Positions 1-64,000 of a stretch of 64,000 nt of DNA are shown here, piece by piece. The stretch spans positions 1 to 64,000 of the forward strand of contig CAVPSB010000031.1 in assembly GCA_963708025.1 (NCBI GenBank). Direction: 5' to 3'. The translations under genes and the position numbers were made by a program. How positions within the stretch are numbered: the first letter of the stretch is position 1; each line of letters begins with the position of its first letter. The notes under the pieces are model-generated. The model was not told where the DNA came from. It searched no databases and worked only from the letters and a program-made list of their open reading frames with translations. Origin of the DNA: an uncultured Candidatus Rokubacteria bacterium. Lineage in GTDB: Bacteria > Methylomirabilota > Methylomirabilia > Rokubacteriales > DASRDR01.

Positions 1-114
1 GCCGCCCGGGTGCTCCAAGGCGTCTACATGCGCGGTGCGCACCGGCGTGGCATCGGCGGGGGCCGGACCGGGATGCTGACGGTGATCCAGCGCTTCGGGA
101 GCGGCGTGAATCTC
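1..114 (+). pseudogene. IS91/ISCR-like transposase fragment, truncated at GSGVNL
   Basis: Near-identical to ~8953-9065 (VLQGVYMRGAHRRGIGGGRTGMLTVIQRFGSGVNL); similarity stops at aatCTc (112-114). Confidence 0.85.
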
Positions 115-261
115 GCCCGCTCTTCGGTCGGGACCCGATGGAGTCGCTCGACCCACCGTTGGGCGTGCACGCTCAGTTTCGATGCGGCGCGCCCGCGCTG
201 CCCCAGGGAAGGTGAAGCGTCCTCGCCGCGTTCACGCCACACGCCGCGGTGCGCCCGGCCC

Positions 262-2325
262 TTAGGGTACCGGAGGTGACACCACGACGTTGTTCGCTTC
301 GTTCACCTCGGGCACGTTGTCGAGGTGATCCAGCACCGCAATGACGATGGCGCCGGCCAGGTCATCCACCCCTGGGAGCTTGACCTTCAACTTGACGACC
401 CGTTCCTCGCCCGCGTCCAGGGCGCGGACCTTTTCCGTCGTCAGGAACGTGTCGGTCTCGTCCAGCACCAAGTCCTCCGAGAGGTAGAAAGCCACCACCG
501 AGGGCACGGCGGTCCCCTCGGCCCCGGGATTGAAGACCCGCAGGGAGCCGCGGAGCGTGCACGACGGATGGCGTCTGGACCGATTGCAGTGCTGCTCGAC
601 CTCGAGCCACTCGCCGGAGAGCCCGCCGAGGCCCGTATTGACCGTCTCGCACGAGGTGAAGCTGTCGAGCGGGTCGAAGAAGCCGCCAGTGATCCGGCTC
701 CCCACACATACGTCGGTCCCCCGGCCTCCGTCCATGACGTCGAACCCGAGCGCTCCGCCGATCAGGACATCGTTCCCGGTGCCACCGATGAGGGTGTCGC
801 TCCCCCCGCCGCCGCAGATGATGTCATCGCCGTCGCCCCCGTCGATGATGTCATCGCCCCCGAGCCCGTGGATGACGTCGTTGACGGGCGTGGGCCCAAA
901 CTGGCCGAAGAGCTCATCGGGGCCATTGGTGCCGAGGATGGTGACGTTGGCGCCGTTGCAGGTGAAGGCGTGGTAGCGGGCAACGGCGAAATTCGGCTCG
1001 CCGACGGGTCCACTCGACCCGGCGACGACGATCCGGCCGTCGTTCGGCTGGATGGCGATCGCCGATGCGAAGTCCAACCGCGTCGTCGAGCCCGAGCTGA
1101 AGTCGGTGACGACCTGGCCGTCGCCATTGAACGTGCTATCGGGCGTTCCGTTGACGTGCAGTCGCGCCAGGGCAAAGTTGGCGTTCGCGGGGCCCGTCGC
1201 CTGGGCCACGGAGCCGGCCACGACGATCTTGCCATCGGGTTGAATGGCGACGGCCAGGGCGTCGCTAGGGGGGCCGAAGTCGATGGAGGTAAGCCCGTCC
1301 GCGGCAAAGGTCTCATCCAGGAAGCCGGACACCGGGTCGTAGCGCGCGACGCCCATGCGGGGTTGCTGGCCCACAATGTTGAGGTTGCGGATGTCTCCGA
1401 CCACCACGATCTTGCCGTCGGGCTGGATGGCAAGGCCATGTGCGGTGGCGAGGAAGCCGGGTCCAAAGGAGGTGCCGAGGGCGCCGTTCAGGGAACCAAG
1501 GCCGAGGACCTCGTCGACGCCGGTGGTCGTGAACCGTGTAACGGCAAAGCGGCCGTCCGTCGTCCCGCCGACCACGATCCTGCCGTCGGCCTGGATGGCG
1601 ACCGCCCTGGCGGTATCATTGCCGCCGAAGTTTCTCGTGACGATGCCGGTGCCGGGGAGCCCGAATGTGGTATCCAACGTGCCGTTCGTGTTCAATCGCG
1701 CCACGGCGAAGTTGCCGGCCGTACTCCCGACCACCACGATCCGGCCGTCGGCCTGGATGGCGAGGCCGGCGGCTCCGCTGCCGCTTGCACCGAAGCTCAT
1801 CGTGAGCCGGCCGTCACCGCTGAATGTGGCGTCCAGCGTCCCGTCGGCATTGTAACGGGCGACGGCCACCGAAGTGCCCGCGCTGCCGGCGACGACGATC
1901 CTGCCGTCGGCCTGGATGGCGACGCCCGACGCCTCGTCGCTCGCGGTACCGAAGTCGGTCGTGACGATTCCAACGCCGCCGCCGAACGACGGGTCGAGGG
2001 TGCCGTTGGCGAGGTATCGCGCGACGGCGAAGTCACCCGCCACCCCCGGCTGCGTGAAAACGCCTCCCGCGGCGACGATCCGGCCATCGGCCTGGATCGC
2101 CACCGCAGTGAAGCGCGCGTTGCCCGGAAGGCCCGTGATGACCTTGCCGTCGCCGCTGAAGCTCGTGTCGAGATCGCCGGGCGCTGCGTGCGCGGCGCTC
2201 ACGAGACCAAGCGCCAAGAAGAGCGACAGGACCGTCCCCATCACGTCTCTGCTTTCACGGCTCTCCACCAGTGACCGACAGCCCACTTGACCCTCGAGGG
2301 CGTGCTTGCCTTTGAGCGTGGTCAT
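262..2325 (-). CDS. Secreted delta-60 repeat protein with hemolysin-type Ca-binding repeats and C-terminal CARDB-like domain
   Basis: Repeated GxLDxTFxGDG and AIQADGRIVVAG units, GGxGxD nonapeptides, ExNExNN C-terminus; signal peptide from M29 (alternative start 2241). Confidence 0.85.
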   Translation of the reverse strand: MTTLKGKHALEGQVGCRSLVESRESRDVMGTVLSLFLALGLVSAAHAAPGDLDTSFSGDGKVITGLPGNARFTAVAIQADGRIVAAGGVFTQPGVAGDFAVARYLANGTLDPSFGGGVGIVTTDFGTASDEASGVAIQADGRIVVAGSAGTSVAVARYNADGTLDATFSGDGRLTMSFGASGSGAAGLAIQADGRIVVVGSTAGNFAVARLNTNGTLDTTFGLPGTGIVTRNFGGNDTARAVAIQADGRIVVGGTTDGRFAVTRFTTTGVDEVLGLGSLNGALGTSFGPGFLATAHGLAIQPDGKIVVVGDIRNLNIVGQQPRMGVARYDPVSGFLDETFAADGLTSIDFGPPSDALAVAIQPDGKIVVAGSVAQATGPANANFALARLHVNGTPDSTFNGDGQVVTDFSSGSTTRLDFASAIAIQPNDGRIVVAGSSGPVGEPNFAVARYHAFTCNGANVTILGTNGPDELFGQFGPTPVNDVIHGLGGDDIIDGGDGDDIICGGGGSDTLIGGTGNDVLIGGALGFDVMDGGRGTDVCVGSRITGGFFDPLDSFTSCETVNTGLGGLSGEWLEVEQHCNRSRRHPSCTLRGSLRVFNPGAEGTAVPSVVAFYLSEDLVLDETDTFLTTEKVRALDAGEERVVKLKVKLPGVDDLAGAIVIAVLDHLDNVPEVNEANNVVVSPPVP

Positions 2326-2495
2326 CGCGTCTCCTCCTCTTCGCTCTGGATGTGGTCGGCCCCCACCATGCGCGCGATCAACGTCGCGATGGCGGCGACT
2401 CCCTCGAACCGCTTCTTCTCTCCGGTCCGCATCCGCTCCACGACCCCGGTCACCTGGCCGGCCTCGTCGAGGGAGAGCCGGACGATGAAGGTCAT
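2322..2495 (-). CDS. 57-aa hypothetical protein (MTFIVRLSLDEAGQVTGVVERMRTGEKKRF...)
   Basis: Read by hand; ATGA overlaps with both neighbouring ORFs. Confidence 0.6.
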   Translation of the reverse strand: MTFIVRLSLDEAGQVTGVVERMRTGEKKRFEGVAAIATLIARMVGADHIQSEEEETR

Positions 2496-2593
2496 GCGCT
2501 TGCCCGGAGTCCGCGGGGACGGGGTGGCCGGGCGGGCCAGGGCAGATCCGGATACCGGTCGCGCAGCGCCTCCAGCTCCTGTTGGGTGACCAT
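2492..2593 (-). CDS. 33-aa small ORF (MVTQQELEALRDRYPDLPWPARPPRPRGLRASA)
   Basis: Strong RBS AAGGAGGT upstream of ATG 2593; stop overlaps the next ATG. Confidence 0.5.
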   Translation of the reverse strand: MVTQQELEALRDRYPDLPWPARPPRPRGLRASA

Positions 2594-2732
2594 GTGAGAC
2601 CTCCTTCGCGCCCGAGGGTAAGGGGGCGCCGTTACGGGCCCGTCCAGGTGAGCGTTAAACGCCCGTCGAGCACCGGACTTGGCCCGCCATCCGGGGAGTG
2701 CTATGGTCGCCGTGGCCCCTGGCCGGTGGCCG

Positions 2733-5700
2733 ATGGCATCCCTCCAGCTCACCCTCTTGGGCGGCTTCCAGGCCCGGATCGGATCGGGCCCCGCCCTCCC
2801 CCTGCCGACGCGGAAGGCCCAGGCGTTGCTCGCCTACCTCGCCCTCTCCGCCGGGCGGGCGCATCCGCGCGACAAGCTGGCGACCCTGCTCTGGGGAGAC
2901 AGCCCCGAGGGCCAGGCCCGCAACAGCCTCCGCCAGGCGCTGTTCGCGCTGCGGCGGGCGCTGCCCGCCGGCGGGGTGCGCGTGGAGGGGGACGCGGTCG
3001 CGGTGGACCCGGCGGCGGTGGAGGTGGACGTGGCGGCGTTCGAGCGAGGGGTCGCCGAGGGGACGCCGGCGGCGCTGGAGGCGGCGGTGCCGCTCTACCA
3101 GGGGGACCTGCTGGCGGGGCTGAGCGTGGAGGGGGCCGGGGGCTTCGAGGAGTGGCTGCTGGGGGAACGGGAGCGGCTCCGGGAGCTGGCGCTGGAGGGG
3201 CTGGCGAAGCTCCTGGCGCACCAGAGGAGCGCCGCCCAGACGGAGCCGGCGATCCAGACGGGGCTCAAGCTCTCGAGCCTGGACCCGTTGCAGGAGCCGG
3301 TGCACCGCACGCTGATGCGCCTCTACGCCCAGACTGGCCGGCGGGGCGCCGCGCTGCGCCAGTACCAGCAGTGCGTGGGGGTGCTCCAGCGCGAGCTGGG
3401 GGTGGAGCCGGAAGCGGAGACGAAGCAGCTCTACCAGGAGATCATCCGGCGCCGTGACGAGGCGCCGTCCAGCCGGACGGCGTTGGGGAAAGCCGGCCAG
3501 GAACTGACGCGCCGGGTGCCGCTGGGGGCCCGTCCGGAGGCGGTGACCACCGAGACATCGCTGATCGGCCGCGACGTCGAGCTGGCCACGCTGCGGAATG
3601 CGCTGGCCGAGGCCGGCGGGGGCCGCGGCCGCGCCGTCGCGGTCCTGGGTGAGGCCGGCGTCGGCAAGACCCGCCTCCTCGTGGAAGTGGCGACTGAAGC
3701 CCGCCAGGGCGGCCGCCACGTCTTGTTCGGCCGGGCCTATGAAAGTGCCCAGATTCTGCCGTTCGGTCCCTGGGTCGATGCCTTCCGCACGGGTGGGCTG
3801 ATCGCCGAGGAGGTCATGGTCAGCGGGCTGAACCCCGTCTGGCGGGCGGAGCTGGCCCGGCTGTTTCCAGAGCTCGCGGGGCCGGGGCTGCCCGCGCCCA
3901 GCGACGACTACCTCCGCCTCTTCGAGAGTGTCGCCTATCTCGTCGCGCACGTCGCCGCCACCCAGCCGCTCGCGCTCATGCTCGAGGACTTGCACTGGGC
4001 CGACGAGATGAGCCTGCGGCTGCTGTCGTTCCTGGGCCGTCGCGTGCAGGCGTGGCCCGTGCTGGTGGTGGCAACGGCGCGGGAGGAGGAGCTGGCCGAC
4101 GCCGACACCCTGCGCCGGGTGCTCGGGGAGCTCCGAGGCGAGGGCCACTTTGGTGAGCTACTGCTCTCGCCGCTGTCGCGCCCCGACACGTCCAGGCTCG
4201 TGCGGTGCCTCACCGTGGCGGGCAGCGATGCGGGCACCGTCGCGTGGCTGGAGGAGCAAGCGTGGGCCGCCAGCGAGGGCAACCCGTTCGTGGTCGTCGA
4301 GACCGTGCGGGCGCTGCGGGAGGGGCTGACGCTCCAGGAGCCGGCGACCCTGTCGCTGCCCCAGCGCGTCCGGGATGTCATCGCCGGACGCGTCGCGCGC
4401 TTGAGCGAGGGGAGCCGGCAGCTCCTCTCGGTGGCGGCCGTCATCGGGCGCGAGTTCGACTTCGCGCTCCTGCAGCGGGCCAGCCGGCTCCCCGAGCGCG
4501 ATGCGGCCGAGGGCGTGGAGGAGCTGGTGCGGCGGCGGATGCTGCACGGCGTGGACGAGGGCTTCGACTTCACGCACGACCGCATCCGCGAGGTGGTGTA
4601 CGGCGGGCTCCTGCCGCCGCGGCGAAAGCTTCTGCACGGTGACGTGGCCGTGGCCCTCGAAGCGCTCACCGCCGGCGCGCTCGATCCCCCCGCCGGCGCG
4701 CTCGGCAGGCACTACCGGCACGCCGAGGTCTGGGACAAGGCGGTCTTCCATCTCCGGGAGGCTGGACTCAAGGCCTTGGCCCGCTCGTCCAACCGGGAGG
4801 CGGTCGCGTACTTCGAGCAGGCGCTGGCCGCCCTGAGCCATCTGCCCGAGACGCGCGAGACGCTGGAGCAGGCCGTCGATCTACGATTCGACCTTCGGAC
4901 GTCGCTCTTCCCGCTGGGCGAGGTGCGAAGCATCCTCGGGCATCTCCGGGAGGCAGAACGCCTGGCCCGGAGGCTTGACGACCAGCGACGGATCGGCCGC
5001 GTCTCGGTCTACATGAGCCACCTGCTCCACGCGACCGGCCGCCCGAACGAGGCCCGCGAGTTCGGACAGAGGGCCCGAGTCATCGCCGAGGCGCTGGGGG
5101 ATTTAGCGATCAAGGTCGGGGCGACCTTCTACATCGGTGCCTCCTGCTACTTCATGGGCGACTATGGGACGGGCCGCGATTTTCTCCAGGAGACCGTGCA
5201 GTCCCTCGAAGGGGATCTCGGCCGCGAGCGCTACGGCCTGGTCGGGCTCCCCGCCGTGATGGCCCGCACCTATCTGACGTGGATTCACGCCGAGCGCGGA
5301 GAGTTCGAGGCGGCGCTCGTCCAGGGCCGTGATGGCGTCCGCCTCGCCGAGGCGGTGGATCATCCCTATAGCCTGATCATCGCCTGCTGGGGCCTGTTGT
5401 ACCTCCACGCCGGCCGACAGGAGCTTGGCGAGGTTGACCAGCTCAGCAAACGCGCTCTTGCTTTGGCCCGTCAGTGGGACATTCCCCTCCCGTCAGCGAT
5501 TACCACGGGAATCGTGGGTCACGCGTATGCTCTTGCCGGGCGGATTGCCGACGGCCTCGGGCTGCTCGAGGAGTCGGTCCGGCTGCACGAGTTGTCCGGC
5601 TTGGTATACTACCACTCGCTCATCGTCGCCTATCTCGCCGAGGCGTACCTGCTCGCCGGCCGGCCCGATGATGCGCTCGTATTCGGTGAGCAGGCCCTCG

Positions 5701-6011
5701 GGCTTGCCCGCAAGCGCGGCGAGCGCGGCTTCGAGGCATGGTGCCTCCGAACGCTCGGCGAGATCGCGGCGCACGCCGACCCGCCTCATGTCGAGCGCGC
5801 CCAGGGCCGCTATCGAGAGGCGCTGGCGCTCGCCACCGAGCTGCGTATGCGCCCTCTCGCCGCCCATTGCCACCTCGGCCTCGGCACGCTCTACCGACGA
5901 ACTGGGATTCGGGCGAAGGCCGAGGAGCATCTGAACAGTGCTAGCACGATGTACAGGGAGATGAATATGGGCTTCTGGCTGGCCCAGGCGGAGGCGGCAA
6001 TGACTGAATAG
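2733..6011 (+). CDS. SARP/AfsR-like regulator (wHTH-BTAD + AAA ATPase + TPR)
   Basis: LTLLGGF...KAQALLAYL, LYQGDLL, DPLQEPVHR; Walker A GEAGVGKT; LEDLHWAD; GNPF; TPR tail. Confidence 0.9.
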   Translation: MASLQLTLLGGFQARIGSGPALPLPTRKAQALLAYLALSAGRAHPRDKLATLLWGDSPEGQARNSLRQALFALRRALPAGGVRVEGDAVAVDPAAVEVDVAAFERGVAEGTPAALEAAVPLYQGDLLAGLSVEGAGGFEEWLLGERERLRELALEGLAKLLAHQRSAAQTEPAIQTGLKLSSLDPLQEPVHRTLMRLYAQTGRRGAALRQYQQCVGVLQRELGVEPEAETKQLYQEIIRRRDEAPSSRTALGKAGQELTRRVPLGARPEAVTTETSLIGRDVELATLRNALAEAGGGRGRAVAVLGEAGVGKTRLLVEVATEARQGGRHVLFGRAYESAQILPFGPWVDAFRTGGLIAEEVMVSGLNPVWRAELARLFPELAGPGLPAPSDDYLRLFESVAYLVAHVAATQPLALMLEDLHWADEMSLRLLSFLGRRVQAWPVLVVATAREEELADADTLRRVLGELRGEGHFGELLLSPLSRPDTSRLVRCLTVAGSDAGTVAWLEEQAWAASEGNPFVVVETVRALREGLTLQEPATLSLPQRVRDVIAGRVARLSEGSRQLLSVAAVIGREFDFALLQRASRLPERDAAEGVEELVRRRMLHGVDEGFDFTHDRIREVVYGGLLPPRRKLLHGDVAVALEALTAGALDPPAGALGRHYRHAEVWDKAVFHLREAGLKALARSSNREAVAYFEQALAALSHLPETRETLEQAVDLRFDLRTSLFPLGEVRSILGHLREAERLARRLDDQRRIGRVSVYMSHLLHATGRPNEAREFGQRARVIAEALGDLAIKVGATFYIGASCYFMGDYGTGRDFLQETVQSLEGDLGRERYGLVGLPAVMARTYLTWIHAERGEFEAALVQGRDGVRLAEAVDHPYSLIIACWGLLYLHAGRQELGEVDQLSKRALALARQWDIPLPSAITTGIVGHAYALAGRIADGLGLLEESVRLHELSGLVYYHSLIVAYLAEAYLLAGRPDDALVFGEQALGLARKRGERGFEAWCLRTLGEIAAHADPPHVERAQGRYREALALATELRMRPLAAHCHLGLGTLYRRTGIRAKAEEHLNSASTMYREMNMGFWLAQAEAAMTE

Positions 6012-6192
6012 ATGACCGGGACTATCGGGAGTGCCAAGACCGGAAAGTGGGGCGGTGTACATAGCCTCGGGCGGCTGCTCTTGCCGGCGCCGTTCGGGCC
6101 GAGGTCATCCGCGGCGAGGCTGGCTCGTGCTCCAGGCCGGCTCGGTCTCCTACGGCAAGGCGACGTCCTACCTGCCGGTGATCGGCCGGGAG

Positions 6193-6422
6193 TCACAGGA
6201 ACGTGCGGAACTCCTCCTCGGTCAGCCCGGCCTGCTGGACGACCTTGCGGACGGTGAGCGGGGCGAGCTCGCGGTTGTGGAAGGCAACGACCAGACGCCG
6301 GGGAGGGGACCGGGAGCGCGCAGGTGAACGTGACTGCCCGTCTGGTGGTGGATCGAGAAGCCCGCCCGCTGGAGCGCCGCGATCAGTTGCCGCGGCGTCA
6401 GAGCCGGGAGCCGGTCAGTCAC
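6193..6422 (-). CDS. hicA: HicA-family toxin (1-nt frameshift near 6310)
   Basis: LIAALQRAGFSIHHQTGSHVHL then, in a shifted frame, LVVAFHNRELAPLTVRKVVQQAGLTEEEFRTFL*. Confidence 0.8.
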
Positions 6423-6670
6423 GCGGGGAGGGCGACCCGGATCTTCTCTTGCAACAGCGCGGGCTCTTCAGGTATCGGCTCGCCGTCCTTGATGAGGCCT
6501 TCGAGGTAACACCGGATAGCGTCCTCGGCCATTGTCCGCGCTTCGTCGATCGTCCTTCCTTCCGTGACGAGCCCGGGCAGGGCGGGCACGGACACGGTGT
6601 ACCCACCGGCCTCGTTGGGCTCGAAAATCACGGTGTACGTGTAGTCCGGCACGCATGCATTGTACCGCAT
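6419..6670 (-). CDS. hicB: HicB-family antitoxin (short, no DNA-binding domain)
   Basis: YTVIFEPNEAGGYTVSVPALPGLVTEGRTIDEARTMAEDAI; overlaps hicA start; real start may be GTG ~6652. Confidence 0.85.
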   Translation of the reverse strand: MRYNACVPDYTYTVIFEPNEAGGYTVSVPALPGLVTEGRTIDEARTMAEDAIRCYLEGLIKDGEPIPEEPALLQEKIRVALPA

Positions 6671-6749
6671 CGCACTGGGACGGCACCGGGCGATGAACGC
6701 AGCCCGCGACCTCGCTCAGGCCGAGCTTCCCGAAGGTCCCCGCGCCGGC

Positions 6750-6956
6750 CCGGCGGAGGCGTGGACCCTCCGCCTCCTGGGTGAGATCGCCTCGCATCAT
6801 GACCGTCCCGACGTGGCGACGGCCGGGGCCCACCACGGCGCCGCCATGGCCCTGGCCTCCGAGTTCGGCATGCGCCCCCTCGCCTTCCACTGCCACCTCG
6901 GCCTCGGCAAGCTCTACCGCCGCACCGCCGGCGGAGTAAGGGCCCAGGGGCACCTC
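6750..6956 (+). pseudogene. Fragment of a TPR C-terminus of the SARP/adenylate-cyclase type
   Basis: EAWTLRLLGEIA...[20 protein letters not shown] parallels the end of 2733-6011. Confidence 0.7.
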
Positions 6957-8053
6957 GATGACGGCCTCCTCGCGGCCCTCCTCGACCGACTCCAGCTCGA
7001 TCTTGCCCCGCATCGAGGCGACGATGGCCGGCAGGTCGGTGATCCGGGGGGCGGCCATCTTCTCGCCGAGCCGGAGCGCGCGGCGGAGCGCCGTGCTCCG
7101 GAGGGTCTCGTCGTTGGCGATGCTGACTCGCACGCTGACGCCCGAGCGCTGGTTGACCTCCCCGCTCTTGCGGGCCAGCGCGCTGATCTCGGCCACGATC
7201 TCGGCCAGGTAGTCCGGCATCGCGACGCGCGCCTCGGCGTCGCCGAGCCGGGTGCGCTCCTGCTCGATGATGGCGCGCTCGTCCCGCAGGGTCGGGGGTA
7301 GTGCGTCCGCACCTGGGCCCCGAAGCGGTCCTTCAGCGGGGTGATGATGCGGCCGCGGTTGGTGTAGTCCTCGGGGTTGGCGGTGGCGAAGATCAGGAGG
7401 TCGAGCGGGAGCCGGATCCGGTAGCCCTTGATCTGGACGTCGCGCTCCTCCATCAGGTTGAACAGGCCGACCTGGATCCGCTCGGGCAGGTCCGGCAGCT
7501 CGTTCACGCAGAAGATGCCGCGGTTGGTGCGCGGGACCAGGCCATAGTGGATGGTCAGCTCGTCCGAGAGGTAGCGGCCCTCGGCGACCTTGATCGGGTC
7601 CACGTCGCCGATGAGGTCGGCCATCGAGACGTCGGGGGTGGCGAGCTTCTCGCCGTAGCGCGCCTCGCGCGGCAGCCAGTCGAGGGCGACCTCGTCGCCG
7701 TCCTCGGCGACGCGCCGCTTCGCCGCCGGGCTCACTGGGGCGAACGGGCTGTCGTTCAGCTCGCTGCCGGCCACGACGGGGATCTCGGCGTCCAGCAGGC
7801 TGACCATGGCGCGGATCAACCGGGACTTGGCCTGGCCGCGCTCGCCGAGGACGATGACGTTCTGGCCCGCCAGGAGCGCGTTCGCCAGCTCCGGGATGAC
7901 GGTGTCCTGGTAGCCGACGATGCCGGGGAAGAGCGCCTCGCCGGCCTCGAGCTTCCGGACGAGGTTGGCGTGGACCTCCTCGCGGACGGTCCTCGGCCGG
8001 TAGCCGGACCGGCGCAGCTCACCCAGCGTGCGGGGCCTGACGGGATCGGACAT
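6955..8053 (-). pseudogene. Mg-chelatase ChlI-like/MoxR-type AAA+ ATPase, frameshifted near 7290 and 3'-truncated
   Basis: [36 protein letters not shown], continuing SGVSVR...GKIELES. Confidence 0.8.
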
Positions 8054-9107
8054 TCGGGCCTCCTCGGCGCCCCGGTCGGGGGCGCCCGGGAGGCGGCCGA
8101 CCTGCCGATCGGTCTGCTGCGTGACCACGGTCTGCTCGCCCGGCACGCGCCGAGTCACCCTGGCTCTTCCTGTACCAGGACGCCGAGGGCGTCACTGGGC
8201 TTCAAGTGCCCCCGTCCTCCAGACAGGAGACACAGAGCGTGAAGGGATGCCCCCCTGGCGGCGCTCATGCCTAGGAGCGGCCGCGCACGTCTAGCGTGTC
8301 CTGGCCGACCCGCGGCTCGCGGGCTCCTTACGATGGTGTCGAGCCCCGTTGACCCGCCGGGTCTCACCGGCCCGACCGGTGTCCGCATCTGTGGACGCCC
8401 CGTATCGATCCGTGAACGCGGTGTGTCGCTGCGCGCGGGCCTCCGCGGGCCGCAACCTCGCCACCGAGCGGTGGGCCCGAGTGCGGCGCCGGCCGGGCAT
8501 GGCCCATGCTTGCGCCACGGCCGATGCCTCTGTCCTGCGCCGCCGCGCCGAGCTACGAGCCCCGCACGCCCGAGACGTCGATCCTCTATCGCACCGTCCA
8601 GGCCCACCTCGAGAGCTTCCTCGCCCGCACGGCGGGGGAGGACGGCCGACCGGGACTCCCGGGGTTCGTGACGCGGGAGTTCGAGGCCTACCTTCGGTGC
8701 GGGATCCTGGCCCACGGCTTCGCCCGGGTCCGCTGTGAAGGCTGCGCGTTCGAGCGTCTGGTGCCCTTCTCGTGCAAAGGGCGCGGCTTCTGCCCGAGCT
8801 GCGGGGGCCGGCGGATGACCGAGCGCGCCGCCCATCTGGTCGAGGCGGTCCTGCCGCGGGTGCCGGTGCGCCAGTGGGTGCTCACGCTGCCCTACCGGCT
8901 GCGGTATCGGCTCGCGTGGGACCACGGCTTGGCGCGCGCGGTGCTGGGCGTCTACGCCCGGGTGCTCCAGGCCTTCTACGTGCGCGGTGCGCACCGGCGT
9001 GGCATCGGCGGGGGCCGGACCGGGATGCTGACGGTGATCCAGCGCTTCGGGAGCGGCGTGAATCTGAAGAGACACTCATGGTACCTGCCTTTCTCAAGTG
9101 TGCGTGG

Positions 9108-11213
9108 TTATTGAAAGAGCGAGGGCTGCGCGGTCGACGTGTCCCCCGGCAGAACGAGCTCGCCCGTTCGGCGCAGGTGCTCGAGGATGCTGCGGATGGG
9201 CTCGGCTTGTAGATCGGCACGTCGAATCTCCCACGGGGCCCAGGGCGCGAGCTGCTCCACCTTGAGCAGGCCGGCGGCGACCAAGCGCTTGATCGTGGTG
9301 TCGCTCACCTGGAATTCTCTGGCCGCTCGCCCGAGGCTCAAGATCTCCGGATCTGGTGTGGCCCGAGTCTGGCCAGCGATGTGGTGATTGCGCCGCGCCG
9401 TGGCCACCCGCTCCTGGTTCCAGCGCTTGCCTTTGCCGGTCCGGCGCCCCAGCCTGTTCAAGACTCGGGCGATCTCATCGTCGCCGTAGCGCGCGGCCAG
9501 GCGCCGGATCAGCTCGAGATCCTCGAGCGCGGTGGGCCGACCCACGCCCGATCGCGGCTTTGGGCATCGTGAACGCCGTGTGCGTTCCCCCGGTCCAGTG
9601 CATGACGAACGTGAGCGTGTCGGTGGCCTCGTCATGCGTCACGATGATCTCCTCGAGCACCGTGCGCAGAATCTTCTTCTTCAGCTCCGGCGGACACGCC
9701 GAACTCTCCCACACCTCGGCGAAGTGTTCGCCCAGCGCCAGCACCGCGGCTCGCTCGTCCTCGCTCAGCACGGGCCCCTCCTGCTCCAGCTCGGTGAGCG
9801 TCGCCCGCAGCCGTTCGACTTCCGCGAGCGCCGCATTCCATCGCCGCTCCAGCTCCGCGGCCACCAAGCGGTGGCGCGCATCCACGGCGTTGTACTGCTC
9901 GAAGGCGCGGCGCGCCTCGTACTCCGCCTGCTTCGAGCTGGCGGCCGAGCGCGTCCCGGCGCGCGCTGTCCTTCACCGTGAGTTGCTCCAGCGCGTGGAG
10001 GCTGGCGCGCACCCCGAGCGGCGACAGCACGCCGAGCACTTCCTCCGTGATCCGGCGATCCACCGTGCTGCCCCCGAAGCCCAGGCAGTACCGCCCGCCG
10101 GCCTGGAAGTCCCCGAGGCACAGATAGCGCGCCGCCGTCCCGTGCTTGCCCCAGTACCGGACGTGCAGCTTTCGCCCACACCGCCCGCAGCGGAGCAGCC
10201 GCGCCACGAGTCCGAGCCCCGCCCGGATCGCGCCGGTGCCCTCCTCGCGCTCCTGCCGCAAGTTGTTGCGTCGCATGCGTCGCTGATGCTCTTCGTACAT
10301 CGCCCAGTCAATATAGCCCTCGTGATGGTCGGCGAGGAAGACTCGCGCGTCCGTCGGCCGCCGCAGTCGCCCCTGGCGTCGTGCGCGGGCGGCCGTCCAC
10401 CAGCCGGACCTCCACGGGACGGCGGCCATAGACGTAGGCGCCCGCGTAGATGGGGTTGTGCAGCACGTCGCCGATGAAGCTGAGGGTGGGAAGCTGGAAC
10501 ACCAGGTCGATGCGGCCGTGGCGCGCGCGGTTCACCGGCAGCTCGATGCCGTGGTCGTGGAACCACTTGAAGGTCTGCCGGGCGCTCCACGTCTGCCGGA
10601 ACGTCTGGAAGATGAGGGCGATGGCCTCCTGCACCCGCAGGTTGGGATCCTTCACGACCTTGCCGCTGCCGTCGGTGACATAGCCCGGCGCCAGGATGCG
10701 GATCAACTCCCCGCGCTGGGCCTTGGCCTCCATCCCGGCCCCGAGCCGCTGCTTCAACACCTTGAGTTCGACGACGCTCAGGGTGCCTTTGATCCCGAGG
10801 ACCAGTTGATCATCGAGGAGATTCACGTCGTAGACGTGCTCGTGATCCCCCACCAGCGTGTCGAAGATCCCGCACAGCTCGAGCAGGTGACACCAATCCT
10901 TGTCGGTGCGCGACAGTCGGGACAGCTCACGACTGAGGACGATGCCCACTTCGCCGAGCGCCACCGCGGCCAGCAGGCGGTCGAAGCCGTCCCGCGGGGG
11001 CGCCCCCACGGAGGCGCTCCATCCCAGGTCCGCATCGATGACGTCGACCTCTCGCCACCCCAGCGCCCGCGCCCGATCGGCCAGCGCGTACTGCAAGCGT
11101 TGGCTCTCGAGGTTGTGTTGGACTTGGCCGGGCGACGATTGCCGCAGATACACGACGGCCTTCCGGGCCAGCCGCTCTGCGGTGAGCTTAGGATTCGCGA
11201 CCACGGTCGTCAT
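9108..11213 (-). CDS. Large serine recombinase (resolvase + recombinase + Zn ribbon + C-terminal HTH); frameshifts near 10380, 9930, 9550
   Basis: AVVYLRQSS, SRLSR, NPIYAGAY, LRCGRCGRKL, LERRWN. Confidence 0.9.
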
Positions 11214-11358
11214 CGTCGGCCTCCTGTGTCGCCTGGTGCACGGCGATGATGGCGGCGGCCATCAGGCGCAGCAGTGCGGCCTGCACCTTCGACGGCAAGG
11301 GCATCGCTGGCGTTGACGCCGCGTGATCCACGCCGAGGTCGAAGTCGATCTGCTTCAC
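11188..11358 (-). CDS. 56-aa accessory ORF of LSR element 1
   Basis: GGAGG + GTG; KQIDFDL...VQAALLRLMAAAI; a similar ORF sits at the same position in element 2. Confidence 0.6.
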   Translation of the reverse strand: MKQIDFDLGVDHAASTPAMPLPSKVQAALLRLMAAAIIAVHQATQEADDDDRGRES

Positions 11359-11693
11359 GTCCACCTCCCGATGTCGGGTGCGCACCCGTTTGGGGGAGGC
11401 TAGCGTCATTCGATGACGAGGACGAGCTGCTCCGGACCCAAGAGTCCTTCACCAGGATGGCGACGGAGCAAAGTGCCCGAGCGCTGATGACCGCCTGCGG
11501 AGCGAGCTGGATGAGTGCGGCTTCGGGTGCCAGCATCCAGGTGGGGATCACCAGCGCCACACCGGTTGGATCGCGAACGGTCACGGCCTCGTCCCGCTGG
11601 CGAGACCGAACACCTGTCAGTTCCTGGCCATGCAACGGATGGAAAGGGTAGTGGACGACTGCGGAACTTATGGTTTCATGACGCCCTCTTGCT
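11210..11693 (-). CDS. Y4bD/DUF5372-like accessory protein body; its start codon is at 9079 across attP
   Basis: VHYPFHPLHGQ...IPTWML motif; frame open to the element end without an ATG. Confidence 0.7.
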
Positions 11694-12347
11694 CAACGTC
11701 CACTTCCACACGCTGGTCCTGGACGGCGTCTTCGCCGAGCTCACGCCGGGCCGGCTCCAGTTCCACGCGGCGCCACCGCCCAGCGATGCGGCTGTGGCCG
11801 AGCTGCTCGCCACGATCCGCGCACCGGGTGGGGCGCTGCTGGCGCGCCGGGGTCTAGAGCCCGCCGCGGCCGAGCCGGGCCCTCCGGACGGGCTCGCCGA
11901 GGTCTCGCCCGTCCTGGCCCGGATCCTCAGCGCCTCGGTTCAGGGACGCGTGGCTCTCGGCCGGCACGCGGGCGCCCGGGTCGGCCGCCTGGGCGAGGCG
12001 CCGACCGAGGCCGCCGGGCGCGCACGCGGGCCGCGCCAGGCCCACCTGGACGGCTTCGATCTGCACGCCAACGTGTGGGTGCCCCCCAACGATCGGGCCC
12101 GGCTGGAGCATCTGTGCCGCTATCTGCTTCGCCCCCGCTGGTGCAGGACCGTCTGCGGCTCCGGGCGGACGGGCGAGTGGCGGTCAAGCTGAAGAGGGCC
12201 TGGCGCGATGGGACGACGCATCTGATCTTCGAGCCGCTCGAGTTCCTCGAGAAGCTGGCGGCGCTGACGCCGCGGCCCGAGGTCAACCTGGTGCTCTACC
12301 ACGGCGTCCTCGCCCCGCGCGGGGCGGTGACATTGTGCAGCCTTTCG

Positions 12348-14435
12348 TCAAATGCCCGGAATCTCGAGCGTCTGGGAATCGGCGACGCGACTTCGTGGGC
12401 GACGCGTCCGCCCCTCCACCGCCTTCGCGGCGGTGCGAATGGCCTCGGTGTCGAGCACCGCAGGATCGAGCTGCCATGGGGCACACGGCACCACCTGGGT
12501 GGCCTCGAGGATGCCGCGCGTGATGAGCCGTCGCAGCACCCACGGACCGACGCCGAGCCGATCGGCCGCTTGGTTCAGCGTGAGCATGGGCGTCGCCCGG
12601 GCCTCGTCATAGTCCACGAGGCGGAGCCGTTTGCGGAGCGACAGGACGCGCGAGGCCGTCCAGGTGTTGCCGGCGCCCGTGCGCAGGCGCAGTCGGTTGA
12701 GGCTGGCGGCGATCTCGTGATCGGGCCACCCGCCCGCCATGCGCCGCACGACGCCTTCGGCATCCGGGCCGGTCCGGTGGCGATGCTCGCCCGGCTTCGG
12801 TCGGGGAATCCGCACCTCGGAGTGTCGGCCGCCCGCCCAGTGGATCACCAGCACGATCTCGCGCGCGGGCTCATCGGCATTGGCGATGATCTCGTGGATC
12901 AGCAGGCGCGCGATGCGTTGCTTGACGCGCATCTCGCTGCTCGGCGCATCCCAGACTCTGCGGAGATCGGTGGCCAGCGATTCGAGGGTGGCTCGATCGA
13001 CGCGTCACGGATCGCCGCCGCGAGCCGTTCCTTGCGCCTGCAGTCGCCCTTCGAGCTCGGCGACCCGTTCGAGCGCGCCGTTCCAGCGCGCTTCGAGCTC
13101 CGCGGCCACCAGACGGTTGTCAGGGTCGACGGCTTCGTAGCGTCTCGCGGCGAGCGCCGCCTGGTAGTGGGCTTGCTCCAGTTCCAGCGCCAGCGCGCGG
13201 TGCTGGTCGTGCGTCGTGCTGCTCGGCGAGGTCGCCCGCCTCGATCGCGGCCTGCAACGCCTGGCCTTGGACCACCGTCAGGATCGCGGCGCTCACCGTC
13301 TCGTCGGGTCGACGGGCGCTAAAGCCGATGCAGCGCGGGGCGGCCTGCGCGCGATTGGCTTGCCGGCATTGGTAGCGCGCGTAGCCCCCGCGCTCATACA
13401 CGACGTGCAGCATGCGTCCGCACCGCCGCGCAGCGCAGCAGTCCGGCCAGCAAGCACCGGCCGCCGCGGCCGGCCTTGCGGGCCGTGGTGCCCTGTCATG
13501 TGCGCGTTCTCCTCGAGCCGCCGCTGGTTGCGCTCGAACTGCTCCCACGAGATATAGCCGGGGTGGTGATCGCGAATCAAGGCCGTCCACTGGGGCATCG
13601 GCTTGTCGTGCCCGTGCGTCCGAGTCGCGCGGCCCTCCACGACGCGGGTCCGCGTCTCCCGCCGGCCGAACGCGTAGGCGCCCGCATAGAACGGACTCCG
13701 CACGATGGACAGCACCATCCGGTAGGTCGCGGGTCGCCAGGTGATCGCCCGCGGTCGTTCGTGCTCGAGCGTGGGGAGCGACAGGTGCTCGTCCCGCAGC
13801 CACATCAGCACCTGGCGGACGCTGCCGAACTCCACGAGCTTGTCGAGCACCATCCGGATCGCCTGCTGCACGCGCCGGTCCGGATGCCGCTCGATGTGGC
13901 CATCCGGGGTCCACCCCAACCCGGCCGGCAGCGTGAACTGGAGCGCGCCGCGCTTGGCTTTCGCGCGAATGGCCTCCTGGGAGCGCTGCCGAAACAGGCT
14001 GAGCTCGTACTCGCTGATGCTGCCCTTCACGCCCAGGATCAGCCGGTCGTCGGGCAGCGACAGATCATAGACCTGATCGAGATCGGCCACCAGGGTGGCG
14101 AGGAGCCCGCAGAGCTCGAACAGCTGGGCCCAGTCCTTCGAGTTGCGCGAGAGGCGCGAGGCTTCGAAGCACAGGATCAGGCCGACGTGCCCCAGGGAGA
14201 CCTCCGTCGACCAGGTGCTGGAAGCCGGCCCGGTGCGCGAAGCCGGCGGCCGAGATGCCGAGGTCGTCCACGATGGTGACGGGCTTCGGCCAGCCGAAGG
14301 CGACCGCCTTGTCGCGCAGGCCGACCTGGATGCGCGTGCTCTCGGCATGGCTGCGCACTTGCTCGGGGCTGGACTGGCGGACGTAGACGATCGCGGTGCG
14401 CTTCAAGTGCTGGGGGTGATCCTATCGGCCCGCAT
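12348..14435 (-). CDS. Large serine recombinase with several frameshifts
   Basis: AIVYVRQSS, EASRLSRN, SPFYAGAY, CGRMLHV, LEARWN, C-terminal HTH LTLNQAADRLGV. Confidence 0.9.
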
Positions 14436-14436
14436 C

Positions 14437-14617
14437 ACGCCCTCCCGTCGGGGTCGTGCGCGCGAGGCGTCGACCGCGGCGCGCAGGAGCAGCTCGGCCA
14501 CGGCGCGGAGCAGCTCCTGGTGCTGGGCCGCGGTCAGCTCGATCCGGAGCACGACGTCGGCGGCGGGGGGGAACAGCGGGATCTGGGTGGGGATCGACCG
14601 AACTCGTTCGTCGCATC
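14437..14617 (-). CDS. Small accessory ORF of LSR element 2 (frameshifted; ends approximate)
   Basis: QIPLFPP...QHQELLRAVAELLLRA, same position as 11188-11358 in element 1. Confidence 0.5.
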
Positions 14618-14929
14618 GCAGCCCTCCTTCGAGGGCATTGACGCACGAGGGGGGTCGGGCGCGCGAGGCGCGACAGCGTCCAGCAGCTCCCGGAGCTCCT
14701 GCAGCGCCGCGATCGACACGACCGGCGCGCCGACGGTCAGGGCCGCGCACGCCGCGGCATCGGTCATCCAGGCGGGCAGGGCGCCCGTCGCCCCGTCAGG
14801 CAGCTCGCAAAACAGTACTTCGCTGGTCACTCTTGTCCAAATTAGCCCGGAAGGCGGATGAGCCCCCTGGGGTATGGTGAGGTCGAGACCGACCAAGGTT
14901 CGACACCACCACGGACAGGAGGCTCACCC

Positions 14930-16093
14930 GTGAGTGGATTCTGCAGCATGTTCAGCCAGCTGCTCAAGCTGTTTCCGCGGACGGAGTTCCAGGCGCTGGT
15001 GACGCGGACGCACGCCGAGCGCCACGCCCGGGGCTTCACGTGCTGGGGGCAGTTCGTCGCCATGCTGTTCTGCCAGCTCGGCCGCGCCCACTCGCTGCGG
15101 GAGATCTGCGGGGGCCTGCGCAGCAGCGAGGGCAAGCTCAAGCACCTGGGCATCACGGCGCCGAACCGCTCGACGCTGGCCTATGCCAACGCCCATCGCC
15201 CGTGGCAGCTCTACCGGGCCGTGTTCGAGGCGCTCCTGGCGCGTTGTCAGCCCCTGGCGCAGGGCCGGCGGAAGTTCCGGTTCAAGAACAAGCTGGTGAG
15301 CCTGGACTCGACGGTGATCGACCTGTGCGCGACGCTCTTCGACTGGGCGAAGTTCCGACGGACGAAGGGGGCGGTCAAGCTCCATTGCCTGCTGGACCAC
15401 GACGGCTACCTGCCCAGCGTGGTGGTCATCACCGAGGGGAAGCGGCATGACGTGCGGGTGGCCCGCACCCTGCGCTTCGACCCCGGGACCATCGTGGTGA
15501 TGGACCGGGGGTACATCGACTACGCCTGGTTCGGGCAGCTGACGGCCCAGGAGGTGTGGTTCGTCACGCGGCTGAAGGACACCGCGGTGTACGAGGTGGT
15601 CGAGACCCGGCGGATCCCGCTCCAGGGCCGGGTGGAGCGGGACGAGGTCATGCGGCTGACCGGGGTGGGCGCCCCGGACAAGTGCCCGCACCCCTTGCGG
15701 CGGATCGAGGTCTACGACCCCGAGAAGGACATGACCCTGGTGTTCCTGACCAACCACCTGACCTTCGGGGCCACGACCATCGCCGCGATCTACAAGGACC
15801 GGTGGCAGATCGAGCTGTTCTTCAAGGCGCTGAAGCAGAACCTGAAGATCAAGACCTTCGTGGGGACCAGCGCCAATGCCCTCAAGGTCCAGGTCTGGAC
15901 GGCGCTGATCGCGATGCTGCTCCTGAAGTACCTCCAACTGCGCTCCCGCTTCGCGTGGTCGCTGTCGAATCTGGTCGCCCTGCTGCGGATGAACCTCTTC
16001 ACCCATCGCGACCTGTGGGCGTGGCTCGATCAGCCGTTCGAGGGCCCGCCCACCGTCCTCACGACCTCGCAGGGGGTCTTGGCCCTTGCCTAA
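14930..16093 (+). CDS. IS4-family DDE transposase (DUF4372-type N-terminus)
   Basis: LDSTVI, MDRGY, YKDRWQIELFFK (YREK motif); RBS AGGAGG. Confidence 0.95.
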   Translation: MSGFCSMFSQLLKLFPRTEFQALVTRTHAERHARGFTCWGQFVAMLFCQLGRAHSLREICGGLRSSEGKLKHLGITAPNRSTLAYANAHRPWQLYRAVFEALLARCQPLAQGRRKFRFKNKLVSLDSTVIDLCATLFDWAKFRRTKGAVKLHCLLDHDGYLPSVVVITEGKRHDVRVARTLRFDPGTIVVMDRGYIDYAWFGQLTAQEVWFVTRLKDTAVYEVVETRRIPLQGRVERDEVMRLTGVGAPDKCPHPLRRIEVYDPEKDMTLVFLTNHLTFGATTIAAIYKDRWQIELFFKALKQNLKIKTFVGTSANALKVQVWTALIAMLLLKYLQLRSRFAWSLSNLVALLRMNLFTHRDLWAWLDQPFEGPPTVLTTSQGVLALA

Positions 16094-16282
16094 TCGGGAC
16101 AGCACGACCCGGCAACCTGATCTCGGCCCCGGCTCCATCTTGTCCAATATCCCAGGAAATCGCGCGATGCACCGGCCGGATCCCGGCTAATTTGATGTCA
16201 TGAGAACGGCCGCGCGGCTCTGGGGGTACGCTCATGGCGAGCGCACCACCATCAAGCCAGACTTCAGAGGAGGGCCGACGTC

Positions 16283-17338
16283 ATGACATTCGTGGGATGC
16301 GACTTGCACACTCGGAATCAACACGTCGCGGTGCTCGACACGGAGACAGGCGAGGTGCAGGAACGTCGCCTCGCCCACGATGACCAGACGGTCGAGCAGT
16401 TCTATCGCTCCCTGCCACGCCCCGTCACGGTCGGGGTCGAGAGCACCGGGTACGCGCAGTGGTTTCATCGCTGATCCAGCGCCAGGGCCATACCTTGCTC
16501 GTCGGCGATGCCGCTCGGATTCGCGCCATGGTCGTGCGCAAGACCAAGACGGACCGGCGCGATGCCGCCCACTTGTTGCAGCTCCTGAGCGAGGATCGGT
16601 TTCCCGGTCATCTGGGTGCCCGATCCCCGCGTGCGCGATTTGCGCGCCCTCGTGACCCACCGCATGCGGCTCGTCCGGATGCGCACCATGGTGAAGAACG
16701 GGTTGCACGCCATCGCCCTGAACCAGCGGCTGGCCGCCGGGAGCGCCTTGTTCACGCGCCGCGGGCGGGCGCAGTTGCAGGCGCTCGCGCTGCCGCCGCA
16801 CACGACCCAGCGGCGCGATGAGAGCCTGGCGCTCCTGACCTGGCTCGACGAGCACATCGAGCCCCTGAACGCGCAGATCGCCGAGGCCGCGGACGCCGAC
16901 GACCAGGCGCGGCGGCTCATGACCCACCCCGGCGTGGGACCGCTGACGGCGCTGGCCACCGTGTTGGTCCTCGGCCCGGTGGCACGGTTTCCGACGAGCA
17001 AGCACGTGGTGAGCTACATCGGATTGGCGCCGGCCGTGGACGCCTCGGCCGAGAAATACCGACTGGGTCATGTCACGAAGCAAGGCAACGCCCTGCTCCG
17101 CTACGTGCTGGGCCAAGCCGGCCAGGTCGCGGCGCGCGCCGATGCCGACCTGCGACGCCTCTACTCGGCGGTGATGCATCGACACGGACGCGCCAAGGCC
17201 AAGGTGGCGGTGGCACGGAAGCTGCTCGTCCGTCTCTACATCATGTTGCGCGACCAGATTGACTACGACGAATTTCGGCGGCGTGGCCGACCCCCGGCAC
17301 CTCACGCGATCGCCGGCGAGGTCGCCGTGCGCACCTGA
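16283..17338 (+). CDS. IS110 DEDD recombinase (frameshifts near 16470 and 16605)
   Basis: FVGCDLH, GVES, KTDRRDA, PGVGP, SYIGLAP..SAEK, KVAVARKL. Confidence 0.9.
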
Positions 17339-17384
17339 CGTCCGGCGCGATGACGCCGGTGGGGCGTCGATCCCCAAGGCGTGA

Positions 17385-17540
17385 GGTCCAGTGCGGGCGT
17401 TCCCGAGCTGTCCATGGTCGTGGTCAGGACCGACAATTTGATTGGGACGCCCACCCTCGACGATCCCGGGATCGTCGACGATCGCACACGACATCATGCG
17501 CCGCGAGTGCGCGAATAGATGGATGGTGGACTCATGCCCT
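17385..17540 (+). ncRNA. Putative bridge/seek RNA of the IS1111-type element (ends approximate)
   Basis: Stem-flanked loops contain gctgtcca/aatttg (target) and gacatc/atagatg (donor). Confidence 0.75.
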
Positions 17541-18101
17541 TCAGGGACCGGACCCTCCCGCGGCGGCGCGCCTCCGCGGAGAAACCACACCGACGCGGCG
17601 TCACAGCCGGGGCGGCCGATCCCGGCTCTCGACGGAGGAGGGTCCACTCGAAGAATCATCTTGACAGACAGACCGTTCTCATAGACGGACAGCAGTGTTC
17701 GCTGGTACTCCGTGGGACCGTGCGCCTGACGCGTGCGATCTGGCCGTACAGCGGGTGCCAGCCGTAGTGAACGGTGACCTGCTTCGCTCTCTCGGTAGAA
17801 TGTAACGGCCTCCCATGCGCGCTGGCGCCCACAGGTCGTGGGCTATGGTCGGGTGGCGCCCGAGGCCGCCGCCCGTGACCCCGCCGAGGCCCGCCCGGTT
17901 CCGCCGCCCCCACGCCGCAACTGGACCTGGGCGGCCCTGATGCGGCGGGCGTTCGCGCTCGACGTGTTGGCGTGCCCGCGCTGCGGCGGGCGGCTGCGCG
18001 TGATCGCCACGGTCGAGGACCCGCTCGCGGTGCGCCAGATCCTCGCCGCCCGGCACTCGGCCGAGACGGTCGGTCCTGGCCCGCCGGCCGGTGCCCCCCT
18101 A

Positions 18102-19445
<1,344 letters not shown>

Positions 19446-19777
19446 TCACGGGCCCGAGCCGCGCCATCCTCGCGGGCCCGTAGGCTGCAGCCCCCAGGCT
19501 TCATCGCCGAGAACACTCATCGGTGCGAGGGCGCATAGACGGGACAAAGGCCGTGTGGACGGAACACTCCTTCTCAGCCATGGGCCCCCCGGGCGGGGGC
19601 CGGCCGGCTGGGACGACATCGCGGTGGGCGTGACGGCCCCGCTGGTGGCACTCGCCCTGGGCGGCCTGCGTCGAACAGGCTCCGGTGGGTCCGCGGCTCG
19701 CGCCCGCGGCAGCGCGGTGAGCGATGACGAGCGCCGTCAACGTGCTTCGCAGGCTCGCAGGCGCGCAGCTCGACGAA

Positions 19778-20062
19778 TCAGTTCGGGTGTTCGCGAAGCA
19801 TCTCCTCGATCTCTCTCAGGGTGAATTTGTTGAGCGCGACGATGTTCGCCTGTGAGCGATAGATCGGGGGCACGATCGCCCTGGCTTCCTCCTTCGATTC
19901 CACATCGACGACGATCCAGGCACGATGGTCTCCGTCACGGCAACCCCAATCGGCGTTCGAGACGAAATGAGAGCCCAAACTCAGGAAGGCCTTCACCGCT
20001 CGTGCACACGCCAACCGTTCACTCTCGTGGGGCACTTCGATGAGGAATTTCGGCATGACCAT
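19778..20062 (-). CDS. Small hypothetical protein (alpha/beta-barrel-like)
   Basis: RBS AAGGAGG; PKFLIEVPH...WGCRDGDHRAWIVVD. Confidence 0.65.
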   Translation of the reverse strand: MVMPKFLIEVPHESERLACARAVKAFLSLGSHFVSNADWGCRDGDHRAWIVVDVESKEEARAIVPPIYRSQANIVALNKFTLREIEEMLREHPN

Positions 20063-20250
20063 GGCCCTCCTTGATGGGGACGGTGCTCCCAATCCGCTTC
20101 TTCATTCTGCCGTCGTTTGTCCGGCTCGACAAGATCGACCCGGACCAGCGGAGGCCCACGCCTACGTGCACCGCGATGTCGGGGACCTGCGCGCTGCCGT
20201 CCGCAACGGGGACGTTCGCGCAGGAGAGCGTGACCTTCGTCTCCCCCCTC

Positions 20251-20320
20251 CCCCCCCTGGGGGCCCCCCACTGGGCGGGGGAGCGCGGGCGGGACGGCCG
20301 AGAATGGGGCATTATGTTGA
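20251..20320 (+). repeat. Isolated IS91-like 3' terminus (putative oriIS); continues as ctagcccc after the IS110
   Basis: ccccccctgggggccccccactgggcggggg...agaatggggcattatgttga. Confidence 0.7.
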
Positions 20321-20429
20321 CTTCTATGAAGCGGCCCCCCGTGTCAAGCGATAGCGGCGTGGGTGGTGTCCCTCTCTTTCGCCGTCCGAGGTCAGCGGTC
20401 CACGGCGATGGGCCCACGGTTCCCGCGAG

Positions 20430-20570
20430 GTTCAGTCATCCTTCTATTCGCGCTCGTCAGGGGCGAGCGGGGCTCGCCGGCGCATGAGGGGAGTCGAAGG
20501 GTGGGGTGCCATCTACGCAACGGCTCTCGGACCGCGGCCAAGTCAACACACGCACTCACCCACCCGTCGA
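20430..20570 (-). ncRNA. Putative bridge/seek RNA of copy A (ends approximate)
   Basis: Guide-like tgttgact (target) and atagaag/tcccct (donor); scaffold catgcgcc...gcgcgaataga shared with 17495-17519. Confidence 0.7.
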
Positions 20571-20751
20571 ACCCGCGCGAGACCAAGGTGCCGCTCATCG
20601 TCCCACGGACGGTGCCTGACTGCTCAGGGTTCGGAGCCTGACTCGGGTGAACCGCGATCGCCCCAGTGGGCCCAGGACGCGTCCGTTGCCCCGGACCGCT
20701 ATCTGGGTATTCCCGAAAACAGCCATTTCCCCGTTCTCCCCGCGCCGGCCC

Positions 20752-21795
20752 TCAGACTGGGACGGCCGCCTTGGCCGCGCGGCGCGACACGGCGCGCGCG
20801 TCATACCTCGTGCCGTCGCGCAGCATCGCGTAGAGGATGCCGGCCAGGCGGCGGGCCAGCGCGACGACCGCGATCTTCTTCCCGCGGCGCGCGGCGATGC
20901 GCGTTGCCCAGCCCCGCAGCGCCTCCGTCTGCAGATGACGACAGCGGAGGATCGACACGGCCGCCTGGACGAGCAACCAGCGCATCCGCGTATTGCCGGC
21001 CTTGGTGATCCGGCCGCGCCGTTGGCTCTTCCCCGAGCTCAACTCCCGGGGGACGAGGCCGAGATACGCCTCCACCTCATGCGCCCGGTGAAAGCGCTGC
21101 GCGTCATCGATCGTGGCCACGAAGGCCGCCGCCGTGACCGGCCCCACGCTGGGGACGGTCCGCAGGCGCTGCACGCGCACATCCGGGCGCGTGACGTGCT
21201 CGATCACCTCGTCCGAGTAGGCGAGTTGCTGATTGACGGGCCGCATCACCGCCAGCAAGGGCGCCACCTCCGAGAGCAGGCGGCCCGGCAGCGGCAGCGC
21301 CACGACGCGCCGGATGAACGTGTCCGCGCTCCCCGTGGGCACACGCCCCCCGTGGCGGCGCAGGAGAGCCCGGATCAGGGCGATGTAGCCGGTGCGCGTC
21401 CGGACCAAGGCATCGCGCACCGCCAAGCGCCCCCGCACATGCCGCTGCGCGTCCGAGAGGCGATGCGCCGGGCGATAGGCCCCCAGCAGGCAGGCCTCGG
21501 CCAGCGCCCGGGCATCCCGCCGATCGGTCTTGACCTTCCGAGTCCGCGAGGCGTACATCGGCGCGAAGTTGGGGTCCGCCACCACGACCTCGTGGCCCAA
21601 GGCCTCGAGGCACCGGGCCACCCATTCACTCTCCGTCGAGGCTTCGACGAGGATCCGGGCTGGTGGCCGGCCGCCCAGCACCTCGGCAAACCGCCCGGGC
21701 TCGGTGCGGATCCGGCATTCGCTCAATTGGCCGCCCTCGCGAAGGATGCAGATCTGGCTTTCCTTCTTGTGCAGGTCGATGCCAACATAGTCCAT
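20752..21795 (-). CDS. IS110 DEDD recombinase, intact
   Basis: YVGIDLH, VEAS, KTDRRDA, YLGLVPRELSSG, VALARRL. Confidence 0.95.
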   Translation of the reverse strand: MDYVGIDLHKKESQICILREGGQLSECRIRTEPGRFAEVLGGRPPARILVEASTESEWVARCLEALGHEVVVADPNFAPMYASRTRKVKTDRRDARALAEACLLGAYRPAHRLSDAQRHVRGRLAVRDALVRTRTGYIALIRALLRRHGGRVPTGSADTFIRRVVALPLPGRLLSEVAPLLAVMRPVNQQLAYSDEVIEHVTRPDVRVQRLRTVPSVGPVTAAAFVATIDDAQRFHRAHEVEAYLGLVPRELSSGKSQRRGRITKAGNTRMRWLLVQAAVSILRCRHLQTEALRGWATRIAARRGKKIAVVALARRLAGILYAMLRDGTRYDARAVSRRAAKAAVPV

Positions 21796-21889
21796 GGCTG
21801 GCCCCCCTCGTGCGCCCGTGAGCGCGTGTTCTCTCAGTGGGGCACTGTGTGCCACCACGTCGAGCTGGGGGTCAGCCGCTTCATCCCAT

Positions 21890-22213
21890 CTAGCCCCGCA
21901 GCCGGCCGTCCGTCCGCCTGGCCGCCCAGACCAGGGCCGCCAGCTCCTGGCGGGTCAGCAGCACGGGCGGCACGCCGGCGCGCGCTTCCGGCGCCAGCCG
22001 GGGCCGGCTCAGCCGGCCCGACTCGCCGCCCTCGATCGGGTAGCCCGCGTCCTCCAGCGCGTGGAGGTCGCGGTAGATCGTCTCGCGGCGGGTCCCGAAG
22101 CGGGCGGCCAGCTCGTAGACGGTGGGGCGCGCACCCTCGGCGAGCAGCTTCAGGATCCCCAGGACCCTGACCACCTGACGGTCCCGCCGAGACGGAGAGG
22201 CGGCCCTCCCCAT
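21890..22213 (-). pseudogene. N-terminal wHTH of a WYL/PafB-type regulator, truncated at the mobile-element junction
   Basis: ELAARFGTRRETIYRDLHALEDAGYPI...LTRQELAAL. Confidence 0.7.
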
Positions 22214-22337
22214 GGCCCGGCATCATAGACCCGACCCTTACGGGCCCGCAAGCTCCGCCCCCGAGGAAGTTGCGCCGGGGGGCATGCGCCGCTATCATCG
22301 TGACCGAATGGGTCCCGATCAGGAATGGAGGTTCACC

Positions 22338-22631
22338 GTGACAACCCCCGCAAGAACGAAGAGGATTCCAGCCCTCGAAGCACGGAGCCAGCTCGGCCGG
22401 ATCATGAAGAAGGTTCAGAGCGGCCAGGTCCGTGTGCTCATCGAGAAGGCCGGGGTTCCCATGGTGGGCATGATCAGCGCCGACGAGTTTCAGCGCCTAG
22501 TCGCCGAGCGAGAGGCCCGGTTCGAAGTCGTCGATCGCGTTAGGCGCCGGCTGCCGAGGGTCTCCGACGCCGAAATTCAGCGGGACGTGCGCGAGGGTCT
22601 GAAGGAGGTCCGCCGCCGCCGACGTGCTTAG
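22338..22631 (+). CDS. Phd/YefM-family antitoxin
   Basis: EARSQLGRIMKKV...VLIEKAGVPMVGMIS; GGAGG+GTG; overlaps the PIN gene. Confidence 0.85.
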   Translation: MTTPARTKRIPALEARSQLGRIMKKVQSGQVRVLIEKAGVPMVGMISADEFQRLVAEREARFEVVDRVRRRLPRVSDAEIQRDVREGLKEVRRRRRA

Positions 22632-23044
22632 GGTGCTGCTGGACACCAACCAGACTGGTCAGCAGCCTCCTGAGCACACGTGGGCCTCAGCGGGCGCTCC
22701 TCGACGCATGGCGCCGCCGCGCTTTCCTGCTGTTCATCACGGCCGAGCAGCTCGAGGAAGTGCGGGAGGTCCTCGGCCGGCCGAAGATCTCGCGAAAGTA
22801 TCGCATCGCGCCTGCGGATCAGCAGGCATTCGTCGAGCTCCTTCGTTCCGAAGCCGTCCTGCTCCCTGACGAGCCGACTCCCGGGGTCTGTCGGGATCCG
22901 GACGACGACCACCTCCTCGGGTGCGCGGCCGCCGGCGCCGTGGAGTACCTCGTCACCGGAGACGCCGACCTCCTGAGCATCGGGCAATTCCGCGGAACGT
23001 CCATCCTCGCCGCCCGGGCCTTTCTGGAACTCCTGCCCGCGTAG
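22624..23044 (+). CDS. PIN-domain toxin (frameshift near 22654)
   Basis: RVLLDTN ... CRDPDDDHLL ... LVTGDADLL. Confidence 0.85.
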
Positions 23045-23189
23045 ACCGGCCCCCAGAGGGCCCGCAAGCGCGGACCCTACCCGCTGCGGCAGCCTGGAGA
23101 AGCGTGAGACACTTGCAGCGCGACAGGTCTGGGGCGGCTGCCCTGGACCTCGCAGGGCAGTCCGTTGGGGAGGACTCGGAGAAGCGGCT

Positions 23190-23822
23190 ATGTTTGGCGA
23201 TGGCGCCCTGGCGTTCAGGGAGTTCGCGACGAAGGAGCGGGTACCCCTGGCGACGATCCAGGCCGCGATCCTGGAGATCCTCCGTTCGAGGCGCGACGCC
23301 GTGCTTTTCGGGGCGCAGGCGGTCAATGCCTATTGCGACGAGCCTCGGATGACGCAGGGCGTGGACATCCTGTCCCCGAATGCCGAAGCGCTGGCCCTGG
23401 AGATTCGGGACCGGCTCGCCAAGCGGTTCCACCTGGCGATCCGAGCTCGCGAGCTCGGGCGCGGCCGCGACTATCGCGTCTTCCAGGTCCGGAAGCCCAG
23501 CAACCGCCACCTCGCCGACGTGCGAAAGGTCGAGGAGCTTCCCCCCGCCCAGCGCATCCGGGGGATTCTCGTCGTGACGGTTCCAGAGCTGATCGCCCGT
23601 AAGCTGCTGGCCTACCGGCGGCGCAAGGGCCAGCCGAAGTCGGGAACCGACTGGCGGGATCTGGCCGTGCTCCTCCTGGCCTTCCTCGCGTTGAAGGCGG
23701 AAACGGGCCCGGTGGCCGACCGCTTGCGCGTCCTGGGAGCGGAGGAGGACGACATGGCCGCCTGGCGCGCTCTCGTCCAGGAGCCCATCCAGGCCGAGCC
23801 GGACGAGGGGGACGAGTCCTGA
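23190..23822 (+). CDS. Nucleotidyltransferase-fold protein (AbiEii-like)
   Basis: FGAQAVNAY..PRMTQGVDI; LIARKL; DWRDL. Confidence 0.65.
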   Translation: MFGDGALAFREFATKERVPLATIQAAILEILRSRRDAVLFGAQAVNAYCDEPRMTQGVDILSPNAEALALEIRDRLAKRFHLAIRARELGRGRDYRVFQVRKPSNRHLADVRKVEELPPAQRIRGILVVTVPELIARKLLAYRRRKGQPKSGTDWRDLAVLLLAFLALKAETGPVADRLRVLGAEEDDMAAWRALVQEPIQAEPDEGDES

Positions 23823-24317
23823 GCGTCCGCACCACGCAACGCGAGACGAGTCGGGTGTCCTCAGCTCAGCGCCGGTAGGTTCCCTCGTCCCTCCGCCGCA
23901 CGGTCTCGATGATCACCTCGTCTCGCTCGAGATCGAGCGAGACGGCGGAGTCTCACCGGGCGCGGGCCTTCTTGAGCCGGGCGAGGCGGGCCTCGATCTC
24001 GCGACCTAGCAGGGGCTCGGTCGGCTCGCGGCGTCGCGCGCGCACCAGCGCATGATCCGGGTCTCCAGGCCGGACCGGTTCGGCCCGTGACACCTCGAAG
24101 AAGCTCTTCAGGGCGCGGTCCAGCAGCTCGCGCGCCGCCTCCGCCCGCGAGGGCTTGCGGGTCGCCAATCCTTCCCCCTTTCTCGGAGATCGCATCTCTG
24201 ACAGCCGCATGTTACAGCGATACGACCGGAGTCGGTAGCTTGCCGGGCTGAACTGTGCGCCTGGATGCCACAGCCCGGGCCTACTCTGGGTGCCGCCACA
24301 CACCAGAGGAGGTCAAC

Positions 24318-24662
24318 ATGCTCGTCCGCCTGAGACGCGCGACCCGGACCGCGCGGGACACGTTCCGCGTGACCCTCGACCTGAACGACCCCGACCACCC
24401 CGACTGGGAGACCGGCGACTGCGTGGTCCGCCTCGATGTGCTGGACGCGCCGAAGCACGAGGCCGTGCCGCGCGGGCCCCTGGCTGCGGCGCTGGAGCTC
24501 TACCGCCTGTCGCGCGACGAGCGCCCGGCGGCCGCGGACGCCCGGCTCCTCTGGGACATGGGGCAGGCGGTGGACGCCTACGTGACCCGGCTCTTCGAGT
24601 CGGGCGTCCTCTGCCCCTTCTCGGACCGGCCGAAGGACGAGGCTCCCGACCGCTCGCCCTGA
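24318..24662 (+). CDS. Hypothetical protein
   Basis: RBS AGGAGGT before ATG; GC3-rich codons. Confidence 0.7.
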   Translation: MLVRLRRATRTARDTFRVTLDLNDPDHPDWETGDCVVRLDVLDAPKHEAVPRGPLAAALELYRLSRDERPAAADARLLWDMGQAVDAYVTRLFESGVLCPFSDRPKDEAPDRSP

Positions 24663-24857
24663 CCGCCGGGCGGTGGCTCCCTGTCAAGGCATTCGAGAGG
24701 GTCGCCCGTGGGTGATTCGTCCCGGGCGGGTCGTCAGGCATTACCTAACGACCCGTCCGGGACGGCGAGACCCCGTGGGGAGGTGTGTCAGTCCGTCTCC
24801 GGTCATCGCCGGCCGGCCAGGGCTCGCAGCTCCGCCGGCTCGACGCATGGCGCGGGC

Positions 24858-25187
24858 CTACGCCTGGTCGAAGAGCTTCAGCGCAAGGGCGCCGTGGGTG
24901 GCGGCGGCGCCGGCGCGCAGGGCGGCCGCCAGCAGCGCGGCCTCGATGACCTCCTCGCGGATCGCGCCCGCCTTCTTGGCGGCCCTGGCGTGCACGTCGA
25001 GGCAGTACGGGCACTGGGTGGTGCAGGCGACGGCCAGCGCGATCAGCTCGCGATACTTCCGCGGGATCTTGCCGTCGTCGCGCCCGACGATGCTGTCCAG
25101 CTCGACGAAGCCCTTGAACTCCACGGGGGCCAGCTTCTTGAACTCCCCGAAGGCCTTCAGATCCTCTGAGTCGTGATAGTGGCTCAT
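24858..25187 (-). CDS. Carboxymuconolactone decarboxylase/AhpD-family protein
   Basis: RELIALAVACTTQCPYCLDVH. Confidence 0.9.
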   Translation of the reverse strand: MSHYHDSEDLKAFGEFKKLAPVEFKGFVELDSIVGRDDGKIPRKYRELIALAVACTTQCPYCLDVHARAAKKAGAIREEVIEAALLAAALRAGAAATHGALALKLFDQA

Positions 25188-25250
25188 GGTGCTCTCCTTC
25201 CTTCCGTGAGATGTGACGGTCGTTGCCATCCGCGCATCGCTTGCCCCCGG

Positions 25251-26114
25251 TCAACGCCGGGTGATGACCACCTCGACATAGGCGCCGGGAACCACCAGCC
25301 CCGCGGGGCCGCCGCGGTCGAAGCGATCGAGCAACGCGAGCAGGTCGGCCTCGAGCGCGAGCTGCCTCGGCGGATCGAGGGCGAGGAACGCCTTGTGCAC
25401 CGGGCCGTAGAAGGCCCGGAACACCTCGACCCAGTGGGCGGCCGACCGGTAGCGGAACACGAACTCTCGTGGCACGATCCGGATGTCCGCCGCCTCGGCG
25501 CCGAACAGCTCGCGCAGGCGGGCCTCCGTTCCCCACGCGGCCGGCGGCCGGAGCCCGGCGGGCGGCGGGACATGCGCGCCGACGACGCGGAAGAGCTCGC
25601 CGATGAAACCCTCCGGCGTCCAGTTGGCCAGTGCGATGCGGCCACCGCGCCGGCACACGCGGGTAATCTCGCGCGCCGCGCGCTCCTGGTCGGGAGCGAA
25701 CATGACGCCGTAGGTGGAGAGCACGACGTCGAACGACCCGTCGGGGAACGGCAGCTCATCGGCGTCGGCCTCGCGGAAGACGACGAGCAGACCCTCCGCC
25801 ACCGCGCGCACGCGGCCGTGCTCGAGCAGCGCGGGCACGAAGTCGGTGGCGGTGACGTCGGCGAAGCGGCGCGCCGCGGCGATGGCCGCGTTGCCGGTGC
25901 CCGTGGCCACGTCGAGGACCTTCTCGCCGGCGCGGAGGTCGGCGGTCTCGCAGAGCGATTCGGCGACGATCTGAATCGTCCGGGCGACGACGGCGAAGTC
26001 GCCCGATGCCCACGTCGCCTGCTGGCGGGTCCTAATCGCGGCCAGGTCCGGCGGGCATGCGGTGGGCAGCGCGGTGCGGTGGCCGCTCGGTGCGGGATTT
26101 GCGATGGGGCTCAT
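25251..26114 (-). CDS. Class I SAM-dependent methyltransferase
   Basis: VLDVATGTGN, ADADELPFPDGSFDVV. Confidence 0.9.
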   Translation of the reverse strand: MSPIANPAPSGHRTALPTACPPDLAAIRTRQQATWASGDFAVVARTIQIVAESLCETADLRAGEKVLDVATGTGNAAIAAARRFADVTATDFVPALLEHGRVRAVAEGLLVVFREADADELPFPDGSFDVVLSTYGVMFAPDQERAAREITRVCRRGGRIALANWTPEGFIGELFRVVGAHVPPPAGLRPPAAWGTEARLRELFGAEAADIRIVPREFVFRYRSAAHWVEVFRAFYGPVHKAFLALDPPRQLALEADLLALLDRFDRGGPAGLVVPGAYVEVVITRR

Positions 26115-26334
26115 GGTCCGTCTACCTCCTCAATTCGAGTCGGCGCTCGGCGCCGGGTTGCGCTAACATCGTCAGCGGCGCGTGCCGCGCCGGTGTCGAT
26201 GAAGTCAACGTACCGGCGAGACGCGGCGAGGTAAATGACCGGCCGTCCGCCGTTCTTGCCAGGACGTCCGGATGGAGCGAGGCAGGTGCCCGGGCGTCCG
26301 GGCCGCTTGTCCGAGCGTCCGGACGAGAGGACCG

Positions 26335-27303
26335 ATGAGCGCCGATCCGCTGTCCGACGTGTTGCGCGTGGTGCGGCTCGACGGCGCGTTCTTCTACGCG
26401 GTGGAGGCCAGCGAGCCCTGGAGCGTGGAGGCCGTCGCGGCGAGGGACCTCACGCCGCGCATCCTCCCCGGCGCCGAGCACCTGATCTCCTACCACATCC
26501 TCACCGCGGGCCGCTGCTGGGGCGGATTGATCGGCGAGCCGCCGGTGGCGCTCGGCCCGGGCGACGTGATCGTGTTCCCCCACGGCGACGCGCACCTGAT
26601 GTCGAGCGCGCCGGGAGTGCGGGCCGGGGAAGCCCTGTACGGCGCGACGCCGGCCCGCTATCCCGAGACGGTGACGCTCGGCGAGGGTGGGCGGGTCGCG
26701 GCCGTGCTCGTCTGCGGGTTCCTGGGCTGCGATCGGCGCCCGTTCAACCCGTTGCTCTCGACGCTGCCCCGGCAGCTGCATTTGCCCGGGCTCTCCAGCG
26801 GCTGGCTCATGTCGTTCGCGCAGCAGGTGGTGGAGGAGTCGCGGGCGCAGCGGGCGGGCGCCGACTCCGTGCTGACGCGGCTCGCCGAGCTGATGTTCGT
26901 GGAGGTGATACGTCGCTACATCGAGACGCTGCCCCCCGAGCGGCGGGGCTGGCTCGCGGGCCTGCGCGACGACGTCGTCGGCCGCGCGCTGGGCCTGCTG
27001 CACGGCGCGCCCGCGCGCCCGTGGACCATCGACGAGCTCGCGAGGGACGTGGCCCTGTCCCGCTCGGCGTTCGCCGAGCGCTTCACCGCCCTCGTCGGCC
27101 AGCCGCCGATGCAGTACCTCGCCCAGTGGCGCATGCAGCTCGCGGCGGGGCACCTGGCCCGCGGCAACGCCAAGGTGGCCTCGATCGCCGAGGAAGTCGG
27201 ATACGAGTCGGAGGCCGCCTTCAGCCGGGCGTTCAAACGCCTGGTGGGCGTGCCGCCCGCGGCCTGGCGACGGGCGCGCGAGGGCTACGGCGGAACGGCG
27301 TAG
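26335..27303 (+). CDS. AraC-family regulator with cupin domain
   Basis: DPLSDVL; WTIDELAR..LSRSAFAERF; VGYESEAAFSRAFKR. Confidence 0.9.
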   Translation: MSADPLSDVLRVVRLDGAFFYAVEASEPWSVEAVAARDLTPRILPGAEHLISYHILTAGRCWGGLIGEPPVALGPGDVIVFPHGDAHLMSSAPGVRAGEALYGATPARYPETVTLGEGGRVAAVLVCGFLGCDRRPFNPLLSTLPRQLHLPGLSSGWLMSFAQQVVEESRAQRAGADSVLTRLAELMFVEVIRRYIETLPPERRGWLAGLRDDVVGRALGLLHGAPARPWTIDELARDVALSRSAFAERFTALVGQPPMQYLAQWRMQLAAGHLARGNAKVASIAEEVGYESEAAFSRAFKRLVGVPPAAWRRAREGYGGTA

Positions 27304-27481
27304 TCGACGGCGCCTGCCCGCCGATCTGACCGGGCGACTTGGCCGGCTCCCCACCCGTCTCGCCGCCGAGGATTTCGCGAACCAGCTCCTGTTCGCCTGA
27401 CCGGTGACCGCCGCGCGCCACTCGCGACGCGCGGAGAGATCGTCTATCCTCGCGGCAGATTCGAGGGTCAGGAGGACCAGC

Positions 27482-28279
27482 ATGACGATCGATCCGCTCG
27501 CCCAGGCCAGAGTCGATGCCGCCTTCATGCCCGACCAGCGCAGCGAGCTCGTGCCGAGTCCGCGCTGGGTGCGGGGGAAGCTCGGGCACGTGACGGTCGC
27601 CGACAGCAAGCGCGTGATGCTGCTGCGCGAGACCGGCCGGCTGCCGGTCTACTACTTCCCGGAGGCGGACGTCCGCACCGACCTGCTCACGCCCAGCGGG
27701 CAGGCCGTCCAGCATCCGCGCTTCGGCGAGGCGTCGTTCTTCGATCTCGCCGCGGGCGGCAAGGCCGCGGCGCAGGCGGCCTGGACGTACAGGGACGTCC
27801 CGCCGGAGGCCCCCGGCTTGAAGGGCTACGTCGCCTTCGAGTGGAACAAGCTGGACGCCTGGTTCGAGGAGGACGACGAGGTCTTCGTCCACGCGCGCGA
27901 CCCGTACAAGCGGATCGACGTCTGCCACGGCTCGCGCCACGTCCGGGTCGTGATCGGCGGCGAGACGGTGGCCGACACGCGCCGCCCGCGCCTCCTGTTC
28001 GAGACCGGGCTGCCCACCCGGTACTACATCCCGAAGGCCGACGTGCGCATGGACCTGCTGGAGCCGAGCGACACCCACACGCGCTGCCCCTACAAGGGCG
28101 TCGCCTCCTACTACTCGGTGAAGGTCGGGGACGCGCGCTTCCCGGACCTCGTCTGGTACTACCCGACCCCGATCCCGGAGTGCCCGAAGATCGAGGACCT
28201 GGTCTGCTTCTTCAACGAGAAGGTGGACATCCACGTGGACGGCGTCCTGGAGCCGCGGCCGGTCACGCGCTGGTCGTGA
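27482..28279 (+). CDS. Tandem DUF427 protein
   Basis: Two repeats with ETG..P.YY.P..DV; CPYKGVASY. Confidence 0.9.
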   Translation: MTIDPLAQARVDAAFMPDQRSELVPSPRWVRGKLGHVTVADSKRVMLLRETGRLPVYYFPEADVRTDLLTPSGQAVQHPRFGEASFFDLAAGGKAAAQAAWTYRDVPPEAPGLKGYVAFEWNKLDAWFEEDDEVFVHARDPYKRIDVCHGSRHVRVVIGGETVADTRRPRLLFETGLPTRYYIPKADVRMDLLEPSDTHTRCPYKGVASYYSVKVGDARFPDLVWYYPTPIPECPKIEDLVCFFNEKVDIHVDGVLEPRPVTRWS

Positions 28280-28291
28280 AGCCGGCCGGTT

Positions 28292-28612
28292 CTAGCCGAG
28301 GATCGCGTGCTCCTCGGTGATCAGGACCAGGCGGTCGCTGACGGTGGCCTTCGAGTGGCCCACCGCCGTCAGCCCGGCCTCGGACGACCAGGCCGCCTCG
28401 AGCGCGGCGCGGCTGTCGAACCATAGCTCGGCGAGCCCGTCCCAGGGCTCGCGGCCCTCGTGGGTGGTCTAGCCGGTGACGAGGCAGACCCGGTACTTCC
28501 GCAGGCCGGCGAGGCCCGTCACCAGGGGCACGTGCTCCTCCAGCCACCAGCGGTGGAAGCGCTCGCGGCTCCAGCCCTCGGGACGTCACAGCAGCGAGAC
28601 CACCTTGATCAT
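28292..28612 (-). pseudogene. EthD-family protein with two in-frame stops
   Basis: MIKVVSLL*RPEGWSRERFHRWWLEEHVPL...DGLAELWFDS. Confidence 0.75.
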
Positions 28613-28628
28613 CGGCGCCTCCCTCGGG

Positions 28629-29210
28629 TCACTTGGGCAGGGGGTAGCCGAACAGGAGGTGGGGGAGCATCAGCGGGATGGAGGGGAAGACCGCCATGAT
28701 CGCCAGGTCGATCATCATGATGATGATGAACGGGATGGTGGCCCGCACCGCGGCCTCGTAGCGCACCCCGGCGAGCTGGGTCGAGACGAAGAGGTTCAGC
28801 GCGACGGGCGGGACGATGCAGCCCAGGCCCATGTTGGTGCAGAACAGCACCCCCCAGTGGACGGGGTCCACGCCGGCCCGGGCCAGGAGCGGCATGAACG
28901 TCGGCAGGAAGCCGAAGATCATGGCCGGGGGCTCCAGGATCATCCCCAGCACGACGAACACGAAGCTGACCAGGAAGATCACCACGTAGCGGTCGGTGCT
29001 GACCCGCGTGACGAGATCCACCACCTGCTGAGACACCAGGTCGCGCGCCATCACGAAGCCGAGGAACGACGAGGTGGCGGCCATGAACAGGGTCATCCCG
29101 CTGATGTACCCCGCCTCCACCACCGACTGGTAGAGTCGCCGCGGCTGGGCCGTCCGGTAGCAGAACGAAAGCACGAGCACGTAGGCGAGGAGCACGGAGC
29201 CGCCGAGGAT
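28629..29210 (-). pseudogene. TRAP transporter large permease (DctM-like), C-terminal part only
   Basis: GVDPVHWGVLF..NMGLGCIVPPVALNLFV; cut by the repeat at 29212. Confidence 0.85.
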
Positions 29211-29211
29211 G

Positions 29212-29279
29212 CCCCCCCTGGGGCCCCCCACTGGGCGGGGGAGCGCGGGCGGGACGGCCGAGAATGGGGCATATGTTGA
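29212..29279 (+). repeat. Isolated IS91-like 3' terminus (putative oriIS)
   Basis: Near-identical to 20251-20320. Confidence 0.7.
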
Positions 29280-30806
29280 CTTCTATGAAGCGGCCCCCCG
29301 TGTCAAGCGAGAGCTGCGTGTGTGGTGTCCCTCTCTTCCTCTCCTCCGTCCGAGGTCAGCGGTCCACGGCGATGGACCCACGGTTCCCGCGAGGTTCAGT
29401 CATCCTTCTATTCGCGCTCGTCAGGGACGAGCGGGGCTCGCCGGCGCATGAGGGGAGTCGAAGGGTGGGGGTGCCATCTACGCAACGGCTCTCGAACTGC
29501 GGCCAAGTCAACACACGCACTCACCCACCCGTCGAACCCGCGCGAGACCAGGGTGCCGCTCATCGTGACACGGACGGTGCCCGACTGCTCAGGGGTCGGC
29601 GCCTCACTCGGATGACCTGGGTATTCCCGAAATCGGCCATGGTCGCGTTCGCGACGCGCCGCCTCTCAGACCGGGACGGCCGCCGCGGTGGCCTTGCGCG
29701 GCACGGCCCGCGGCTCATACGCCGTGCCGTCGCGCAGCATCGCGTAGAGGAGGCCCGCCAGACGGCGGGCCAGCGCGACGACGGCAATCTTCTTGCCGCG
29801 GCGCGCCGCGATGCCCGTGGCCCAACGCCGCAGGGCGGCCGTGCGGGGATCGCGCAGGCGCAGGATCGACACGGCCGCCTGGACGAGCAACCAGCGCATC
29901 CGGGTATTGCCCGCCTTGGTGATCCGGCCGCGCCGTTGGCTCTCCCCCGAGCTCAGCTCCCTCGGGACGAGGCCGAGATACGCCTCCACCTCATGTGCCC
30001 GGCGAAAGCGCTGCGCGTCATCGATCGTGGCCACGAAGGCCGCCGCCGTGACCGGCCCCACGCTGGGGACGGTCTGCAGGCGCTGCACGCGCGTATCCGG
30101 GCGCGTGACGTGCTCGATCACCGCGTCCGAGTAGGCGAGCTGCTGATTGACGAGCCGCATCACCGCCAGCAAGGGCGCCACCTCCGAGAGCAGGCGGCCC
30201 GGCAGCGACAGCGCCATCACCCGCCGACTGAGAGTCTCCGCACTCCCCGTGGGCACGCGCCAGCCGTGCCGGGCGCAGCAACGCCCGGGTCAGGGCGATG
30301 TATCCGGTGCGCGTCCGGACCACGGCATCGCGCACCGCCAAGCGGCCCCGGACATGCCGCTGCGCGTCGGACAGCCGATGGGCGGGGCGATACGCGCCGA
30401 GCAGACAGGCCTCCTGTAGCGCCCGGGCATCCCGCCGATCGGTCTTGACCTTCCGGGTCCGCGTGGCATACATCGGCGCGAAGTTCGGGTCCGCCACCAC
30501 GACCTCGTGGCCCAAGGCCTCGAGGCACCGGGCCACCCATTCACTCTCCGTCGAGGCTTCGACGAGGATCCGGGCTCGCGGCCGGCCGCCCAACACCGCC
30601 GCGAACCGCTCGCGCTCGGTGCGGATGCGGCATTCGATCACCTCGCCCGCCTCGGTGAGCAGACAGATCTGGCTTTCCTTCTTGTGCAGATCGATGCCAA
30701 CATACTCCATGGCTGGCCCCCCTCGTGCGCCCGTGAGCGCGTGTTCTCTCAGTGGGGCAGTGTATGCCACCACGTCGAGCTGGGGGTCAGCCGCTTCATC
30801 CCATCT
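29280..30806 (-). mobile_element. IS110/IS1111-type element, copy B; recombinase 30710-29666 with a frameshift near 30270
   Basis: Same IRs, CT core and guide segments as copy A; similar but not identical protein. Confidence 0.9.
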
Positions 30807-31360
30807 AGCCCCCGTCCTTCGTCGCCAAGGACGACGCGCCCGCCGATCCCCTGCGCGAGCGCCTCCTGACCCTCGTCCGCCGCGCCCCGGCTTCGCTCTC
30901 GACCGCCACGCTCCGACAGACCCTCGGCGTCCGCAAGCAGGTGCTCGTTGACCTCTTGCGCACCCTGGTCGCCGAGGGTCGCCTCGGCCGCGCCGGACGC
31001 GAAGGCTGGACGGCGGCGCCCCCGGCGGTTCCGGTTCCTCCTCCTATAGGTGGGAACGGGAACGCAGACGCCGCGCCCTCATCTCACTGAAGCCCAGCTC
31101 GGGTACGTCGCTGCAGGGGAACGCGAGCGGCTACAGCCAGGCATCGGCTTCTCGCCACGCTCTCACTCGGCCACGCGGCCGGGGCGTTCCGCTTCGAGCC
31201 GCGGCTTGCCGCGGCCTTCTCCGGGGGGGGGGGGAATCCGGGGGTGTTCCGACACCCCCCCGATGATCTCGGAGCGTGACGTAATCGGGAGCCTCCGGCT
31301 CCCCCTCCCCCAGTGGGTGGGGGAGGGGGGCAGGGGGGGTGGAGGGAGGTCCCGATGTTC

Positions 31361-31921
31361 TCAGCGGCCCACGACGAGGCGGCGGACCTCGAGGGCGGCG
31401 GCCGTGACCGCCGCGGGGTCGCGGAAGTTGATGGTGTTCATGAACCGCTCGGCCGCTGCCTCCAGCCGCAGGATGAGGTTCTTGTTCACCTGGGAGCCGG
31501 CGATGAGGCTCTGTTGGACGGCCGAGACACCGGCTTCGGAGGCGATGTCCGTCTGGCCAGTCAGCTGCTTCTCGGATCCGGTCTCGTTGGGTTTGGACAG
31601 CCCGCTCACCCGGACCCGCTGGATGTTGTCGGACGCCTGGAAGACGACGGCGAGGGTGAGCCCCTTCGCTTCCTGGACGGACCAGTTCCCGAAGGCGTCG
31701 CTGACGCCCTGGGCGACCACCGGGGCGCCGGATTGATTCAGGTCGAGCACGACGAACCGGCTGTTGGCGACGGGACCTCCCCCGACGAGCTCCGGAAAGG
31801 TCGCGGTCCCGTGCAGCGTGTTGGACTGGGTCGAGCTGCCGCCGCCGCAACCCAGCGTGACCAGCAGACAGAGGACCACCAGCGAACCAGCCGTTGCCGA
31901 CCGACGCACACCGTCCCGCAT
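31361..31921 (-). CDS. Putative lipoprotein
   Basis: Signal peptide with lipobox-like TLG-C followed by GGGSS. Confidence 0.7.
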   Translation of the reverse strand: MRDGVRRSATAGSLVVLCLLVTLGCGGGSSTQSNTLHGTATFPELVGGGPVANSRFVVLDLNQSGAPVVAQGVSDAFGNWSVQEAKGLTLAVVFQASDNIQRVRVSGLSKPNETGSEKQLTGQTDIASEAGVSAVQQSLIAGSQVNKNLILRLEAAAERFMNTINFRDPAAVTAAALEVRRLVVGR

Positions 31922-32451
31922 GATCCCTCCCCCGGACGCCGCCAGGATTCCGGGTCCCTCGTCTTGTCTAGGGACCCACGGTCGCGACACCCCGTCAGGG
32001 TACGGCAGGGGGTCGGTCTCCACCAAGGAACCTGTTGGGGCGGGCGGAGCGGCGGTCGGGGCCGGTAGACCGGTCAGCCGGCGGGGGCCGGGGGGCGGCG
32101 CCGGCCGGTGACCGGGGCCGACGCAGCCAGACCGGGGCGGTGGTCCCGGCCGACCGGCGCGTCCGGGCGGCCGGCCGGCAGATCCCGGCCGAGGTTCAGG
32201 CTCTCCTTGACCGGCGCGGTGAACCGACCCGGTGTCGTGATCAGCCGTCGAGGCCCGAGCCGGCGATCCACCTCGCGGCGAAGCGCTCGTTTCTCATGCG
32301 AGGCGATCAGCCAGCTGCGGGATTGAGCGAGCGCCAGGCAGGCCGCCTCCCCTTTCCCCTGAATCGCGCGCAGGTCTGCGTAGAGCCGCGCGGCAGAAGC
32401 GCGGGAAGCAGGCGAGCGAGTTCCTGGGGGTCGGCGAGCGTGGTCTGGTGG

Positions 32452-32859
32452 CTAGCGGACGTGGTAGCCGGAGATGATGTAATCGATCGCCTTTTGCAGG
32501 ACCACGTCCCAAGCCTTCCGGGATTCCTCGGAGAACTCAGGATCTAGATCGGAGACGGCGCGGAGGAAGCTGGATTTCCAGTAGGGATACAGGGTGGGGG
32601 GAATATCGAGGTTGGCCTTACTGTGGCTCTTGCGGATGCGCGCCAGCCCCTTCTTCCCGAGGGGATTCCCCTGGGCGAACATGACGGCTAGGTGGATGCC
32701 ATGCTTGAGCAAGTCCTTTTGCGCCTGAAAATCCGTTCGAGCGAATCGCGGAGCGATTTGGGGGTTGCTCTTCAAGAAGATGTCGTAGAAGTGGCCGATT
32801 AGGTCCTTGCCCATGCACCGCGTGAAGCTGCTTTTCACGATCTCTACGGCGTCGTTCAT
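32452..32859 (-). CDS. Single-domain globin
   Basis: FYDIFL..PQIAPRF..TDF..QK; RKSHSK; KAWDVVL. Confidence 0.85.
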   Translation of the reverse strand: MNDAVEIVKSSFTRCMGKDLIGHFYDIFLKSNPQIAPRFARTDFQAQKDLLKHGIHLAVMFAQGNPLGKKGLARIRKSHSKANLDIPPTLYPYWKSSFLRAVSDLDPEFSEESRKAWDVVLQKAIDYIISGYHVR

Positions 32860-33163
32860 CTCTCCCTCTGGGTACTTTTGCTCTTGAAGGATGCGACGGC
32901 CCGGCTATGAAACCGCTTCAGAAGTTCGTCGCGGTTCTCGTTCATCGGGTTTCCCCTCCCTTAGTTCAGATCGGACGCTGGCCGGCCAGAACTGGGGAAA
33001 GGGCACGCCAGGGCTCCGGCCAGGTCGTCCCGGTCGGACGGCCGACAGCGGCCTGCCGCTCGTCCGGGACCGGCCGATCGCGCGGCGGTTGTCGAGGGCT
33101 GTCCCGTCTGGACGCGCCTTCGCGAGCGACAGCCGGCCGACCCGCGAGCCTTCGATTCGTCCC

Positions 33164-34855
33164 TCAGAACTCCTCGGCCTCGTCGTGCAGCCCGCCGCCA
33201 TTCCGCGGCGCGGACGCCATGGCGGGCATCCGGGGAGCCGGCGCCCGCTTGCCCCCGATGATCACCCCCGGCTCGACCGTGGCTGGCCGCCTGGTCGGCC
33301 CCTCGGCGGCGGCACCCGCGGTCCCGAGCTTGAAGCGCCCCACCAGCCGGTGCATGTCGCCGGACTGGGAGGCGAGCATCTGGGCGGTTGACGAGAGCTC
33401 CTCGGTCTGGGCCGCGTTCGACTGCACCACGTGGTCCATCTGGTTCACGGCCCGGTTGACCTGGTCGATCCCCTGGGACTGCTCCTGGCTGGCGGACGCG
33501 ATCTCGGCGATGATGTCCGTCACCCGCTTGACCGAGCTGACGATGTCCTCCAGGGCCTGCCCGGACCGGTTCACCAAGGCGGAGCCGTCGTCCACCTTCT
33601 GCACCGAGTCCCGGATCAGCGCCTTGATCTCCTTGGCGGCCGCCGCCGACCGTTGGGCCAGGTTCCGCACCTCGGCCGCCACCACCGCAAAGCCCCGGCC
33701 CTGCTCCCCCGCTCGGGCGGCCTCCACCGCCGCGTTCAGGGCCAGCAGGTTCGTCTGGAACGCGATCTCGTCGATCACCGTGATGATCTCGACGACCTTG
33801 CGCGAGGCGCGGCTGATCTCGTCCATGGCCGAGATCGCCTTGAGCACGACCTGGCCGCCCGCCGCCGCCGTGTCGCGGGCCCCCGCCGCCAGCTGGTTGG
33901 CCTGGCGGGCATTGTCCGCGTTCTGCTTGACCGTCCCCGTGATCTGCTCCAGGCTGGCGGTGGTCTCCTCCAGCGACGCGGCGTGTTCCTGGGTTCCGGA
34001 CGACAGGTGCGTGGCGGCGCCCGAGAGCTGCTGCGACGCCGTGCCGACGTGAGTCGAGGTGTCGCGGATCTCCTGGACCAGCGCGTGGAGCTTGTCGAGG
34101 AAGACGTTCAAGGAAGAGGCGAGCTGACCGACCTCGTCCCGCGCGACGACGGGGAGCCGCACCGTGAGATCAGCATCGCCCTGGGCGAGCTCGTCGAGCC
34201 GGTCGACGGCCGCCCGGAGGGGCCGCGTGATCCGACCGGACGCGTAGGCGTACGCCAGGATCCCGACGAGCAGCGAGAGAATCCCCACACCGAGGACGGT
34301 CCAGACGGCCTGCCGCGCCGCCGCTTCCACTTTCTGGGTGGAGACGCCGATCCGCACGACGCCGATCCGGCCCAGCCCCTTGTAGGTCACGGGCGCCACC
34401 ACCTCGAAGAGGCTCGGCGCGTCGGGAACGGTCGCCTGCACGAACCCGGTGGCCTGGGCCATGGTCTTGTCGAAGTCCGTCCGCAGGCCATTCAGCCGGC
34501 GGTCCGTCGTCGCGACGACCTCCCCCTTCGCACTGACGACGGCGGCGTAGGCCACGTCGGCATCGGCGGCCTTCGCCCCGTTGACGATCTGCTGCATGGC
34601 CTCGTCCTCGCCGAGCGAGAGCGGATCGGCCAGCCCGGTCGCGAGCGTCTTCACCAGGAGCTCCGCGCGCTTCGCGAGGCTCTCCGTCAGGGCGGCCTGG
34701 TTGGACCGAATGAACAGCGTGCCAAGCAGCGCGAGGGCGGTGACGAAGACCACCACGAAGGGCAGCATCAGCTTCGTGCGCAGCCCGACCCGTCTCCGGC
34801 CGTTCACCGTCGGCGCCTCCCGTCCGGCCTGATCCGGGACGTGGTCACTTGCCAC
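33164..34855 (-). CDS. Methyl-accepting chemotaxis protein (Cache-like + HAMP + MA)
   Basis: [30 protein letters not shown]. Confidence 0.95.
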
Positions 34856-35864
34856 TGGCGGCCTCCTTCAGCAGGCTGAGGTCGACCAGTTCGGCGGCCT
34901 TCTGGCTCGACTTGGCGATCCCCAGCGACCGCGACCAGCCGATCTCGCGGTCGAAGAACTCCATGTCCTTGTCGCTGATGGCGTAGTCGAAGCCCACCCG
35001 CTCCCGGGCCATCCGCGCGATCTCGGTCGTCACCCCGTCCTGCTTGAACGCCCGGGCGATGAGGTCGTTCGCCTCTCCCTGGCTGGTTGTGAGGAACTTC
35101 ACGGCATCGACGTGCGCCCGCAGGGCCCGGACCACGGCGTCCCGGTTCTCCTTCAGGAAGTCCGTCCGCACGACCACGACGTACCACGGGTGATGCGGCG
35201 CGGCGTCCACCGTGTTCACGATGACCTTCGTCTGTCCCCCGAGCAGGTACTGGGTGGTGAACGGCTCCACCGTCATCGCCCCGTCCACCTGCTTGTTCAT
35301 CACGACCTCGCCCTTGCCTTCCTCCGCCATCTGGATGACCTGCACATCCGTCTCGGGATCCAGCCCCCCGAGCTCGCGGAGTAGGAAGGCGCGGAGGATC
35401 ACGTCGTTACCGCTGTTCTTCCGCGACCCGGCGACCTTCTTGCCCTTGAGGTCCTTGAGGGCGTTGATCCCCGAGTCCTTCCGCACCAGGATCGAGCCGA
35501 GCCCGAAGCTCGACTTGGCGATCACGGCGACCGACAGACCGCCGCGCAGCATGTCGTGGTAGGTCGGCAGGAACCCGACGTAGGCGATGTCGAGCTCCTT
35601 GGTGGAGAGGCCGCGGGACACGGCCGGCCCGGAGGCGAACGACTTCACCTCGGCGTCGAGGCCGTGCTTCTTGAACAGACCCTTCTCTTCGGCCACGACG
35701 GCGGGCGAGTTCCCCATGTGGTAGTTCCACCCGACCTTCACCTTCTTGGCGGCTTGCCCATCACTCTGGGAGACCAGCGCGGTCGAGACCATCACGCACC
35801 CGAGGAAAAGGGCCAGCACCGGCTTGGCGAGTGTCCCTGTCATCGTTCGGTTCCTCCCAATCAC
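34845..35864 (-). CDS. NMT1/SsuA/TauA-like substrate-binding protein
   Basis: Signal peptide; [23 protein letters not shown]. Confidence 0.85.
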
Positions 35865-36498
35865 GACTGACCGAGTCGCGGGCTACGGGAGCCTTCTCCC
35901 GGCGTCGACTCCGGCTCACTGGAGAAGCTGCCGCTCGCAGCGATCACGTGGCCGCGGTTCATCGTTCCGGAGCGGGCGACATGGCGATGCTGCGAGCCTC
36001 ATCAGTAGAACCGATCGACCTCGGAAACACCTTGGAAAATGTGCAGGAGCGTGCTGCGTGATCTGCCTCTCAGCGACGCTGTGCGGCGCGAACTGGCCGA
36101 AAGGAGGCTAGGGAGGCGGAAGTGGCCACGATCTGGCCAGGGGCCCCGCGCTGCCCCCGATTACAGTCTACGGCCAGTTCGAGGTCGATCCGTGCCGGCG
36201 AGCGCCGCGCCGACCCTCGGCCGCCGGCGGCCATTGGGGCGGGCCCAGGATCCCGACGCGGCGGCCGCCCTGCGTCATGGCGCCGCTCCGCTGGAGCGGG
36301 CAGACGCCGTCGACTTGAGGTCGCCCGGGCTGAGCCCCGTCCGCCCGACGTCGGCCCCAAGGTGGGGGCGCGCGCGGGCGGCAGTGAGCCCGCGGACACG
36401 AGCATTCGGGCGAGCGTCCCACGGCCAGCACAGGCGCGTGACGGGGAGCGAATCACGCCGCCACCCGACCATCGAGCGGCGGCGTGACGATCTGCCGA

Positions 36499-37262
36499 TC
36501 AGAGCGGGCAGGCCCCGAAGTGCGTCGGCCCCTGCTTGAACAGCAGCCTGTTGGCGAGGATCTCGTCGGCGATGGCCTGGCCCACGCCGATCGCGAACCC
36601 ATTGCTGAAGCTGAAGTGGAAGCCGCCGACAACGCGCGAGAGACCAGCCTCGGCCGCGGCCGCCGAGAAGCTCGGGTACGTCCGGGGTGCGTTGGGGAGG
36701 GGTTGGGGCGGAGTGGTTGGCGTCGTGTCCGCCGTGAAGGTGAACGAGATGTTGTCATTGCAGAAGAAGCCCGCCAACGCCCGCGCGGCCGATCCACTGA
36801 ACGTGCTGTGGCCGGACCAGTACTCCGGCGACCCACCGACGCTGCCGGCGCGGGCCGTCCAGGTCGCATCCCTGTCCGTGAAGGAGTTACCGTCCGTGTC
36901 GGCCTCCCGGATCGCCGTGGTCGGCCGCCAGTGCCGGAATATGAACTTCGTCATGTACGTGGGAGCCACAGTGTCGGCCATGGCCATGCTGACCAGCGTG
37001 AAGAGCCGCGTGGCGTTGACGAGCCCCAGCTCCGGGCTCGACGAGACCGCCTCCGTGACCTGGATCCACGCCCCTGGAGGCTGGCTCGTACTCGCGCCGA
37101 GGCTCCAGAACCGGAAGGTGGCGAGCTTGCCGTCATCGGCGATGCCACCGTTGCCGAGGAGCTTGACCTCGGTGAAGGCCGCCGCGTAGTCGAGGCTCGT
37201 CAGCGCGGGCGGGCCGGTGACACTCACGTAGACGCTGGAGTCGGCGATCCCGAAGGCGCGAT
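36499..37262 (-). pseudogene. Vanadium haloperoxidase/PAP2-family C-terminal part
   Basis: KFIFRHWRP, PEYWSGHS, SRVVGGFHF; no credible start. Confidence 0.8.
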
Positions 37263-37480
37263 CGTCGGCGCGACGTCGATGTTGCCGGAGGGAGTCTGGC
37301 TCCGCAGCCCGCTCCTGAAGTGCGGTCCGGCGGCGATCAAGGTGTTCCGTACGTTGACCCGCCCGGGCGTGCCGTGGTCGCCGCGGCGCACCCACATCCC
37401 CGTGTACGTCGTGCCCTTCACGCCCTGCAGGGTGGCCTCGGGGTCGTCGTTGTAGGCCACGAACAGGCGTCATGTTGGCG
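37263..37480 (-). pseudogene. Alkaline phosphatase/NPP-family fragment
   Basis: RGDHG...NTLIAAGPHF...NIDVAPTI. Confidence 0.65.
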
Positions 37481-38019
37481 AGCCCCTCAGCCCCGGCAAG
37501 GCCCGTACCCACGTCCGATGGCGGCGAGCAGGCGAGAAGCTCAACGGCTGAGGACCGCTTTCCCGCCTGGACGCAAACGGCCTTCTGGCGTGACCGTCTG
37601 GCGAAAAGCCTACCCAAAAGCAGACCGCGTTTGCACAAACCAGAAAGGCCCTGGCGCCGTCCGCCCACTGCTGGCGCGGGCCCGCCGTCTGAAATTGGCC
37701 GACCGTACCGATCCGGCTGCCGCGACGGCGGCACCCATTGGCACGAAGCTCGCACTCTAGGGTCGCGCCTTTGCAGCTGAACCCTGCGATGTGGCCCTCG
37801 CACCCACGACGAATCGTCAGCGAGGGGCGAAATAGCGGAGATTGCGCGGGGGGAGGCGCCATGACCGGCCAAGTCGGGTGTCCCTGTGATCGTGGGCCTT
37901 GGGGTCACGGAGGGCGGCATGCGGATGACCGACGGAATGGTCGAGCTCCTGGAGCAGCGGCTATGAGCAGCGGGGATTGACCGTCGAGGCTTCCTGAGAG
38001 GAGGAGTGCGGTGGTCACT

Positions 38020-38472
38020 ATGCAGAGTCGGTTTCGACTGAACGAGCAAGAGGCTTCGGCGAGCTTTATTGACGGCGAGGCGATCATGATGAACATTGGC
38101 ACGGGAGTCTATTACAGTACGGATGCGGTAGGCGCGCGCATTTGGGAGCTGGCAGCAGCGGCATACAGCCCCGCCGAGATCGGAGAGATACTTGCGGGCG
38201 AGTACGAAGTGGGACCCGATCAGGCGCGCGCCGACACGCTGGAGCTCGTCGGCAAGTTTGTTGACGAGGAGCTGGTGCGTCCGGCTGACCCTGTGCGCGT
38301 TCCCGAGCTTCCTCGAACCGATTCCGCTCGCGGTAAGAAGCCATACACCCACCCAACCCTCGACATTTATCGTGAGATCGGACACTTGCTCGCCCTGGAC
38401 CCGCCAATGCCCGGCCTTGAAAACATTTCGTGGGGCGACGCGCCCGCCGGTCCGACGCAGGCGGGCAGCTGA
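38020..38472 (+). CDS. PqqD/RRE-family protein with C-terminal extension
   Basis: DGEAIMMNIGTGVYYSTDAVGARIWEL..EYEV; tail KKPYTHPTL; RBS GAGGAG. Confidence 0.85.
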   Translation: MQSRFRLNEQEASASFIDGEAIMMNIGTGVYYSTDAVGARIWELAAAAYSPAEIGEILAGEYEVGPDQARADTLELVGKFVDEELVRPADPVRVPELPRTDSARGKKPYTHPTLDIYREIGHLLALDPPMPGLENISWGDAPAGPTQAGS

Positions 38473-38489
38473 CGAAAGGCGTACCGGGC

Positions 38490-39626
38490 GTGCAAGACAC
38501 TGCCACCCTCGTCGAACCCCTGCTCGCGGCAGAGTGGTTCGCTCACGTCGGTGCGCGTTTTGATCATGCGCAAGTTGCGCATCCGCAGGCGTTCTGCGAG
38601 AGATACTATCTTGCAGCAGGCAGGCCGATCGTAATTCGATGCGTCGGCCGCCGCTTCGCGGACCACCTGTACCGTGCGTTCGCGCACCTGGCGATCGCGC
38701 CGGTCGCCGCACCCGCGCTCACCATCGAGTTGTGGGACGAGGGCGAGACCGGAATCTCGTATCCCCTTGCCACATACCCGATTGAACCCGGATTGACGCA
38801 CAACTCGGAGGGCGAAGTCTTACGTGCGGATACAACCAGTCGTTTTTTTTGGTCTGAAAAGGAGGGCGCGGTGACGTGGCTGGACCGCAAGACGAGTCGA
38901 ATTCGCGGGTGGCGCGCCAACGGCAACCCTCCGCCGACGCACGAGCGCTCCAAGCCCATGACTTTTTTATTGTCGCTGTGGCTGTACGATCGGGACATTC
39001 ACGTATTGCACGCGGGAATGACAGCACGCGGCGAAAGAGGCGTCTTGATCGCCGGGGGCAGCGGCATTGGCAAGACCACTACGGCGCTCTCTTGCCTGAT
39101 CGGCGGATTTGACTATTTGTCAGACGATCAAATTGCGGTAGAGCAAGTGTCGAGTGAATCCACCGGGGGTGCGCCCGTTCCAACCGATACGGTGATCGCG
39201 CATAGTCTCTTTCACAGCGCACGCCTCGAACCTGCCCACCTGGCCAACTTTCCTGCCCTCCAACCCCACGCCATACCGAGCACGGATGCGTTTCATCAAA
39301 AATTCCTGGTCCTCTTGGCTGAACTGTTCCCGGAACGGATCCGGCGGCGCGCCGTGATTTGTGCGCTCGTGCTGCCCCGAGTGGGATCAAGTGCGGAAAC
39401 ACGGTTCCGGCAAGCCCGGCGCGTCGAGGCGTTTACATATATGGCGCGGACGTCGCTGTTGACACCTCTCGGAGCGGGACGGCGGCGATTCGAGCGGGTA
39501 AATCAGCTCCTCGCCCGCGTACCCTGTTACTGGCTCGAGTTGGGTCACGATTTGACAACTATTCCGGCGGCGCTCGACCGGATCTTGAGCGAGAGCGTAC
39601 CGCCTGCCGGGCAAGGCGCCGAATGA
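38490..39626 (+). CDS. HPr-kinase-like P-loop kinase
   Basis: LHAG...GVLIAGGSGIGKTTT...YLSDD. Confidence 0.8.
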   Translation: MQDTATLVEPLLAAEWFAHVGARFDHAQVAHPQAFCERYYLAAGRPIVIRCVGRRFADHLYRAFAHLAIAPVAAPALTIELWDEGETGISYPLATYPIEPGLTHNSEGEVLRADTTSRFFWSEKEGAVTWLDRKTSRIRGWRANGNPPPTHERSKPMTFLLSLWLYDRDIHVLHAGMTARGERGVLIAGGSGIGKTTTALSCLIGGFDYLSDDQIAVEQVSSESTGGAPVPTDTVIAHSLFHSARLEPAHLANFPALQPHAIPSTDAFHQKFLVLLAELFPERIRRRAVICALVLPRVGSSAETRFRQARRVEAFTYMARTSLLTPLGAGRRRFERVNQLLARVPCYWLELGHDLTTIPAALDRILSESVPPAGQGAE

Positions 39627-40321
39627 ATCCCCTCGTCAGCTGCATCGTGGCGGTTTACAACGGCGAGCGATTCCTGGCAGAGACGCTCGAGAGCATTTTC
39701 GCTCAGACGTACGAGCCGCTGGAAGTGCTCGTCGTAGATGATGGTTCGACCGACCGTACGCGCGAGGTGGTGGAGCGGTGGGGCGCGCGCATCCGATACA
39801 TCTGGCAGGAAAATGCCGGGCCGGTCAAAGCACGCAACAAGGGAATCGCCGCCGCGCAGGGGGACTTGATCGCCTTTACAGATGCGGATGACCTTTGGCT
39901 TCCGGACAAGACGGCGCGCCAGGTAGCGCGCCTCGTCTCGCCGCCGGTCATCGGCGGGAGCGTGACGCTGATCCAGAATTTTTGGATGGATGAGCTTGAA
40001 CACGAGCGGGAGCAGCTCAAGAATCACCCGCGCGCCCAACCGCTGCCGGGGTATGTTGTTCAGACCCTCATGGTCCACCGGAGGACCTTTGACCGGCTTG
40101 GCTTGTTTGATACCACACTGATCCATGCGTCCGAATTGGACTGGTTCCTCCGCGCGGAACAAGCCGGAGAGGTTATCGAACTGCTGTCCGAGGTGCTGGT
40201 CCGCCGTCGAATGCACTTGAACAGCATGACCCGCCAGGGCGGAGACCGCAGCCGCAAGGAGCATTTGCGTGTGCTCAAGCGCCACCGGGACCGGCAGCGC
40301 GTGCGCCGGGACGAGGGATGA
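39623..40321 (+). CDS. GT2 glycosyltransferase
   Basis: VSCIVAVYNGERFL, VVDDGSTD, FTDADD. Confidence 0.9.
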   Translation: MNPLVSCIVAVYNGERFLAETLESIFAQTYEPLEVLVVDDGSTDRTREVVERWGARIRYIWQENAGPVKARNKGIAAAQGDLIAFTDADDLWLPDKTARQVARLVSPPVIGGSVTLIQNFWMDELEHEREQLKNHPRAQPLPGYVVQTLMVHRRTFDRLGLFDTTLIHASELDWFLRAEQAGEVIELLSEVLVRRRMHLNSMTRQGGDRSRKEHLRVLKRHRDRQRVRRDEG

Positions 40322-41466
40322 AGGCCCTTCTCTGGACCGAAAAGTTCTACCCCGCGCTCGGCGGCGCCGAGCACGGTGCCCTTCAATTGATTCAGGCGCT
40401 GCGAGCGCGCGGTCATGTTTTCGCGGTTGTCACCACTCACTTTGACCCGAGCTTGCCCCAGGTCGAGGTCCATTCAGGAGTTCTCATTCGCCGGTTCAAT
40501 CTCCACGCTTCAATCGCCGCGGGAGATCTTTCTCAAATAGTTCGAGAGCGGCAGCGTGTGGCCGGGTTCAAGCGCGAGTTCGCCCCCGATCTCGACCACA
40601 TTTTCGGAATCAGAGCACTGGGGGTTTTTTATTTACACACCCGCGCGTCCTTTCCTGCGCCCCTACTTGTCTCGCTGCGGAACAGTATCTCGGAATTCCG
40701 GGGCGCGCTAAGCGAGGACAGTGTGCCACGCGCAGTGCTGGCAAGCGCCGATTGGGTCACCACGCTCGTGCGGCAAGATATTGATCCCCTCCTCAACCTG
40801 CTGCCGCAACTGGCCCGGCGAATTTCCTATATCACGAATGCGATCCAACCGCTCGCTCTCAACCCCGTACCTCTGCCGGAGACGCCGCGCCTGCTGTGCG
40901 TGGCGCGCTTGGCAGAGCAAAAGCGGCTCGACCTCTTGCTCCGTGCCTTTGCTGAGGTGATTCTGTCCGCTCCGCGTGCGACCCTGACGATCGCGGGCGA
41001 CGGGCCCGACCGCCCGCAGCTGGAACGGCAGGTCGCCGAGCTTGGATTAGCGAGCTCGGTCCAATTCCTCGGCTGGGTTCCTCCCCCCGAAATTCCGAAT
41101 CTCATTAACTCGGCGACTTGTCTCGTGCTGGCGTCCGATCGCGAAGGCATCCCACGGGTCGGATTGGAGGCGGCCGCGCTCGAACGGCCGTTGATCGCTA
41201 CGCGAGTGGGCGGCGTGCCGGATTTCGTTGTGGACGGGGAGACAGGGCTGTTGACGCCGCCCGGCGATGTCAGCGCGCTTGCCCGCGCGATCACTTTTAT
41301 GCTCAGTCACCCGGAGCGCGCGGCCGCGATGGGGCTTGCGGCGCGAACAAGAGCGCAAGAACATTTTCGCTTTGAGCAGGTAGCAGATGCATTTGACACG
41401 CTCTACCGGCAGCTAGCTCGAGCCGAGCCGACGAGGGAAAATGAATGTCTTGTTTTGGACCAGTAA
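40318..41466 (+). CDS. GT4 glycosyltransferase
   Basis: GGAE; ARLAEQKR; EGIPRVGLEA; GETGLL. Confidence 0.9.
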   Translation: MKALLWTEKFYPALGGAEHGALQLIQALRARGHVFAVVTTHFDPSLPQVEVHSGVLIRRFNLHASIAAGDLSQIVRERQRVAGFKREFAPDLDHIFGIRALGVFYLHTRASFPAPLLVSLRNSISEFRGALSEDSVPRAVLASADWVTTLVRQDIDPLLNLLPQLARRISYITNAIQPLALNPVPLPETPRLLCVARLAEQKRLDLLLRAFAEVILSAPRATLTIAGDGPDRPQLERQVAELGLASSVQFLGWVPPPEIPNLINSATCLVLASDREGIPRVGLEAAALERPLIATRVGGVPDFVVDGETGLLTPPGDVSALARAITFMLSHPERAAAMGLAARTRAQEHFRFEQVADAFDTLYRQLARAEPTRENECLVLDQ

Positions 41467-42553
41467 TTTTCCGCCCTCGATCGGGGGTGTGCAAACGGTC
41501 GCGGCGGAGCTGCTGCCGGCTCTGCGAGCTCGCGGCCACGAGCTGACGGTAATTACGACGCACGTCAATTACACTCTGCCCGACGAAACGACCTTTGAAG
41601 GAATTCCCGTTCACCGTTTGCACTTTTTGGCCGCGCTGAACACATGGGATGGACGATCGGTCCTCCAGGTGGGCCGTCGCGCGGCAAGCCTTGTCCGCCG
41701 GATCGCACCCGATGTGCTCCACCTGTTTGGGATCGGGGCGACCGACGTGTTCTTTATTATGGCGCGCAAGAATCTCCCCGCGCCGACGCTGGTCACTTTG
41801 CAGAATGAAAACTCGAAATTACTGCGCGAGCACAAGCATCCCTCGCACCTGTCCAGCGTACTCGCGTATGCGGACCGTGTTACGACCGTTGCCCGCGTCG
41901 AGGTAGAACGGCTCGCCCAGCTCGAGCCCCGGCTGGAAGGACGGGTCTCTTATATCTACAACACACTCAAGCCGCCTGCAGTCGAGCCGGCGCCCCTCCC
42001 GGCGGCGCCGCGCCTGCTGGCATTGGGTCGGCTTGTGCCTCAAAAGTCATTTGAGGTTGCTCTATGCGCGTTCGCGCGCGTTGCTCCAACCTATCCGGAT
42101 GCGCGTTTGATCGTCGCCGGAGACGGACCCGAGCGCACCAAGTTAGAGAACCTCGCTGCGGAATTAGGGATAGAAAATGCGATAGAGTTCAGGGGTTGGG
42201 TGCAGCCCGAGGAGGTCCCCGCCTTGATCAATCAAGTCACGGCCGTCGTCCTGCCTTCGCAGCTCGAAGGGCTGCCGCTGGTCGGGATCGAGGCTGCCCA
42301 GCTGCGGCGGGCCTTGCTTGCGACGCGCGTAGGGGGACTGCCCGAGCTGGTGCTGGATGGTGAAACGGGCTTTTTGTCAGAGCCGGGGGATGTTGCCGCG
42401 CTGGCGGCGGCAATGGACGTCGTGCTGGCGAACCCGGAGCGCGCGCGGGCCATGGGCCTGGCGGCACAACAGCACGCCCTCGAGGTCTTTTCCTTTGATG
42501 GCATGGTGGACGCGTATGATCAGCTCTACCGCGAGCTAGGCACTCGCGCGTAG
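41441..42553 (+). CDS. GT4 glycosyltransferase
   Basis: GRLVPQK; EGLPLVGIEA. Confidence 0.9.
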   Translation: MNVLFWTSNFPPSIGGVQTVAAELLPALRARGHELTVITTHVNYTLPDETTFEGIPVHRLHFLAALNTWDGRSVLQVGRRAASLVRRIAPDVLHLFGIGATDVFFIMARKNLPAPTLVTLQNENSKLLREHKHPSHLSSVLAYADRVTTVARVEVERLAQLEPRLEGRVSYIYNTLKPPAVEPAPLPAAPRLLALGRLVPQKSFEVALCAFARVAPTYPDARLIVAGDGPERTKLENLAAELGIENAIEFRGWVQPEEVPALINQVTAVVLPSQLEGLPLVGIEAAQLRRALLATRVGGLPELVLDGETGFLSEPGDVAALAAAMDVVLANPERARAMGLAAQQHALEVFSFDGMVDAYDQLYRELGTRA

Positions 42554-42567
42554 AACTTGTCGGTCGC

Positions 42568-43677
42568 ATGCGCATTCTATTCTGGGTGGATGCTTTCTAT
42601 CCGGGGATCGGAGGAGTGCAGGTCCTCGGGACTGCGCTCGTGCGTGCCCTGCGGCGACAGGGGCACGAACTCCTCGTCTTCGGCGGACCGTACCTGTCCG
42701 ACCGCGCCGATCCGGATGTGTTTGATGGAATTCCGCTGTATCGGTTTCCATTCGAGTACCTCGTACACCCTCATTCGCCGGAGATGATTGGGCGGATCAA
42801 GCGAGAGCTGGCCGGTTTGCTCCACGCGTTCAAGCCGGACCTGGCTCACATCTTTCACGCGTCTACGGGGTTTGTTCTTTATCTTGAATCCGCGAACGCC
42901 GCGCCTGCGCCAACACTCTTGACCCTGCACGGAAATCCCCTCAACGCGACGCCGCCGATCAACGCTGCACGCCGGCGCTTGCTTCGCGAGGTGGATTGGA
43001 TTGCATGCTGCTCCGAGGCGCTGCGCGCCGAGATGGTCCAGCTCGTCCCCGAGATCTGGGATCACTGCTCGACCGTTTTGAATTCTCTCGAGATGCCTCG
43101 GGAACGACCCGAACCTTTACCAATTGCCGAGCCGCGGATTGCCTGCATCGGACGACTGGATCCGCAAAAAGGATTTGATTTCGCGCTGGACGCCTTTGCG
43201 CTCGTCGCGTCCAAGTTCCCGCGCGCCAGACTGGTCGTCGCAGGGGACGGACCCGAACGCGCAGCGCTGGAAGCGCAAGCTGATCGGCGGGGGATTCAAG
43301 AACAGGTAGATTTCTGTGGTTGGTTCCCTCCGCCACGTGTCCCAGATCTTCTGAATCAAGCCGCGCTCGTCCTCATGCCTTCGCGATTCGAGCCGTTCGG
43401 GTTGGTCGCGCTCCAGGCGGCGCAAATGGGGCGTCCGGTAATCGCGTCCCGGGTCGGAGGGCTGCCCGAAGTAGTCGTGGACGGGGAGACGGGGCTCTTG
43501 GTAGACCCTGAAAATGTCCCCCTGCTCGCGCAGGCTATCGAGTCGCTCCTCGCGCAACCGGACCGCTCCGTCGAGATGGGGGCGCAAGCACGCGCGCACG
43601 CCGAGAGGAACTTTTCCTGGGACCGCTTTGTCGGACACTATGAGATGCTATACAAAAGGCTCACTCTCTCCCTCTGA
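42568..43677 (+). CDS. GT4 glycosyltransferase
   Basis: GRLDPQKG; EPFGLVALQA. Confidence 0.9.
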   Translation: MRILFWVDAFYPGIGGVQVLGTALVRALRRQGHELLVFGGPYLSDRADPDVFDGIPLYRFPFEYLVHPHSPEMIGRIKRELAGLLHAFKPDLAHIFHASTGFVLYLESANAAPAPTLLTLHGNPLNATPPINAARRRLLREVDWIACCSEALRAEMVQLVPEIWDHCSTVLNSLEMPRERPEPLPIAEPRIACIGRLDPQKGFDFALDAFALVASKFPRARLVVAGDGPERAALEAQADRRGIQEQVDFCGWFPPPRVPDLLNQAALVLMPSRFEPFGLVALQAAQMGRPVIASRVGGLPEVVVDGETGLLVDPENVPLLAQAIESLLAQPDRSVEMGAQARAHAERNFSWDRFVGHYEMLYKRLTLSL

Positions 43678-44798
43678 TGTCAACTCTTGACGGCGCGGGC
43701 GCTGTCCCTCTGGCAAATGCGCTCGCGCAGTTATTGCCCACGGCGGACGAGACTTTGTTTCTGCGGGCATGCGTTGACCGGGGCCCGGCCGGCGCGTCGG
43801 CCTGGCGCACGTGGCGCTCGCGGCACTCGCTTGCCGCTGAGCTGGAACGCGGGCGCGGCGCGTTCAAGCATCTGGTCCCTGTGTTAGCTTTTGCGCTCGA
43901 ACAGAGTCGAGCCGATCTCGAACCGTCCGATTTGCCCGTGCTCCGCGCCGCGCGCTTGCGCGAAGGGCTGCGCAGTCAGAAGTACTGCGAAATCCTACTG
44001 GAAGCGCTCGCGGGGCTCGGACCAAGTCCGGATGCACTGCTGCTCAAAGGGGAGGTACTCTCTCAAACCGTCTATCCTGCCGCGGGCTTGCGGCACTCGC
44101 ATGATATTGACGTCCTGATCCGAGGGTCAGATTTGGAACGGGCGGTTGCGGCGTTGAGGCGTTCTCGATTTCAACCGCAAGGCGAAGCATACCGGCAGAG
44201 CGCGGACGATCGCACGCTGGTCCATTCGAGCGGCCTGCCCCTTGAACTGCATACATCGCTCTTTGCGCAACCCACAGGGACATCCTTTACAGAGCAAGCG
44301 CGGGCGCGCCGCGTTCAAGCGGTTATTGAGACGGGTGGGGAGGGTCGCCGTGAGACCCGCGTGCAGACCCTCGCGCGTCCGGATGCCCTGGTGCACGTGC
44401 TTGGACACGGGTTCGATGCGGGGCCGCGCGGGTCATTGATGTGGGTGAGCGACGCGTATTTCTTGATTCACAACACGCCCGCGTTGGATTGGGGCGAGGT
44501 GTCGGCCGGCGCGGTCCGGGCGCAACGAGGACTCGCACTGTACTTGACGCTGCGCTATCTCCGGTCCGGGCTCGATGTGCCTGTGCCTGTAGAGACAATC
44601 GGACAATTACAATCCGCGGCACAGGATGCCTCGTATGTAGAGTATGGGCGGGCGTTGTCGGTGCTGCGGCGTAGTGGGCGAGGTGGATATCGCCGGCTGC
44701 TCGCGCAGACCGGCAGCGTCCGCGAAGGCGTGATTCTGGCGCGGTGGATGGTCCGGCGTCGCAACCTGGCCGCGGTCCGGGCGCGCTGGGGTTTGTAA
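43677..44798 (+). CDS. Nucleotidyltransferase-family protein (NTP_transf_5-like)
   Basis: LLKG...Y...LRHSHDIDVLI...LELH. Confidence 0.85.
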   Translation: MSTLDGAGAVPLANALAQLLPTADETLFLRACVDRGPAGASAWRTWRSRHSLAAELERGRGAFKHLVPVLAFALEQSRADLEPSDLPVLRAARLREGLRSQKYCEILLEALAGLGPSPDALLLKGEVLSQTVYPAAGLRHSHDIDVLIRGSDLERAVAALRRSRFQPQGEAYRQSADDRTLVHSSGLPLELHTSLFAQPTGTSFTEQARARRVQAVIETGGEGRRETRVQTLARPDALVHVLGHGFDAGPRGSLMWVSDAYFLIHNTPALDWGEVSAGAVRAQRGLALYLTLRYLRSGLDVPVPVETIGQLQSAAQDASYVEYGRALSVLRRSGRGGYRRLLAQTGSVREGVILARWMVRRRNLAAVRARWGL

Positions 44799-44940
44799 AG
44801 ATGAGTTACCTAATGATGGTCCTGTAGGGCGCAAGAACCGCATCACGCTGCGTGCTCATAGACACAACATCGATGCTGACGGCAATCAGTTCGACTTCAC
44901 AGTGGCTCTCGGCGGGAGCACGGTCGGCTATCGCACCCCT

Positions 44941-45025
44941 AGCCGGACCGGCGCAGCTCACCCAGCGTGCGGGGCCTGACGGGATCGGACATTCGGGCCT
45001 CCTCCGGCGCCCCGGTCGGGGGCGC
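44941..45025 (-). repeat. Copy of the 5' end of the chelatase-like gene (8002-8085)
   Basis: Near-identical ~85 bp. Confidence 0.9.
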
Positions 45026-45081
45026 TCGCCTCCATCCTACTCCACCAGTCCGGTAGAATGGCGCGCGAGGAGGCGGGGACG

Positions 45082-45130
45082 ATGACGGCGTGGACGATCC
45101 TCGTGATGGCGAGCCTGTGCGAGGTGGTGT
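45082..45130 (+). pseudogene. SMR/SugE-like N-terminal fragment
   Basis: GAGGAGG + MTAWTILVMASLCEVV (W..L....E pattern); only 16 codons. Confidence 0.5.
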
Positions 45131-45292
45131 CGACGTGCTGGCGTGCCCTCGCTGTGGCGGGCGGCTGCGCGTGATCGCCACGGTCGAGGACCCGCTCGCG
45201 GTACGCCAGATCCTCGCCGCCCGGCGTCCGGCCGAGACGCTCAGGCCTGGCCGCCGGCCCCGGCCGGGGCCCCGCCATCGCACCTGACCTCC
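45131..45292 (+). pseudogene. IS91-like transposase 3' fragment
   Basis: DVLACPRCGGRLRVIATVEDPLAVRQILAAR, matches 17961-18053. Confidence 0.9.
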
Positions 45293-45565
45293 GCCGACTG
45301 AGTGCCGCCTCGTGCGACGACGGATGAGAAGTCTGCGCCGGGTTCGCTGAGCTGGCAGGCGCCCCCGGAGGGCAACGACCAGGCGGTTGAGTAAGGGACT
45401 CGAACCCGCGATCGAGCCGCGATCGCGCTGTCGCCTGGCGTCTCAGTGTGCTGCATGCGATGAAGCGTCGAAGCCGCGGGACGCCGTCCACACGTCGGAC
45501 CGGCCCGCGAGATTTCTGGCCCCGCCCTACGGCCGTTCGACATACCATGCAGGGCGGAGCTGATC

Positions 45566-47392
45566 ATGAATCCGACCACGAGGAAGACCCCTCGGGCGCT
45601 CGAACGGCAGGCCGCGGCGATCCGCCGCCTCGAGGTCCGCGCCCAGCGACCGAGCAGACGGGAGCTCCTGCGGGCGGGAGCCCTCACGGCCGGGGCCGCT
45701 CTGATGTCGCCGGCGCTCGCGGCGGCTCTGGCACCGCCCAAGACCGTGGCCCGCAACCGGACGCTGGTCGTGGTGTGGGGAGGCCGCGAAGGGCGGTGGG
45801 TGGACCACGAGCTGTGGAACCCCTACGCCGTCGGGTCCAATCACCAGAACGGACCCGGCCTCCTCTACGAGCCCCTGGCGTACTACAGCGCGTTCGCGGA
45901 CAAGCAGCACCCCTGGCTGGCCTCGAGCCACCGCTACAGCCTCGACGCCCGGGAGCTGACCATCAAGACCCGGCCCGGCATCAGGTGGAGCGACGGCGCA
46001 CCATTCGGCGCGGACGACGTGGCCTACACCCTGAACAGCCTCCGCGACCTTGGCCCCAAGGTGAGATGGGGCGTCGACGTCCAGCAGTTCATGCAGGAGG
46101 CCCGGGCCACGGATGCGAGCACGGTCGTGGTCCGGTTCAAGGTACCGGCGCCTCGGTTCTTCCACTTCCTGACTTACAAGTACGACATCGGCGTCTACGT
46201 CGTGCCGAAGCACATCTTCCAGGGCCAGGACTGGACCACGTTCAAGCACTTCGATCCGGACAAGGGCTGGCCGGTCACCACCGGCCCCTGGAAGGTGGCC
46301 TTTGCCTCGCCTCAGCAGAAGGTGCTCGACCGGCGAGACGAATGGTGGGCGGCGAAGGCCGGTCTCGCGCCGATGCCCAGGGTCGAGCGCAACGTCTGGC
46401 TCCCGTCTGCCGGCGAGCAGACGGTCGCGCAGGCGCTCATCACGAACCAGATCGACACCGCCATGTCCATGCAACCCAGCACCATCCAGACCATCTTCCG
46501 GCAGAATCCCCGGATCATCACCCACACGGGCGAGAAGCTGCCCTATGGCTACATGGATTGGTGGCCGTATTCCCTGTACGTGAACAACGAGCGGCCGCCG
46601 TTCGACGACAAGGACGTCCGGTGGGCGCTCAGCTACTTCATCGACCGGCAGCGGGTCGTCGAGGTCAGCTTTGCCGGGGCCGCGGAGCCGTCGCCCCTTC
46701 CAATGCCCTCCTACCCGGCGCTGCGTCCCTACATCGACTCGGTCAGGGATCTCCTGGCGAAGCACGACACGCTGGAGTTCAGTCCCAAGAAGGGCGAGGA
46801 GATTCTCGTCAGGAAAGGCTGGAAGAGAGACGGCGTGGGCTTCTGGGAAGACGCCCGGGGCAACCGCCTCACCCTGGATATCATCGGATTCGGGGCGAGT
46901 GGCCCCGCGACGGGGCCCGTGGTGGCGGAGCTGCTGAGGCGCCAGGGCGTTGACGCCCGGTTCAGCCTGCCGCCGGATTTCGACGACCGCTTCCAGAAGG
47001 GTCACTACGCCGGCGCGATCTACGGGCACGGCGGGAGCGTGAACGACCCGTACCACACCCTCCGGCTCTACCAGAGCTCAACCGTGGCGGTGCCGGGCGG
47101 CCACCTCGTCAACTTTTCCCGCTGGAAGAACGCAGCTTACGACAAGATCGTGGACGAGGTGTTCGTCACCAGCATGAGCGACAGGACGAAGCTCACAGAG
47201 CTGTTCCGCAGGGCCATGGAGATCTGGATTCCCGAGCTGCCCGACATCCCGCTGACGTACAACTACCACCGTATCCCGATGAATACGAGCTACTGGACGA
47301 ACTGGCCGACCGAGCAGAACCCCTACGTCAACGGCGCGTCCTGGCACTTGACGTTCGCCATGGTGCTCTGGAGTCTCCAGCCGACCCAGTAG
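45566..47392 (+). CDS. ABC substrate-binding protein, family 5, Tat signal
   Basis: SRRELL; WSDGAPFGADDVAYT; TGPW; VRWALSYFIDR. Confidence 0.9.
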   Translation: MNPTTRKTPRALERQAAAIRRLEVRAQRPSRRELLRAGALTAGAALMSPALAAALAPPKTVARNRTLVVVWGGREGRWVDHELWNPYAVGSNHQNGPGLLYEPLAYYSAFADKQHPWLASSHRYSLDARELTIKTRPGIRWSDGAPFGADDVAYTLNSLRDLGPKVRWGVDVQQFMQEARATDASTVVVRFKVPAPRFFHFLTYKYDIGVYVVPKHIFQGQDWTTFKHFDPDKGWPVTTGPWKVAFASPQQKVLDRRDEWWAAKAGLAPMPRVERNVWLPSAGEQTVAQALITNQIDTAMSMQPSTIQTIFRQNPRIITHTGEKLPYGYMDWWPYSLYVNNERPPFDDKDVRWALSYFIDRQRVVEVSFAGAAEPSPLPMPSYPALRPYIDSVRDLLAKHDTLEFSPKKGEEILVRKGWKRDGVGFWEDARGNRLTLDIIGFGASGPATGPVVAELLRRQGVDARFSLPPDFDDRFQKGHYAGAIYGHGGSVNDPYHTLRLYQSSTVAVPGGHLVNFSRWKNAAYDKIVDEVFVTSMSDRTKLTELFRRAMEIWIPELPDIPLTYNYHRIPMNTSYWTNWPTEQNPYVNGASWHLTFAMVLWSLQPTQ

Positions 47393-47456
47393 CCGCATCG
47401 CGCAGGTCCACCCGCGCCATGCCGCACCGAAGACACGGTCACTCCGTGCCAGCCGC

Positions 47457-49125
47457 TCATCCTGCCTCCACCGGGACGCCCACCTCCACGCCGCGCGCCC
47501 GCAGCTCCCGCGTCGCGGCGACGAGGTCGGGCCACGCGCGGAGTAGCGCCCCGTAGCCGCGCACGAGCTGCTGGGCGAACACCTGCGCCTCGTCCAGGGT
47601 CCGCTGGCCGGGCGCCGCACCCGGGCCGCCGTAGTGCCGTCCCTCGGGCCCCGCGACCTGGCGGCTGACCACCAGGTCGCGGGGGACGAAGAAGGCGTCG
47701 GTCCGCAGCGCGTCGCGCACGGCGGCCACATGCTGCCGGACGTCCTGGGCCCAGTACGCGGGGGCGTCTCCGTGCTCGCGAAGCAACGCCTCCAGGTGCT
47801 CCAGGTAGCGGGCCTTCTGCGCGAGGAATCGGGTACGGACGAACGTCCGGAAGTCGGGGACCGGCAACTCGCCCAGGGACACGAGGTGGGCACCCAGCGA
47901 GCGCAAGCGTCCCTCGGCATCCGCGCCAGGCGGCGGGGCGTACGAGCGGACGCAGTGGACCATCAGCTCCCCGCTGCGGATCCACGCGGCGGTGCGGGAG
48001 ATGTCCTCGCGGGACCATCGGCGGCCCTCGTCGCTGTCGTGGAGTGCGGCCCAGGGAAGGTGGGCGAAGTAGGCGTCCTCGAAGCACGTGCGCAGCGCGA
48101 TCCGGAAGACGCCGTCCTCGTAGCGCTGGACGGGCATGAAGGGCGGCAAAGGAACGCGGTTGTCGAGGCCGAGCAGGGTGGCCTGGCAGAATCGCCCGTC
48201 GGTGATGGTAGGCCGCGGCACCACGCGCAGCACCTGGCGCGACGCGCAGGCACTCAGGTACGCGGCTTCGGTGCTGGTGAAGCGCTCCCGCGATCCGCCC
48301 GTGAGCAAAAGGAGCCACGTCGGCGAGTACCAGCCGATGTCACCGAACAGGCCGGTGAACGTGATTCGCACCTGGCCGCCGCGGGCGACCACGCGGTCCA
48401 GGAGCTCCGGCGCCCAGCGATCCAGTACGAGGGGCTCGCCCGGAGACCCCCGACAGGCACGCTCCCAGGTCGCGGCCCAGCAAGGGCTCGTGCAGGGCGA
48501 GCGCGTCCATGTCTTCGCAGTGGATCGCGCGCTCCAGCACGGCGCGGTCGCCGAAGAACCAGAAGTCGGCCGGGTTGTAGTTCCCGTAGCCGTCTCCGCG
48601 GCCGGAGAAGAGCTCCAGCCCCCGTGTGCGCGCAGGGGATGGGGCGAGCGCACAGACCACGTCGTCGTCCACGCTCAGGAACGGCTCCCCCGCGTTGGCG
48701 AGCAGGAGCGCGTTCCGGTTCGCCCCCGCCGCGAATCCGCAGCCCATCACGTCCAGCACCCCGAAGCGGGCCACGTCAGGATCGATTCCCAGGCGCGCCA
48801 GCCGGTCCACGAACGTCTCGCGCTCGCGCGGGCCCAGGTAGCGGATCTCCAGTGGGTCCGGGTCCGCCGCACGTAGCGCCGCCAACGCCTCCCGGCACGC
48901 GGCCTGCGTGGTCGGGGCCTCCGAGTTGTCCGCCACGACGAAGCGCGGGCGCCGCCCGTGCCGCCGGGCGTTCTCTCGGAAACTGGCGAGCGCGCGGGTC
49001 ACGCTCCCGACGCGATCGCGGGTGAGCAGCCCAACCACGGACAGGGGTGGCAACGGCTCCGCGGGGCCGATCTGGGCCTCCAGGCGCGTCCGGACTTCCG
49101 CCGCCGTCACCCCGCCTACCCTCAT
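47457..49125 (-). CDS. GT-A-like hypothetical protein (frameshift near 48440)
   Basis: VGLLTRDR, VVADNS, GANRNALLL, SVDDD. Confidence 0.6.
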
Positions 49126-49427
49126 GCGATCGCCCCGGTCATGGCGTAGTCCGGACGTGTCACCGGCTCCGCTCGGACACCTTCCCGGCCGGACCCAAGG
49201 TCATGGCCTCAGGACGCTGCTCATCGAGAGCGCCAGGCGCGATCCCACTCGGCACGCGCGAGGCGAAAGAAGCGGAGCCCACCATGCACCGCATTCTACT
49301 CCGGCGCCGCGTGCAGGGTCGAGGCTGAGCCGCGCCTTCACGGGAATGGACACCGGAGCCGGCGGTGGTGTTCCAACCGCCAAGGCGCGGCGGGTTGGTA
49401 CGACAGGTGCTGTATAGTTGGGGCACG

Positions 49428-50426
49428 TTGAACAGCTACTTCCTGGGCGTCGATGTCGGCGCAACCAAGACCCACGCCTTGCTGGCGGAGGCGTCCGGAA
49501 CGGTCGTCGGCTGCGGCGAGGCCGGTCCGGGAAACCCGTTCCACGTGGGCCACGACGGCCTGCTCCGAGCGATCGCGAGCGCGGTGGAGCAGACGCTCCA
49601 GAGCGCAAGGGTCTCGAAAGCGAGGGTCCGAGGCGCCGGCTTCGGCATCGCCGGCTACAACTGGCCGTCCGAGCACCCCGCCTTGTCACGGACCGTCCAG
49701 GCTCTCGGACTCTCGGCCCCCGTGCACATCGTCAACGACGCGATCATCGGCCTGCTCGCGGGCGCTCCGGCGGGTTGGGGGATCGGACTCGTTGCGGGGA
49801 CCCATTGCAACTGTCGCGGCTGGGATCGCGAGCGGCGAGAGGGCCGTGTCATCGGCTTCAAGATGGGCGAAGCGGCCGGCGCCAAGGCCCTCGTCCAGCA
49901 GGCGGTCTATGCGGTCGCCCGACACTACACGCGCCGCGGCCCGGAGACCGGTCTCACCGCCGCCTTCGTCGGCGCCGTACGGGCTCGCGGCGTCGACGAC
50001 TTGCTCGAAGGGCTGACCTCGGGCCGCTATGCGCTGACCGCGTCCGCGGCGCCGATCGTGTTCGCCGAGGCGGAGCGCGGGGATCCGGTGGCGGGGGAGC
50101 TGATTCGGTGGGCGGGTCGGGAGCTCGGCAGCCTGGCCACCGGTGTCGTCCGACAGCTTGGTCTGGAGGCGGCGGCGTTCGACCTGGTCCTCATCGGCAG
50201 CCTCTTCAGGGGCGGCCCGCGCCTGATCCAGGCCGTCGAGAAGGCCGTTCGCCCGGTCGCCGCACACGCTCGCCTCGTCAGGCTGAAGGCCCCGCCGGTC
50301 GTGGGCGGGGTGTTGTTGGCGATGGAACAGACTGCCTTCGAGCGCGATCGCGTCCACGAAGCCCTCGTCAGCGGCAGTCTCGCATTCGCCGCGCGCGAGC
50401 CCGCGCCGCCGAGCAGCCACGGTTAG
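49428..50426 (+). CDS. BadF/BadG/BcrA/BcrD ATPase (N-acetylglucosamine kinase-like)
   Basis: LGVDVGATKT, VNDA, AGT. Confidence 0.85.
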   Translation: MNSYFLGVDVGATKTHALLAEASGTVVGCGEAGPGNPFHVGHDGLLRAIASAVEQTLQSARVSKARVRGAGFGIAGYNWPSEHPALSRTVQALGLSAPVHIVNDAIIGLLAGAPAGWGIGLVAGTHCNCRGWDRERREGRVIGFKMGEAAGAKALVQQAVYAVARHYTRRGPETGLTAAFVGAVRARGVDDLLEGLTSGRYALTASAAPIVFAEAERGDPVAGELIRWAGRELGSLATGVVRQLGLEAAAFDLVLIGSLFRGGPRLIQAVEKAVRPVAAHARLVRLKAPPVVGGVLLAMEQTAFERDRVHEALVSGSLAFAAREPAPPSSHG

Positions 50427-50436
50427 CGGTGTAAGC

Positions 50437-52212
50437 GTGACCACCCCCAGCTCTCGCGACTCCGTTCGCGTCATCGACGAGCTGGGAATCTCCTACAGTC
50501 CGTCCGTCCCCGCGCCACCTTCGCTGCGCCCCTACGTCGTCAAGCCGCTCGATTCCGGCCTCCTGGTCTTCCGGCGAGACCAGGACCACCGGGTCATCCA
50601 GTGGGTCTCGCTGACGGATGACTCGTCGACCACGCTGGACGAGGCGCACTGCGAGCCTCTTCAGGGCGCGCTCACGATCGACGCCGACCGCGAGGGGATG
50701 CTCTACGTCCTTTCAGAGCGGCTCCGGTGCCTCACCATCCTGGACGCCCGCGGCGCGACGCAGAGCGTGCTCCCGTGGCACCTGCCCGGCGACCCCATCT
50801 CGATACACTGCCTCGACAACGGATCCTTCCTGATCGGCACCTGGAAGCCGGGCGGCCTCCACCTGCTCGACCGGCGGGGCGACGTGCTCTGGAACTGGTC
50901 GCCGGGCAGCGCGATCCTGACCGAGGCCCGCGCGGCGTCGTCGGGTCCCGGCGGCACGTACTACATCGCGGACGCGGGCCTGCATCGAATCATCGCCATC
51001 ACCCACAGCGGCCAGGTGGTCCGTCAGTTCGGGATCGCCGGCTCACCGGGCTACGGGCCGTGCCGCTTCGCCAACCCGTCCATGCTCGAGGTGGATGAGG
51101 ATGGCGGGGTGCTCGTGTGTGACACGCGGAACCACCGCGTGGTGAAGATCGCTGCCGACGGCTCGATGGCCTGGGAGTGGCCGCGACGTGATGGTGCGAC
51201 TCGCCGGCCGACCCAGCTGAGCATGCCCTGGTGCGCCAGGCGACTACACGACGGCGGCCTCGTGATCGCCGACACGTACAACTTCCGCGTCCTCCAGCTC
51301 GACGAGAACCTGGAGATTCTCCGCGCACTAGGCTGCTGCCCCATCAGGGAGCGGAGCCTGTCGCTGCCTCGGTCCGTTCAGCGGGTGGGACGCGGCCGCT
51401 ACCTGATCGCCGACACGTACAACAACCGGGTCGTGGAGATGGACCGCCGCTCGCGCCTTCTCTGGCAATTCGGGAGCGGATCCTCCGAAGACCTTTTTTG
51501 GCCACGGTGCGCGTTCCGCGTCGCCGACGGCCGAACGGTGATCGCCGACAGTCGCAACAACCGGATCCTCTTCGTGGACGGGCCCGGGGGCGAGAAGGTC
51601 ATCAGTGAGGTCAGACGTGGCGCCGAGCGCTCGAACTTCAGAGATCCGCACGACGTCCTGCCGACGCCCGACGGACACCTCATCGTGGCGGACACCGGGA
51701 ACAATCGCATCGTCGAGCTCGGTACGGACGGCGCGTGGCGGTGGACCTTTCCTTCCCCCGCCGAGGCCGCAGAAGGCTGGCGATTGTCGGATCCCCACAA
51801 CGTGAGCCTCGACGACAACGGGCGCCTGCTCGTCTCCGACACCGGCAACGACCGCGTCCTGGTGCTGGAGCGCTGGTCGGGGCGGATCACCGAGCTCAGG
51901 TACCTCTTCCGGCCCGACGGCGGTGTCACGACCCTGAAAGAGCCACGGGGTTGCAGCTTCAACTTCGGCCACTACTTCATCCTGGACTCGGGCACTCCCC
52001 GGGTGATCATTGCCGATGCGCGGCATCGCATCGTGTGGTGCTGGAACGGCTCACTGGGAACGAGTCCGCTGACGCAGGTCCTCCGGCCTCCGCGCTGGAT
52101 GACCGTCCTGTCGCCACGACGGCTCCTGTTGACGGACAGCGTGAATAGTCGCGTAGTGGTTCTCAGGCTGCCCCGGTGGTGGGCATCGAGTCCCCACGCC
52201 GTCTCGGCGTGA
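50437..52212 (+). CDS. NHL-repeat beta-propeller protein
   Basis: About nine P...LIADTxNxRV repeats. Confidence 0.85.
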   Translation: MTTPSSRDSVRVIDELGISYSPSVPAPPSLRPYVVKPLDSGLLVFRRDQDHRVIQWVSLTDDSSTTLDEAHCEPLQGALTIDADREGMLYVLSERLRCLTILDARGATQSVLPWHLPGDPISIHCLDNGSFLIGTWKPGGLHLLDRRGDVLWNWSPGSAILTEARAASSGPGGTYYIADAGLHRIIAITHSGQVVRQFGIAGSPGYGPCRFANPSMLEVDEDGGVLVCDTRNHRVVKIAADGSMAWEWPRRDGATRRPTQLSMPWCARRLHDGGLVIADTYNFRVLQLDENLEILRALGCCPIRERSLSLPRSVQRVGRGRYLIADTYNNRVVEMDRRSRLLWQFGSGSSEDLFWPRCAFRVADGRTVIADSRNNRILFVDGPGGEKVISEVRRGAERSNFRDPHDVLPTPDGHLIVADTGNNRIVELGTDGAWRWTFPSPAEAAEGWRLSDPHNVSLDDNGRLLVSDTGNDRVLVLERWSGRITELRYLFRPDGGVTTLKEPRGCSFNFGHYFILDSGTPRVIIADARHRIVWCWNGSLGTSPLTQVLRPPRWMTVLSPRRLLLTDSVNSRVVVLRLPRWWASSPHAVSA

Positions 52213-52371
52213 CACAGTATCGGCCTGCGTTCCGGCATCGGTTGCTCTCGCGCGCCTGATTCTCGGGTGCGCGGCGGGGAAGACCAACACGGTCGTCACG
52301 CGGGAGCTCACGTGACGAAGCAAACCGTGGTGAAGTGGCGGAGCCGGTTTGTCCCGAAGTGACTCTTCCGG

Positions 52372-52557
52372 CGTACCGGCGCCCGCATGCCGGCCGCGGC
52401 GGGCGCTGCCCGTTGCCGTCTCTCCCGCCAAGTGTCGCAGCCAGGTGCCACGACCTTGACACCGCCCGCGCCGGTCGCGCAGCATCGGAGCGGAGGGGGC
52501 TTTGTCCGCCAGCCCCCCTGGGGGGACGGCCGAGAATGGGCCTTCATGTCGCCTAGC
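52372..52557 (+). repeat. IS91-like 3' end remnant, unoccupied variant
   Basis: Matches 18195-18333; ends agaatgggccttcatgtcgcctagc. Confidence 0.75.
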
Positions 52558-52678
52558 CTCACCTCAGGAAGAAGTTCGGGGCGATCTACCGGGGCGAGCG
52601 GAGGCGGATTGTCCCGGCGGCAGGCGGGAATGGACGGCGCGGCCGGTCGAGCCGGTCGAAGCGCCAGGGAGGTCGATC

Positions 52679-54229
52679 ATGACGCGAGCGGGATGGACGA
52701 GGCGGGAGATCTTGCAGGCCGGCGCCGCGCTGGCCTGCGCCACGGCGACGGCGGGATGGCCGCGGCGGGCCCCGGCCCAGGGCACCCCCGCCGGCGTCGG
52801 AACGCTGCGGCTCGGTGTCGGGGCGCTGCCGGCGACCCTGGACCCGCACCGGAACACGGCGGGCGTGTCGATGGCGACCTACTTCCAGCTCTACAACGGC
52901 CTCACCCGCATCGACGAGGCCGGCCAGCTCCAGCCGGGACTCGCCGAGTCCTGGCGCTGGGTGAACGACCGGGTCTTCCAGCTCAAGCTGCGGAAGGGCG
53001 TGTCGTTCCACAACGGCGAGGCCTTCGACGCCGACACGGTCAAGTGGAATGTCGAGCGCATCCTGAGCGCGGACACCAAGTCGCCGGTGAAGGACCGCAT
53101 CCCGACCGTCACCGGCGTCGAGGTGGTGGACGGGCTCACCGTCAACCTGGTCAACGGCGGGCCCTCGGGGCTCCTCCCCCGCGCGCTTGCCGTCGTCTTC
53201 CAGATCCCGCCCGGCTACTACCAGGCCAAGGGGGCGAACGAGTTCGTGCGCCAGCCGGTGGGCACCGGCCCGTTCCGCTTCGTCTCGGGCACGCCCGGCG
53301 ACAACCAGACGCTGGAAGCGTTCGCGGGCTACTGGGAGGGCGCGCCGAAGCTCCGGCAGGTGTTCATGCGGGTCATGAAGGAGGACGGGGCGCGGGTGGC
53401 GGCGCTGGAGGCGGGCGACGTCAACATGATCCAGAACGTGCCGCCCGACCAGGCCAAGCGCCTCGGCGCCGCCGGGTTCCCGGTCGTCTCGGAGCTGATG
53501 GCGCGCCAGCACTTCTGCATCGCCAACAGCGTGCTGGAGGGCGGCGGGCCCTTCAAGGATCCGCGGGTCCGCCAGGCACTGAACTACGCGGTCGACAAGG
53601 AGGCGATCCTCAGCCGGATCTTCTTCGGCTACGGGAAGCTCGCCGAGGGCCAGTTCGTCGACTCCCGGGCGGTCGGGTACAACAAGACGCTCCGGCGCTT
53701 CCCTCACGATCCCGCCAAGGCCAAGGGGCTCCTGGCCGCGGCCGGGGTCGGGAGCTCGCCCGTCACCTTCTGGGCGACCCAGGGCGTCTATCTCAAGGAC
53801 AAGGAGACGATCGAGGCGGTCGCCGGCTATCTGAGCGACGTCGGGTTGAACGTGCAGATCAACCAGGTCGAGTGGGCGAAGTTCACCGAGGTCGGGTATG
53901 GCTCAAAGATGACCGGGCTCAACCTGCAGGGCTGGAACTACTTCCCGGTGATGGACGCCGACTTCATCATCACCCACTACAAATCGGCGAACAAGCCGGC
54001 GTGGTACGCCAACGAGAAGTTCGACGAGCTGTACCGGAAGTCAACGGTGACCACCGACCCGGCCCAGCGGGCTCAGATCCTCGCCGAGGCCCAGCAAGTC
54101 CTGCACGACGATCCGCCGGGGATCTACCTTCTCCACCCGCCCGACATGTTCGCGCTGAGCCGGAAGGTCCAGGGGTTCAAGCCGCGCTGGGACGCCACCA
54201 TCCCGCTCCTCGGCGTCACCAAGGCCTGA
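52679..54229 (+). CDS. ABC peptide/nickel substrate-binding protein (family 5), Tat signal
   Basis: TRREIL; LRKGVSFHNG; PVGTGPF; VRQALNYAVD. Confidence 0.95.
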   Translation: MTRAGWTRREILQAGAALACATATAGWPRRAPAQGTPAGVGTLRLGVGALPATLDPHRNTAGVSMATYFQLYNGLTRIDEAGQLQPGLAESWRWVNDRVFQLKLRKGVSFHNGEAFDADTVKWNVERILSADTKSPVKDRIPTVTGVEVVDGLTVNLVNGGPSGLLPRALAVVFQIPPGYYQAKGANEFVRQPVGTGPFRFVSGTPGDNQTLEAFAGYWEGAPKLRQVFMRVMKEDGARVAALEAGDVNMIQNVPPDQAKRLGAAGFPVVSELMARQHFCIANSVLEGGGPFKDPRVRQALNYAVDKEAILSRIFFGYGKLAEGQFVDSRAVGYNKTLRRFPHDPAKAKGLLAAAGVGSSPVTFWATQGVYLKDKETIEAVAGYLSDVGLNVQINQVEWAKFTEVGYGSKMTGLNLQGWNYFPVMDADFIITHYKSANKPAWYANEKFDELYRKSTVTTDPAQRAQILAEAQQVLHDDPPGIYLLHPPDMFALSRKVQGFKPRWDATIPLLGVTKA

Positions 54230-54278
54230 TCGTCGGAGGGGGCTACCGGATCGGACGGAGCCCCCTCCGAGCCTCCCC

Positions 54279-55199
54279 GTGAGTCCCCGCTACGTTCTGC
54301 GCAAGCTCGGCCAGGGCCTCCTCATAGTGTGGGGAGTCTCGACGATCGTGTTCGTCGCGGTGCGGCTCTCCGGCGACCCGGTCACCCTGATGGTCTCCGA
54401 CACGGCGGGGGCGGCGGTGGTGGCGGCGATGCGGCAGGCCTACGGCTTCGACCGGCCGATCCCCGTCCAGTACCTGGGGTTCCTCGGGCAGGTCGCCCGC
54501 GGGGACTTCGGCGAGTCGCTGCAGTTCAACCTGCCCGCCCTCGGTGTCGCGGCCGGCCGGCTCCCGGCCACGCTCGCCCTGGCGCTGGCCTCGCTGGCGG
54601 TCGCCATCCTCGTGGGCTTCCCGGCGGGCATCCTGGCCGCGATCTACCGGAACACCTGGCTCGACCGGACGGCGATGCTCCTCGCACTCCTCGGCCAGTC
54701 CACGCCGACGTTCTGGTCCGGCCTCATCGCCATCCTCCTCTTCGCCGCCTGGTGGCGGCTCTTGCCGGCCTCGGGCGGCGAGACCTGGTCGCACCTCATC
54801 CTACCGGCCTGCACGCTGGGCTGGTTCTCGGCGGCCAAGGTGAGCCGCGTCCTCCGGTCGGCCGTCCTCGAGGCGCTGGCCGCGGACTTCGTCCGCACCG
54901 CGCGGGCCAAGGGGCTCGGGACCGCGTCCGTCTTCCTCCGCCACGTCGTCCAGAACGCCCTCATCTCGGTCACCGCGCTGCTGACGCTCGAGTTCCAACT
55001 TCTGCTCGGTGGGGCGATCGTCACCGAGACCGTCTTCGCGTACCCCGGCATGGGCCGGCTGGTGATCCAGGCGGTCGGGACCCGCGACTACCCGCTCGTC
55101 CAGGCGGTCGTGTTCCTGTTCAGCTTCCTGCTCGTGCTGACCAACGTCCTCGTCGAGCTGTGCTACCCGTGGCTGGATCCGCGCATCGCACGCCAGTGA
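54279..55199 (+). CDS. ABC permease (DppB-like)
   Basis: GDFGES; FVRTARAKG; ETVFAYPGMG. Confidence 0.95.
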   Translation: MSPRYVLRKLGQGLLIVWGVSTIVFVAVRLSGDPVTLMVSDTAGAAVVAAMRQAYGFDRPIPVQYLGFLGQVARGDFGESLQFNLPALGVAAGRLPATLALALASLAVAILVGFPAGILAAIYRNTWLDRTAMLLALLGQSTPTFWSGLIAILLFAAWWRLLPASGGETWSHLILPACTLGWFSAAKVSRVLRSAVLEALAADFVRTARAKGLGTASVFLRHVVQNALISVTALLTLEFQLLLGGAIVTETVFAYPGMGRLVIQAVGTRDYPLVQAVVFLFSFLLVLTNVLVELCYPWLDPRIARQ

Positions 55200-56041
55200 C
55201 GCGGCGACGCCGGCTCCGGACGCCCGGCGTCCTGGCGGCGGCCGCCGTCCTGCTGCTCGTCTCGACGTGGGCGGCCGCCCCGCACCTCGTCACCTCGGCC
55301 AACCCGCTGCGCGGCCGGCTCATCGACAACTTCCAGCCGATGGCCGGGCTGGCGGGCGGGAGCCTCGCCCACCCGCTGGGCACCGACAGCCTGGGGCGCG
55401 ACGTGTTCGCGCGGATCGTCCATGGCGCCCGGCCCTCACTCGTGGTCGGGGGGACGGCGGTGCTCCTGGCCGGGTTCCTCGGAGTGGCCGCGGGCCTGCT
55501 GGCCGGCTACTTCCGGGGAGGCTGGGACGCGGTCCTCATGGGGGCGGCCGACATCCAGCTCGGCTTCCCGTTCCTGCTGATGGCCATCACGCTGGCGGCT
55601 CTCTTCGGCGCGGGGCTCCGGACGGCGGTCCTGGCCCTGGTCCTCACCGGCTGGGTGCCATATGCGCGGCTGACGCGGGCCGAGCTGCTGAGCTTGCGCG
55701 AGCAGCCGTTCGTCCAGGCTGGCCAGGCGCTCGGCGCCTCGCCGGGGCGGCTCCTGCTCCGCCACATCCTGCCCAACGTCGCGCCGACCGTCGTCGTCGT
55801 CGCCACGTTCTCGTTCGCCCAGATGATCATCCTGGAGTCCGCGCTCAGCTTCCTGGGCCTGGGGATCCAGCCGCCCCAGCCCTCGTGGGGCAGCATGCTG
55901 AGCGACGCCCGCAACTACCTGGTGACGGCGTGGTGGGCCGGCGTCTTCCCGGGGCTGGCCATCGTGGCGACCGTGCTCTCGGTCAACGTCATCGGCGAGC
56001 GGCTCCGCGAGGTGCTCGACCCCCGCCTCCGCGGCGTGTAG
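55196..56041 (+). CDS. ABC permease (DppC-like)
   Basis: HPLGTDSLGRD; HILPN; LSFLGLG. Confidence 0.95.
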   Translation: MTRRRRLRTPGVLAAAAVLLLVSTWAAAPHLVTSANPLRGRLIDNFQPMAGLAGGSLAHPLGTDSLGRDVFARIVHGARPSLVVGGTAVLLAGFLGVAAGLLAGYFRGGWDAVLMGAADIQLGFPFLLMAITLAALFGAGLRTAVLALVLTGWVPYARLTRAELLSLREQPFVQAGQALGASPGRLLLRHILPNVAPTVVVVATFSFAQMIILESALSFLGLGIQPPQPSWGSMLSDARNYLVTAWWAGVFPGLAIVATVLSVNVIGERLREVLDPRLRGV

Positions 56042-56257
56042 CCGAGGGCCATGGGATTACGCTCGGCGGGACGTCCTTCTCAGTGAGCGCGGGTCGGGGC
56101 CGCGGATGCGGCCTGGCCGCACTCCTCCGGCAGCCGGACTCCGCGGAAGAGAAGGCCAAGCTCGAGGAGCTGCTGAACGACGAGAACATCGCCCGAGCGC
56201 TTCGCGCTGCGCCGTAGACAGGGCAGGCCTCGGCCTTCCGTCATCGCCGGGATCCGG

Positions 56258-56490
56258 TTGGGCCAGGCCTCCCACGGCCTGGGCCGCTATGCCGAGGCGG
56301 TGGAGGCGCTCCGGGCGACCGTGCGCGCGCTCCCGGGCGACCTGTCGCGCGAGACCTACGGCCTATCCGCCCCGCCCGCGGTGATCGCCCGGACCTGGCT
56401 CGCCTGGTGTCTGGCCGAGCGCGGGAAGTTCGCCGAGGGCGAGCGCCACGCCGAGGAGGGGCGCGCGATCGCCGAGCAGATGAACCAGAA
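56258..56490 (+). pseudogene. TPR fragment of the SARP/adenylate-cyclase type
   Basis: GDLSRETYG...PAVIARTWLAWCLAERGKF parallels ~5200-5360. Confidence 0.7.
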
Positions 56491-56491
56491 G

Positions 56492-57592
56492 CTACGGCAT
56501 GCCCTTCATGGCCACGCGGGCGTAGTAGCGCTTGTCACCCAGCGCGTCCACGCGCGCCCAGAAATCCGGCGGCGAGGCCAGCCCTAGCTCGTTCACCCCG
56601 GCGCGCTGCCGCCAGATGCACCAGGACTCCGGGTGGAGCCGGCTCGCCTCCTGGAGCCAACGGTCGCCTTCCTCGCGCTCGCCCTGCCGGATCAGGAGCT
56701 GCCCCAGCCGGAACATCGCATGGCCCCGCACGGTGTCCTCCGTGGGCACGGCGAGGTGGCCGCGCGCGGCGTCCGCGTCGAACGCGTGCTCGCTCTCGGC
56801 GCCGTGGCGCACCCAGTCGCGGATGGCGTCGAGGTAGGTCGCTCTCGCCTGGGCGGTGAGGCGGGTCGCGTCCTCGGGCATCTCCCGGGTCTGGCGGTTC
56901 ATCTTGCGGAAGCCTTCGTAGGCGCCGGCCGGCTCCGCCGGCCGCACGATCTGCCCGCCCTCGTCGATCCAGACCGCCTGCGGCACGTTGACCATGTGGT
57001 AGAGGTCGGCGAGACGATGCTCGCGGTCGATCAGGTTGACGTAGCTGGGCCGGGCGGCCTCGATCCATTTCGACGGATCGCCGTCCCGGCTGTCCATGGC
57101 CACGGCGACGATCATGAAATTGCGGCCCTCCAGCTCCTCGTACAGCGCCTGCCACACGGGCAGGTCGCGGCGGCATCCTCACCACGAGGCCCACGTGACC
57201 AGCAAGACCTTCCTGCCGCGATAGTCGGAGAGCGAGTGCAGGCGCCCACCGGGGTCCGGCAGCGTGAAGTCGGGCGCCTGGAGGGAGCGCAGCGCGGCCG
57301 CGCGATCCCGTGCGCTCTGACCGAGCACCCAGGCATGGCCGCGCGCGCTGTGCACGACGGGTCGCCCCAGGTGGTGCCAGAGCGCGGCGATGTTCACGCG
57401 CGCGTCGCGGACGAACTCCCGCTCCCGGCCCGGCGGGAGCGGGACGCAGACAGGGCCCCGGCACAGACCCTCCGTCTTCGGCACCCAGCCCGTGGCGGCT
57501 TCGGCATCCCGCGCGGGAAGCCAGAGCGCGTCCCCGACGGCCTCGGCCTCGCGCACCACGAACTCGCCCTCGTCGGTCATCACGGTGATCAT
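56492..57592 (-). CDS. ResA/AhpC-TSA-like selenoprotein (WASW-U-GC); UGA at 57181-57179
   Basis: APDFTLPD..GRKVLLVTWASW*GCRRDLP read in one frame; hairpin after the UGA. Confidence 0.85.
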
Positions 57593-57606
57593 GTGATTCT
57601 CCTCAG

Positions 57607-58452
57607 CTATCCCCGCAGCCCCGTCGTCGAGATGCCCTGGACATAGTACCGCTGGAGCAGGAAGTAGAGCAGCAGCACGGGCAGACTGGCGGAGACGACC
57701 GCCGCCAGCAGGTAGTTCCAGAACGTCACGAACTCGGTGATGTACTTGGCGAGCGCGACCTGGACCACCGTGTACTCGGGGGAGGAGGTCGCCGCCAGCG
57801 GCCAGAAGAAGGCGTCCCACTGGCGGATAAAGGCCAGCAGGCTCGCCGTCACCAGAGCCGGCTTGACCAGGGGCAGCGCGATCCGCCAGTAGATCCCGAA
57901 CCACCCGCAGCCGTCGATCCGGGCCGCGTCGACCAGCTCCTGGGGGATCTCCTGGAAGAACTGGCGGAGCAGGAAGATCGAGAAGGCGTCGGCGACGGCG
58001 GGCACGATGAGGGCCCAGTAGGAATCGATCCAGCCGAAGTCCCGCACCACGATGTAGAGCGGAATCACGATGATCTCCAGCGGGACCATGAAGGTGACGA
58101 GCACGGCCACGAACAGGGGGTCCCGGCCCGGGAAGCGGAACCGGGCGAAGCCGAAGCCGGCCAGGGAGTTGACGAAGAGGCCCAGGGCCGTCACCGTCAG
58201 GCCCACGAAGAGGCTGTTGGCCATGTAGCGGTGGAACCGATCGGTGCCGAAGATGTAGGCGAAGCCGCCGAGCGTCGGCTCGCGCGGCACGAACGTCCAG
58301 AGCGAGAGCGGCCGGATGTCACGGAAGATCGCCGCGTTCTCCCGAAACGACGCGCCCAGCGCCCACAGGAACGGCAGCGCGGTGACCAGCGCGACGAGGA
58401 CGAGCGCGCCGTAGAGGAGGGTGGCCCGCAGCGGGCCGCGCCGGCGTTCCAT
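57607..58452 (-). CDS. Carbohydrate ABC permease (MalG-like)
   Basis: IPQELVDAARIDG. Confidence 0.95.
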   Translation of the reverse strand: MERRRGPLRATLLYGALVLVALVTALPFLWALGASFRENAAIFRDIRPLSLWTFVPREPTLGGFAYIFGTDRFHRYMANSLFVGLTVTALGLFVNSLAGFGFARFRFPGRDPLFVAVLVTFMVPLEIIVIPLYIVVRDFGWIDSYWALIVPAVADAFSIFLLRQFFQEIPQELVDAARIDGCGWFGIYWRIALPLVKPALVTASLLAFIRQWDAFFWPLAATSSPEYTVVQVALAKYITEFVTFWNYLLAAVVSASLPVLLLYFLLQRYYVQGISTTGLRG

Positions 58453-58455
58453 CGA

Positions 58456-59376
58456 TCAGTACTCGAAGCGGGCGCGCAGCACCCGGAACTGGAGGAACAC
58501 GACGATCAGCATGACCGCGAGGAGAACCGTCGAGACGGCGCTCGCGTATCCGAGCCGGAAGTAGACGAAGGCGTTGCGGTAGACCTCGAACATCAGGACC
58601 GTGGTCGTGTCGGACGGCCCGCCCTGGGTCATGATGTAGACCGGGGCGAAGAGCAGGAAGTTGATCGCCGTGTCGGCCACCACCACGAACACGATCGTCC
58701 GCGTGAGGAGCGGGAGCGTCACCCGCCAGAAGAAGGACCAGGGCGGGGCGCCGTCGAGCACGGCCGCCTCCCGGTAGACGGCCGGGATCGCCTGGAGGCC
58801 GGCCAGGAAGATGACCATCCAGTAGCCGACGCCCTTCCAGGTCACCATGGCGATCACCGCGGCCATGGCCTGCCGCGCGCTGGTGAGCAGGGGCTGGGGC
58901 GGCACCCCGAAGACCGCCAGCAGCGCGTTCACCAGCCCGTTGTCCGGGTTGTACATCAGGTCCCACACGATGCTGGCCACCACCAGCGAGATGACCGCGG
59001 GGACGAAGAAGATCGAGCGGAAGACGGCCATGCCGGGGAGCCGCCGGTTCACCAGCACGGCCAGGGCCAGGGCGAGGGCCACCTGGAGCGGCGTCACCAC
59101 CGCGTTGAAGAGGAAGGTGTTCCAGCACGCCCGCCAGAAGAGCGAGTCGCCGAACAGCTCCCGGTAGTTGCCGAGTCCGATCCAGCTCCGGCGCCCCGAG
59201 ATCGCCTCGTAGTCGAAGAAGCTGGCCGCGAGCCCGACCCCGATCGGGTAGAGCTTGAAGAGGGCCAGCCCGAGGAGGGCGGGCGCGATGAAGAGATAGG
59301 GCGCGGCGACCCGGGATATTCGAGCTGGGGGGGAGCGCCGCTCCGCCCCCAGCCCCCCCCAGCGGTCAGCCGCCAC
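58456..59376 (-). CDS. Carbohydrate ABC permease (MalF-like)
   Basis: AGLQAIP..REAAVLDGA; TQGGP. Confidence 0.95.
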   Translation of the reverse strand: MAADRWGGLGAERRSPPARISRVAAPYLFIAPALLGLALFKLYPIGVGLAASFFDYEAISGRRSWIGLGNYRELFGDSLFWRACWNTFLFNAVVTPLQVALALALAVLVNRRLPGMAVFRSIFFVPAVISLVVASIVWDLMYNPDNGLVNALLAVFGVPPQPLLTSARQAMAAVIAMVTWKGVGYWMVIFLAGLQAIPAVYREAAVLDGAPPWSFFWRVTLPLLTRTIVFVVVADTAINFLLFAPVYIMTQGGPSDTTTVLMFEVYRNAFVYFRLGYASAVSTVLLAVMLIVVFLQFRVLRARFEY

Positions 59377-59388
59377 GACCCGACACGG

Positions 59389-60672
59389 CTACTTCTTGTA
59401 GCGGCCGAGCACCGCGTCGATCCGCGCCACCGCGGTGTCCAGCTCCTTCTTCGCCTCGGCGCCGTCGATTACGTTCCGGATGGCCGCCCGCAGCAGGTCC
59501 TCGTACTCCCGCCACGCCGGCGTGCCGGGCCTTCGGATGGCCGTGTGCGTCACCTCGTAGTAGAAGAGGCTGTTCGGTGGCTGCTTGAACTCGTCGGGGA
59601 ACGCCTCGAAGGTCGACTTCCGCACCGGCGTGTAGTTCATGATCGTGAAGTTGTCTTTGGCCTGGCTCGCGTTCGCGTAGGCCAGGGCGAGCGCCGCCGC
59701 CTCTTTGGGGTGCTTCGTCTTCTTGAAGACCCCGACGTGCCAGGCCCCGGTCGGGGTCACCGGCTTCTTGAACGCGGGGTGCGGGGTGAGCGCCCACTTC
59801 GTCTGGGGGAACAGCCGCGGGATCTGCTTGACGTGCGGCGAGTTCGCCAGGAAGAGGGCGGCCTGTCCGCGGCCGAAGGCGTCGGGGATGGGCTTCTTGG
59901 GCGCCACCGCGTGCTTGTTGTAGAGGTCGCCGTAGAACTGGAGCGCCTCCACCGCCTCCGGGCTGTTCAGGAAGCCGGTCGTCTTCGAGCCGTCGGGGCT
60001 GATGGCCTGGGCGCCGTTGGACTGGAGCAGCGGCAGGATCTGGTAGGGCCGGTCGACCTGCTCGACGACGAAGCCGTAGACTTGGACCGTCCCGTCGGGC
60101 GCCTTCTTCGTGAGCTTCTTCGCCGCCTCGAGGAGCTGGGCCCACGTCCAGCGCTTGTCCGGGCTCGAGGGGGGCGTGATCCCCGCCTCCTTCACCATGT
60201 CCAGGTTGTAGAAGACGGCCTGGCTGGAGGACGACCACGGGAGCGTGAGGATCTTCCCGTTGTACGTCGCGATCTGGCGCTCCTGCTCCAGGAAGTCCTC
60301 CCAGTCCTTCTTGTCCACGTACTCGTCGAGCGGCAGGAGCACGTCCTGGTACGCGTAGCTGGCGACCAGCGGGCTGTCCACGTCGAACGCGTCGATGCCG
60401 CTCCCGGCCGCCATCGAGACCGAGACCTTCTGGAAGTACTGGTCGAAGGGGAGCTCGGACAGCTCCACCTTGATGCTCGGGTGGGCCTTCTCGAACCGCT
60501 CGACGACCTGGAGGATGGCCTGGCGGCGCGGCTCGCCGCGCGCCACCGAGAGGTACTTGAGGCTGATCTTCTCCTGGGCCGCGACCCGGGCCGGGCCGGC
60601 CAGCCCGGTCGTGGCGGCGGCGGCGACGGCGCCGCCGGCCAGGCGGGTGAACGCGCGACGGGTCATCTTCAT
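59389..60672 (-). CDS. Carbohydrate ABC substrate-binding protein, Tat signal
   Basis: MTRRAF; FEKAHPSIKVE; FYNLDMV. Confidence 0.9.
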   Translation of the reverse strand: MKMTRRAFTRLAGGAVAAAATTGLAGPARVAAQEKISLKYLSVARGEPRRQAILQVVERFEKAHPSIKVELSELPFDQYFQKVSVSMAAGSGIDAFDVDSPLVASYAYQDVLLPLDEYVDKKDWEDFLEQERQIATYNGKILTLPWSSSSQAVFYNLDMVKEAGITPPSSPDKRWTWAQLLEAAKKLTKKAPDGTVQVYGFVVEQVDRPYQILPLLQSNGAQAISPDGSKTTGFLNSPEAVEALQFYGDLYNKHAVAPKKPIPDAFGRGQAALFLANSPHVKQIPRLFPQTKWALTPHPAFKKPVTPTGAWHVGVFKKTKHPKEAAALALAYANASQAKDNFTIMNYTPVRKSTFEAFPDEFKQPPNSLFYYEVTHTAIRRPGTPAWREYEDLLRAAIRNVIDGAEAKKELDTAVARIDAVLGRYKK

Positions 60673-61727
60673 GGCGTGTCTCTCCTTCCCTGCGAGACCA
60701 ATTGAGGGGCGCCGGGCGATGGGCTCAATGCCCGTGTCAGGGCCGGCAGGAACCGCTGCTGGAAGCGGGGCTCGTCCACCTCGAGGGCGACGTCCACCGG
60801 GCCGCCGCGCGGCGGGCGGAGCCCGCCGGCGATGCCGGCCCGGCGCCCGAGCGTCTGGCCGTAGGTCGCCTCCCCGCGCAGCTCGACGCCGACCTCCAGC
60901 CGCTCGGTGCGCACCAGGCCCGGATCGAGCGCGACGGCGACCGCCAGCGGATCGTGGAGCCAGCAGCCGGGGATCCCGCGCCGCGCCTGGACGAAGCGGA
61001 TCCAGGGCTCGGTGGTCGTGCGGACCAGCCGGGCGGCCGGCGTGTCGGCGCCGGCAGCGTCCCGGAGCTGCTCCAGCGTCAGGTGCGTCCGGGTCGTCAC
61101 GTCGAGGCCGACCATCGTGAGCGGCGCCCCCGAGCGGAGGACGACGTGGAGGGCCTCGGGGTCGTTGGCGACGTTGAACTCGATCGGCGCGATGCCCGGG
61201 TGGTGGCAGTGGAGGTTCCCGCCCATGAAGACGATTCGCCGCACCGCCTCCGCCACCCGGGGCTCGAGCAGGAGTGCTAAGGCCACGTTGGTGAGCGGGC
61301 CCACCGGCACCAGGGTGACCTCGCCGGGTGACCCCATGACGGTCTCGACGATGAACTCCGCGGCCCGCCCCGGGCGGACCGCGAGCCGCGTCGTGGGGCG
61401 CGGGACATCGCGCCACAGCTCGTGGGCCAGCGGATCGTCGCGGCGGGCGCGGAGGAAGGCGGTGACCTCGGCCCGGTCGCGGACCAGCGCCCGGGCGGCG
61501 CCGGCGTGGACGGGCACGTCGGGACGCCCGAGCGCTTCCAGGGCGGCGAGCGTCGAGGGAACGGCCTCGTCCAGCTCCACGTTCCCGTGCACCACGGTGA
61601 GACCTTCGAGGGAGAGCTCCGGGCTCCCCAGCGCGAAGGCGATGGCCAGGACGTCGTCCACGTCGGCGCCGGGGATGCCGGCGCTCGGGTCCGTGTCGAG
61701 GATCACGCGGAGCGGTGCCGCGCCCAT
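60669..61727 (-). CDS. Nucleoside hydrolase (IUNH family)
   Basis: ILDTDP....DVDD; GPLTN; MGG; EFN..DPEA; LHDP. Confidence 0.95.
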   Translation of the reverse strand: MGAAPLRVILDTDPSAGIPGADVDDVLAIAFALGSPELSLEGLTVVHGNVELDEAVPSTLAALEALGRPDVPVHAGAARALVRDRAEVTAFLRARRDDPLAHELWRDVPRPTTRLAVRPGRAAEFIVETVMGSPGEVTLVPVGPLTNVALALLLEPRVAEAVRRIVFMGGNLHCHHPGIAPIEFNVANDPEALHVVLRSGAPLTMVGLDVTTRTHLTLEQLRDAAGADTPAARLVRTTTEPWIRFVQARRGIPGCWLHDPLAVAVALDPGLVRTERLEVGVELRGEATYGQTLGRRAGIAGGLRPPRGGPVDVALEVDEPRFQQRFLPALTRALSPSPGAPQLVSQGRRDTP

Positions 61728-61799
61728 GGTGTGACCGGTATGCAGGGTAGCGCGTCCTTGCCTGGGATCGCAACCCGGGGTACCGTTGACGGGCGGCAC

Positions 61800-62807
61800 A
61801 TGAAGACCATCATTACGTTCCTGGCCGTGTTCCTCCTCGTCGCATTCGGCGTGTTCGTCGTCCGTGAGACGGCCGCGGTCGTGGCATTGGCGCGCGATAT
61901 TCACCCGACGTTCGGCGACGTCACCTTGTGGGGGCTGCTCGTCGTCTACGCCGTGTGTCTCGTCGTCCCGGTGGTGCTGTTCCTACGATTGCCCAGGCCC
62001 TTGCGTCCACCGGCGGCGGGCTCCGACGGCCTCGACCGCCACCTGGGGCGCCTGGCGACCAGGCTGGCGCGCAACCCGCATCTGAGCGGGGCCGGCATCA
62101 GCGCGGATCGTCCCGGGGTCGAGCGGGCGCTCGGGCTTCTCGAGGAGCGAGCGGACCAGGAGATCAAGCGGGAGGCGTCGCTGGTCTTCCTGAGCACCGC
62201 GCTCTCGCAGTCGGGCCGACTCGATGGCCTGTTCGTGCTCATCGTCCAGATCCGGCTGATCTGGAAGATCGCGCACGTGTACCGGCAACGTCCGAGCGTC
62301 AGGGAGATGCTCCATCTCTACGCCAACGTCGGAGCGACGGTCTTCGCCGCTCAGTCCCTCGAGGATCTGGACGTCAGCGAGGTGGTGCAGCCGCTCGTCC
62401 CGCCCCTGCTGGAGGCCGCCGGCGTGGGCGCGACCGTCGTGCTGGCGCCCGTCGGCGCCGTCCTGGCGGATTGTCTGCTCCAGGGCACGGTCAACTCCCT
62501 GCTGACGTTTCGAGTCGGGTGCATCGCCAAGCGCTACAGTACCGGCATGCCGTTGCCGGCGCCGCGGCTCGTGCGCAAGGCGGCGACGCGCGAGGCCGCC
62601 AGGATGCTTGGCAGCGTGGTCGTCGAGCTCAGCCGGACCGTGAGCAAGGCCGTGTGGGATGGCGCCCTTCAGCTCCTGAGCGGGAAGGCCAGAGCCGCAA
62701 GCAGCCGGGTGATGTCCTTCGTCGCGTCGGGCCCGATCGGTGTCGCAGTCGCCGAGGCCATCAAGAAGGTGTCGTCCCGGGAACCGTCAGACAGTCCTAT
62801 CCCTTGA
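61800..62807 (+). CDS. DUF697/YcjF-like membrane protein
   Basis: TALSQSGRLDG; VYRQRP; GTVNSLLTFRVG. Confidence 0.75.
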   Translation: MKTIITFLAVFLLVAFGVFVVRETAAVVALARDIHPTFGDVTLWGLLVVYAVCLVVPVVLFLRLPRPLRPPAAGSDGLDRHLGRLATRLARNPHLSGAGISADRPGVERALGLLEERADQEIKREASLVFLSTALSQSGRLDGLFVLIVQIRLIWKIAHVYRQRPSVREMLHLYANVGATVFAAQSLEDLDVSEVVQPLVPPLLEAAGVGATVVLAPVGAVLADCLLQGTVNSLLTFRVGCIAKRYSTGMPLPAPRLVRKAATREAARMLGSVVVELSRTVSKAVWDGALQLLSGKARAASSRVMSFVASGPIGVAVAEAIKKVSSREPSDSPIP

Positions 62808-62969
62808 TCTCGCCGGACGCGATCCGGTCGCCGGCCTCGCCGCTCGGGCCGGTGGATGCAGTGGGTGATGAGCGCCCTCAGCGTACCCTTCCTCCTGGTG
62901 TTCCTGCTCATCGTGGCGGCGGGGTTGAACATGGCGCGACGACAGCTCGGGGTCGGCGGGTCCTGATTC

Positions 62970-63026
62970 GTGCCGACGATCTCGGGCCGGGGCCTCGGCC
63001 ACACCGGCGGCATCCTCGACAAGCTT
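62970..63026 (+). pseudogene. Thymidine/pyrimidine-nucleoside phosphorylase signature fragment
   Basis: VPTISGRGLGHTGGILDKL. Confidence 0.65.
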
Positions 63027-63195
63027 TTGGGCACTCGCGATTCCCTCGACTGCTCTCGATTCATCCAGTTCGCGCATCGAAAGTTCGAAAACCGCTCCCT
63101 CGCATGCCACGGGAGCCGGGCACGAGCCTTGCTTGTATCGACCCGGTGCCTGGACAGCCGTGCTCCGTACTCACACCAACCGATAGGACGGCCTC

Positions 63196-64000
63196 ATGAG
63201 CGTGAACCCCGGCGGCCCGGGTCCGACCCGTGCCGGGAGCGACGAGCCGCGCGACGGTGCCGAGCCCCGGCTGCCGCGCCTGACCGGCGGGCTCCGTCCG
63301 CTGGTCGAGCTGGCGGCCAAGACCCGGGCGCGCATCCACGCCAAGCTGCTGGCCGGCTTCCTGACCGGGGCGATGCTGCTGCTGAGCCTGGGCGTGCTGG
63401 ACCTCCTGGTCATCGACCGCATGAGCCGGCGGGTGGCCGAGCTGACGCGGCTCCAGGAGAAGGTTGACCGGTCCCGCCAGATGGAGCTCCTGATCACGGC
63501 CCAGAGCCACTACCGGGCCATGGCGATCCTGACCCGGGACGAGAGCAACAACGACAAGATCGCCCGGGCCAAGCAGAGCTTCACGGCCCACCTGGACGCG
63601 GTCGAGCAGCTCAGCGGGCCGCAGAAGGCCGACTTCTTCCGCAAGGTACGGGAGGCCGACGCACGGTACGCGGCCTCGAGCGCCCACACCCTCCATCTCT
63701 ACGCGTCGGGTGACCTGGCCGGCGCCACGACAGTTCACCTGGGGCAGGAGCACCCGATCTCCCACGAGCTCGAGGCGGCGATGAGCGATCTCCAGCGCGA
63801 GGCGGTCCAGGAGATGACCGAGGCGCGCCGGGCGTTCGAGGCCGATCGGAATTTCCTGGCCTGGTCGGTGGCCGCGTTCTCGGCGCTCAGCCTCGGCCTG
63901 GCGCTGCTGTTCGGATTCGTGCTGTCGTGGTCCTTCGTGCTGCCCGTCCGCAAGATCGAGGCGGTACTCCGGGCCATCGCGGCCGGCGATTTCGCGCGCC
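63196..64000 (+). CDS. Membrane sensor (four-helix-bundle + HAMP); runs off the window, output domain unknown
   Basis: KLLAGFL TM1, helical periplasmic region, TM2 then PVRKIE...IAAGDF. Confidence 0.8.
   Translation, partial: MSVNPGGPGPTRAGSDEPRDGAEPRLPRLTGGLRPLVELAAKTRARIHAKLLAGFLTGAMLLLSLGVLDLLVIDRMSRRVAELTRLQEKVDRSRQMELLITAQSHYRAMAILTRDESNNDKIARAKQSFTAHLDAVEQLSGPQKADFFRKVREADARYAASSAHTLHLYASGDLAGATTVHLGQEHPISHELEAAMSDLQREAVQEMTEARRAFEADRNFLAWSVAAFSALSLGLALLFGFVLSWSFVLPVRKIEAVLRAIAAGDFAR

Follow-up and report, generated by a model that had tools for sequence, protein, structure and literature searches.

Gene content and boundaries of the element

The window, i.e. the whole 64,000-nucleotide stretch of contig CAVPSB010000031.1 from an uncultured Candidatus Rokubacteria bacterium that was analyzed, carries on its minus strand a mobile element built around a large serine recombinase (LSR) gene. 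This element 1 spans positions 9064-11693 and exhibits the core dinucleotide AG at each end (11693-11692 and 9065-9064). It belongs to a 2.6-kb size class, its relatives measuring ~2560-2664 bp end to end, and a search of the source genome found one copy. Three genes follow each other along the minus strand. The body of the accessory ORF (11210-11692) is DUF5372-like and harbors a YPFHPL motif (~11650-11633) within a folded domain (~11662-11420). As originally described, this ORF is open to the element end without any ATG: it runs from 11692 to a stop codon at 11212-11210, and the first ATG, GTG or TTG that it contains is TTG 11635, located within the conserved motif. The third small gene, orfX (11188-11358, ~56 amino acids), starts with GTG 11358 preceded by GGAGG (11368-11364) and overlaps the recombinase start. 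The recombinase gene (9108-11213) possesses its own AGGAGG ribosome site and terminates with a TAA at 9110-9108.

Beyond this stop codon, an SD-like GAAAGG (9088-9093, minus strand) lies 5' of an outward-facing ATG. This ATG (9079-9077) is embedded in the 20-nt right-end attP arm (9066-9085, minus strand) and is separated by 11 nt from the AG core (9065-9064); relatives share this arm geometry. The left-end attP arm (11672-11691, minus strand), also 20 nt long, mirrors the right arm imperfectly and reads as codons ending with H-E-T. It is adjoined in the window by an ATA (11671-11669), at a place where a few relatives exhibit an ATG. At the left junction, host bases and the first base of the core form an in-frame TGA (11695-11693). 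The features on which the original prediction was built are thus all present on the minus strand at their coordinates. When the two ends are joined, the 16 nt from the ATG to the AG and the segment 11691-11213 add up, as predicted, to 495 nt, or 165 codons in frame.

The original account needs correction concerning the recombinase gene, which is not intact in the window. Its frame shifts near 10410-10354, 9932 and 9563-9541, and an intact 700-aa relative aligned to it as four pieces in three different frames. Because it reads in four frame segments, this copy of the element is probably dead, a relic. The pieces match PF00239 (resolvase catalytic domain, 9e-18), PF07508 (recombinase domain) and PF13408 (zinc-ribbon domain), all three of which are present in intact relatives. 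The catalytic serine motif VVYLRQSS is found in the ORF at 10308-11213, and residues Y22, L23, R24, Q25, S26 and S27 are invariant in 22 relatives. The label “Y4bA-like” formerly given to this recombinase is unsupported: a tblastn search of a plasmid collection with the accessory protein returned zero matches. A scan of viral contigs likewise yielded zero relatives.

Both flanks of element 1 belong to a single IS91-family transposase gene on the plus strand, split between ...GSGVNL and NVHFH.... The 5' part (8506-9063, Zn_Tnp_IS91) ends with ...GSGVN and the first two bases of the Leu codon, which are the core. The continuation (11694-12312, NVHFH..., Y2_Tnp) changes frame near 12150. A second LSR element interrupts it once more; the relatives of this second element in the same genome amount to a degraded fragment only. 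On the plus strand the domains extend over 8506-9114 (Zn_Tnp_IS91) and 11515-12192 (Y2_Tnp). The host gene matches Pfam PF14319 (2.3e-19) and PF04986 (2.8e-4), and the HxH (HUH) motif is present in NVHFH. As far as the window is concerned, it is very probable that nothing operates any more and that the element is a fossil among nested broken mobile elements, its in-frame junction being inherited rather than maintained. The four frame segments of the recombinase, the frameshifted host transposase with its second broken LSR element, and the single copy in the genome all point this way. The frameshifts may be assembly errors of a metagenome bin, yet intact long ORFs are present in other parts of the window. 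A fossil in the window is compatible with an explanation that holds at the level of the family.

Target site and attachment junction across relatives

The relatives were drawn from species genomes (17 loci) and from metagenomes (80 of 172 matches). Nine of 98 sources, devoid of a recognisable motif or arm, were dropped before counting. Right ends were identified by a pattern requiring a start-like triplet, completed with ten added by hand, and four of the 47 loci with a right end were left out as being cut at one end, which gives 43 evaluable loci. The 15 loci missed by the pattern were read directly: 12 have an ATG or CTG at the position, while the contigs of the other three hold no right end. 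An apparent 6-nt insertion in the right arm of locus L005 was ruled out once the arm geometry was applied. Many loci are close relatives, forming ~16 lineages by our own grouping, so that locus counts overstate independence.

Judging from the flanks, the family targets IS91-like transposase genes, which it enters exactly one codon ahead of their HUH (HxH) motif; this point is new. The left flank reads x(N/H)xHxH in 74 of 80 cases, and the element lies antisense to the target transposase gene. Multiple copies and varied flanks suggest that the family spreads like a transposon.

The design of a first gene completed in the circle recurs in about a hundred relatives, with both ends readable in 43. 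A common geometry is observed: a start codon, 11 nt, the 2-nt core and a 20-nt arm. The original prediction had considered a random frame across attP in homologues; the frame is not random, since all 43 evaluable loci keep the frame across the junction and have no stop in it. The start codon is an ATG in 35 of them, a GTG in three and a CTG in five. The last five, almost identical to one another, have a frameshifted recombinase and retain an in-frame ATG 12 nt upstream. Over the 36 nt that separate the start codon from the end of the far arm, stops in 27 distinct arm pairs number 0 in the start frame versus 25 and 22 in the other two. By these counts, with the same geometry in every evaluable locus, the in-frame junction exceeds chance. 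The linker between the arm and YPFHPL measures 7, 8, 10, 11 or 12 codons; these being whole codons, linker indels keep the frame. Of 42 loci, 32 have the same core at their two ends (CA/CA, AA/AA, AC/AC and AT/AT among them) and 10 have differing cores.

Part of this regularity might come from the recombinase itself. The attP arms, ~20 bp long, are imperfectly inverted, with 19-27 of 27 pairs matching at the outer GG..A...TG positions. In this imperfect palindrome, the outer motif includes RTG on one arm, mirrored as CAY on the other, so that the ATG, its distance to the core and the frame relation of the arms could be by-products of recombinase binding. The right-end ATG would then be no more than part of a half-site, and the protein would be made in both states from a start inside the element: a GTG of the first strand, or else the ATG, TTG, CTG or ATA that comes directly after the left arm. 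The codon following the left arm is indeed ATG in L013, L014, L017 and L078 and TTG in L015 and L016, and, by our reading, ~31 of 147 family representatives begin at a called start (shown as M) directly after this arm; an integrated element of these lineages may produce the protein as well. However, most soil lineages have a CTG in this place, the lineage of the window has an ATA, and others have AAG, AAT, CCA or CCG. Among 58 distinct left ends, 35 lack any in-frame ATG, GTG or TTG before the first strand, 20 have an in-element start devoid of an SD-like motif, and just three combine such a start with an SD-like motif. The TTG at 11635, formerly named as a possible internal start in the integrated state, is present but makes a poor candidate: it is the invariant Leu codon of YPFHPL, lies in the predicted first strand, and is a TTG in only 21 of the 58 left ends.

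The right ends behave differently. Of 37 distinct right ends, 32 show an SD-like motif at a distance suited to an in-frame start: in 15 it sits 4-16 nt before the arm start, and in 17 more before the in-frame ATG 12 nt upstream. In the 27 arm pairs, the start position of the right arm is A24/G2/C1, T27, G27, and its mirrored position in the left arm G16/A6/C4/T1, T25, G27. A right arm that accompanies an intact recombinase always carries a start triplet, whereas the left mirror is a non-start in five of the 27 pairs (position 7 being C in four and T in one). Where the second ATG has been lost, the in-frame ATG 12 nt upstream, behind AAGGAG, has been retained. Moreover, none of the 27 arm pairs has a stop in the junction frame, in contrast to the other frames. 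A half-site devoid of coding function is thus considered unlikely.

A second alternative places the start in the host: the integrated ORF would be translated from host DNA, i.e. the antisense strand of the transposase gene, as fusion proteins, and the split would have no regulatory meaning. Gene callers, which place the N-terminus of the accessory protein inconsistently, often put starts in the flank, and over tens of codons of this flank the frame meets no stop in soil lineages. An in-frame TGA nevertheless closes the junction in the window, L011 and L013-L017. Furthermore, flank starts vary from locus to locus and lack a conserved ribosome site, and translation from the host leaves the conserved SD-like motif and start codon at the opposite end unexplained. 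Host fusions are therefore regarded as highly improbable, and the reading retained below is that of a first gene parted from its start codon by integration.

Joined forms and encoded proteins

Joined forms of the DNA exist in nature, alongside the conserved anatomy of the integrated copies. A metagenome contig, L074, has an exact 123-nt terminal overlap that closes it into a 2610-bp circle, which holds an intact 710-aa recombinase and the contiguous joined ORF. The overlap corresponds to a cycle in the assembly, which a tandem repeat could also produce. Two database proteins, P0039 and P0107, begin with the joined N-terminus; these may be degenerate or chimeric, because they diverge part-way through the domain and stem from short contigs. 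The N-terminus of another protein, P0001, resembles the right-arm peptide, its contig being outside the loci kept.

The contigs of four soil runs (Logan; X1, X3, X5 and X15) break at positions 280|283 of L074, and their loose ends resemble IS91-like host flanks, which confirms the element ends. Among the matches listed for Logan contigs on L074:1-900, none bridges 280-283, such contigs dropping rare forms and being silent on circles. At the class level, the L074 junction query matched seven of 401 genomes, with every match ending at the junction; one that ran 9 nt further proved to be a chance match. A simple sigma-70-type promoter scan of the whole L074 circle, which does not extend to the promoter types of the hosts, found 0 sites. 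The family is predicted to catalyze both integration and excision, as indirectly signaled by the circular contig, the several copies per genome and the many different flanks.

The accessory family numbers 1613 cluster representatives at E up to 0.001. Against DUF5372 (PF17342), the accessory ORF scores 18.6 bits in the window and 21.3 bits in L074, both below the Pfam gathering cut-off of 25, and the alignment is limited to profile positions 1-43 of 78; some relatives carry a precomputed PF17342 label. In the model of a relative, the domain folds as a generic SH3/KOW-like small barrel (best Foldseek E 0.027, VIA Z 5.3), and the fold searches returned this generic barrel only, with no indication of function. 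The first 20 residues, predicted to be disordered in this model and poorly conserved, contribute nothing except a start. The tail of the ORF past the folded domain, which overlaps orfX in another frame, is probably not functional.

The presence of orfX as a third small conserved gene in the family is also a new point. It is kept in all lineages looked at (21 of 21 sequences), and searches of Pfam and PHROGs with it gave zero matches. The overlap between the accessory stop codon and the recombinase ATG, observed in 23 of 33 loci, was considered as a sign of translational coupling. This reading was dropped because the ATGA follows from the recombinase second codon starting with A, and because the recombinase has a strong ribosome site of its own and the overlapped stretch encodes orfX in another frame.

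A probable state-dependent first gene and its counterparts

The following explanation is proposed. Element 1 belongs to a family of widespread ~2.6-kb site-specific elements with three co-directional genes, encoding a DUF5372-like small β-barrel protein, the ~60-aa orfX product and a ~700-aa large serine recombinase. The recombinase would insert the circle at a 2-bp core, exactly one codon upstream of the HUH motif in IS91-family transposase genes. The arm adjoining the recombinase stop holds the ribosome site and the start codon as well as codons 1-5, and codon 6 onward is found in the other arm. As attP lies inside the first gene, integration would part the gene body from its start and excision would rejoin both. 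Production of the accessory protein would thus be essentially confined to the circle, whereas either state could yield orfX and the recombinase, which have ribosome sites of their own.

The core of the original prediction, namely that attP splits the first gene and that only the circle provides it with a ribosome site and a start codon, is supported by the junction frames, the SD-like motifs of the right ends, L074, P0039 and P0107. Its stronger wording, that the protein would be made only after excision, is an inference from the gene anatomy; in some lineages, an ATG occurs immediately inside the element. From comparison of the ends, a recombination-state switch at the coding level is likely to be real, and the explanation as a whole, with a first gene split by integration and rejoined in the circle throughout the family, is the one in which we have fairly good confidence.

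What the protein does is more speculative. As a tentative guess, the circle-only protein might bias the recombinase to integration, e.g. by countering an excision factor such as orfX; if it does bias direction, the element would read its own recombination state. In a more elaborate and rather doubtful version, only the circle makes the SH3-like protein, which flips the recombinase from an excision mode (recombinase and orfX) to integration; this would be a host-free direction switch in a fully coding three-gene 2.6-kb circle, and the family would be a hyperparasite knocking out the catalytic HUH codons of IS91-type transposases.

For serine integrases, which are prized in genome engineering, the control of direction is a central issue. 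By housing attP within a gene, this natural element appears to tie the synthesis of a cofactor to its own integrated or excised state; synthetic circuits could borrow this compact logic. The inconsistent starts assigned by gene callers in this protein family are probably explained by the gene body being apart from its start when integrated, and annotation of integrated elements can miss genes that are whole only in the circle. By targeting a catalytic motif of transposases, the family would also act as a natural disruptor of IS91-like mobile elements, relatives of which are reported to be often linked to the spread of resistance genes.

Junction-dependent expression has counterparts in several systems. 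In Tn4451-type elements, the circle junction reportedly builds a promoter for the recombinase. These are also large serine recombinase elements in which expression depends on the ends being joined in the excised circle, but there it is a promoter for the recombinase that is formed, whereas here the junction is internal to a coding sequence, where the body of an accessory gene acquires its ribosome site and start codon. Circle-junction promoters are also found in insertion sequences of the IS911, IS2, IS30 and IS110/IS1111 types. Expression is likewise circle-specific and turned off after insertion, but these rely on other transposase chemistries and act at the transcription level, with no reading frame being completed. 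A junction within a coding sequence would represent a novel form of junction-dependent expression; the literature covered, outside subscription journals and including that on DUF5372, contained no description of this design.

The small gene beside a large serine recombinase is reminiscent of the recombination directionality factors of serine integrases, small proteins deciding between integration and excision (PMC12286644); comparison of the accessory domain with these factors found no sequence or fold link. Gin-type gene-intervening elements, which carry a serine recombinase only (PMC5595907), are also minimal LSR elements within a specific host coding sequence. They differ in that the target here is the transposase of another mobile element, and in the two extra genes and transposon-like spread of the present family. 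The archaeal “suicidal integrases” of the SSV type, in which integration splits the ORF holding attP (PMC7253208), share an attP inside an ORF and a gene that is whole only in the free circle, as is the case here. There, a tyrosine recombinase splits its own gene in two halves, whereas here the serine recombinase remains whole and the accessory gene loses just its first five codons and its translation signals.

The element in the window and its immediate surroundings

Element 1, the large serine recombinase (LSR) element of the window, lies on the minus strand at 11693-9064 with AG bordering each end. Its plus-strand flanks are two parts of one IS91-family transposase gene, recognized by domain matches to Zn_Tnp_IS91 (8506-9114, plus) and Y2_Tnp (11515-12192, plus), the break falling between ...GSGVNL and NVHFH.... 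The spacing assumed in reconstructing the target is confirmed by a paralogue of this gene in the window (18369-18542), in which the corresponding 13-residue stretch is uninterrupted. The accessory ORF of the element carries a YPFHPL motif and is open from the left end, with no ATG, GTG or TTG ahead of TTG 11635; its DUF5372 match is weak (18.6 bits for a cut-off of 25, approximately profile positions 1-42 of 78). At the right end, the stop of the recombinase gene (Resolvase, Recombinase and zinc-ribbon domains) is followed by GAAAGG, ATG at 9079, 11 nt and the 2-nt core. The original prediction held that joining the two ends restores a 165-codon accessory frame; that frame is correct, as are the positions of its features on a minus-strand reading. 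The recombinase itself is disrupted into four pieces in three frames, as aligned to the intact 700-aa protein of a related locus (L027), and the element occurs once in its own genome (8.2 Mb, 49 contigs). The window copy is probably a relic.

Two further features of the window are to be mentioned. At 4-113, another fragment of such an IS91-like gene, 92% identical over 36 amino acids, ends precisely at this AG core, where it is joined to unrelated DNA, perhaps as a trace of recombinase-mediated rearrangement. The transposase gene that houses element 1 also holds a second LSR element, more distantly related (12313-14850, minus strand), inserted at the ...LYHGVLAPRG codons. The recombinase of this second element is fragmented, with a DUF5372-like gene remnant (LPAWM...) and a stretch resembling orfX, the third small gene of these elements, upstream; a DDE transposase gene (14858-16093) cuts its left part. 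The right end of this element likewise harbors GAAAGG and ATG (12333-12331), the distance to the junction being about 8-13 nt, so an outward-facing start may be general in such elements.

Related elements, their ends and their target

A scan of species-representative genomes retained 17 loci from 22 pattern matches, in bins of Rokubacteria, Acidobacteriota, Verrucomicrobiota and Proteobacteria, while a metagenome scan yielded 172 relatives from 201 matches, the best 80 of the 172 being kept. A recognizable motif and left arm are found in 89 of 98 sources, and the recombinase is intact in the relatives, at approximately 697-716 aa (33 extracted). One Terriglobia genome contains three copies of the element and another two; of 401 sampled genomes of this class, seven contain it. 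The accessory profile retrieves 1613 cluster representatives (E up to 0.001), whose called N-termini are chaotic: many begin at varied points in the flank, some within the domain, and about 31 of 147 at the codon after the left arm.

The geometry of the ends is the same at every locus: start codon, 11 nt and 2-nt core on the right; core, 20-nt arm ending in ACC, a variable codon, 7-12 codons and YPFHPL on the left. The core varies between copies (AG, TG, CA, AA, AC, AT, GC and others); that its two copies are identical in 32 of 42 loci supports the view that it is the dinucleotide at which crossover takes place. In the ten others (L018, L027, L031, L063, L066, L071, L072, L076, L085, L094), the left copy agrees with the codon of the host, and on the right the usual core of the lineage is often found; this could reflect tolerance of mismatch by the recombinase, unusual for the family.

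Among the 80 loci with a left flank of at least 62 nt, 74 are inserted antisense within an IS91-like gene, exactly one codon upstream of x(N/H)xHxH, the core being the first two bases of the codon preceding this motif. The six exceptions are L074, a circle itself; L010, L077 and L097, gammaproteobacterial copies with another target; L078, with a deleted flank; and L031, whose left flank (150-220), containing ...LVTNAHVV..., is not IS91-like and resembles the region around the catalytic His in trypsin-type proteases. The right flank of L031 is IS91-like, and this locus may represent an off-target event or a rearrangement. The gammaproteobacterial sublineage (L010, L021, L077, L097) combines the usual end geometry with a different target, a (L/F)NEGM... 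flank and AAT after the left arm.

The frame across attP

The right end is present in 47 loci, four of which are cut at one end. In all 43 evaluable loci, which form about 16 lineages by our grouping and are thus not independent events, the junction ORF is free of stops and in frame with the YPFHPL domain, as anticipated if the frame across attP is conserved. It starts with ATG in 35, GTG in three and CTG in five. Those with CTG are nearly identical to one another and have a frameshifted recombinase; like L119, they retain an in-frame ATG 12 nt upstream, after AAGGAG, and this upstream in-frame ATG is present in all soil lineages. A Shine-Dalgarno (SD)-like tetramer precedes either start by 4-16 nt in 32 of 37 distinct right ends.

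The main rival explanation is that the start codon and its frame are merely by-products of the attP palindrome. The two arms mirror each other imperfectly, the start codon belongs to a conserved outer motif that reads RTG on one arm and CAY (the His of an H-N-T stretch) on the other, and the 11 nt on each side of the core place these two triplets automatically in frame. Five observations nevertheless argue, at the level of sequence, that translation adds a constraint beyond the palindrome. In the 36-nt stretch that begins at the start codon and closes with the far arm, none of 27 arm pairs has a stop in the start frame, against 25 and 22 pairs with stops in the other two. The first start position on the right arm is A in 24 of the 27 pairs, a non-start triplet never occurring in an intact element, whereas the mirrored left-arm position is G in 16, A in 6, C in 4 and T in 1. 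The linker between left arm and domain changes in length by whole codons only, so translation must begin at or upstream of the arm end. As the codon directly following the arm, most soil lineages have CTG and the lineage of the window ATA, with ATG in only four loci and TTG in two. Finally, a canonical start before the first strand is lacking in 35 of 58 distinct left ends and is accompanied by an SD-like motif in only three. TTG 11635, envisaged in the original prediction as an alternative start, encodes an invariant Leu, its codon being TTG in 21 of the 58.

Joined forms also occur naturally. The ends of L074, a 2733-nt metagenome contig, overlap directly and exactly over 123 nt, making it a 2610-bp cycle; 123 is the largest k-mer in a common assembly recipe. 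Its recombinase is whole (710 aa) and runs across the overlap, and its accessory ORF is continuous from AAGGAG-ATG through the core (281-282) into the YPFHPL domain. An assembly cycle requires junction-crossing reads; L074 may be either a circle or a tandem. The element ends are supported independently by contigs of four soil runs that, when aligned to L074, stop at positions 280 and 283 and whose loose ends look like the IS91-like flanking host sequence of relatives. The N-termini of two database proteins, P0039 (JGI, 3335-nt contig) and P0107 (ENA, 808-nt contig), correspond to the joined form, but both diverge midway in the domain and provide weaker support. A third, P0001 (JGI, 1219-nt contig), is called from MSVS, resembling the right-arm peptide of the window, with approximately 40 flank-like residues between this start and the left arm.

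Gene content and a possible coding switch

The accessory protein was modeled with AlphaFold2 from 39 sequences, the natural L074 ORF being the first row. Residues 21-100 are predicted confidently (block mean pLDDT 78 to 95) as four strands and two helices, forming a generic SH3/KOW-like barrel (best Foldseek E 0.027; best VIA match Z 5.3, rmsd 2.5 over 55 residues). The model is disordered at residues 1-20 and 101-166, and the attP-spanning part would thus contribute the start and not structure.

The third small gene, orfX (11188-11358 in the window, minus strand; L074:613-804), is located after the accessory domain and before the start of the recombinase, in an alternative frame, +2 relative to the latter, and encodes 55-70 aa. 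It possesses its own ribosome site, GGAGG, ahead of an ATG or GTG whose position coincides in the alignment, shares a motif L-x-x-LMA-x-AI and is conserved in all 21 sequences inspected; searches of Pfam and PHROGs gave no match. Translational coupling of the recombinase to the split gene was considered and withdrawn, since the accessory frame has a long tail that overlaps orfX and is predicted to be disordered, the accessory ORF ends at 89-96 aa in the low-GC lineages L041 and L093, and the recombinase has a strong ribosome site of its own. The three genes of the L074 circle overlap at all three boundaries, leaving zero non-coding bases, and a sigma-70-type promoter scan of this circle recognized none.

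In these elements, attP falls at codons 5-6 of the first gene, the translation signals reside on the far arm, and joined DNA forms exist. The split frame is confirmed, and its interpretation as a switch between recombination states is, at the family level, likely. In lineages that lack an internal start, the circle would be the source of the protein and the integrated copy would yield none; translation of orfX and of the recombinase would be independent of the junction. Where ATG follows the arm, this switch may leak or may have been lost. One may speculate that a circle-only protein promotes re-integration or prevents re-excision; the direction of recombination would then track the state of the element itself.

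Our literature search, covering listings and abstracts of non-subscription journals, turned up neither a description of an LSR accessory gene that attP separates from its start codon nor one of LSR elements that target the HUH codons in IS91-like genes. The nearest known cases are of three kinds. Tn4451 reportedly forms a junction promoter for TnpX, and insertion sequences form promoters at their circle junctions. SSV-type integrases split their own gene upon integration (PMC7253208).

Follow-up and report, generated by a model that had tools for sequence, protein, structure and literature searches.

In the window, which is the whole stretch of 64,000 nucleotides that was analysed, a decayed IS1111-type insertion sequence lies inside the right terminal inverted repeat of an IS4-family element. 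We put at roughly 90% the probability that this unnamed element, a member of the IS110 family with a DEDD transposase, entered the IS4 repeat by RNA-guided site-specific recombination and has since decayed. This reading draws on a precise insertion, the same insertion site in relatives, a conserved fold, and guides that co-vary with the flanks; the mechanistic steps are proposed by analogy with ISEc11, ISKpn4, ISPa11, and IS621.

The IS4-family element occupies positions 14828–17697 and is bounded by a 9-bp target duplication, TTCGCTGGT, read directly at 14819–14827 and, in an identical right copy, at 17698–17706. Target duplications in the IS4 family are 9–12 bp long. The left terminal inverted repeat (14828–14847, plus strand) is followed by an open transposase gene of 411 aa (14858–16093, plus strand) with the domains DUF4372 and DDE_Tnp_1, which scored 264.5 bits against NF033592 (IS4 family transposase; cut-off 115). 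The element thus combines the DDE transposase, terminal inverted repeats, and 9-bp duplication of the IS4 family.

All letters and coordinates given in an earlier sequence-only reading of this DNA were found on direct reading of the window. Joining 16185–16194 to 17688–17697 restored the 20-mer which had been proposed there as the original IS4 end, and its claimed 18/20 match to the left repeat of IS4 was reproduced (14828–14847, minus strand, two mismatches). No other match to the rebuilt 20-mer was present in the window at up to three mismatches, and none of 100 shuffles matched (0/100). A paralogous IS4 end without interruption in the same genome (G000:C34:216820-216838) was identical to the rebuilt empty site letter for letter. 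The insertion point is precise, between AATT and (T/C)GGACAGCAGTG, 10–12 bp from the IS4 tip. The inner part of the right repeat (ggctaatt, 16185–16192, plus strand), recognized by direct reading and by comparison with the uninterrupted C34 paralogue, is severed from the tip by the insertion; on the other side, the crossover dinucleotide, which is CG in this copy but TG in most relatives, and the outer 10 bp of the repeat (gacagcagtg) occupy 17686–17697 (plus strand). When the left TG is assigned to the insertion sequence, the IS1111-type element spans 16193–17685 (plus strand) and leaves no target duplication; the limits 16195–17687 proposed previously describe the same single insertion and differ only in where the crossover dinucleotide is counted. 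Approximately 1.5 kb now lie between the outer 10 bp of the IS4 repeat and the remainder, which plausibly should disable that end, and it is the place where the repeat is split that suggests immobilization of the IS4 host.

The ends and layout of the inserted element are those of the IS1111 group, which has subterminal inverted repeats of approximately 11–13 bp and, as described by Siddiquee et al. 2024 (PMC11187229), asymmetric extensions of 7 bp on the left and 3 bp on the right. In the window, the subterminal repeats are 10 bp long (atgagaacgg, 16200–16209, and ccgttctcat, 17673–17682, both plus strand) and reach up to 13 bp in relatives. The extensions outside them, derived from the empty site and the junctions, are the 7-bp TGATGTC on the left and the 3-bp AGA on the right. 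The non-coding region downstream of the transposase gene is approximately 347–349 nt long compared to approximately 88–90 nt upstream, as is typical for this group. The closest plasmid-borne relatives in PLSDB were at most 37% identical.

The downstream non-coding region contains a conserved structured segment (17385–17535, plus strand), which we regard as a candidate seekRNA or bridge RNA. Its structure was assessed by a profile-HMM scan, alignment, RNAalifold, and counts of base pairs. An nhmmer scan with the scaffold of 17385–17535 matched 88 of 102 sources, the window included. Within the genome, the region in the window was the only significant match, and no further scaffold copies were detected below E = 0.6. 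The scaffold alignment comprised 61 distinct sequences and 30 pairs, with 98.3% of the cells paired. Compensatory change was found in 5/30 pairs, values that 0/500 shuffles reached, and its confinement to so few pairs is due to the high conservation of the scaffold itself. Folding of the single non-coding sequence gave energies no better than those of shuffles in this GC-rich DNA (z of -0.8 and -0.4), and we therefore set single-sequence folding aside as evidence either way. A scan of 14000–19000 against Rfam at E values up to 1 gave no family match.

The stem noticed in the sequence-only reading is formed by gggcgttccc (17395–17404) and gggacgccc (17444–17452) and encloses both of the target guides it had named. 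The 5' target guide (gctgtcca, 17407–17414, plus strand) is the complement of TG+GACAGC, the top-strand sequence in the tip half of the IS4 repeat. The 3' target guide (aatttg, 17435–17440, plus strand) has the same letters as the top strand in the inner half, AATT+TG; its final TG is constant in all classes of relatives. The match to the top strand thus stands 5' of the match to the bottom strand, and the two overlap in the target. The second loop matches the abutted ends of the element, and both of its donor guides were likewise located. The first, gacatc at 17490–17495 (gacatca, 17490–17496, plus strand), is complementary to the left end TGATGTC. The left end reads ATGTC in 48/48 copies, to which donor guide 1 is the exact complement in 20, has one G-T wobble in 27, and has one mismatch in 1; it shows no covariation because the left end is invariant. 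The second, atagatg at 17515–17521 (atagatgg, 17515–17522, plus strand), is identical to the right end ATAGA followed by TG and G. Donor guide 2 equals the right end over 6 nt in 59/65 copies and co-varies with it at one position, ATAGAT vs. ATGGAT.

The scaffold was present in 87 of 101 related loci from genomes and metagenomes, the window not counted; from the metagenomes, 80 of 366 relatives were taken in. The copies fall into three guide classes, each matched to its own insertion site, namely the IS4 inverted repeat (class 1, 10 copies), the inverted repeat of an IS3-family element (class 2, 31 copies), and the stop-codon region of ABC_sub_bind genes (class 3, 46 copies). The covariation analysis excluded nine loci whose right ends were mis-parsed or rearranged (L016, L028, L058, L062, L067, L073, L101, L102, and L107). 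For the 5' guide, 8.13 of 9 positions were Watson-Crick matches to its own flank vs. 2.7–4.2 with flanks of the other classes (n = 71; since the members of a class share a common descent, only a few retargeting events were independent, three classes and several single-base variants, and not 71). The 3' guide agreed with its own flank at 6.0, 4.7, and 5.7 of 6 positions in the three classes and at 2.3–4.2 across classes. As in a guide RNA, the segments of the target loop change with the target both across the three classes and in single-base variants within classes. Relatives that carry other guides and lie at sites matching those guides are the natural equivalent of a guide-swap experiment.

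These data bear on whether the transposase protein itself reads the IS4 repeat, in which case the downstream matches would be non-guiding by-products, for example target or end sequence copied during transposition. The donor-matching segments do resemble the element's own ends and could stem from duplication, and the constant TG of the 3' guide is uninformative. The transposases of the three classes, however, are 70–75% identical, and still their targets have nothing but the crossover region in common. In addition, both loop segments change to fit the target, one as reverse complement and the other in the same sense, while the surrounding stems stay fixed. In experiments on other IS1111-type elements, the RNA proved essential and reprogrammable (PMC11187229). 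We therefore consider direct reading by the protein to be hardly credible and retain recognition through an RNA guide.

Insertion of other copies at unrelated sites had been named beforehand as the result that would speak against targeting of IS4 ends. Among the nine other copies of the IS4 class, all readable flanks, six right and seven left, were IS4-type half-repeats. With the window included, 7/7 readable right flanks read (T/C/G)GGACA(GC/AG)AGTG and then pass into unrelated DNA, and AATTTG closes 8/8 readable left flanks. Wherever a flank could be read, the 10 copies therefore show one target in one orientation relative to the repeat tip, as in the IS1111 group, and the DNA beyond the IS4-type repeat differs at every locus. 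An IS4 body or end piece was detected beside L008, L033, L032, and L029; in L029 the IS4 lies in the reverse orientation, and hence its left repeat is the occupied one. Two guide variants fit the right and the left IS4 repeat, respectively. Copies with a guide predicting GACAGC were found in GACAGC repeats (the window, L008, L031, and L033), and copies with a guide predicting GACAAG in GACAAG repeats (L007 and L029). There were two exceptions: L030 combines a GACAAG-type guide with a GACAGC-type repeat (two mismatches), and L028 adjoins a tyrosine recombinase gene, without an IS4 body, and has a rearranged right end.

Occupied ends could also spread if the IS4 and the IS1111-type element moved together as one composite, in which case the IS4 would not be immobilized. 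The composite in the window is indeed bounded by an intact 9-bp duplication, and approximately 25 loci of the second class carry the insertion in the same IS3-type end with different flanking DNA each time. The 9-bp duplication, however, is expected whichever event came first. Free IS4 ends occur in the same genome, among them the opposite end of the IS4 copy in the window and the two ends of the copy on C34. Moreover, the IS1111-type element is found in left as well as in right IS4 repeats, in each case with the fitting guide variant, and IS4 hosts only 79–88% identical carry insertions that are approximately 88–92% identical. Joint movement thus appears very improbable to us, and separate entry into IS4 ends guided by RNA is the preferred reading of the flanks.

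The DEDD transposase of the window copy is a pseudogene (16283–17338, plus strand; DEDD_Tnp_IS110 and Transposase_20), as became clear from comparison with the intact 351-aa genes of L007 and L008. Relative to these genes, one base is missing after 16468 and one is extra at 16598, the frameshifts already suspected in the sequence-only reading; together they produce an in-frame TGA at 16472–16474. A second compensating pair of frameshifts is located at 17291 and 17312. The first transposase fragment scored 24.2 bits with PF01548, below the cut-off of 29, because it is only 63 aa long, and PF02371 gave 77.1 bits, in line with a DEDD (RuvC-like) N-terminal part and a PF02371 C-terminal part. The intact relative L007 scored 221.9 bits with NF033542 (IS110 family RNA-guided transposase; cut-off 140). 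According to PMC11187229, the C-terminal motif of IS1111-type transposases is GL-P----S(T)G, with SG, TG, or occasionally TA; the window copy as well as L007 and L008 have G-L-A-P-x-x-x-A-S-A, in which G, L, P, and S are present and the last residue is A, not G.

Judging from its sequence, the window copy is dead, and due to the two frameshifts and the stop it is unable to make transposase. A close intact transposase able to act in trans was not found in the genome, the best being 33–35% identical. The frameshifts might be assembly errors in a copy that is intact and active, which we consider unlikely. Read in its own frame, the shifted segment has retained the conserved amino acids, so the changes are either recent or artefactual; furthermore, the two shifts compensate each other and one of them lies within a GG. 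However, the single-base differences are separate, number four, and form two compensating pairs; the first difference is outside any homopolymer, and the element is single-copy despite approximately six free matching IS4-type ends in the genome. The right end and junction also deviate from the element's own guides: the junction is CG and the right end ATAGAC vs. the guide-predicted TG and ATAGAT. The base that the window copy lacks after 16468 was present in contigs of related copies, in 3/3 contigs of the two RNA-library runs and at 72/97 of the depth in X1. Close to the position of the extra base (16598), single-base deletions at 16600 and 16603 made up only part of the covering depth in contigs of relatives. 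The sequence-only reading had described a natural RNA-programmed parasite of IS4 ends. Its targeting is borne out by the flanks and by guide covariation, but its activity is not, the window copy being a frameshifted single-copy fossil.

By analogy with the characterized elements, an intact copy would excise as a circle, in which a -35 at the right end would be joined to a -10 across the junction. The transcript may give rise to a guide RNA to which the transposase would bind. Within this RNA, one internal loop would pair with the target, namely with the top strand of the tip half and the bottom strand of the inner half, and the second loop would pair likewise with the abutted ends of the element. 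The transposase would exchange strands at the dinucleotide after AATT. The seekRNA-carrying elements ISEc11, ISKpn4, ISPst6, and ISPa11 (Siddiquee et al. 2024, PMC11187229) share with the element in the window a DEDD transposase of approximately 350 aa, subterminal repeats, 7/3-bp extensions, a long downstream non-coding region, and the order of strand matches, with the top 5' of the bottom and both overlapping in the target. The same paper describes in the pair ISEc11/ISXne4 a natural retargeting between close relatives like that seen here. The present element differs from these elements in its target, an IS4-family repeat, in the C-terminal motif S-A, and in that its RNA is a candidate predicted from sequence alone. 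In the IS621 bridge RNA (Durrant et al. 2024, PMC11208160), one loop reads both target strands and the other both strands of the abutted donor ends, with a shared crossover dinucleotide; for 93.0% of IS1111-group elements, the same paper predicts a bridge RNA located in the right end. The two-loop logic is common to IS621 and the present element. In contrast to IS621, the predicted RNA is encoded at the 3' end, the order of strand matches is reversed, and the junction dinucleotides differ, with TG on the left vs. TG, TC, CG, or GG on the right.

The 38-bp terminal repeats of Tn21-family transposons reportedly serve IS4321 and IS5075 as insertion sites, an observation attributed to Partridge and Hall in 2003. 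Both these elements and ours are IS1111-type and use a fixed target inside the terminal inverted repeat of another element in one orientation. Instead of a Tn3-family transposon, however, our element occupies an IS4-family insertion sequence, and it does so in uncultured bacteria from soil. Insertions of IS4321 and IS5075 are thought to disable the Tn21 end. In Pseudomonas putida H, IS1383 is said to use the inverted repeats of IS1384 for its integration (Muller, Lauf and Herrmann in 2001), which makes it a direct precedent for an IS110-family element targeting the inverted repeats of another insertion sequence. It differs in organism and in the family of its host, and the study of IS1383 predates the analysis of guide RNAs. 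Beyond the IS4321/IS5075 and IS1383 titles, our literature search returned no IS110-family element targeting IS4-family repeats; such reports may exist, including in the tables of predicted targets for ISfinder elements (PMC11187229, PMC11208160). The seekRNA or bridge RNA mechanism, described in 2024, and the habit of targeting repeats of other elements (IS4321/IS5075, IS1383) are already known, and no new mechanism is proposed here. The present elements add the ends of IS4- and IS3-family elements to the mobile-element ends that serve IS110-family elements as landing sites. They also form a natural data set for RNA-guided recombinases, with approximately 88 related elements in which the RNA scaffold is fixed and guide letters and sites change together, including a pair of guide variants fitted to the left and right repeat of the same host element. 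This data set could inform guide length, wobble tolerance, and rules for the crossover dinucleotide in IS1111-type systems, which are less studied than IS621.

The dinucleotide at the left junction was TG in 78/79 copies, while the right junction was TG, TC, CG, or GG, and the 5' guide tracked the target's own version of the dinucleotide. Contigs of related IS4 ends cross the insertion point uninterrupted and have CG or GG at the crossover position. Since the left TG is near-constant while the right junction varies, donor and target may not need to share the dinucleotide. We tentatively suggest, as a possibility that we regard as rather doubtful, that this soil-bacterial IS1111-type clade has been retargeted via few guide letters (to IS4 and IS3 ends, each 10 bp from the tip, and to the stop-codon region of a large paralogous gene family) with crossover dinucleotides of donor and target that need not match. 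IS621 is described as needing matching cores. If the suggestion is true, strand exchange here would tolerate or bypass core mismatches said to block IS621, and the 3' guide would be fully complementary to the product, not to the substrate.

No sequencing run contained more than 0.22 of the sampled words. The RNA-library runs X19 and X20 gave contigs of relatives that are silent on transcription, ends, and strand and speak neither for nor against expression. A sigma-70 scan of the linear element revealed no promoter-like site. The promoter proposed in the sequence-only reading was recovered in the abutted ends, as the -35-like TTGACA (17661–17666, plus strand) faces GACGAT, or GATGAT if the left copy of the dinucleotide is kept, at 17 nt only when the ends abut in a circle. 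Among relatives, TTGAC was present in 57/70, with GATGAT at 17 nt in 28 and at 18 nt in 27.

The IS4-family element occupies positions 14828-17697 of the window and is flanked by the 9-bp direct repeat TTCGCTGGT (14819-14827 and 17698-17706). Its transposase gene (14858-16093) is an open frame of 411 aa with the Pfam domains DUF4372 and DDE_Tnp_1, scoring 264.5 bits with the NCBIfam model NF033592 'IS4 family transposase' (cut-off 115). The right terminal repeat contains a 1.49-kb insert encoding a DEDD transposase of the IS110 family (PF01548 and PF02371). Deletion of the insert rebuilds a right repeat that matches the left one (14828-14847) at 18 of 20 positions; with up to three mismatches allowed, the window has no match besides the left repeat, and 100 shuffles yielded none. 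The same assembly has another IS4 copy (G000:C34:214581-216838), 89–91% identical, whose uninterrupted right end is exactly the 20-mer left on deleting the insert. The insertion was therefore precise, and the rebuilt repeat reported in the sequence-only reading is confirmed to the letter. About six matching IS4-type ends elsewhere in the genome are unoccupied.

The C34 copy is interrupted by an 882-bp insert of its own (L004:2055-2935; G000:C34:215135-216015), the start of which matches Rfam RF02003 (group II intron D1-D4) with 45.4 bits (gathering score 49; E = 1.3e-8). This insert appears to be a group II intron, without an ORF, within the transposase gene. On the left, the IS4 element of the window adjoins a gene for a serine recombinase with Resolvase and Recombinase domains (13293-14406, minus strand), which is probably frameshifted because it is split over two open frames that overlap (13293-14348 and 14065-14406).

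If the left TG is assigned to the IS, the inserted element spans 16193-17685 and target duplication is absent; the bounds 16195-17687 proposed earlier describe the same event. Subterminal inverted repeats of 10 bp (16200-16209 and 17673-17682) are extended outwards by 7 bp on the left (TGATGTC) and 3 bp on the right (AGA), and non-coding DNA amounts to approximately 90 nt 5' and 347 nt 3' of the gene. The insert shares these features with the IS1111 group, for which PMC11187229 gives subterminal repeats, 7-bp and 3-bp extensions, and a longer non-coding part downstream. Judged by sequence, the element is a new, unnamed IS clade, because identity to the nearest transposases from plasmids (PLSDB) does not exceed 37%. 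The window contains two more IS110-family transposase genes on the minus strand, 20794-21795 (a 400-aa open frame) and 29693-30223, which are 33% and 35% identical to an intact relative of the insert.

The insert is present as a single copy in the 8.17-Mb assembly, and the nearest other IS110-family genes of the genome are 33–35% identical. Two related loci, L007 and L008, are about 89% identical to the window copy and carry intact 351-aa transposase genes. Compared to both, a single base is missing from the window copy after 16468 and a single extra base is present at 16598, which shifts the frame of about 43 codons and gives rise to a TGA at 16472-16474; a further compensating pair of shifts is located at 17291 and 17312. 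The frameshifts noticed initially are thus present relative to both genes. The base absent after 16468 was found in related copies, in all three contigs from two public RNA-library runs and in most of the covering depth of sequencing run X1; one-base deletions near 16598 (at 16600 and 16603) occurred in related contigs, in part of the depth only. We infer that the frameshifts are genuine rather than assembly errors. The window copy is a fossil.

Downstream of the gene, 61 distinct regions aligned as a fixed scaffold (window 17385-17535). A five-helix structure over these regions paired in 98.3% of cells, compared to 29–42% in slid controls; compensatory change was observed in five pairs (21 cells), and 0 of 500 shuffles attained the pairing and compensation values. 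A profile of the conserved region matched in 88 of 102 sources, window counted. Between the helices lie two variable segments, the 5' guide (window 17407-17414) and the 3' guide (17435-17440), which form three classes, A, B, and C, each matching its own insertion site. With nine loci set aside because their right ends were mis-parsed or rearranged, the 5' guide agreed with its own flank at 8.13 of 9 positions (n = 71) and with flanks of other classes at 2.7–4.2. For the six positions of the 3' guide, the values were 6.0 (A), 4.7 (B), and 5.7 (C) vs. 2.3–4.2. The guides also follow differences within classes. Class A guides for GACAGC sit in GACAGC repeats (window, L008, L031, and L033) and those for GACAAG in GACAAG repeats (L007 and L029), with a single mismatch at L030 (GACAAG guide, GACAGC repeat); in class C, one C/G guide difference follows ATGACC vs. 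ATCACC flanks.

Read 5' to 3', the match to the top strand comes before that to the bottom strand, and they cover overlapping parts of the target, the same order and overlap as in the IS1111-type seekRNAs of PMC11187229. PMC11208160 predicts that 93.0% of IS1111-group elements have a bridge RNA in their right end. By analogy, the candidate guide RNA would be made and used. The scaffold and the guide–site matches support the RNA-guided part of the sequence-only reading; the window copy itself is not an active example.

Scanning of genome contigs yielded 21 loci, and scanning of metagenome contigs 366 relatives; 80 of the latter were retained. Ten copies, including the window, have the class A guide for the IS4 repeat. 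All seven readable right flanks are (T/C/G)GGACA(GC or AG)AGTG followed by unrelated DNA, which places each at the tip of a separate host copy, and all eight readable left flanks end in AATTTG. An IS4-family body adjoins L008 (81% nucleotide identity), L033 (85%), and L029 (88%), with an end piece at L032 (79%); at L029 the body is reversed, so this copy sits in the left IS4 repeat. No BLAST match to the IS4 body was obtained for L007 (55 nt of flank) and L031 (175 nt), where flanks are too short or too diverged. L028 (L028:1-1030, 2500-2600) has a tyrosine recombinase gene as its left neighbor, a rearranged right end, the left half-site alone, and no IS4 body; this locus may be off-target or a secondary rearrangement. 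Location in IS4 repeats, as anticipated for other copies, thus holds for all readable class A flanks, with L028 lacking an IS4 body.

The 31 class B copies (L034-L044, L047-L067, and others; e.g., L042:1-1500) sit 10 bp in from the end of an element of the IS3-family type, whose rve and HTH_Tnp_1 genes are on the opposite strand. On the left, conservation of the flanks extends over 60 nt; on the right, the flanks diverge after 10 nt. The distance from insertion to tip equals that of the IS4 case. The 46 class C copies (L009, L012-L018, and L046-L107) are located around the stop codons of ABC_sub_bind (PF04392) genes; at L054 the element lies between two of them. ABC_sub_bind is a large paralogous family, the conserved 3' end of which gives many similar sites.

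In 78 of 79 copies, the dinucleotide TG precedes ATGTC at the left junction (window 16193-16194). The right junction (17686-17687; n = 71) carries TG in 34 copies, TC in 35, CG in one (the window), and GG in one, and its dinucleotide is predicted by the 5' guide in 68 of 71. The left junction is nearly constant and the right varies with the 5' guide, which suggests that this clade does not require identical dinucleotides in donor and target. Both TC and TG occur in uninterrupted class C sites, and contigs of related IS4 ends from sequencing runs read through the insertion point without a break and show CG or GG there. Because uninterrupted sites vary at the crossover position, the CG of the window may stem from its target rather than a later mutation, in which case the right repeat would originally have matched the left at 17, not 18, of 20 positions.

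The second loop contains one segment (17490-17496) complementary to the left end and one (17515-17522) that matches the right end in the same sense. In 59 of 65 copies the latter is identical to the right end across 6 nt, and ATAGAT vs. ATGGAT change in step; the window is an exception (right end ATAGAC, guide ATAGAT). The left-end segment is exact in 20 copies, with one G-T wobble in 27 and one mismatch in 1; the left end is invariant, and the match is therefore without covariation. No sigma-70-like site was found in the linear element. With the ends abutted, TTGACA stands 17 nt from GATGAT, or from GACGAT with the right-junction letters of the window, the form proposed earlier across the circle junction. 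Of 70 relatives, 57 share TTGAC; GATGAT stands 17 nt away in 28 and 18 nt away in 27. This TTGACA (17661) and all four guide segments had been correctly placed from the sequence alone. PMC11187229 describes a junction promoter for both families.

The insertion would disable the right end of the IS4 element, since the outer 10 bp of the repeat is now 1.5 kb from the rest. IS4321/IS5075 reportedly target Tn21-family repeats and IS1383 is said to target IS1384 repeats, so that these elements, like the insert here, target repeats of other mobile elements. Given such precedents, the kind of system is not new: the mechanism is that of seekRNA / bridge RNA, and the novelty lies in the IS clade. The earlier interpretation is supported, save for the claim of an immobilized IS4 element and the fossil state of the copy. 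A miniature IS4 derivative of about 120 bp (G000:C19:76425-76546, in L005) comprises both ends and nothing else, and is flanked by the 9-bp direct repeat GTCGTAGGT.

Follow-up and report, generated by a model that had tools for sequence, protein, structure and literature searches.

The window, a 64,000-nucleotide stretch of one contig from an uncultured Candidatus Rokubacteria bacterium, contains two IS1111-type elements of the IS110 family, both on the minus strand. Copy 1 is intact and copy 2 is frameshifted (Table 1). The transposase open reading frame of copy 1 matched PF01548 (E = 5e-15) and PF02371 (E = 1e-25) in Pfam; its true start is likely the ATG at 21797, giving a protein of about 347 amino acids. 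In copy 2 the transposase is split into two frames (30021-30773 and 29669-30256) by a frameshift at residue 167/168, and ~44 bases of the non-coding region are missing relative to copy 1. The two copies noticed in a preceding sequence-only reading do occupy the same site, but copy 2 is defective and the two are only 90.4% identical. Copy 1 is 91.1% identical to a relative in another genome (L002).

Table 1. Features of the window, with positions, strand and remarks.
Feature	Position	Strand	Remarks
Earlier pieces of the IS91-like transposase	8524-12317	+	8524-9102, residues 1-193; 11641-12317, residues 160-389
Distant IS1111-type element	16193-17685	+	Insertion point 10 bp from an IS4-like element's end
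IS91-like transposase C-terminal piece and 3' region	17799-18371	+	Transposase part 17799-18098; region cut off at 18371
Left 70 bp of 76-bp solo IS91-like 3' terminus	20251-20320	+	Left of core; starts at C-run/G-run palindrome
IS copy 1 (IS1111-type, IS110 family)	20323-21891	-	1569 bp with one CT core counted; second CT at 20321-20322
Subterminal inverted repeat ATGAAGCGGC	20326-20335	+	Right end in transposase orientation; 3-bp extension outward
Conserved region of copy 1, predicted bridge/seek RNA	20418-20581	-	Non-coding stretch downstream of transposase
Putative donor loop, 3' strand AAUAGAAGG	20440-20448	-	Equals right IS end plus core
Predicted 3' target loop UUGCGU-AG-AUG	20510-20520	-	Covaries with left target flank in relatives
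Predicted 5' target loop GUGUGUUGA-CU	20541-20551	-	Complementary to target top strand (IS orientation); covaries with right target flank
Transposase ORF of copy 1	20755-21858	-	DEDD_Tnp_IS110 and Transposase_20 domains
Subterminal inverted repeat GCCGCTTCAT	21875-21884	+	Left end in transposase orientation; 7-bp extension outward including core
AGCCCC, last 6 bp of IS91-like terminus	21892-21897	+	Right of copy 1 core
Second terminus fragment	29211-29279	+	Abuts truncated DctM gene 28632-29231 (-)
IS copy 2 (IS1111-type, IS110 family)	29282-30806	-	1525 bp, defective
Predicted RNA region of copy 2	29382-29546	-	Within copy 2
AGCCCC, last 6 bp of terminus	30807-30812	+	Beyond copy 2
Solo IS91-like 3' end, unoccupied	52451-52561	+	Variant site ATGTCGC-CT-AGCCTC

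The junctions of both copies follow one pattern, ...GGGGCAT(T)ATGTTGA-CT-TCTATGAAGCGGCC ... GCCGCTTCATCCCAT-CT-AGCCCC. Inspection of the sequence placed the CT pairs at 20321-20322 and 21890-21891 for copy 1 and at 29280-29281 and 30805-30806 for copy 2. Only this CT is repeated, with no duplication beyond the shared core at either insertion. Inside the ends, ATGAAGCGGC and GCCGCTTCAT form a perfect 10-bp subterminal inverted pair (12-16 bp in relatives), extended in transposase orientation by AGATGGG on the left, core included, and by AGA on the right. Non-coding sequence amounts to ~430 bp (20323-20751) downstream of the copy 1 transposase gene versus ~90 bp upstream. In the passages of PMC11187229 that define the group, IS1111 elements have subterminal repeats, 7- and 3-bp extensions and a non-coding region downstream of the transposase gene; the repeats usually measure 11-13 bp (range 7-17 bp). 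On these features, copy 1 is an intact IS1111-group element within the IS110 family, and copy 2 is a decayed relative.

Each copy interrupts a 76-bp sequence, near-identical at the two places, at the same CT and in the same orientation, and both junctions were found as the sequence-only reading had described them (...atgttga-CT-agcccc). That reading had allowed for a 70-bp repeat travelling as part of the IS110 element. This is excluded: the subterminal inverted repeats with their extensions define the IS ends, and the similarity to relatives from other genomes breaks off at exactly these points. Similarity to one relative (L003) spans query positions 69-1640, the IS with both cores being 70-1640. 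Note that similarity to L001 and L002 extends a few bases past the IS because both occupy the same type of target. Among the 15 close relatives whose right flank was readable, 11 occupy a site of the form ...ATGTxxx-CT-A... in the same orientation.

The 76-bp sequence occurs without an IS at 27 further places in the genome. A 23-mer of the repeat gave two exact occurrences and one with 3 mismatches (52522-52544), and the shuffled sequence gave 0 matches. The variant end noticed earlier as mismatching the guide is unoccupied; its coordinates are 52546-52557 rather than 52540-52557. A search of Rfam (E up to 1, positions 10000-60000) returned two chance-level matches, none of them for the RNA region or the repeat. 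A different reading, in which the repeat supplies cellular genes with a shared promoter, leader and start codon, was dropped: the ATG opens only short or out-of-frame reading frames at several loci, and IS91-like C-termini lie upstream of the repeat.

That the repeat is the terminus following an IS91-like transposase gene, as first proposed, was borne out by continuity of the two at loci of this genome and in copies of a sister genome (G001). Pieces in the window cover residues 1-193, 160-389 and 385-484 of a full-length IS91-like relative; inserted DNA separates the first two, and Pfam detects the HUH Y2 transposase (PF04986) in the 12132-12314 portion. The C-terminal piece is followed by a promoter-like TTGAC box, a hairpin and a C/G palindrome, and the last 50 bp of this region (18322-18371) equal 20251-20300. 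IS91-like C-termini were located 135-180 bp upstream of the repeat at 4 of 17 loci in this genome, which contains 3 partial Y2_Tnp matches and no intact IS91-like transposase. In G001, one contig (C3) carries a full-length Y2_Tnp gene, whose open frame of 616 aa contains the whole Y2 transposase domain; the same 3' region follows it, with an IS110 relative sitting at the CT. Another contig (C12) carries an uninterrupted sister copy of the 3' region. Y2_Tnp adjoins L001 and L019 (2 of 21 loci scanned with Pfam; 47 of 93 flank ORFs scanned), and an IS91-like C-terminal peptide adjoins L001, L004, L019 and L076 (4 of 79 loci). The IS91-like copies of Pyxidicoccus (G003) lose their similarity ~100 bp past the stop codon, and no uninterrupted sister site was alignable there.

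Most targets, in this genome and in others, are solo copies without an IS91-like transposase nearby. They might represent an independent palindromic REP- or MITE-like repeat that merely adjoins IS91-like elements, as with the REP targets of ISPa11 and ISPpu9. The majority of the 29 motif copies are short and solo, at least nine start exactly at the C-run/G-run palindrome, and palindromes such as GGCCATGGCC lie within them; REP-targeting members of the IS1111 family are known from the relevant sections of PMC11187229 and PMC12288879. However, at 4 loci here the motif stands at a constant distance from the IS91-like transposase, continuous with the promoter-like box and hairpin, and both G001 copies stay alike through it. 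Moreover, in L004 and L019 the transposase and the target sequence diverged together, and the 4-bp targets of the IS91 family, as described in part of PMC13181058, would not yield a fixed 60-bp neighbour. We regard an independent repeat as improbable; the target is the 3' end of the IS91-like element.

From its position downstream of the transposase only, this terminus is presumed to be oriIS. Portions of PMC13181058 and PMC6218425 place the oriIS of IS91, IS801, IS1294 and ISCR1 at the right end of the element, downstream of the transposase gene, and describe subterminal palindromes in it; in ISCR1, promoters in this region point outward, and copies that arise by one-ended transposition have the ori end in common. 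The targeted end has this position. It contains two subterminal palindromes together with a promoter-like box that points outward, and it stays constant among copies that vary at their other end. Unlike in ISCR1 and IS91, the end showed no target tetranucleotide next to it, and all IS91-like transposases of this genome are broken. At the listed sites the flanks beyond CTA(C/G)CC(C/T)C share no common 4-mer, a weak negative with the element end not fixed to the base. This would fit an end that is terIS, or that has no role in rolling-circle transposition. Against the shared features, we consider such an end rather unlikely and retain the presumption of oriIS.

Two copies at one base may also go back to a single insertion, with the composite of 70 bp, IS and 6 bp duplicated later as a unit and the position inherited. 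A mini IS91-like unit could have moved by one-ended rolling-circle transposition, one-ended transposition being known for IS91 (PMC13181058, in its treatment of that element), or the duplication could have come about by recombination. Both flanks are the same rare terminus variant (29-35-bp insert plus AGCCCC), found elsewhere only at 18322-18371, with the same C-run start, and the sequences past them are unrelated and rearranged on either side. In contrast, the two ISs are no closer to each other than copy 1 is to L002, while 68 aligned flank bases contain 0 substitutions and two 1-bp indels, an outcome with a chance of ~0.001 at 10% divergence by our own arithmetic. Constraint could mimic this difference between flank and IS, as the RNA regions of the two copies are also 97-98% alike. 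The C-run start is common to at least nine other solo ends and thus is no marker of common descent. An end fragment elsewhere in the genome (C48:2339-2412), with the flank CT-ACCCTCC, represents a different terminus variant and was counted as a third insertion. A single, later duplicated insertion therefore appears unlikely, and we favor separate insertions.

The non-coding region downstream of the transposase gene would encode a bridge/seek RNA. RNAalifold on 16 sequences returned a stem, an 11-nt loop, a hairpin, another 11-nt loop and a closing stem, with a second internal loop after it. The target part would consist of the two 11-nt loop strands flanking the small hairpin: the 5' strand, GUGUGUUGA-CU, would read one target side plus the CT core, and the 3' strand, UUGCGU-AG-AUG, the other side. 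This order of the loops in the copy 1 RNA is the one reported for IS1111 seekRNAs, with the top-strand match 5' of the bottom-strand match (PMC11187229, in its account of the guides). The RNA words picked out earlier lie on the minus strand as indicated: tgttgact at 20548-20541, gcgtag at 20518-20513, tcccct at 20492-20487 and atagaag at 20447-20441. Comparison of guides and targets confirmed that tgttgact matches one target half exactly and gcgtag only in part. Of 6 positions, the 3' target loop fits only 2 at the two occupied sites, and the ACGC expected by the second guide is carried by no site in this genome. At the two near-identical solo termini that the window copies entered, the fit is exact for the first guide and partial for the second.

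The proposed donor guides fared differently. The 3' strand, AUAGA-AG, equals the right end with core and tracks the right-end variants ACA and AAA, reading AUACAAG in L009 and L011 and AUAAAAG in L004. The other, UCCCCU, is located in the expected loop strand but showed no covariation in the 16 aligned sequences and does not follow left IS-end variation among relatives.

Covariation of the target loops was evaluated with 50 element-target pairs. At least 6 contiguous matches to the element's own right flank were present in 27 of 50 elements, versus 59 of 2450 mismatched element-target pairs; for the element's own left flank, at least 4 matches together with the core were present in 32 of 50, versus 324 of 2450. 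Exact flank matches include CAATCGTTC-CT (L003) and GGACTTC-CT (L004). These results support the suggestion that guides have been naturally reprogrammed among relatives.

Guide match did not explain which sites are occupied, although the unoccupied variant end had been taken as evidence that it does. In a census of the terminus across this genome, 13 sites matched the first guide over at least 6 contiguous positions and also had the CT core. Two of them are occupied; the other 11, which fit the first guide at least as well, are empty, and 6 of these fit it better than the occupied sites do. The remaining CT-core sites, lacking 6 contiguous matches, are occupied in 0 of 11 cases, numbers too small for a test.

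The third IS1111-type element of the window, inserted near the end of an IS4-like element, had been described as sharing the RNA scaffold with different guides. This holds for the RNA architecture and the guides (17407-17414 and 17435-17440; target GGCTAATT-TG-GACAGCAGTG), and its donor 3' strand reads AUAGAUG with the core TG. The element is, however, distant, its transposase being only 30% identical to that of copy 1.

None of the public sequencing runs matched half of the sampled words. Four of them gave contigs of ~90-430 bases with related variants only, and no circle junction, empty-site join or usable RNA ends. Contigs from RNA libraries cover the RNA region; their origin may be DNA or other organisms. 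As a lead only, one contig family (X2) contains a second-loop variant that would read CT-ACCC.

Taken together, we consider it probable that these are IS1111-type copies whose predicted bridge/seek RNA targets the presumed oriIS-side terminus of IS91-like elements. The preferred target would be (A/G)TGT(T/C)Gx-CT-A(C/T)GC, located in the transposase-distal terminus at 6-8 bp inward from its outer end. By homology with ISEc11 and IS621, insertion would proceed through a circular intermediate and RNA-guided strand exchange.

IS4321 and IS5075, which target Tn21 ends, offer a parallel: they too are IS1111-type elements with subterminal repeats, and they insert in one orientation at one set position, a few bases in from the end of another transposon. 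Here, in contrast, the host element is an IS91-like rolling-circle transposon without inverted repeats, and the transposase-distal, presumed ori, end is hit. The host bacteria are uncultured Rokubacteria/Methylomirabilota. With ISEc11, ISPa11, ISKpn4 and ISPst6, as far as their seekRNAs are described in the relevant part of PMC11187229, the window elements share the non-coding region downstream of the transposase, the 7-/3-bp extensions and the order of guide matches, which overlap at the core. Those elements target REP or attC sites instead of an IS91-like end, and the RNA here is predicted. The IS621 bridge RNA (PMC11208160; see also the corresponding part of PMC11208158) likewise has two internal loops, target and donor, each of two strands with a common dinucleotide core, CT in both systems. 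However, it is located in the left end, upstream of the recombinase, with reversed guide order, and the donor 5' strand in the window elements is putative, as it lacks covariation.

Judged by titles and the beginnings of abstracts, none of the papers listed as mentioning both IS1111 and IS91 deals with IS91 ends as a target. The body text of PMC11187229 contains neither 'IS91' nor 'ISCR', but its supplementary logos and GitHub tables could hold such a target; matches to 'IS91' in 10.1101/2025.10.25.684509 are to IS911. The elements belong to a known kind of RNA-guided element, whereas their target class, IS91-like ends, appears new; the short list of targeted transposon ends gains IS91-like (presumed oriIS) and IS4-like ends. 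The locus is a case of transposon-on-transposon parasitism in an uncultured soil phylum. The 50 element-target pairs form a natural series of reprogrammed guide loops, several of them exact and one pair differing at most positions, of value for working out the rules by which IS1111-type bridge/seek RNAs pair. If the targeted end is oriIS, the fixed insertion point pins down, with a precision of a few bases, where the functional terminus lies in this poorly known family of IS91-like elements.

Insertion would disable the terminus. Tentatively, this RNA-guided IS1111 lineage may be a specialized parasite of IS91-like transposons, its loops co-diverging with the ori-side terminus across Methylomirabilota and Myxococcota. 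If so, insertion 6-8 bp inside the end would split the presumed nick site from the palindromes and silence the host element; alternatively, the IS would ride inside short 'mini-end' units still movable by the IS91-like transposase. As a distant relative in the window has likewise inserted near an IS4-like end, homing to transposon ends may be a recurrent lifestyle of the family.

Two IS110-family copies lie in the window, which starts contig C31 of the 8.17-Mb, 49-contig assembly (Table). Read on the plus strand, both have the junctions ...GGGGCAT(T)ATGTTGA-CT-TCTATGAAGCGGCC ... GCCGCTTCATCCCAT-CT-AGCCCC. A left-flank 23-mer had two exact occurrences and a third that differed at three positions (52522-52544); shuffled sequence contained none. 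The copy 1 transposase is a 368-aa open frame carrying PF01548 and PF02371, with its closest relatives in Rokubacteria/Methylomirabilota MAGs. These align only from residue 17-20, and therefore the true start is likely the ATG at 21797, giving a protein of ~347 aa. Copy 2 carries a frameshift at transposase residue 167/168 and lacks ~44 bases of non-coding DNA. Three fragments of the element were found on other contigs. All tested defining features of the IS1111 group are present, and as far as sequence can show, copy 1 works like ISEc11 and IS621.

Table. Coordinates of the mobile-element features; contigs without a locus or window label belong to the genome of the window.
Feature	Location	Strand	Remark
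IS110-family copy 1	20323-21891	minus	
IS110-family copy 2	29282-30806	minus	
Third IS1111-type element	16193-17685		transposase 30% identical to copy 1
Predicted RNA, target loop strands	20541-20551; 20510-20520		first block; second block
IS fragment	C18:42183-42921		internal piece
IS fragment	C14:5840-6093		right end/RNA
IS fragment	C48:2339-2412		77-bp left end; flank CT-ACCCTCC
Outward TTGACA-type box region	window 18275-18330; window 52465-52520; L080:4250-4330		
Outward TTGACA-type box region	L081, reverse-complement bases 3530-3600	minus	
Solo terminus examples	C16:412738-412794; C13:342756-342807; C13:341497-341551; C25:136674-136725; C2:239612-239664		

The 70-bp repeat at the insertion sites is not part of the IS110 element, as three lines of evidence agree. 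A 10-bp perfect inverted repeat (20326-20335 / 21875-21884) lies directly inside the copy 1 junctions. Outside it remain 3 bp on one side and, counting the core, 7 bp on the other; PMC11187229 gives these extensions as the IS1111 family rule. Likeness to relatives in other genomes ends at the IS junctions (locus L003 aligned over query 69-1640, the IS with both cores being 70-1640). Finally, the repeat is also present elsewhere in the genome without the IS.

Initially read as a promoter, leader and start codon, the repeat proved to be the 3' terminal region of an IS91-like element. The sequence-only reading had it following an IS91-like transposase gene, and this held: the transposase C-terminus (...RVIATVEDPLAVRQILAA...) was found 135-180 bp upstream at 4 of 17 loci, including the window locus at 18260. 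The whole genome yielded just three Y2_Tnp matches, all partial. Contig C3 of the sister genome G001 has a 616-aa open frame spanning the complete Y2_Tnp domain. Behind it the series seen in the window recurs, with a TTGAxA box, then a hairpin, then a C-run/G-run palindrome and finally GAGAA...ATGTCTC-CT, whose CT is occupied by an IS110 relative (L001). A sister copy on G001 contig C12 (85% identity over 1580 bp) has an uninterrupted end, ...ATGTCGA-CT-ATCAGC. Y2_Tnp also adjoins L019, a locus in a Pyxidicoccus genome, and the IS91-like C-terminal peptide adjoins 4 of 79 loci. Copies of the terminus in the genome cease to match ~8 bp past CT, at CTA(C/G)CC(C/T)C; this puts the core 6-8 bp in from the end.

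In the window, tblastn with a full-length relative recovered the IS91-like transposase as three pieces (8524-9102, 11641-12317 and 17799-18098), separated by DNA that includes a serine-recombinase gene and an IS4-like element bearing the third IS110. With these nested inserts (recombinase gene at 13296-14348, minus strand; IS4-like transposase at 14858-16090), the whole of 8524-18371 is a mobile-element graveyard. The terminus is cut off at 18371, and right behind it lies part of another, divergent IS91-like transposase (residues 123-198, 46% identity; region 18369-19334), with a truncated MIP/aquaporin gene beyond it (18815-19334, minus strand). The 50 bp at 18322-18371 recur at 20251-20300, flanking a 1.9-kb segment on both sides. 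A 35-residue remnant of an IS91-like C-terminus (86% identity) lies at 45129-45233, with no terminus motif detected after it. One IS91-like end, C25:409952-410010, has its terminal ATGTCGCCTACCCCC motif tandemly repeated.

We infer that the terminus is the oriIS. According to PMC13181058 and PMC6218425, the oriIS of IS91, IS801, IS1294 and ISCR1 is the right, transposase-distal end with subterminal palindromes, copies from one-ended transposition keep a constant ori end, and ISCR1 has outward promoters at its oriIS end. The terminus studied here fits this pattern in position and palindromes, and is likewise constant across copies while the other end varies. Neither a nick site nor a flanking tetranucleotide was detected at the terminus. 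The IS91-like 3' region contains an outward TTGACA-type box, a hairpin and a GAGAA..GGG stretch, then an ATG near the end; this arrangement resembles the ISCR1 oriIS region with its outward promoters, and at 52.5 kb it is directed into an SBP_bac_5/ABC-transporter operon. At least nine short (~55 bp) solo termini start exactly at the C-run/G-run palindrome and finish at CTAxCCC, giving the impression of a discrete mini unit. They could be MITE-like derivatives or the products of rolling-circle runs halted at the palindrome.

We next consider the candidate guide RNA. The IS non-coding region is strongly conserved across 16 sequences, except for two short blocks. RNAalifold assigned these to an internal loop, as its two 11-nt strands flanking a small hairpin. 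Next comes another internal loop, whose 3' strand is AAUAGAAGG and whose 5' strand contains UCCCCU. The first block is the reverse complement of the core and right target flank; the second consists of the left flank, core and first IS bases, an order that PMC11187229 also reports for IS1111 seekRNAs. Fifty elements were compared, of which 48 were loci and two the copies of the window. Of 79 loci, 53 yielded repeats; L012 was included manually, and a locus was excluded if either flank was shorter than 12 bases. At least six contiguous first-block matches to the element's own flank were found in 27/50 elements versus 59/2450 mismatched pairs; for the second block (at least four matches plus core) the counts were 32/50 versus 324/2450. 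Guide-target covariation is strong by these counts. The first blocks of L003 and L004 are very different, and each matches its own flank exactly. The 3' donor strand varies together with the right IS end (ACA in L009 and L011, AAA in L004), whereas the 5' donor strand showed no tracking of left-end variants among relatives, so that the proposed donor guide tcccct is unconfirmed. In the C14 fragment the first RNA loop reads GUGUGUCAA-CG, an altered core, and the second loop is unaltered; this fragment is probably decayed rather than retargeted.

The suggestion that guides are reprogrammed in nature proved right in substance. The third element shares the RNA layout of copies 1 and 2, and its blocks, GCUGUC-CA and AAUU-UG, match exactly the uninterrupted IS4-like sister ends (G000:C34:216684-216900; G000:C19:76390-76600), GGCTAATT-TG-GACAGCAGTG, so that 10 bp separate the core from the end of the IS4-like element. 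Its 3' donor strand, AUAGA-UG, matches the TG core. Note that its right-hand core in the window is CG, not TG, and its transposase has an in-frame stop near 16470. Other branches of the transposase family have conserved targets of their own: ...CTAACG...GCGCTT-AG/AA-GCTGCGG, mostly in Gemmatimonadota MAGs (L021, L030, L033, L037, L049, L052-L054, L057, L058, L066, L078), and AT-rich ...AAGG-AA... in Acidobacteriota, mostly Pyrinomonadaceae, MAGs (L025, L031, L032, L035, L041, L043, L045, L075).

To compare occupancy with guide match, the genome was searched with a profile built on the 60 terminal bp. At a cut-off of E ≤ 1 it detected 29 terminus-like sites, 24 of which parsed with a CT core. 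Thirteen combined at least six contiguous first-guide matches with the core, two occupied and 11 empty. Six of the 11 match eight bases, more than the occupied sites, and the empty site C13:341497-341551 carries an identical TGTTGACTAGCCCC. The second guide predicts CT-ACGCAA, which the AGCCCC of the occupied sites matches at 2/6 positions. ACGC follows the core at no TGTTGACT site in this genome; the relatives L001 and L014 are located at CT-ACGC. Given the better-matched empty sites and the second-guide misfit, the empty variant end at 52546-52557, taken earlier as a sign of guide control, is uninformative, and the census (2/13 matched sites occupied) neither supports nor refutes such control. 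The window copies occupy sub-optimal sites. A possible parallel is IS621, for which PMC11208160 describes tolerance of one or two mismatches at off-target sites.

The shared site could also reflect a single insertion followed by duplication of the composite, as the flanks of both copies are one rare terminus variant and begin at the same C-run. However, at least nine other solo ends begin exactly there, so this boundary is a family feature. Moreover, copies 1 and 2 are 90.4% identical (unevenly along their length), and copy 1 is at least as close to L002 (91.1%), an element of a different genome. The 68 aligned flank bases contain no substitution. We favor two separate insertions with reasonable confidence.

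The nearest precedent for homing on transposon ends is IS4321/IS5075 in the ends of Tn21. IS91-like ends were not found as a target in the literature searched. The elements described here constitute a well-documented natural series of guides with matching targets.
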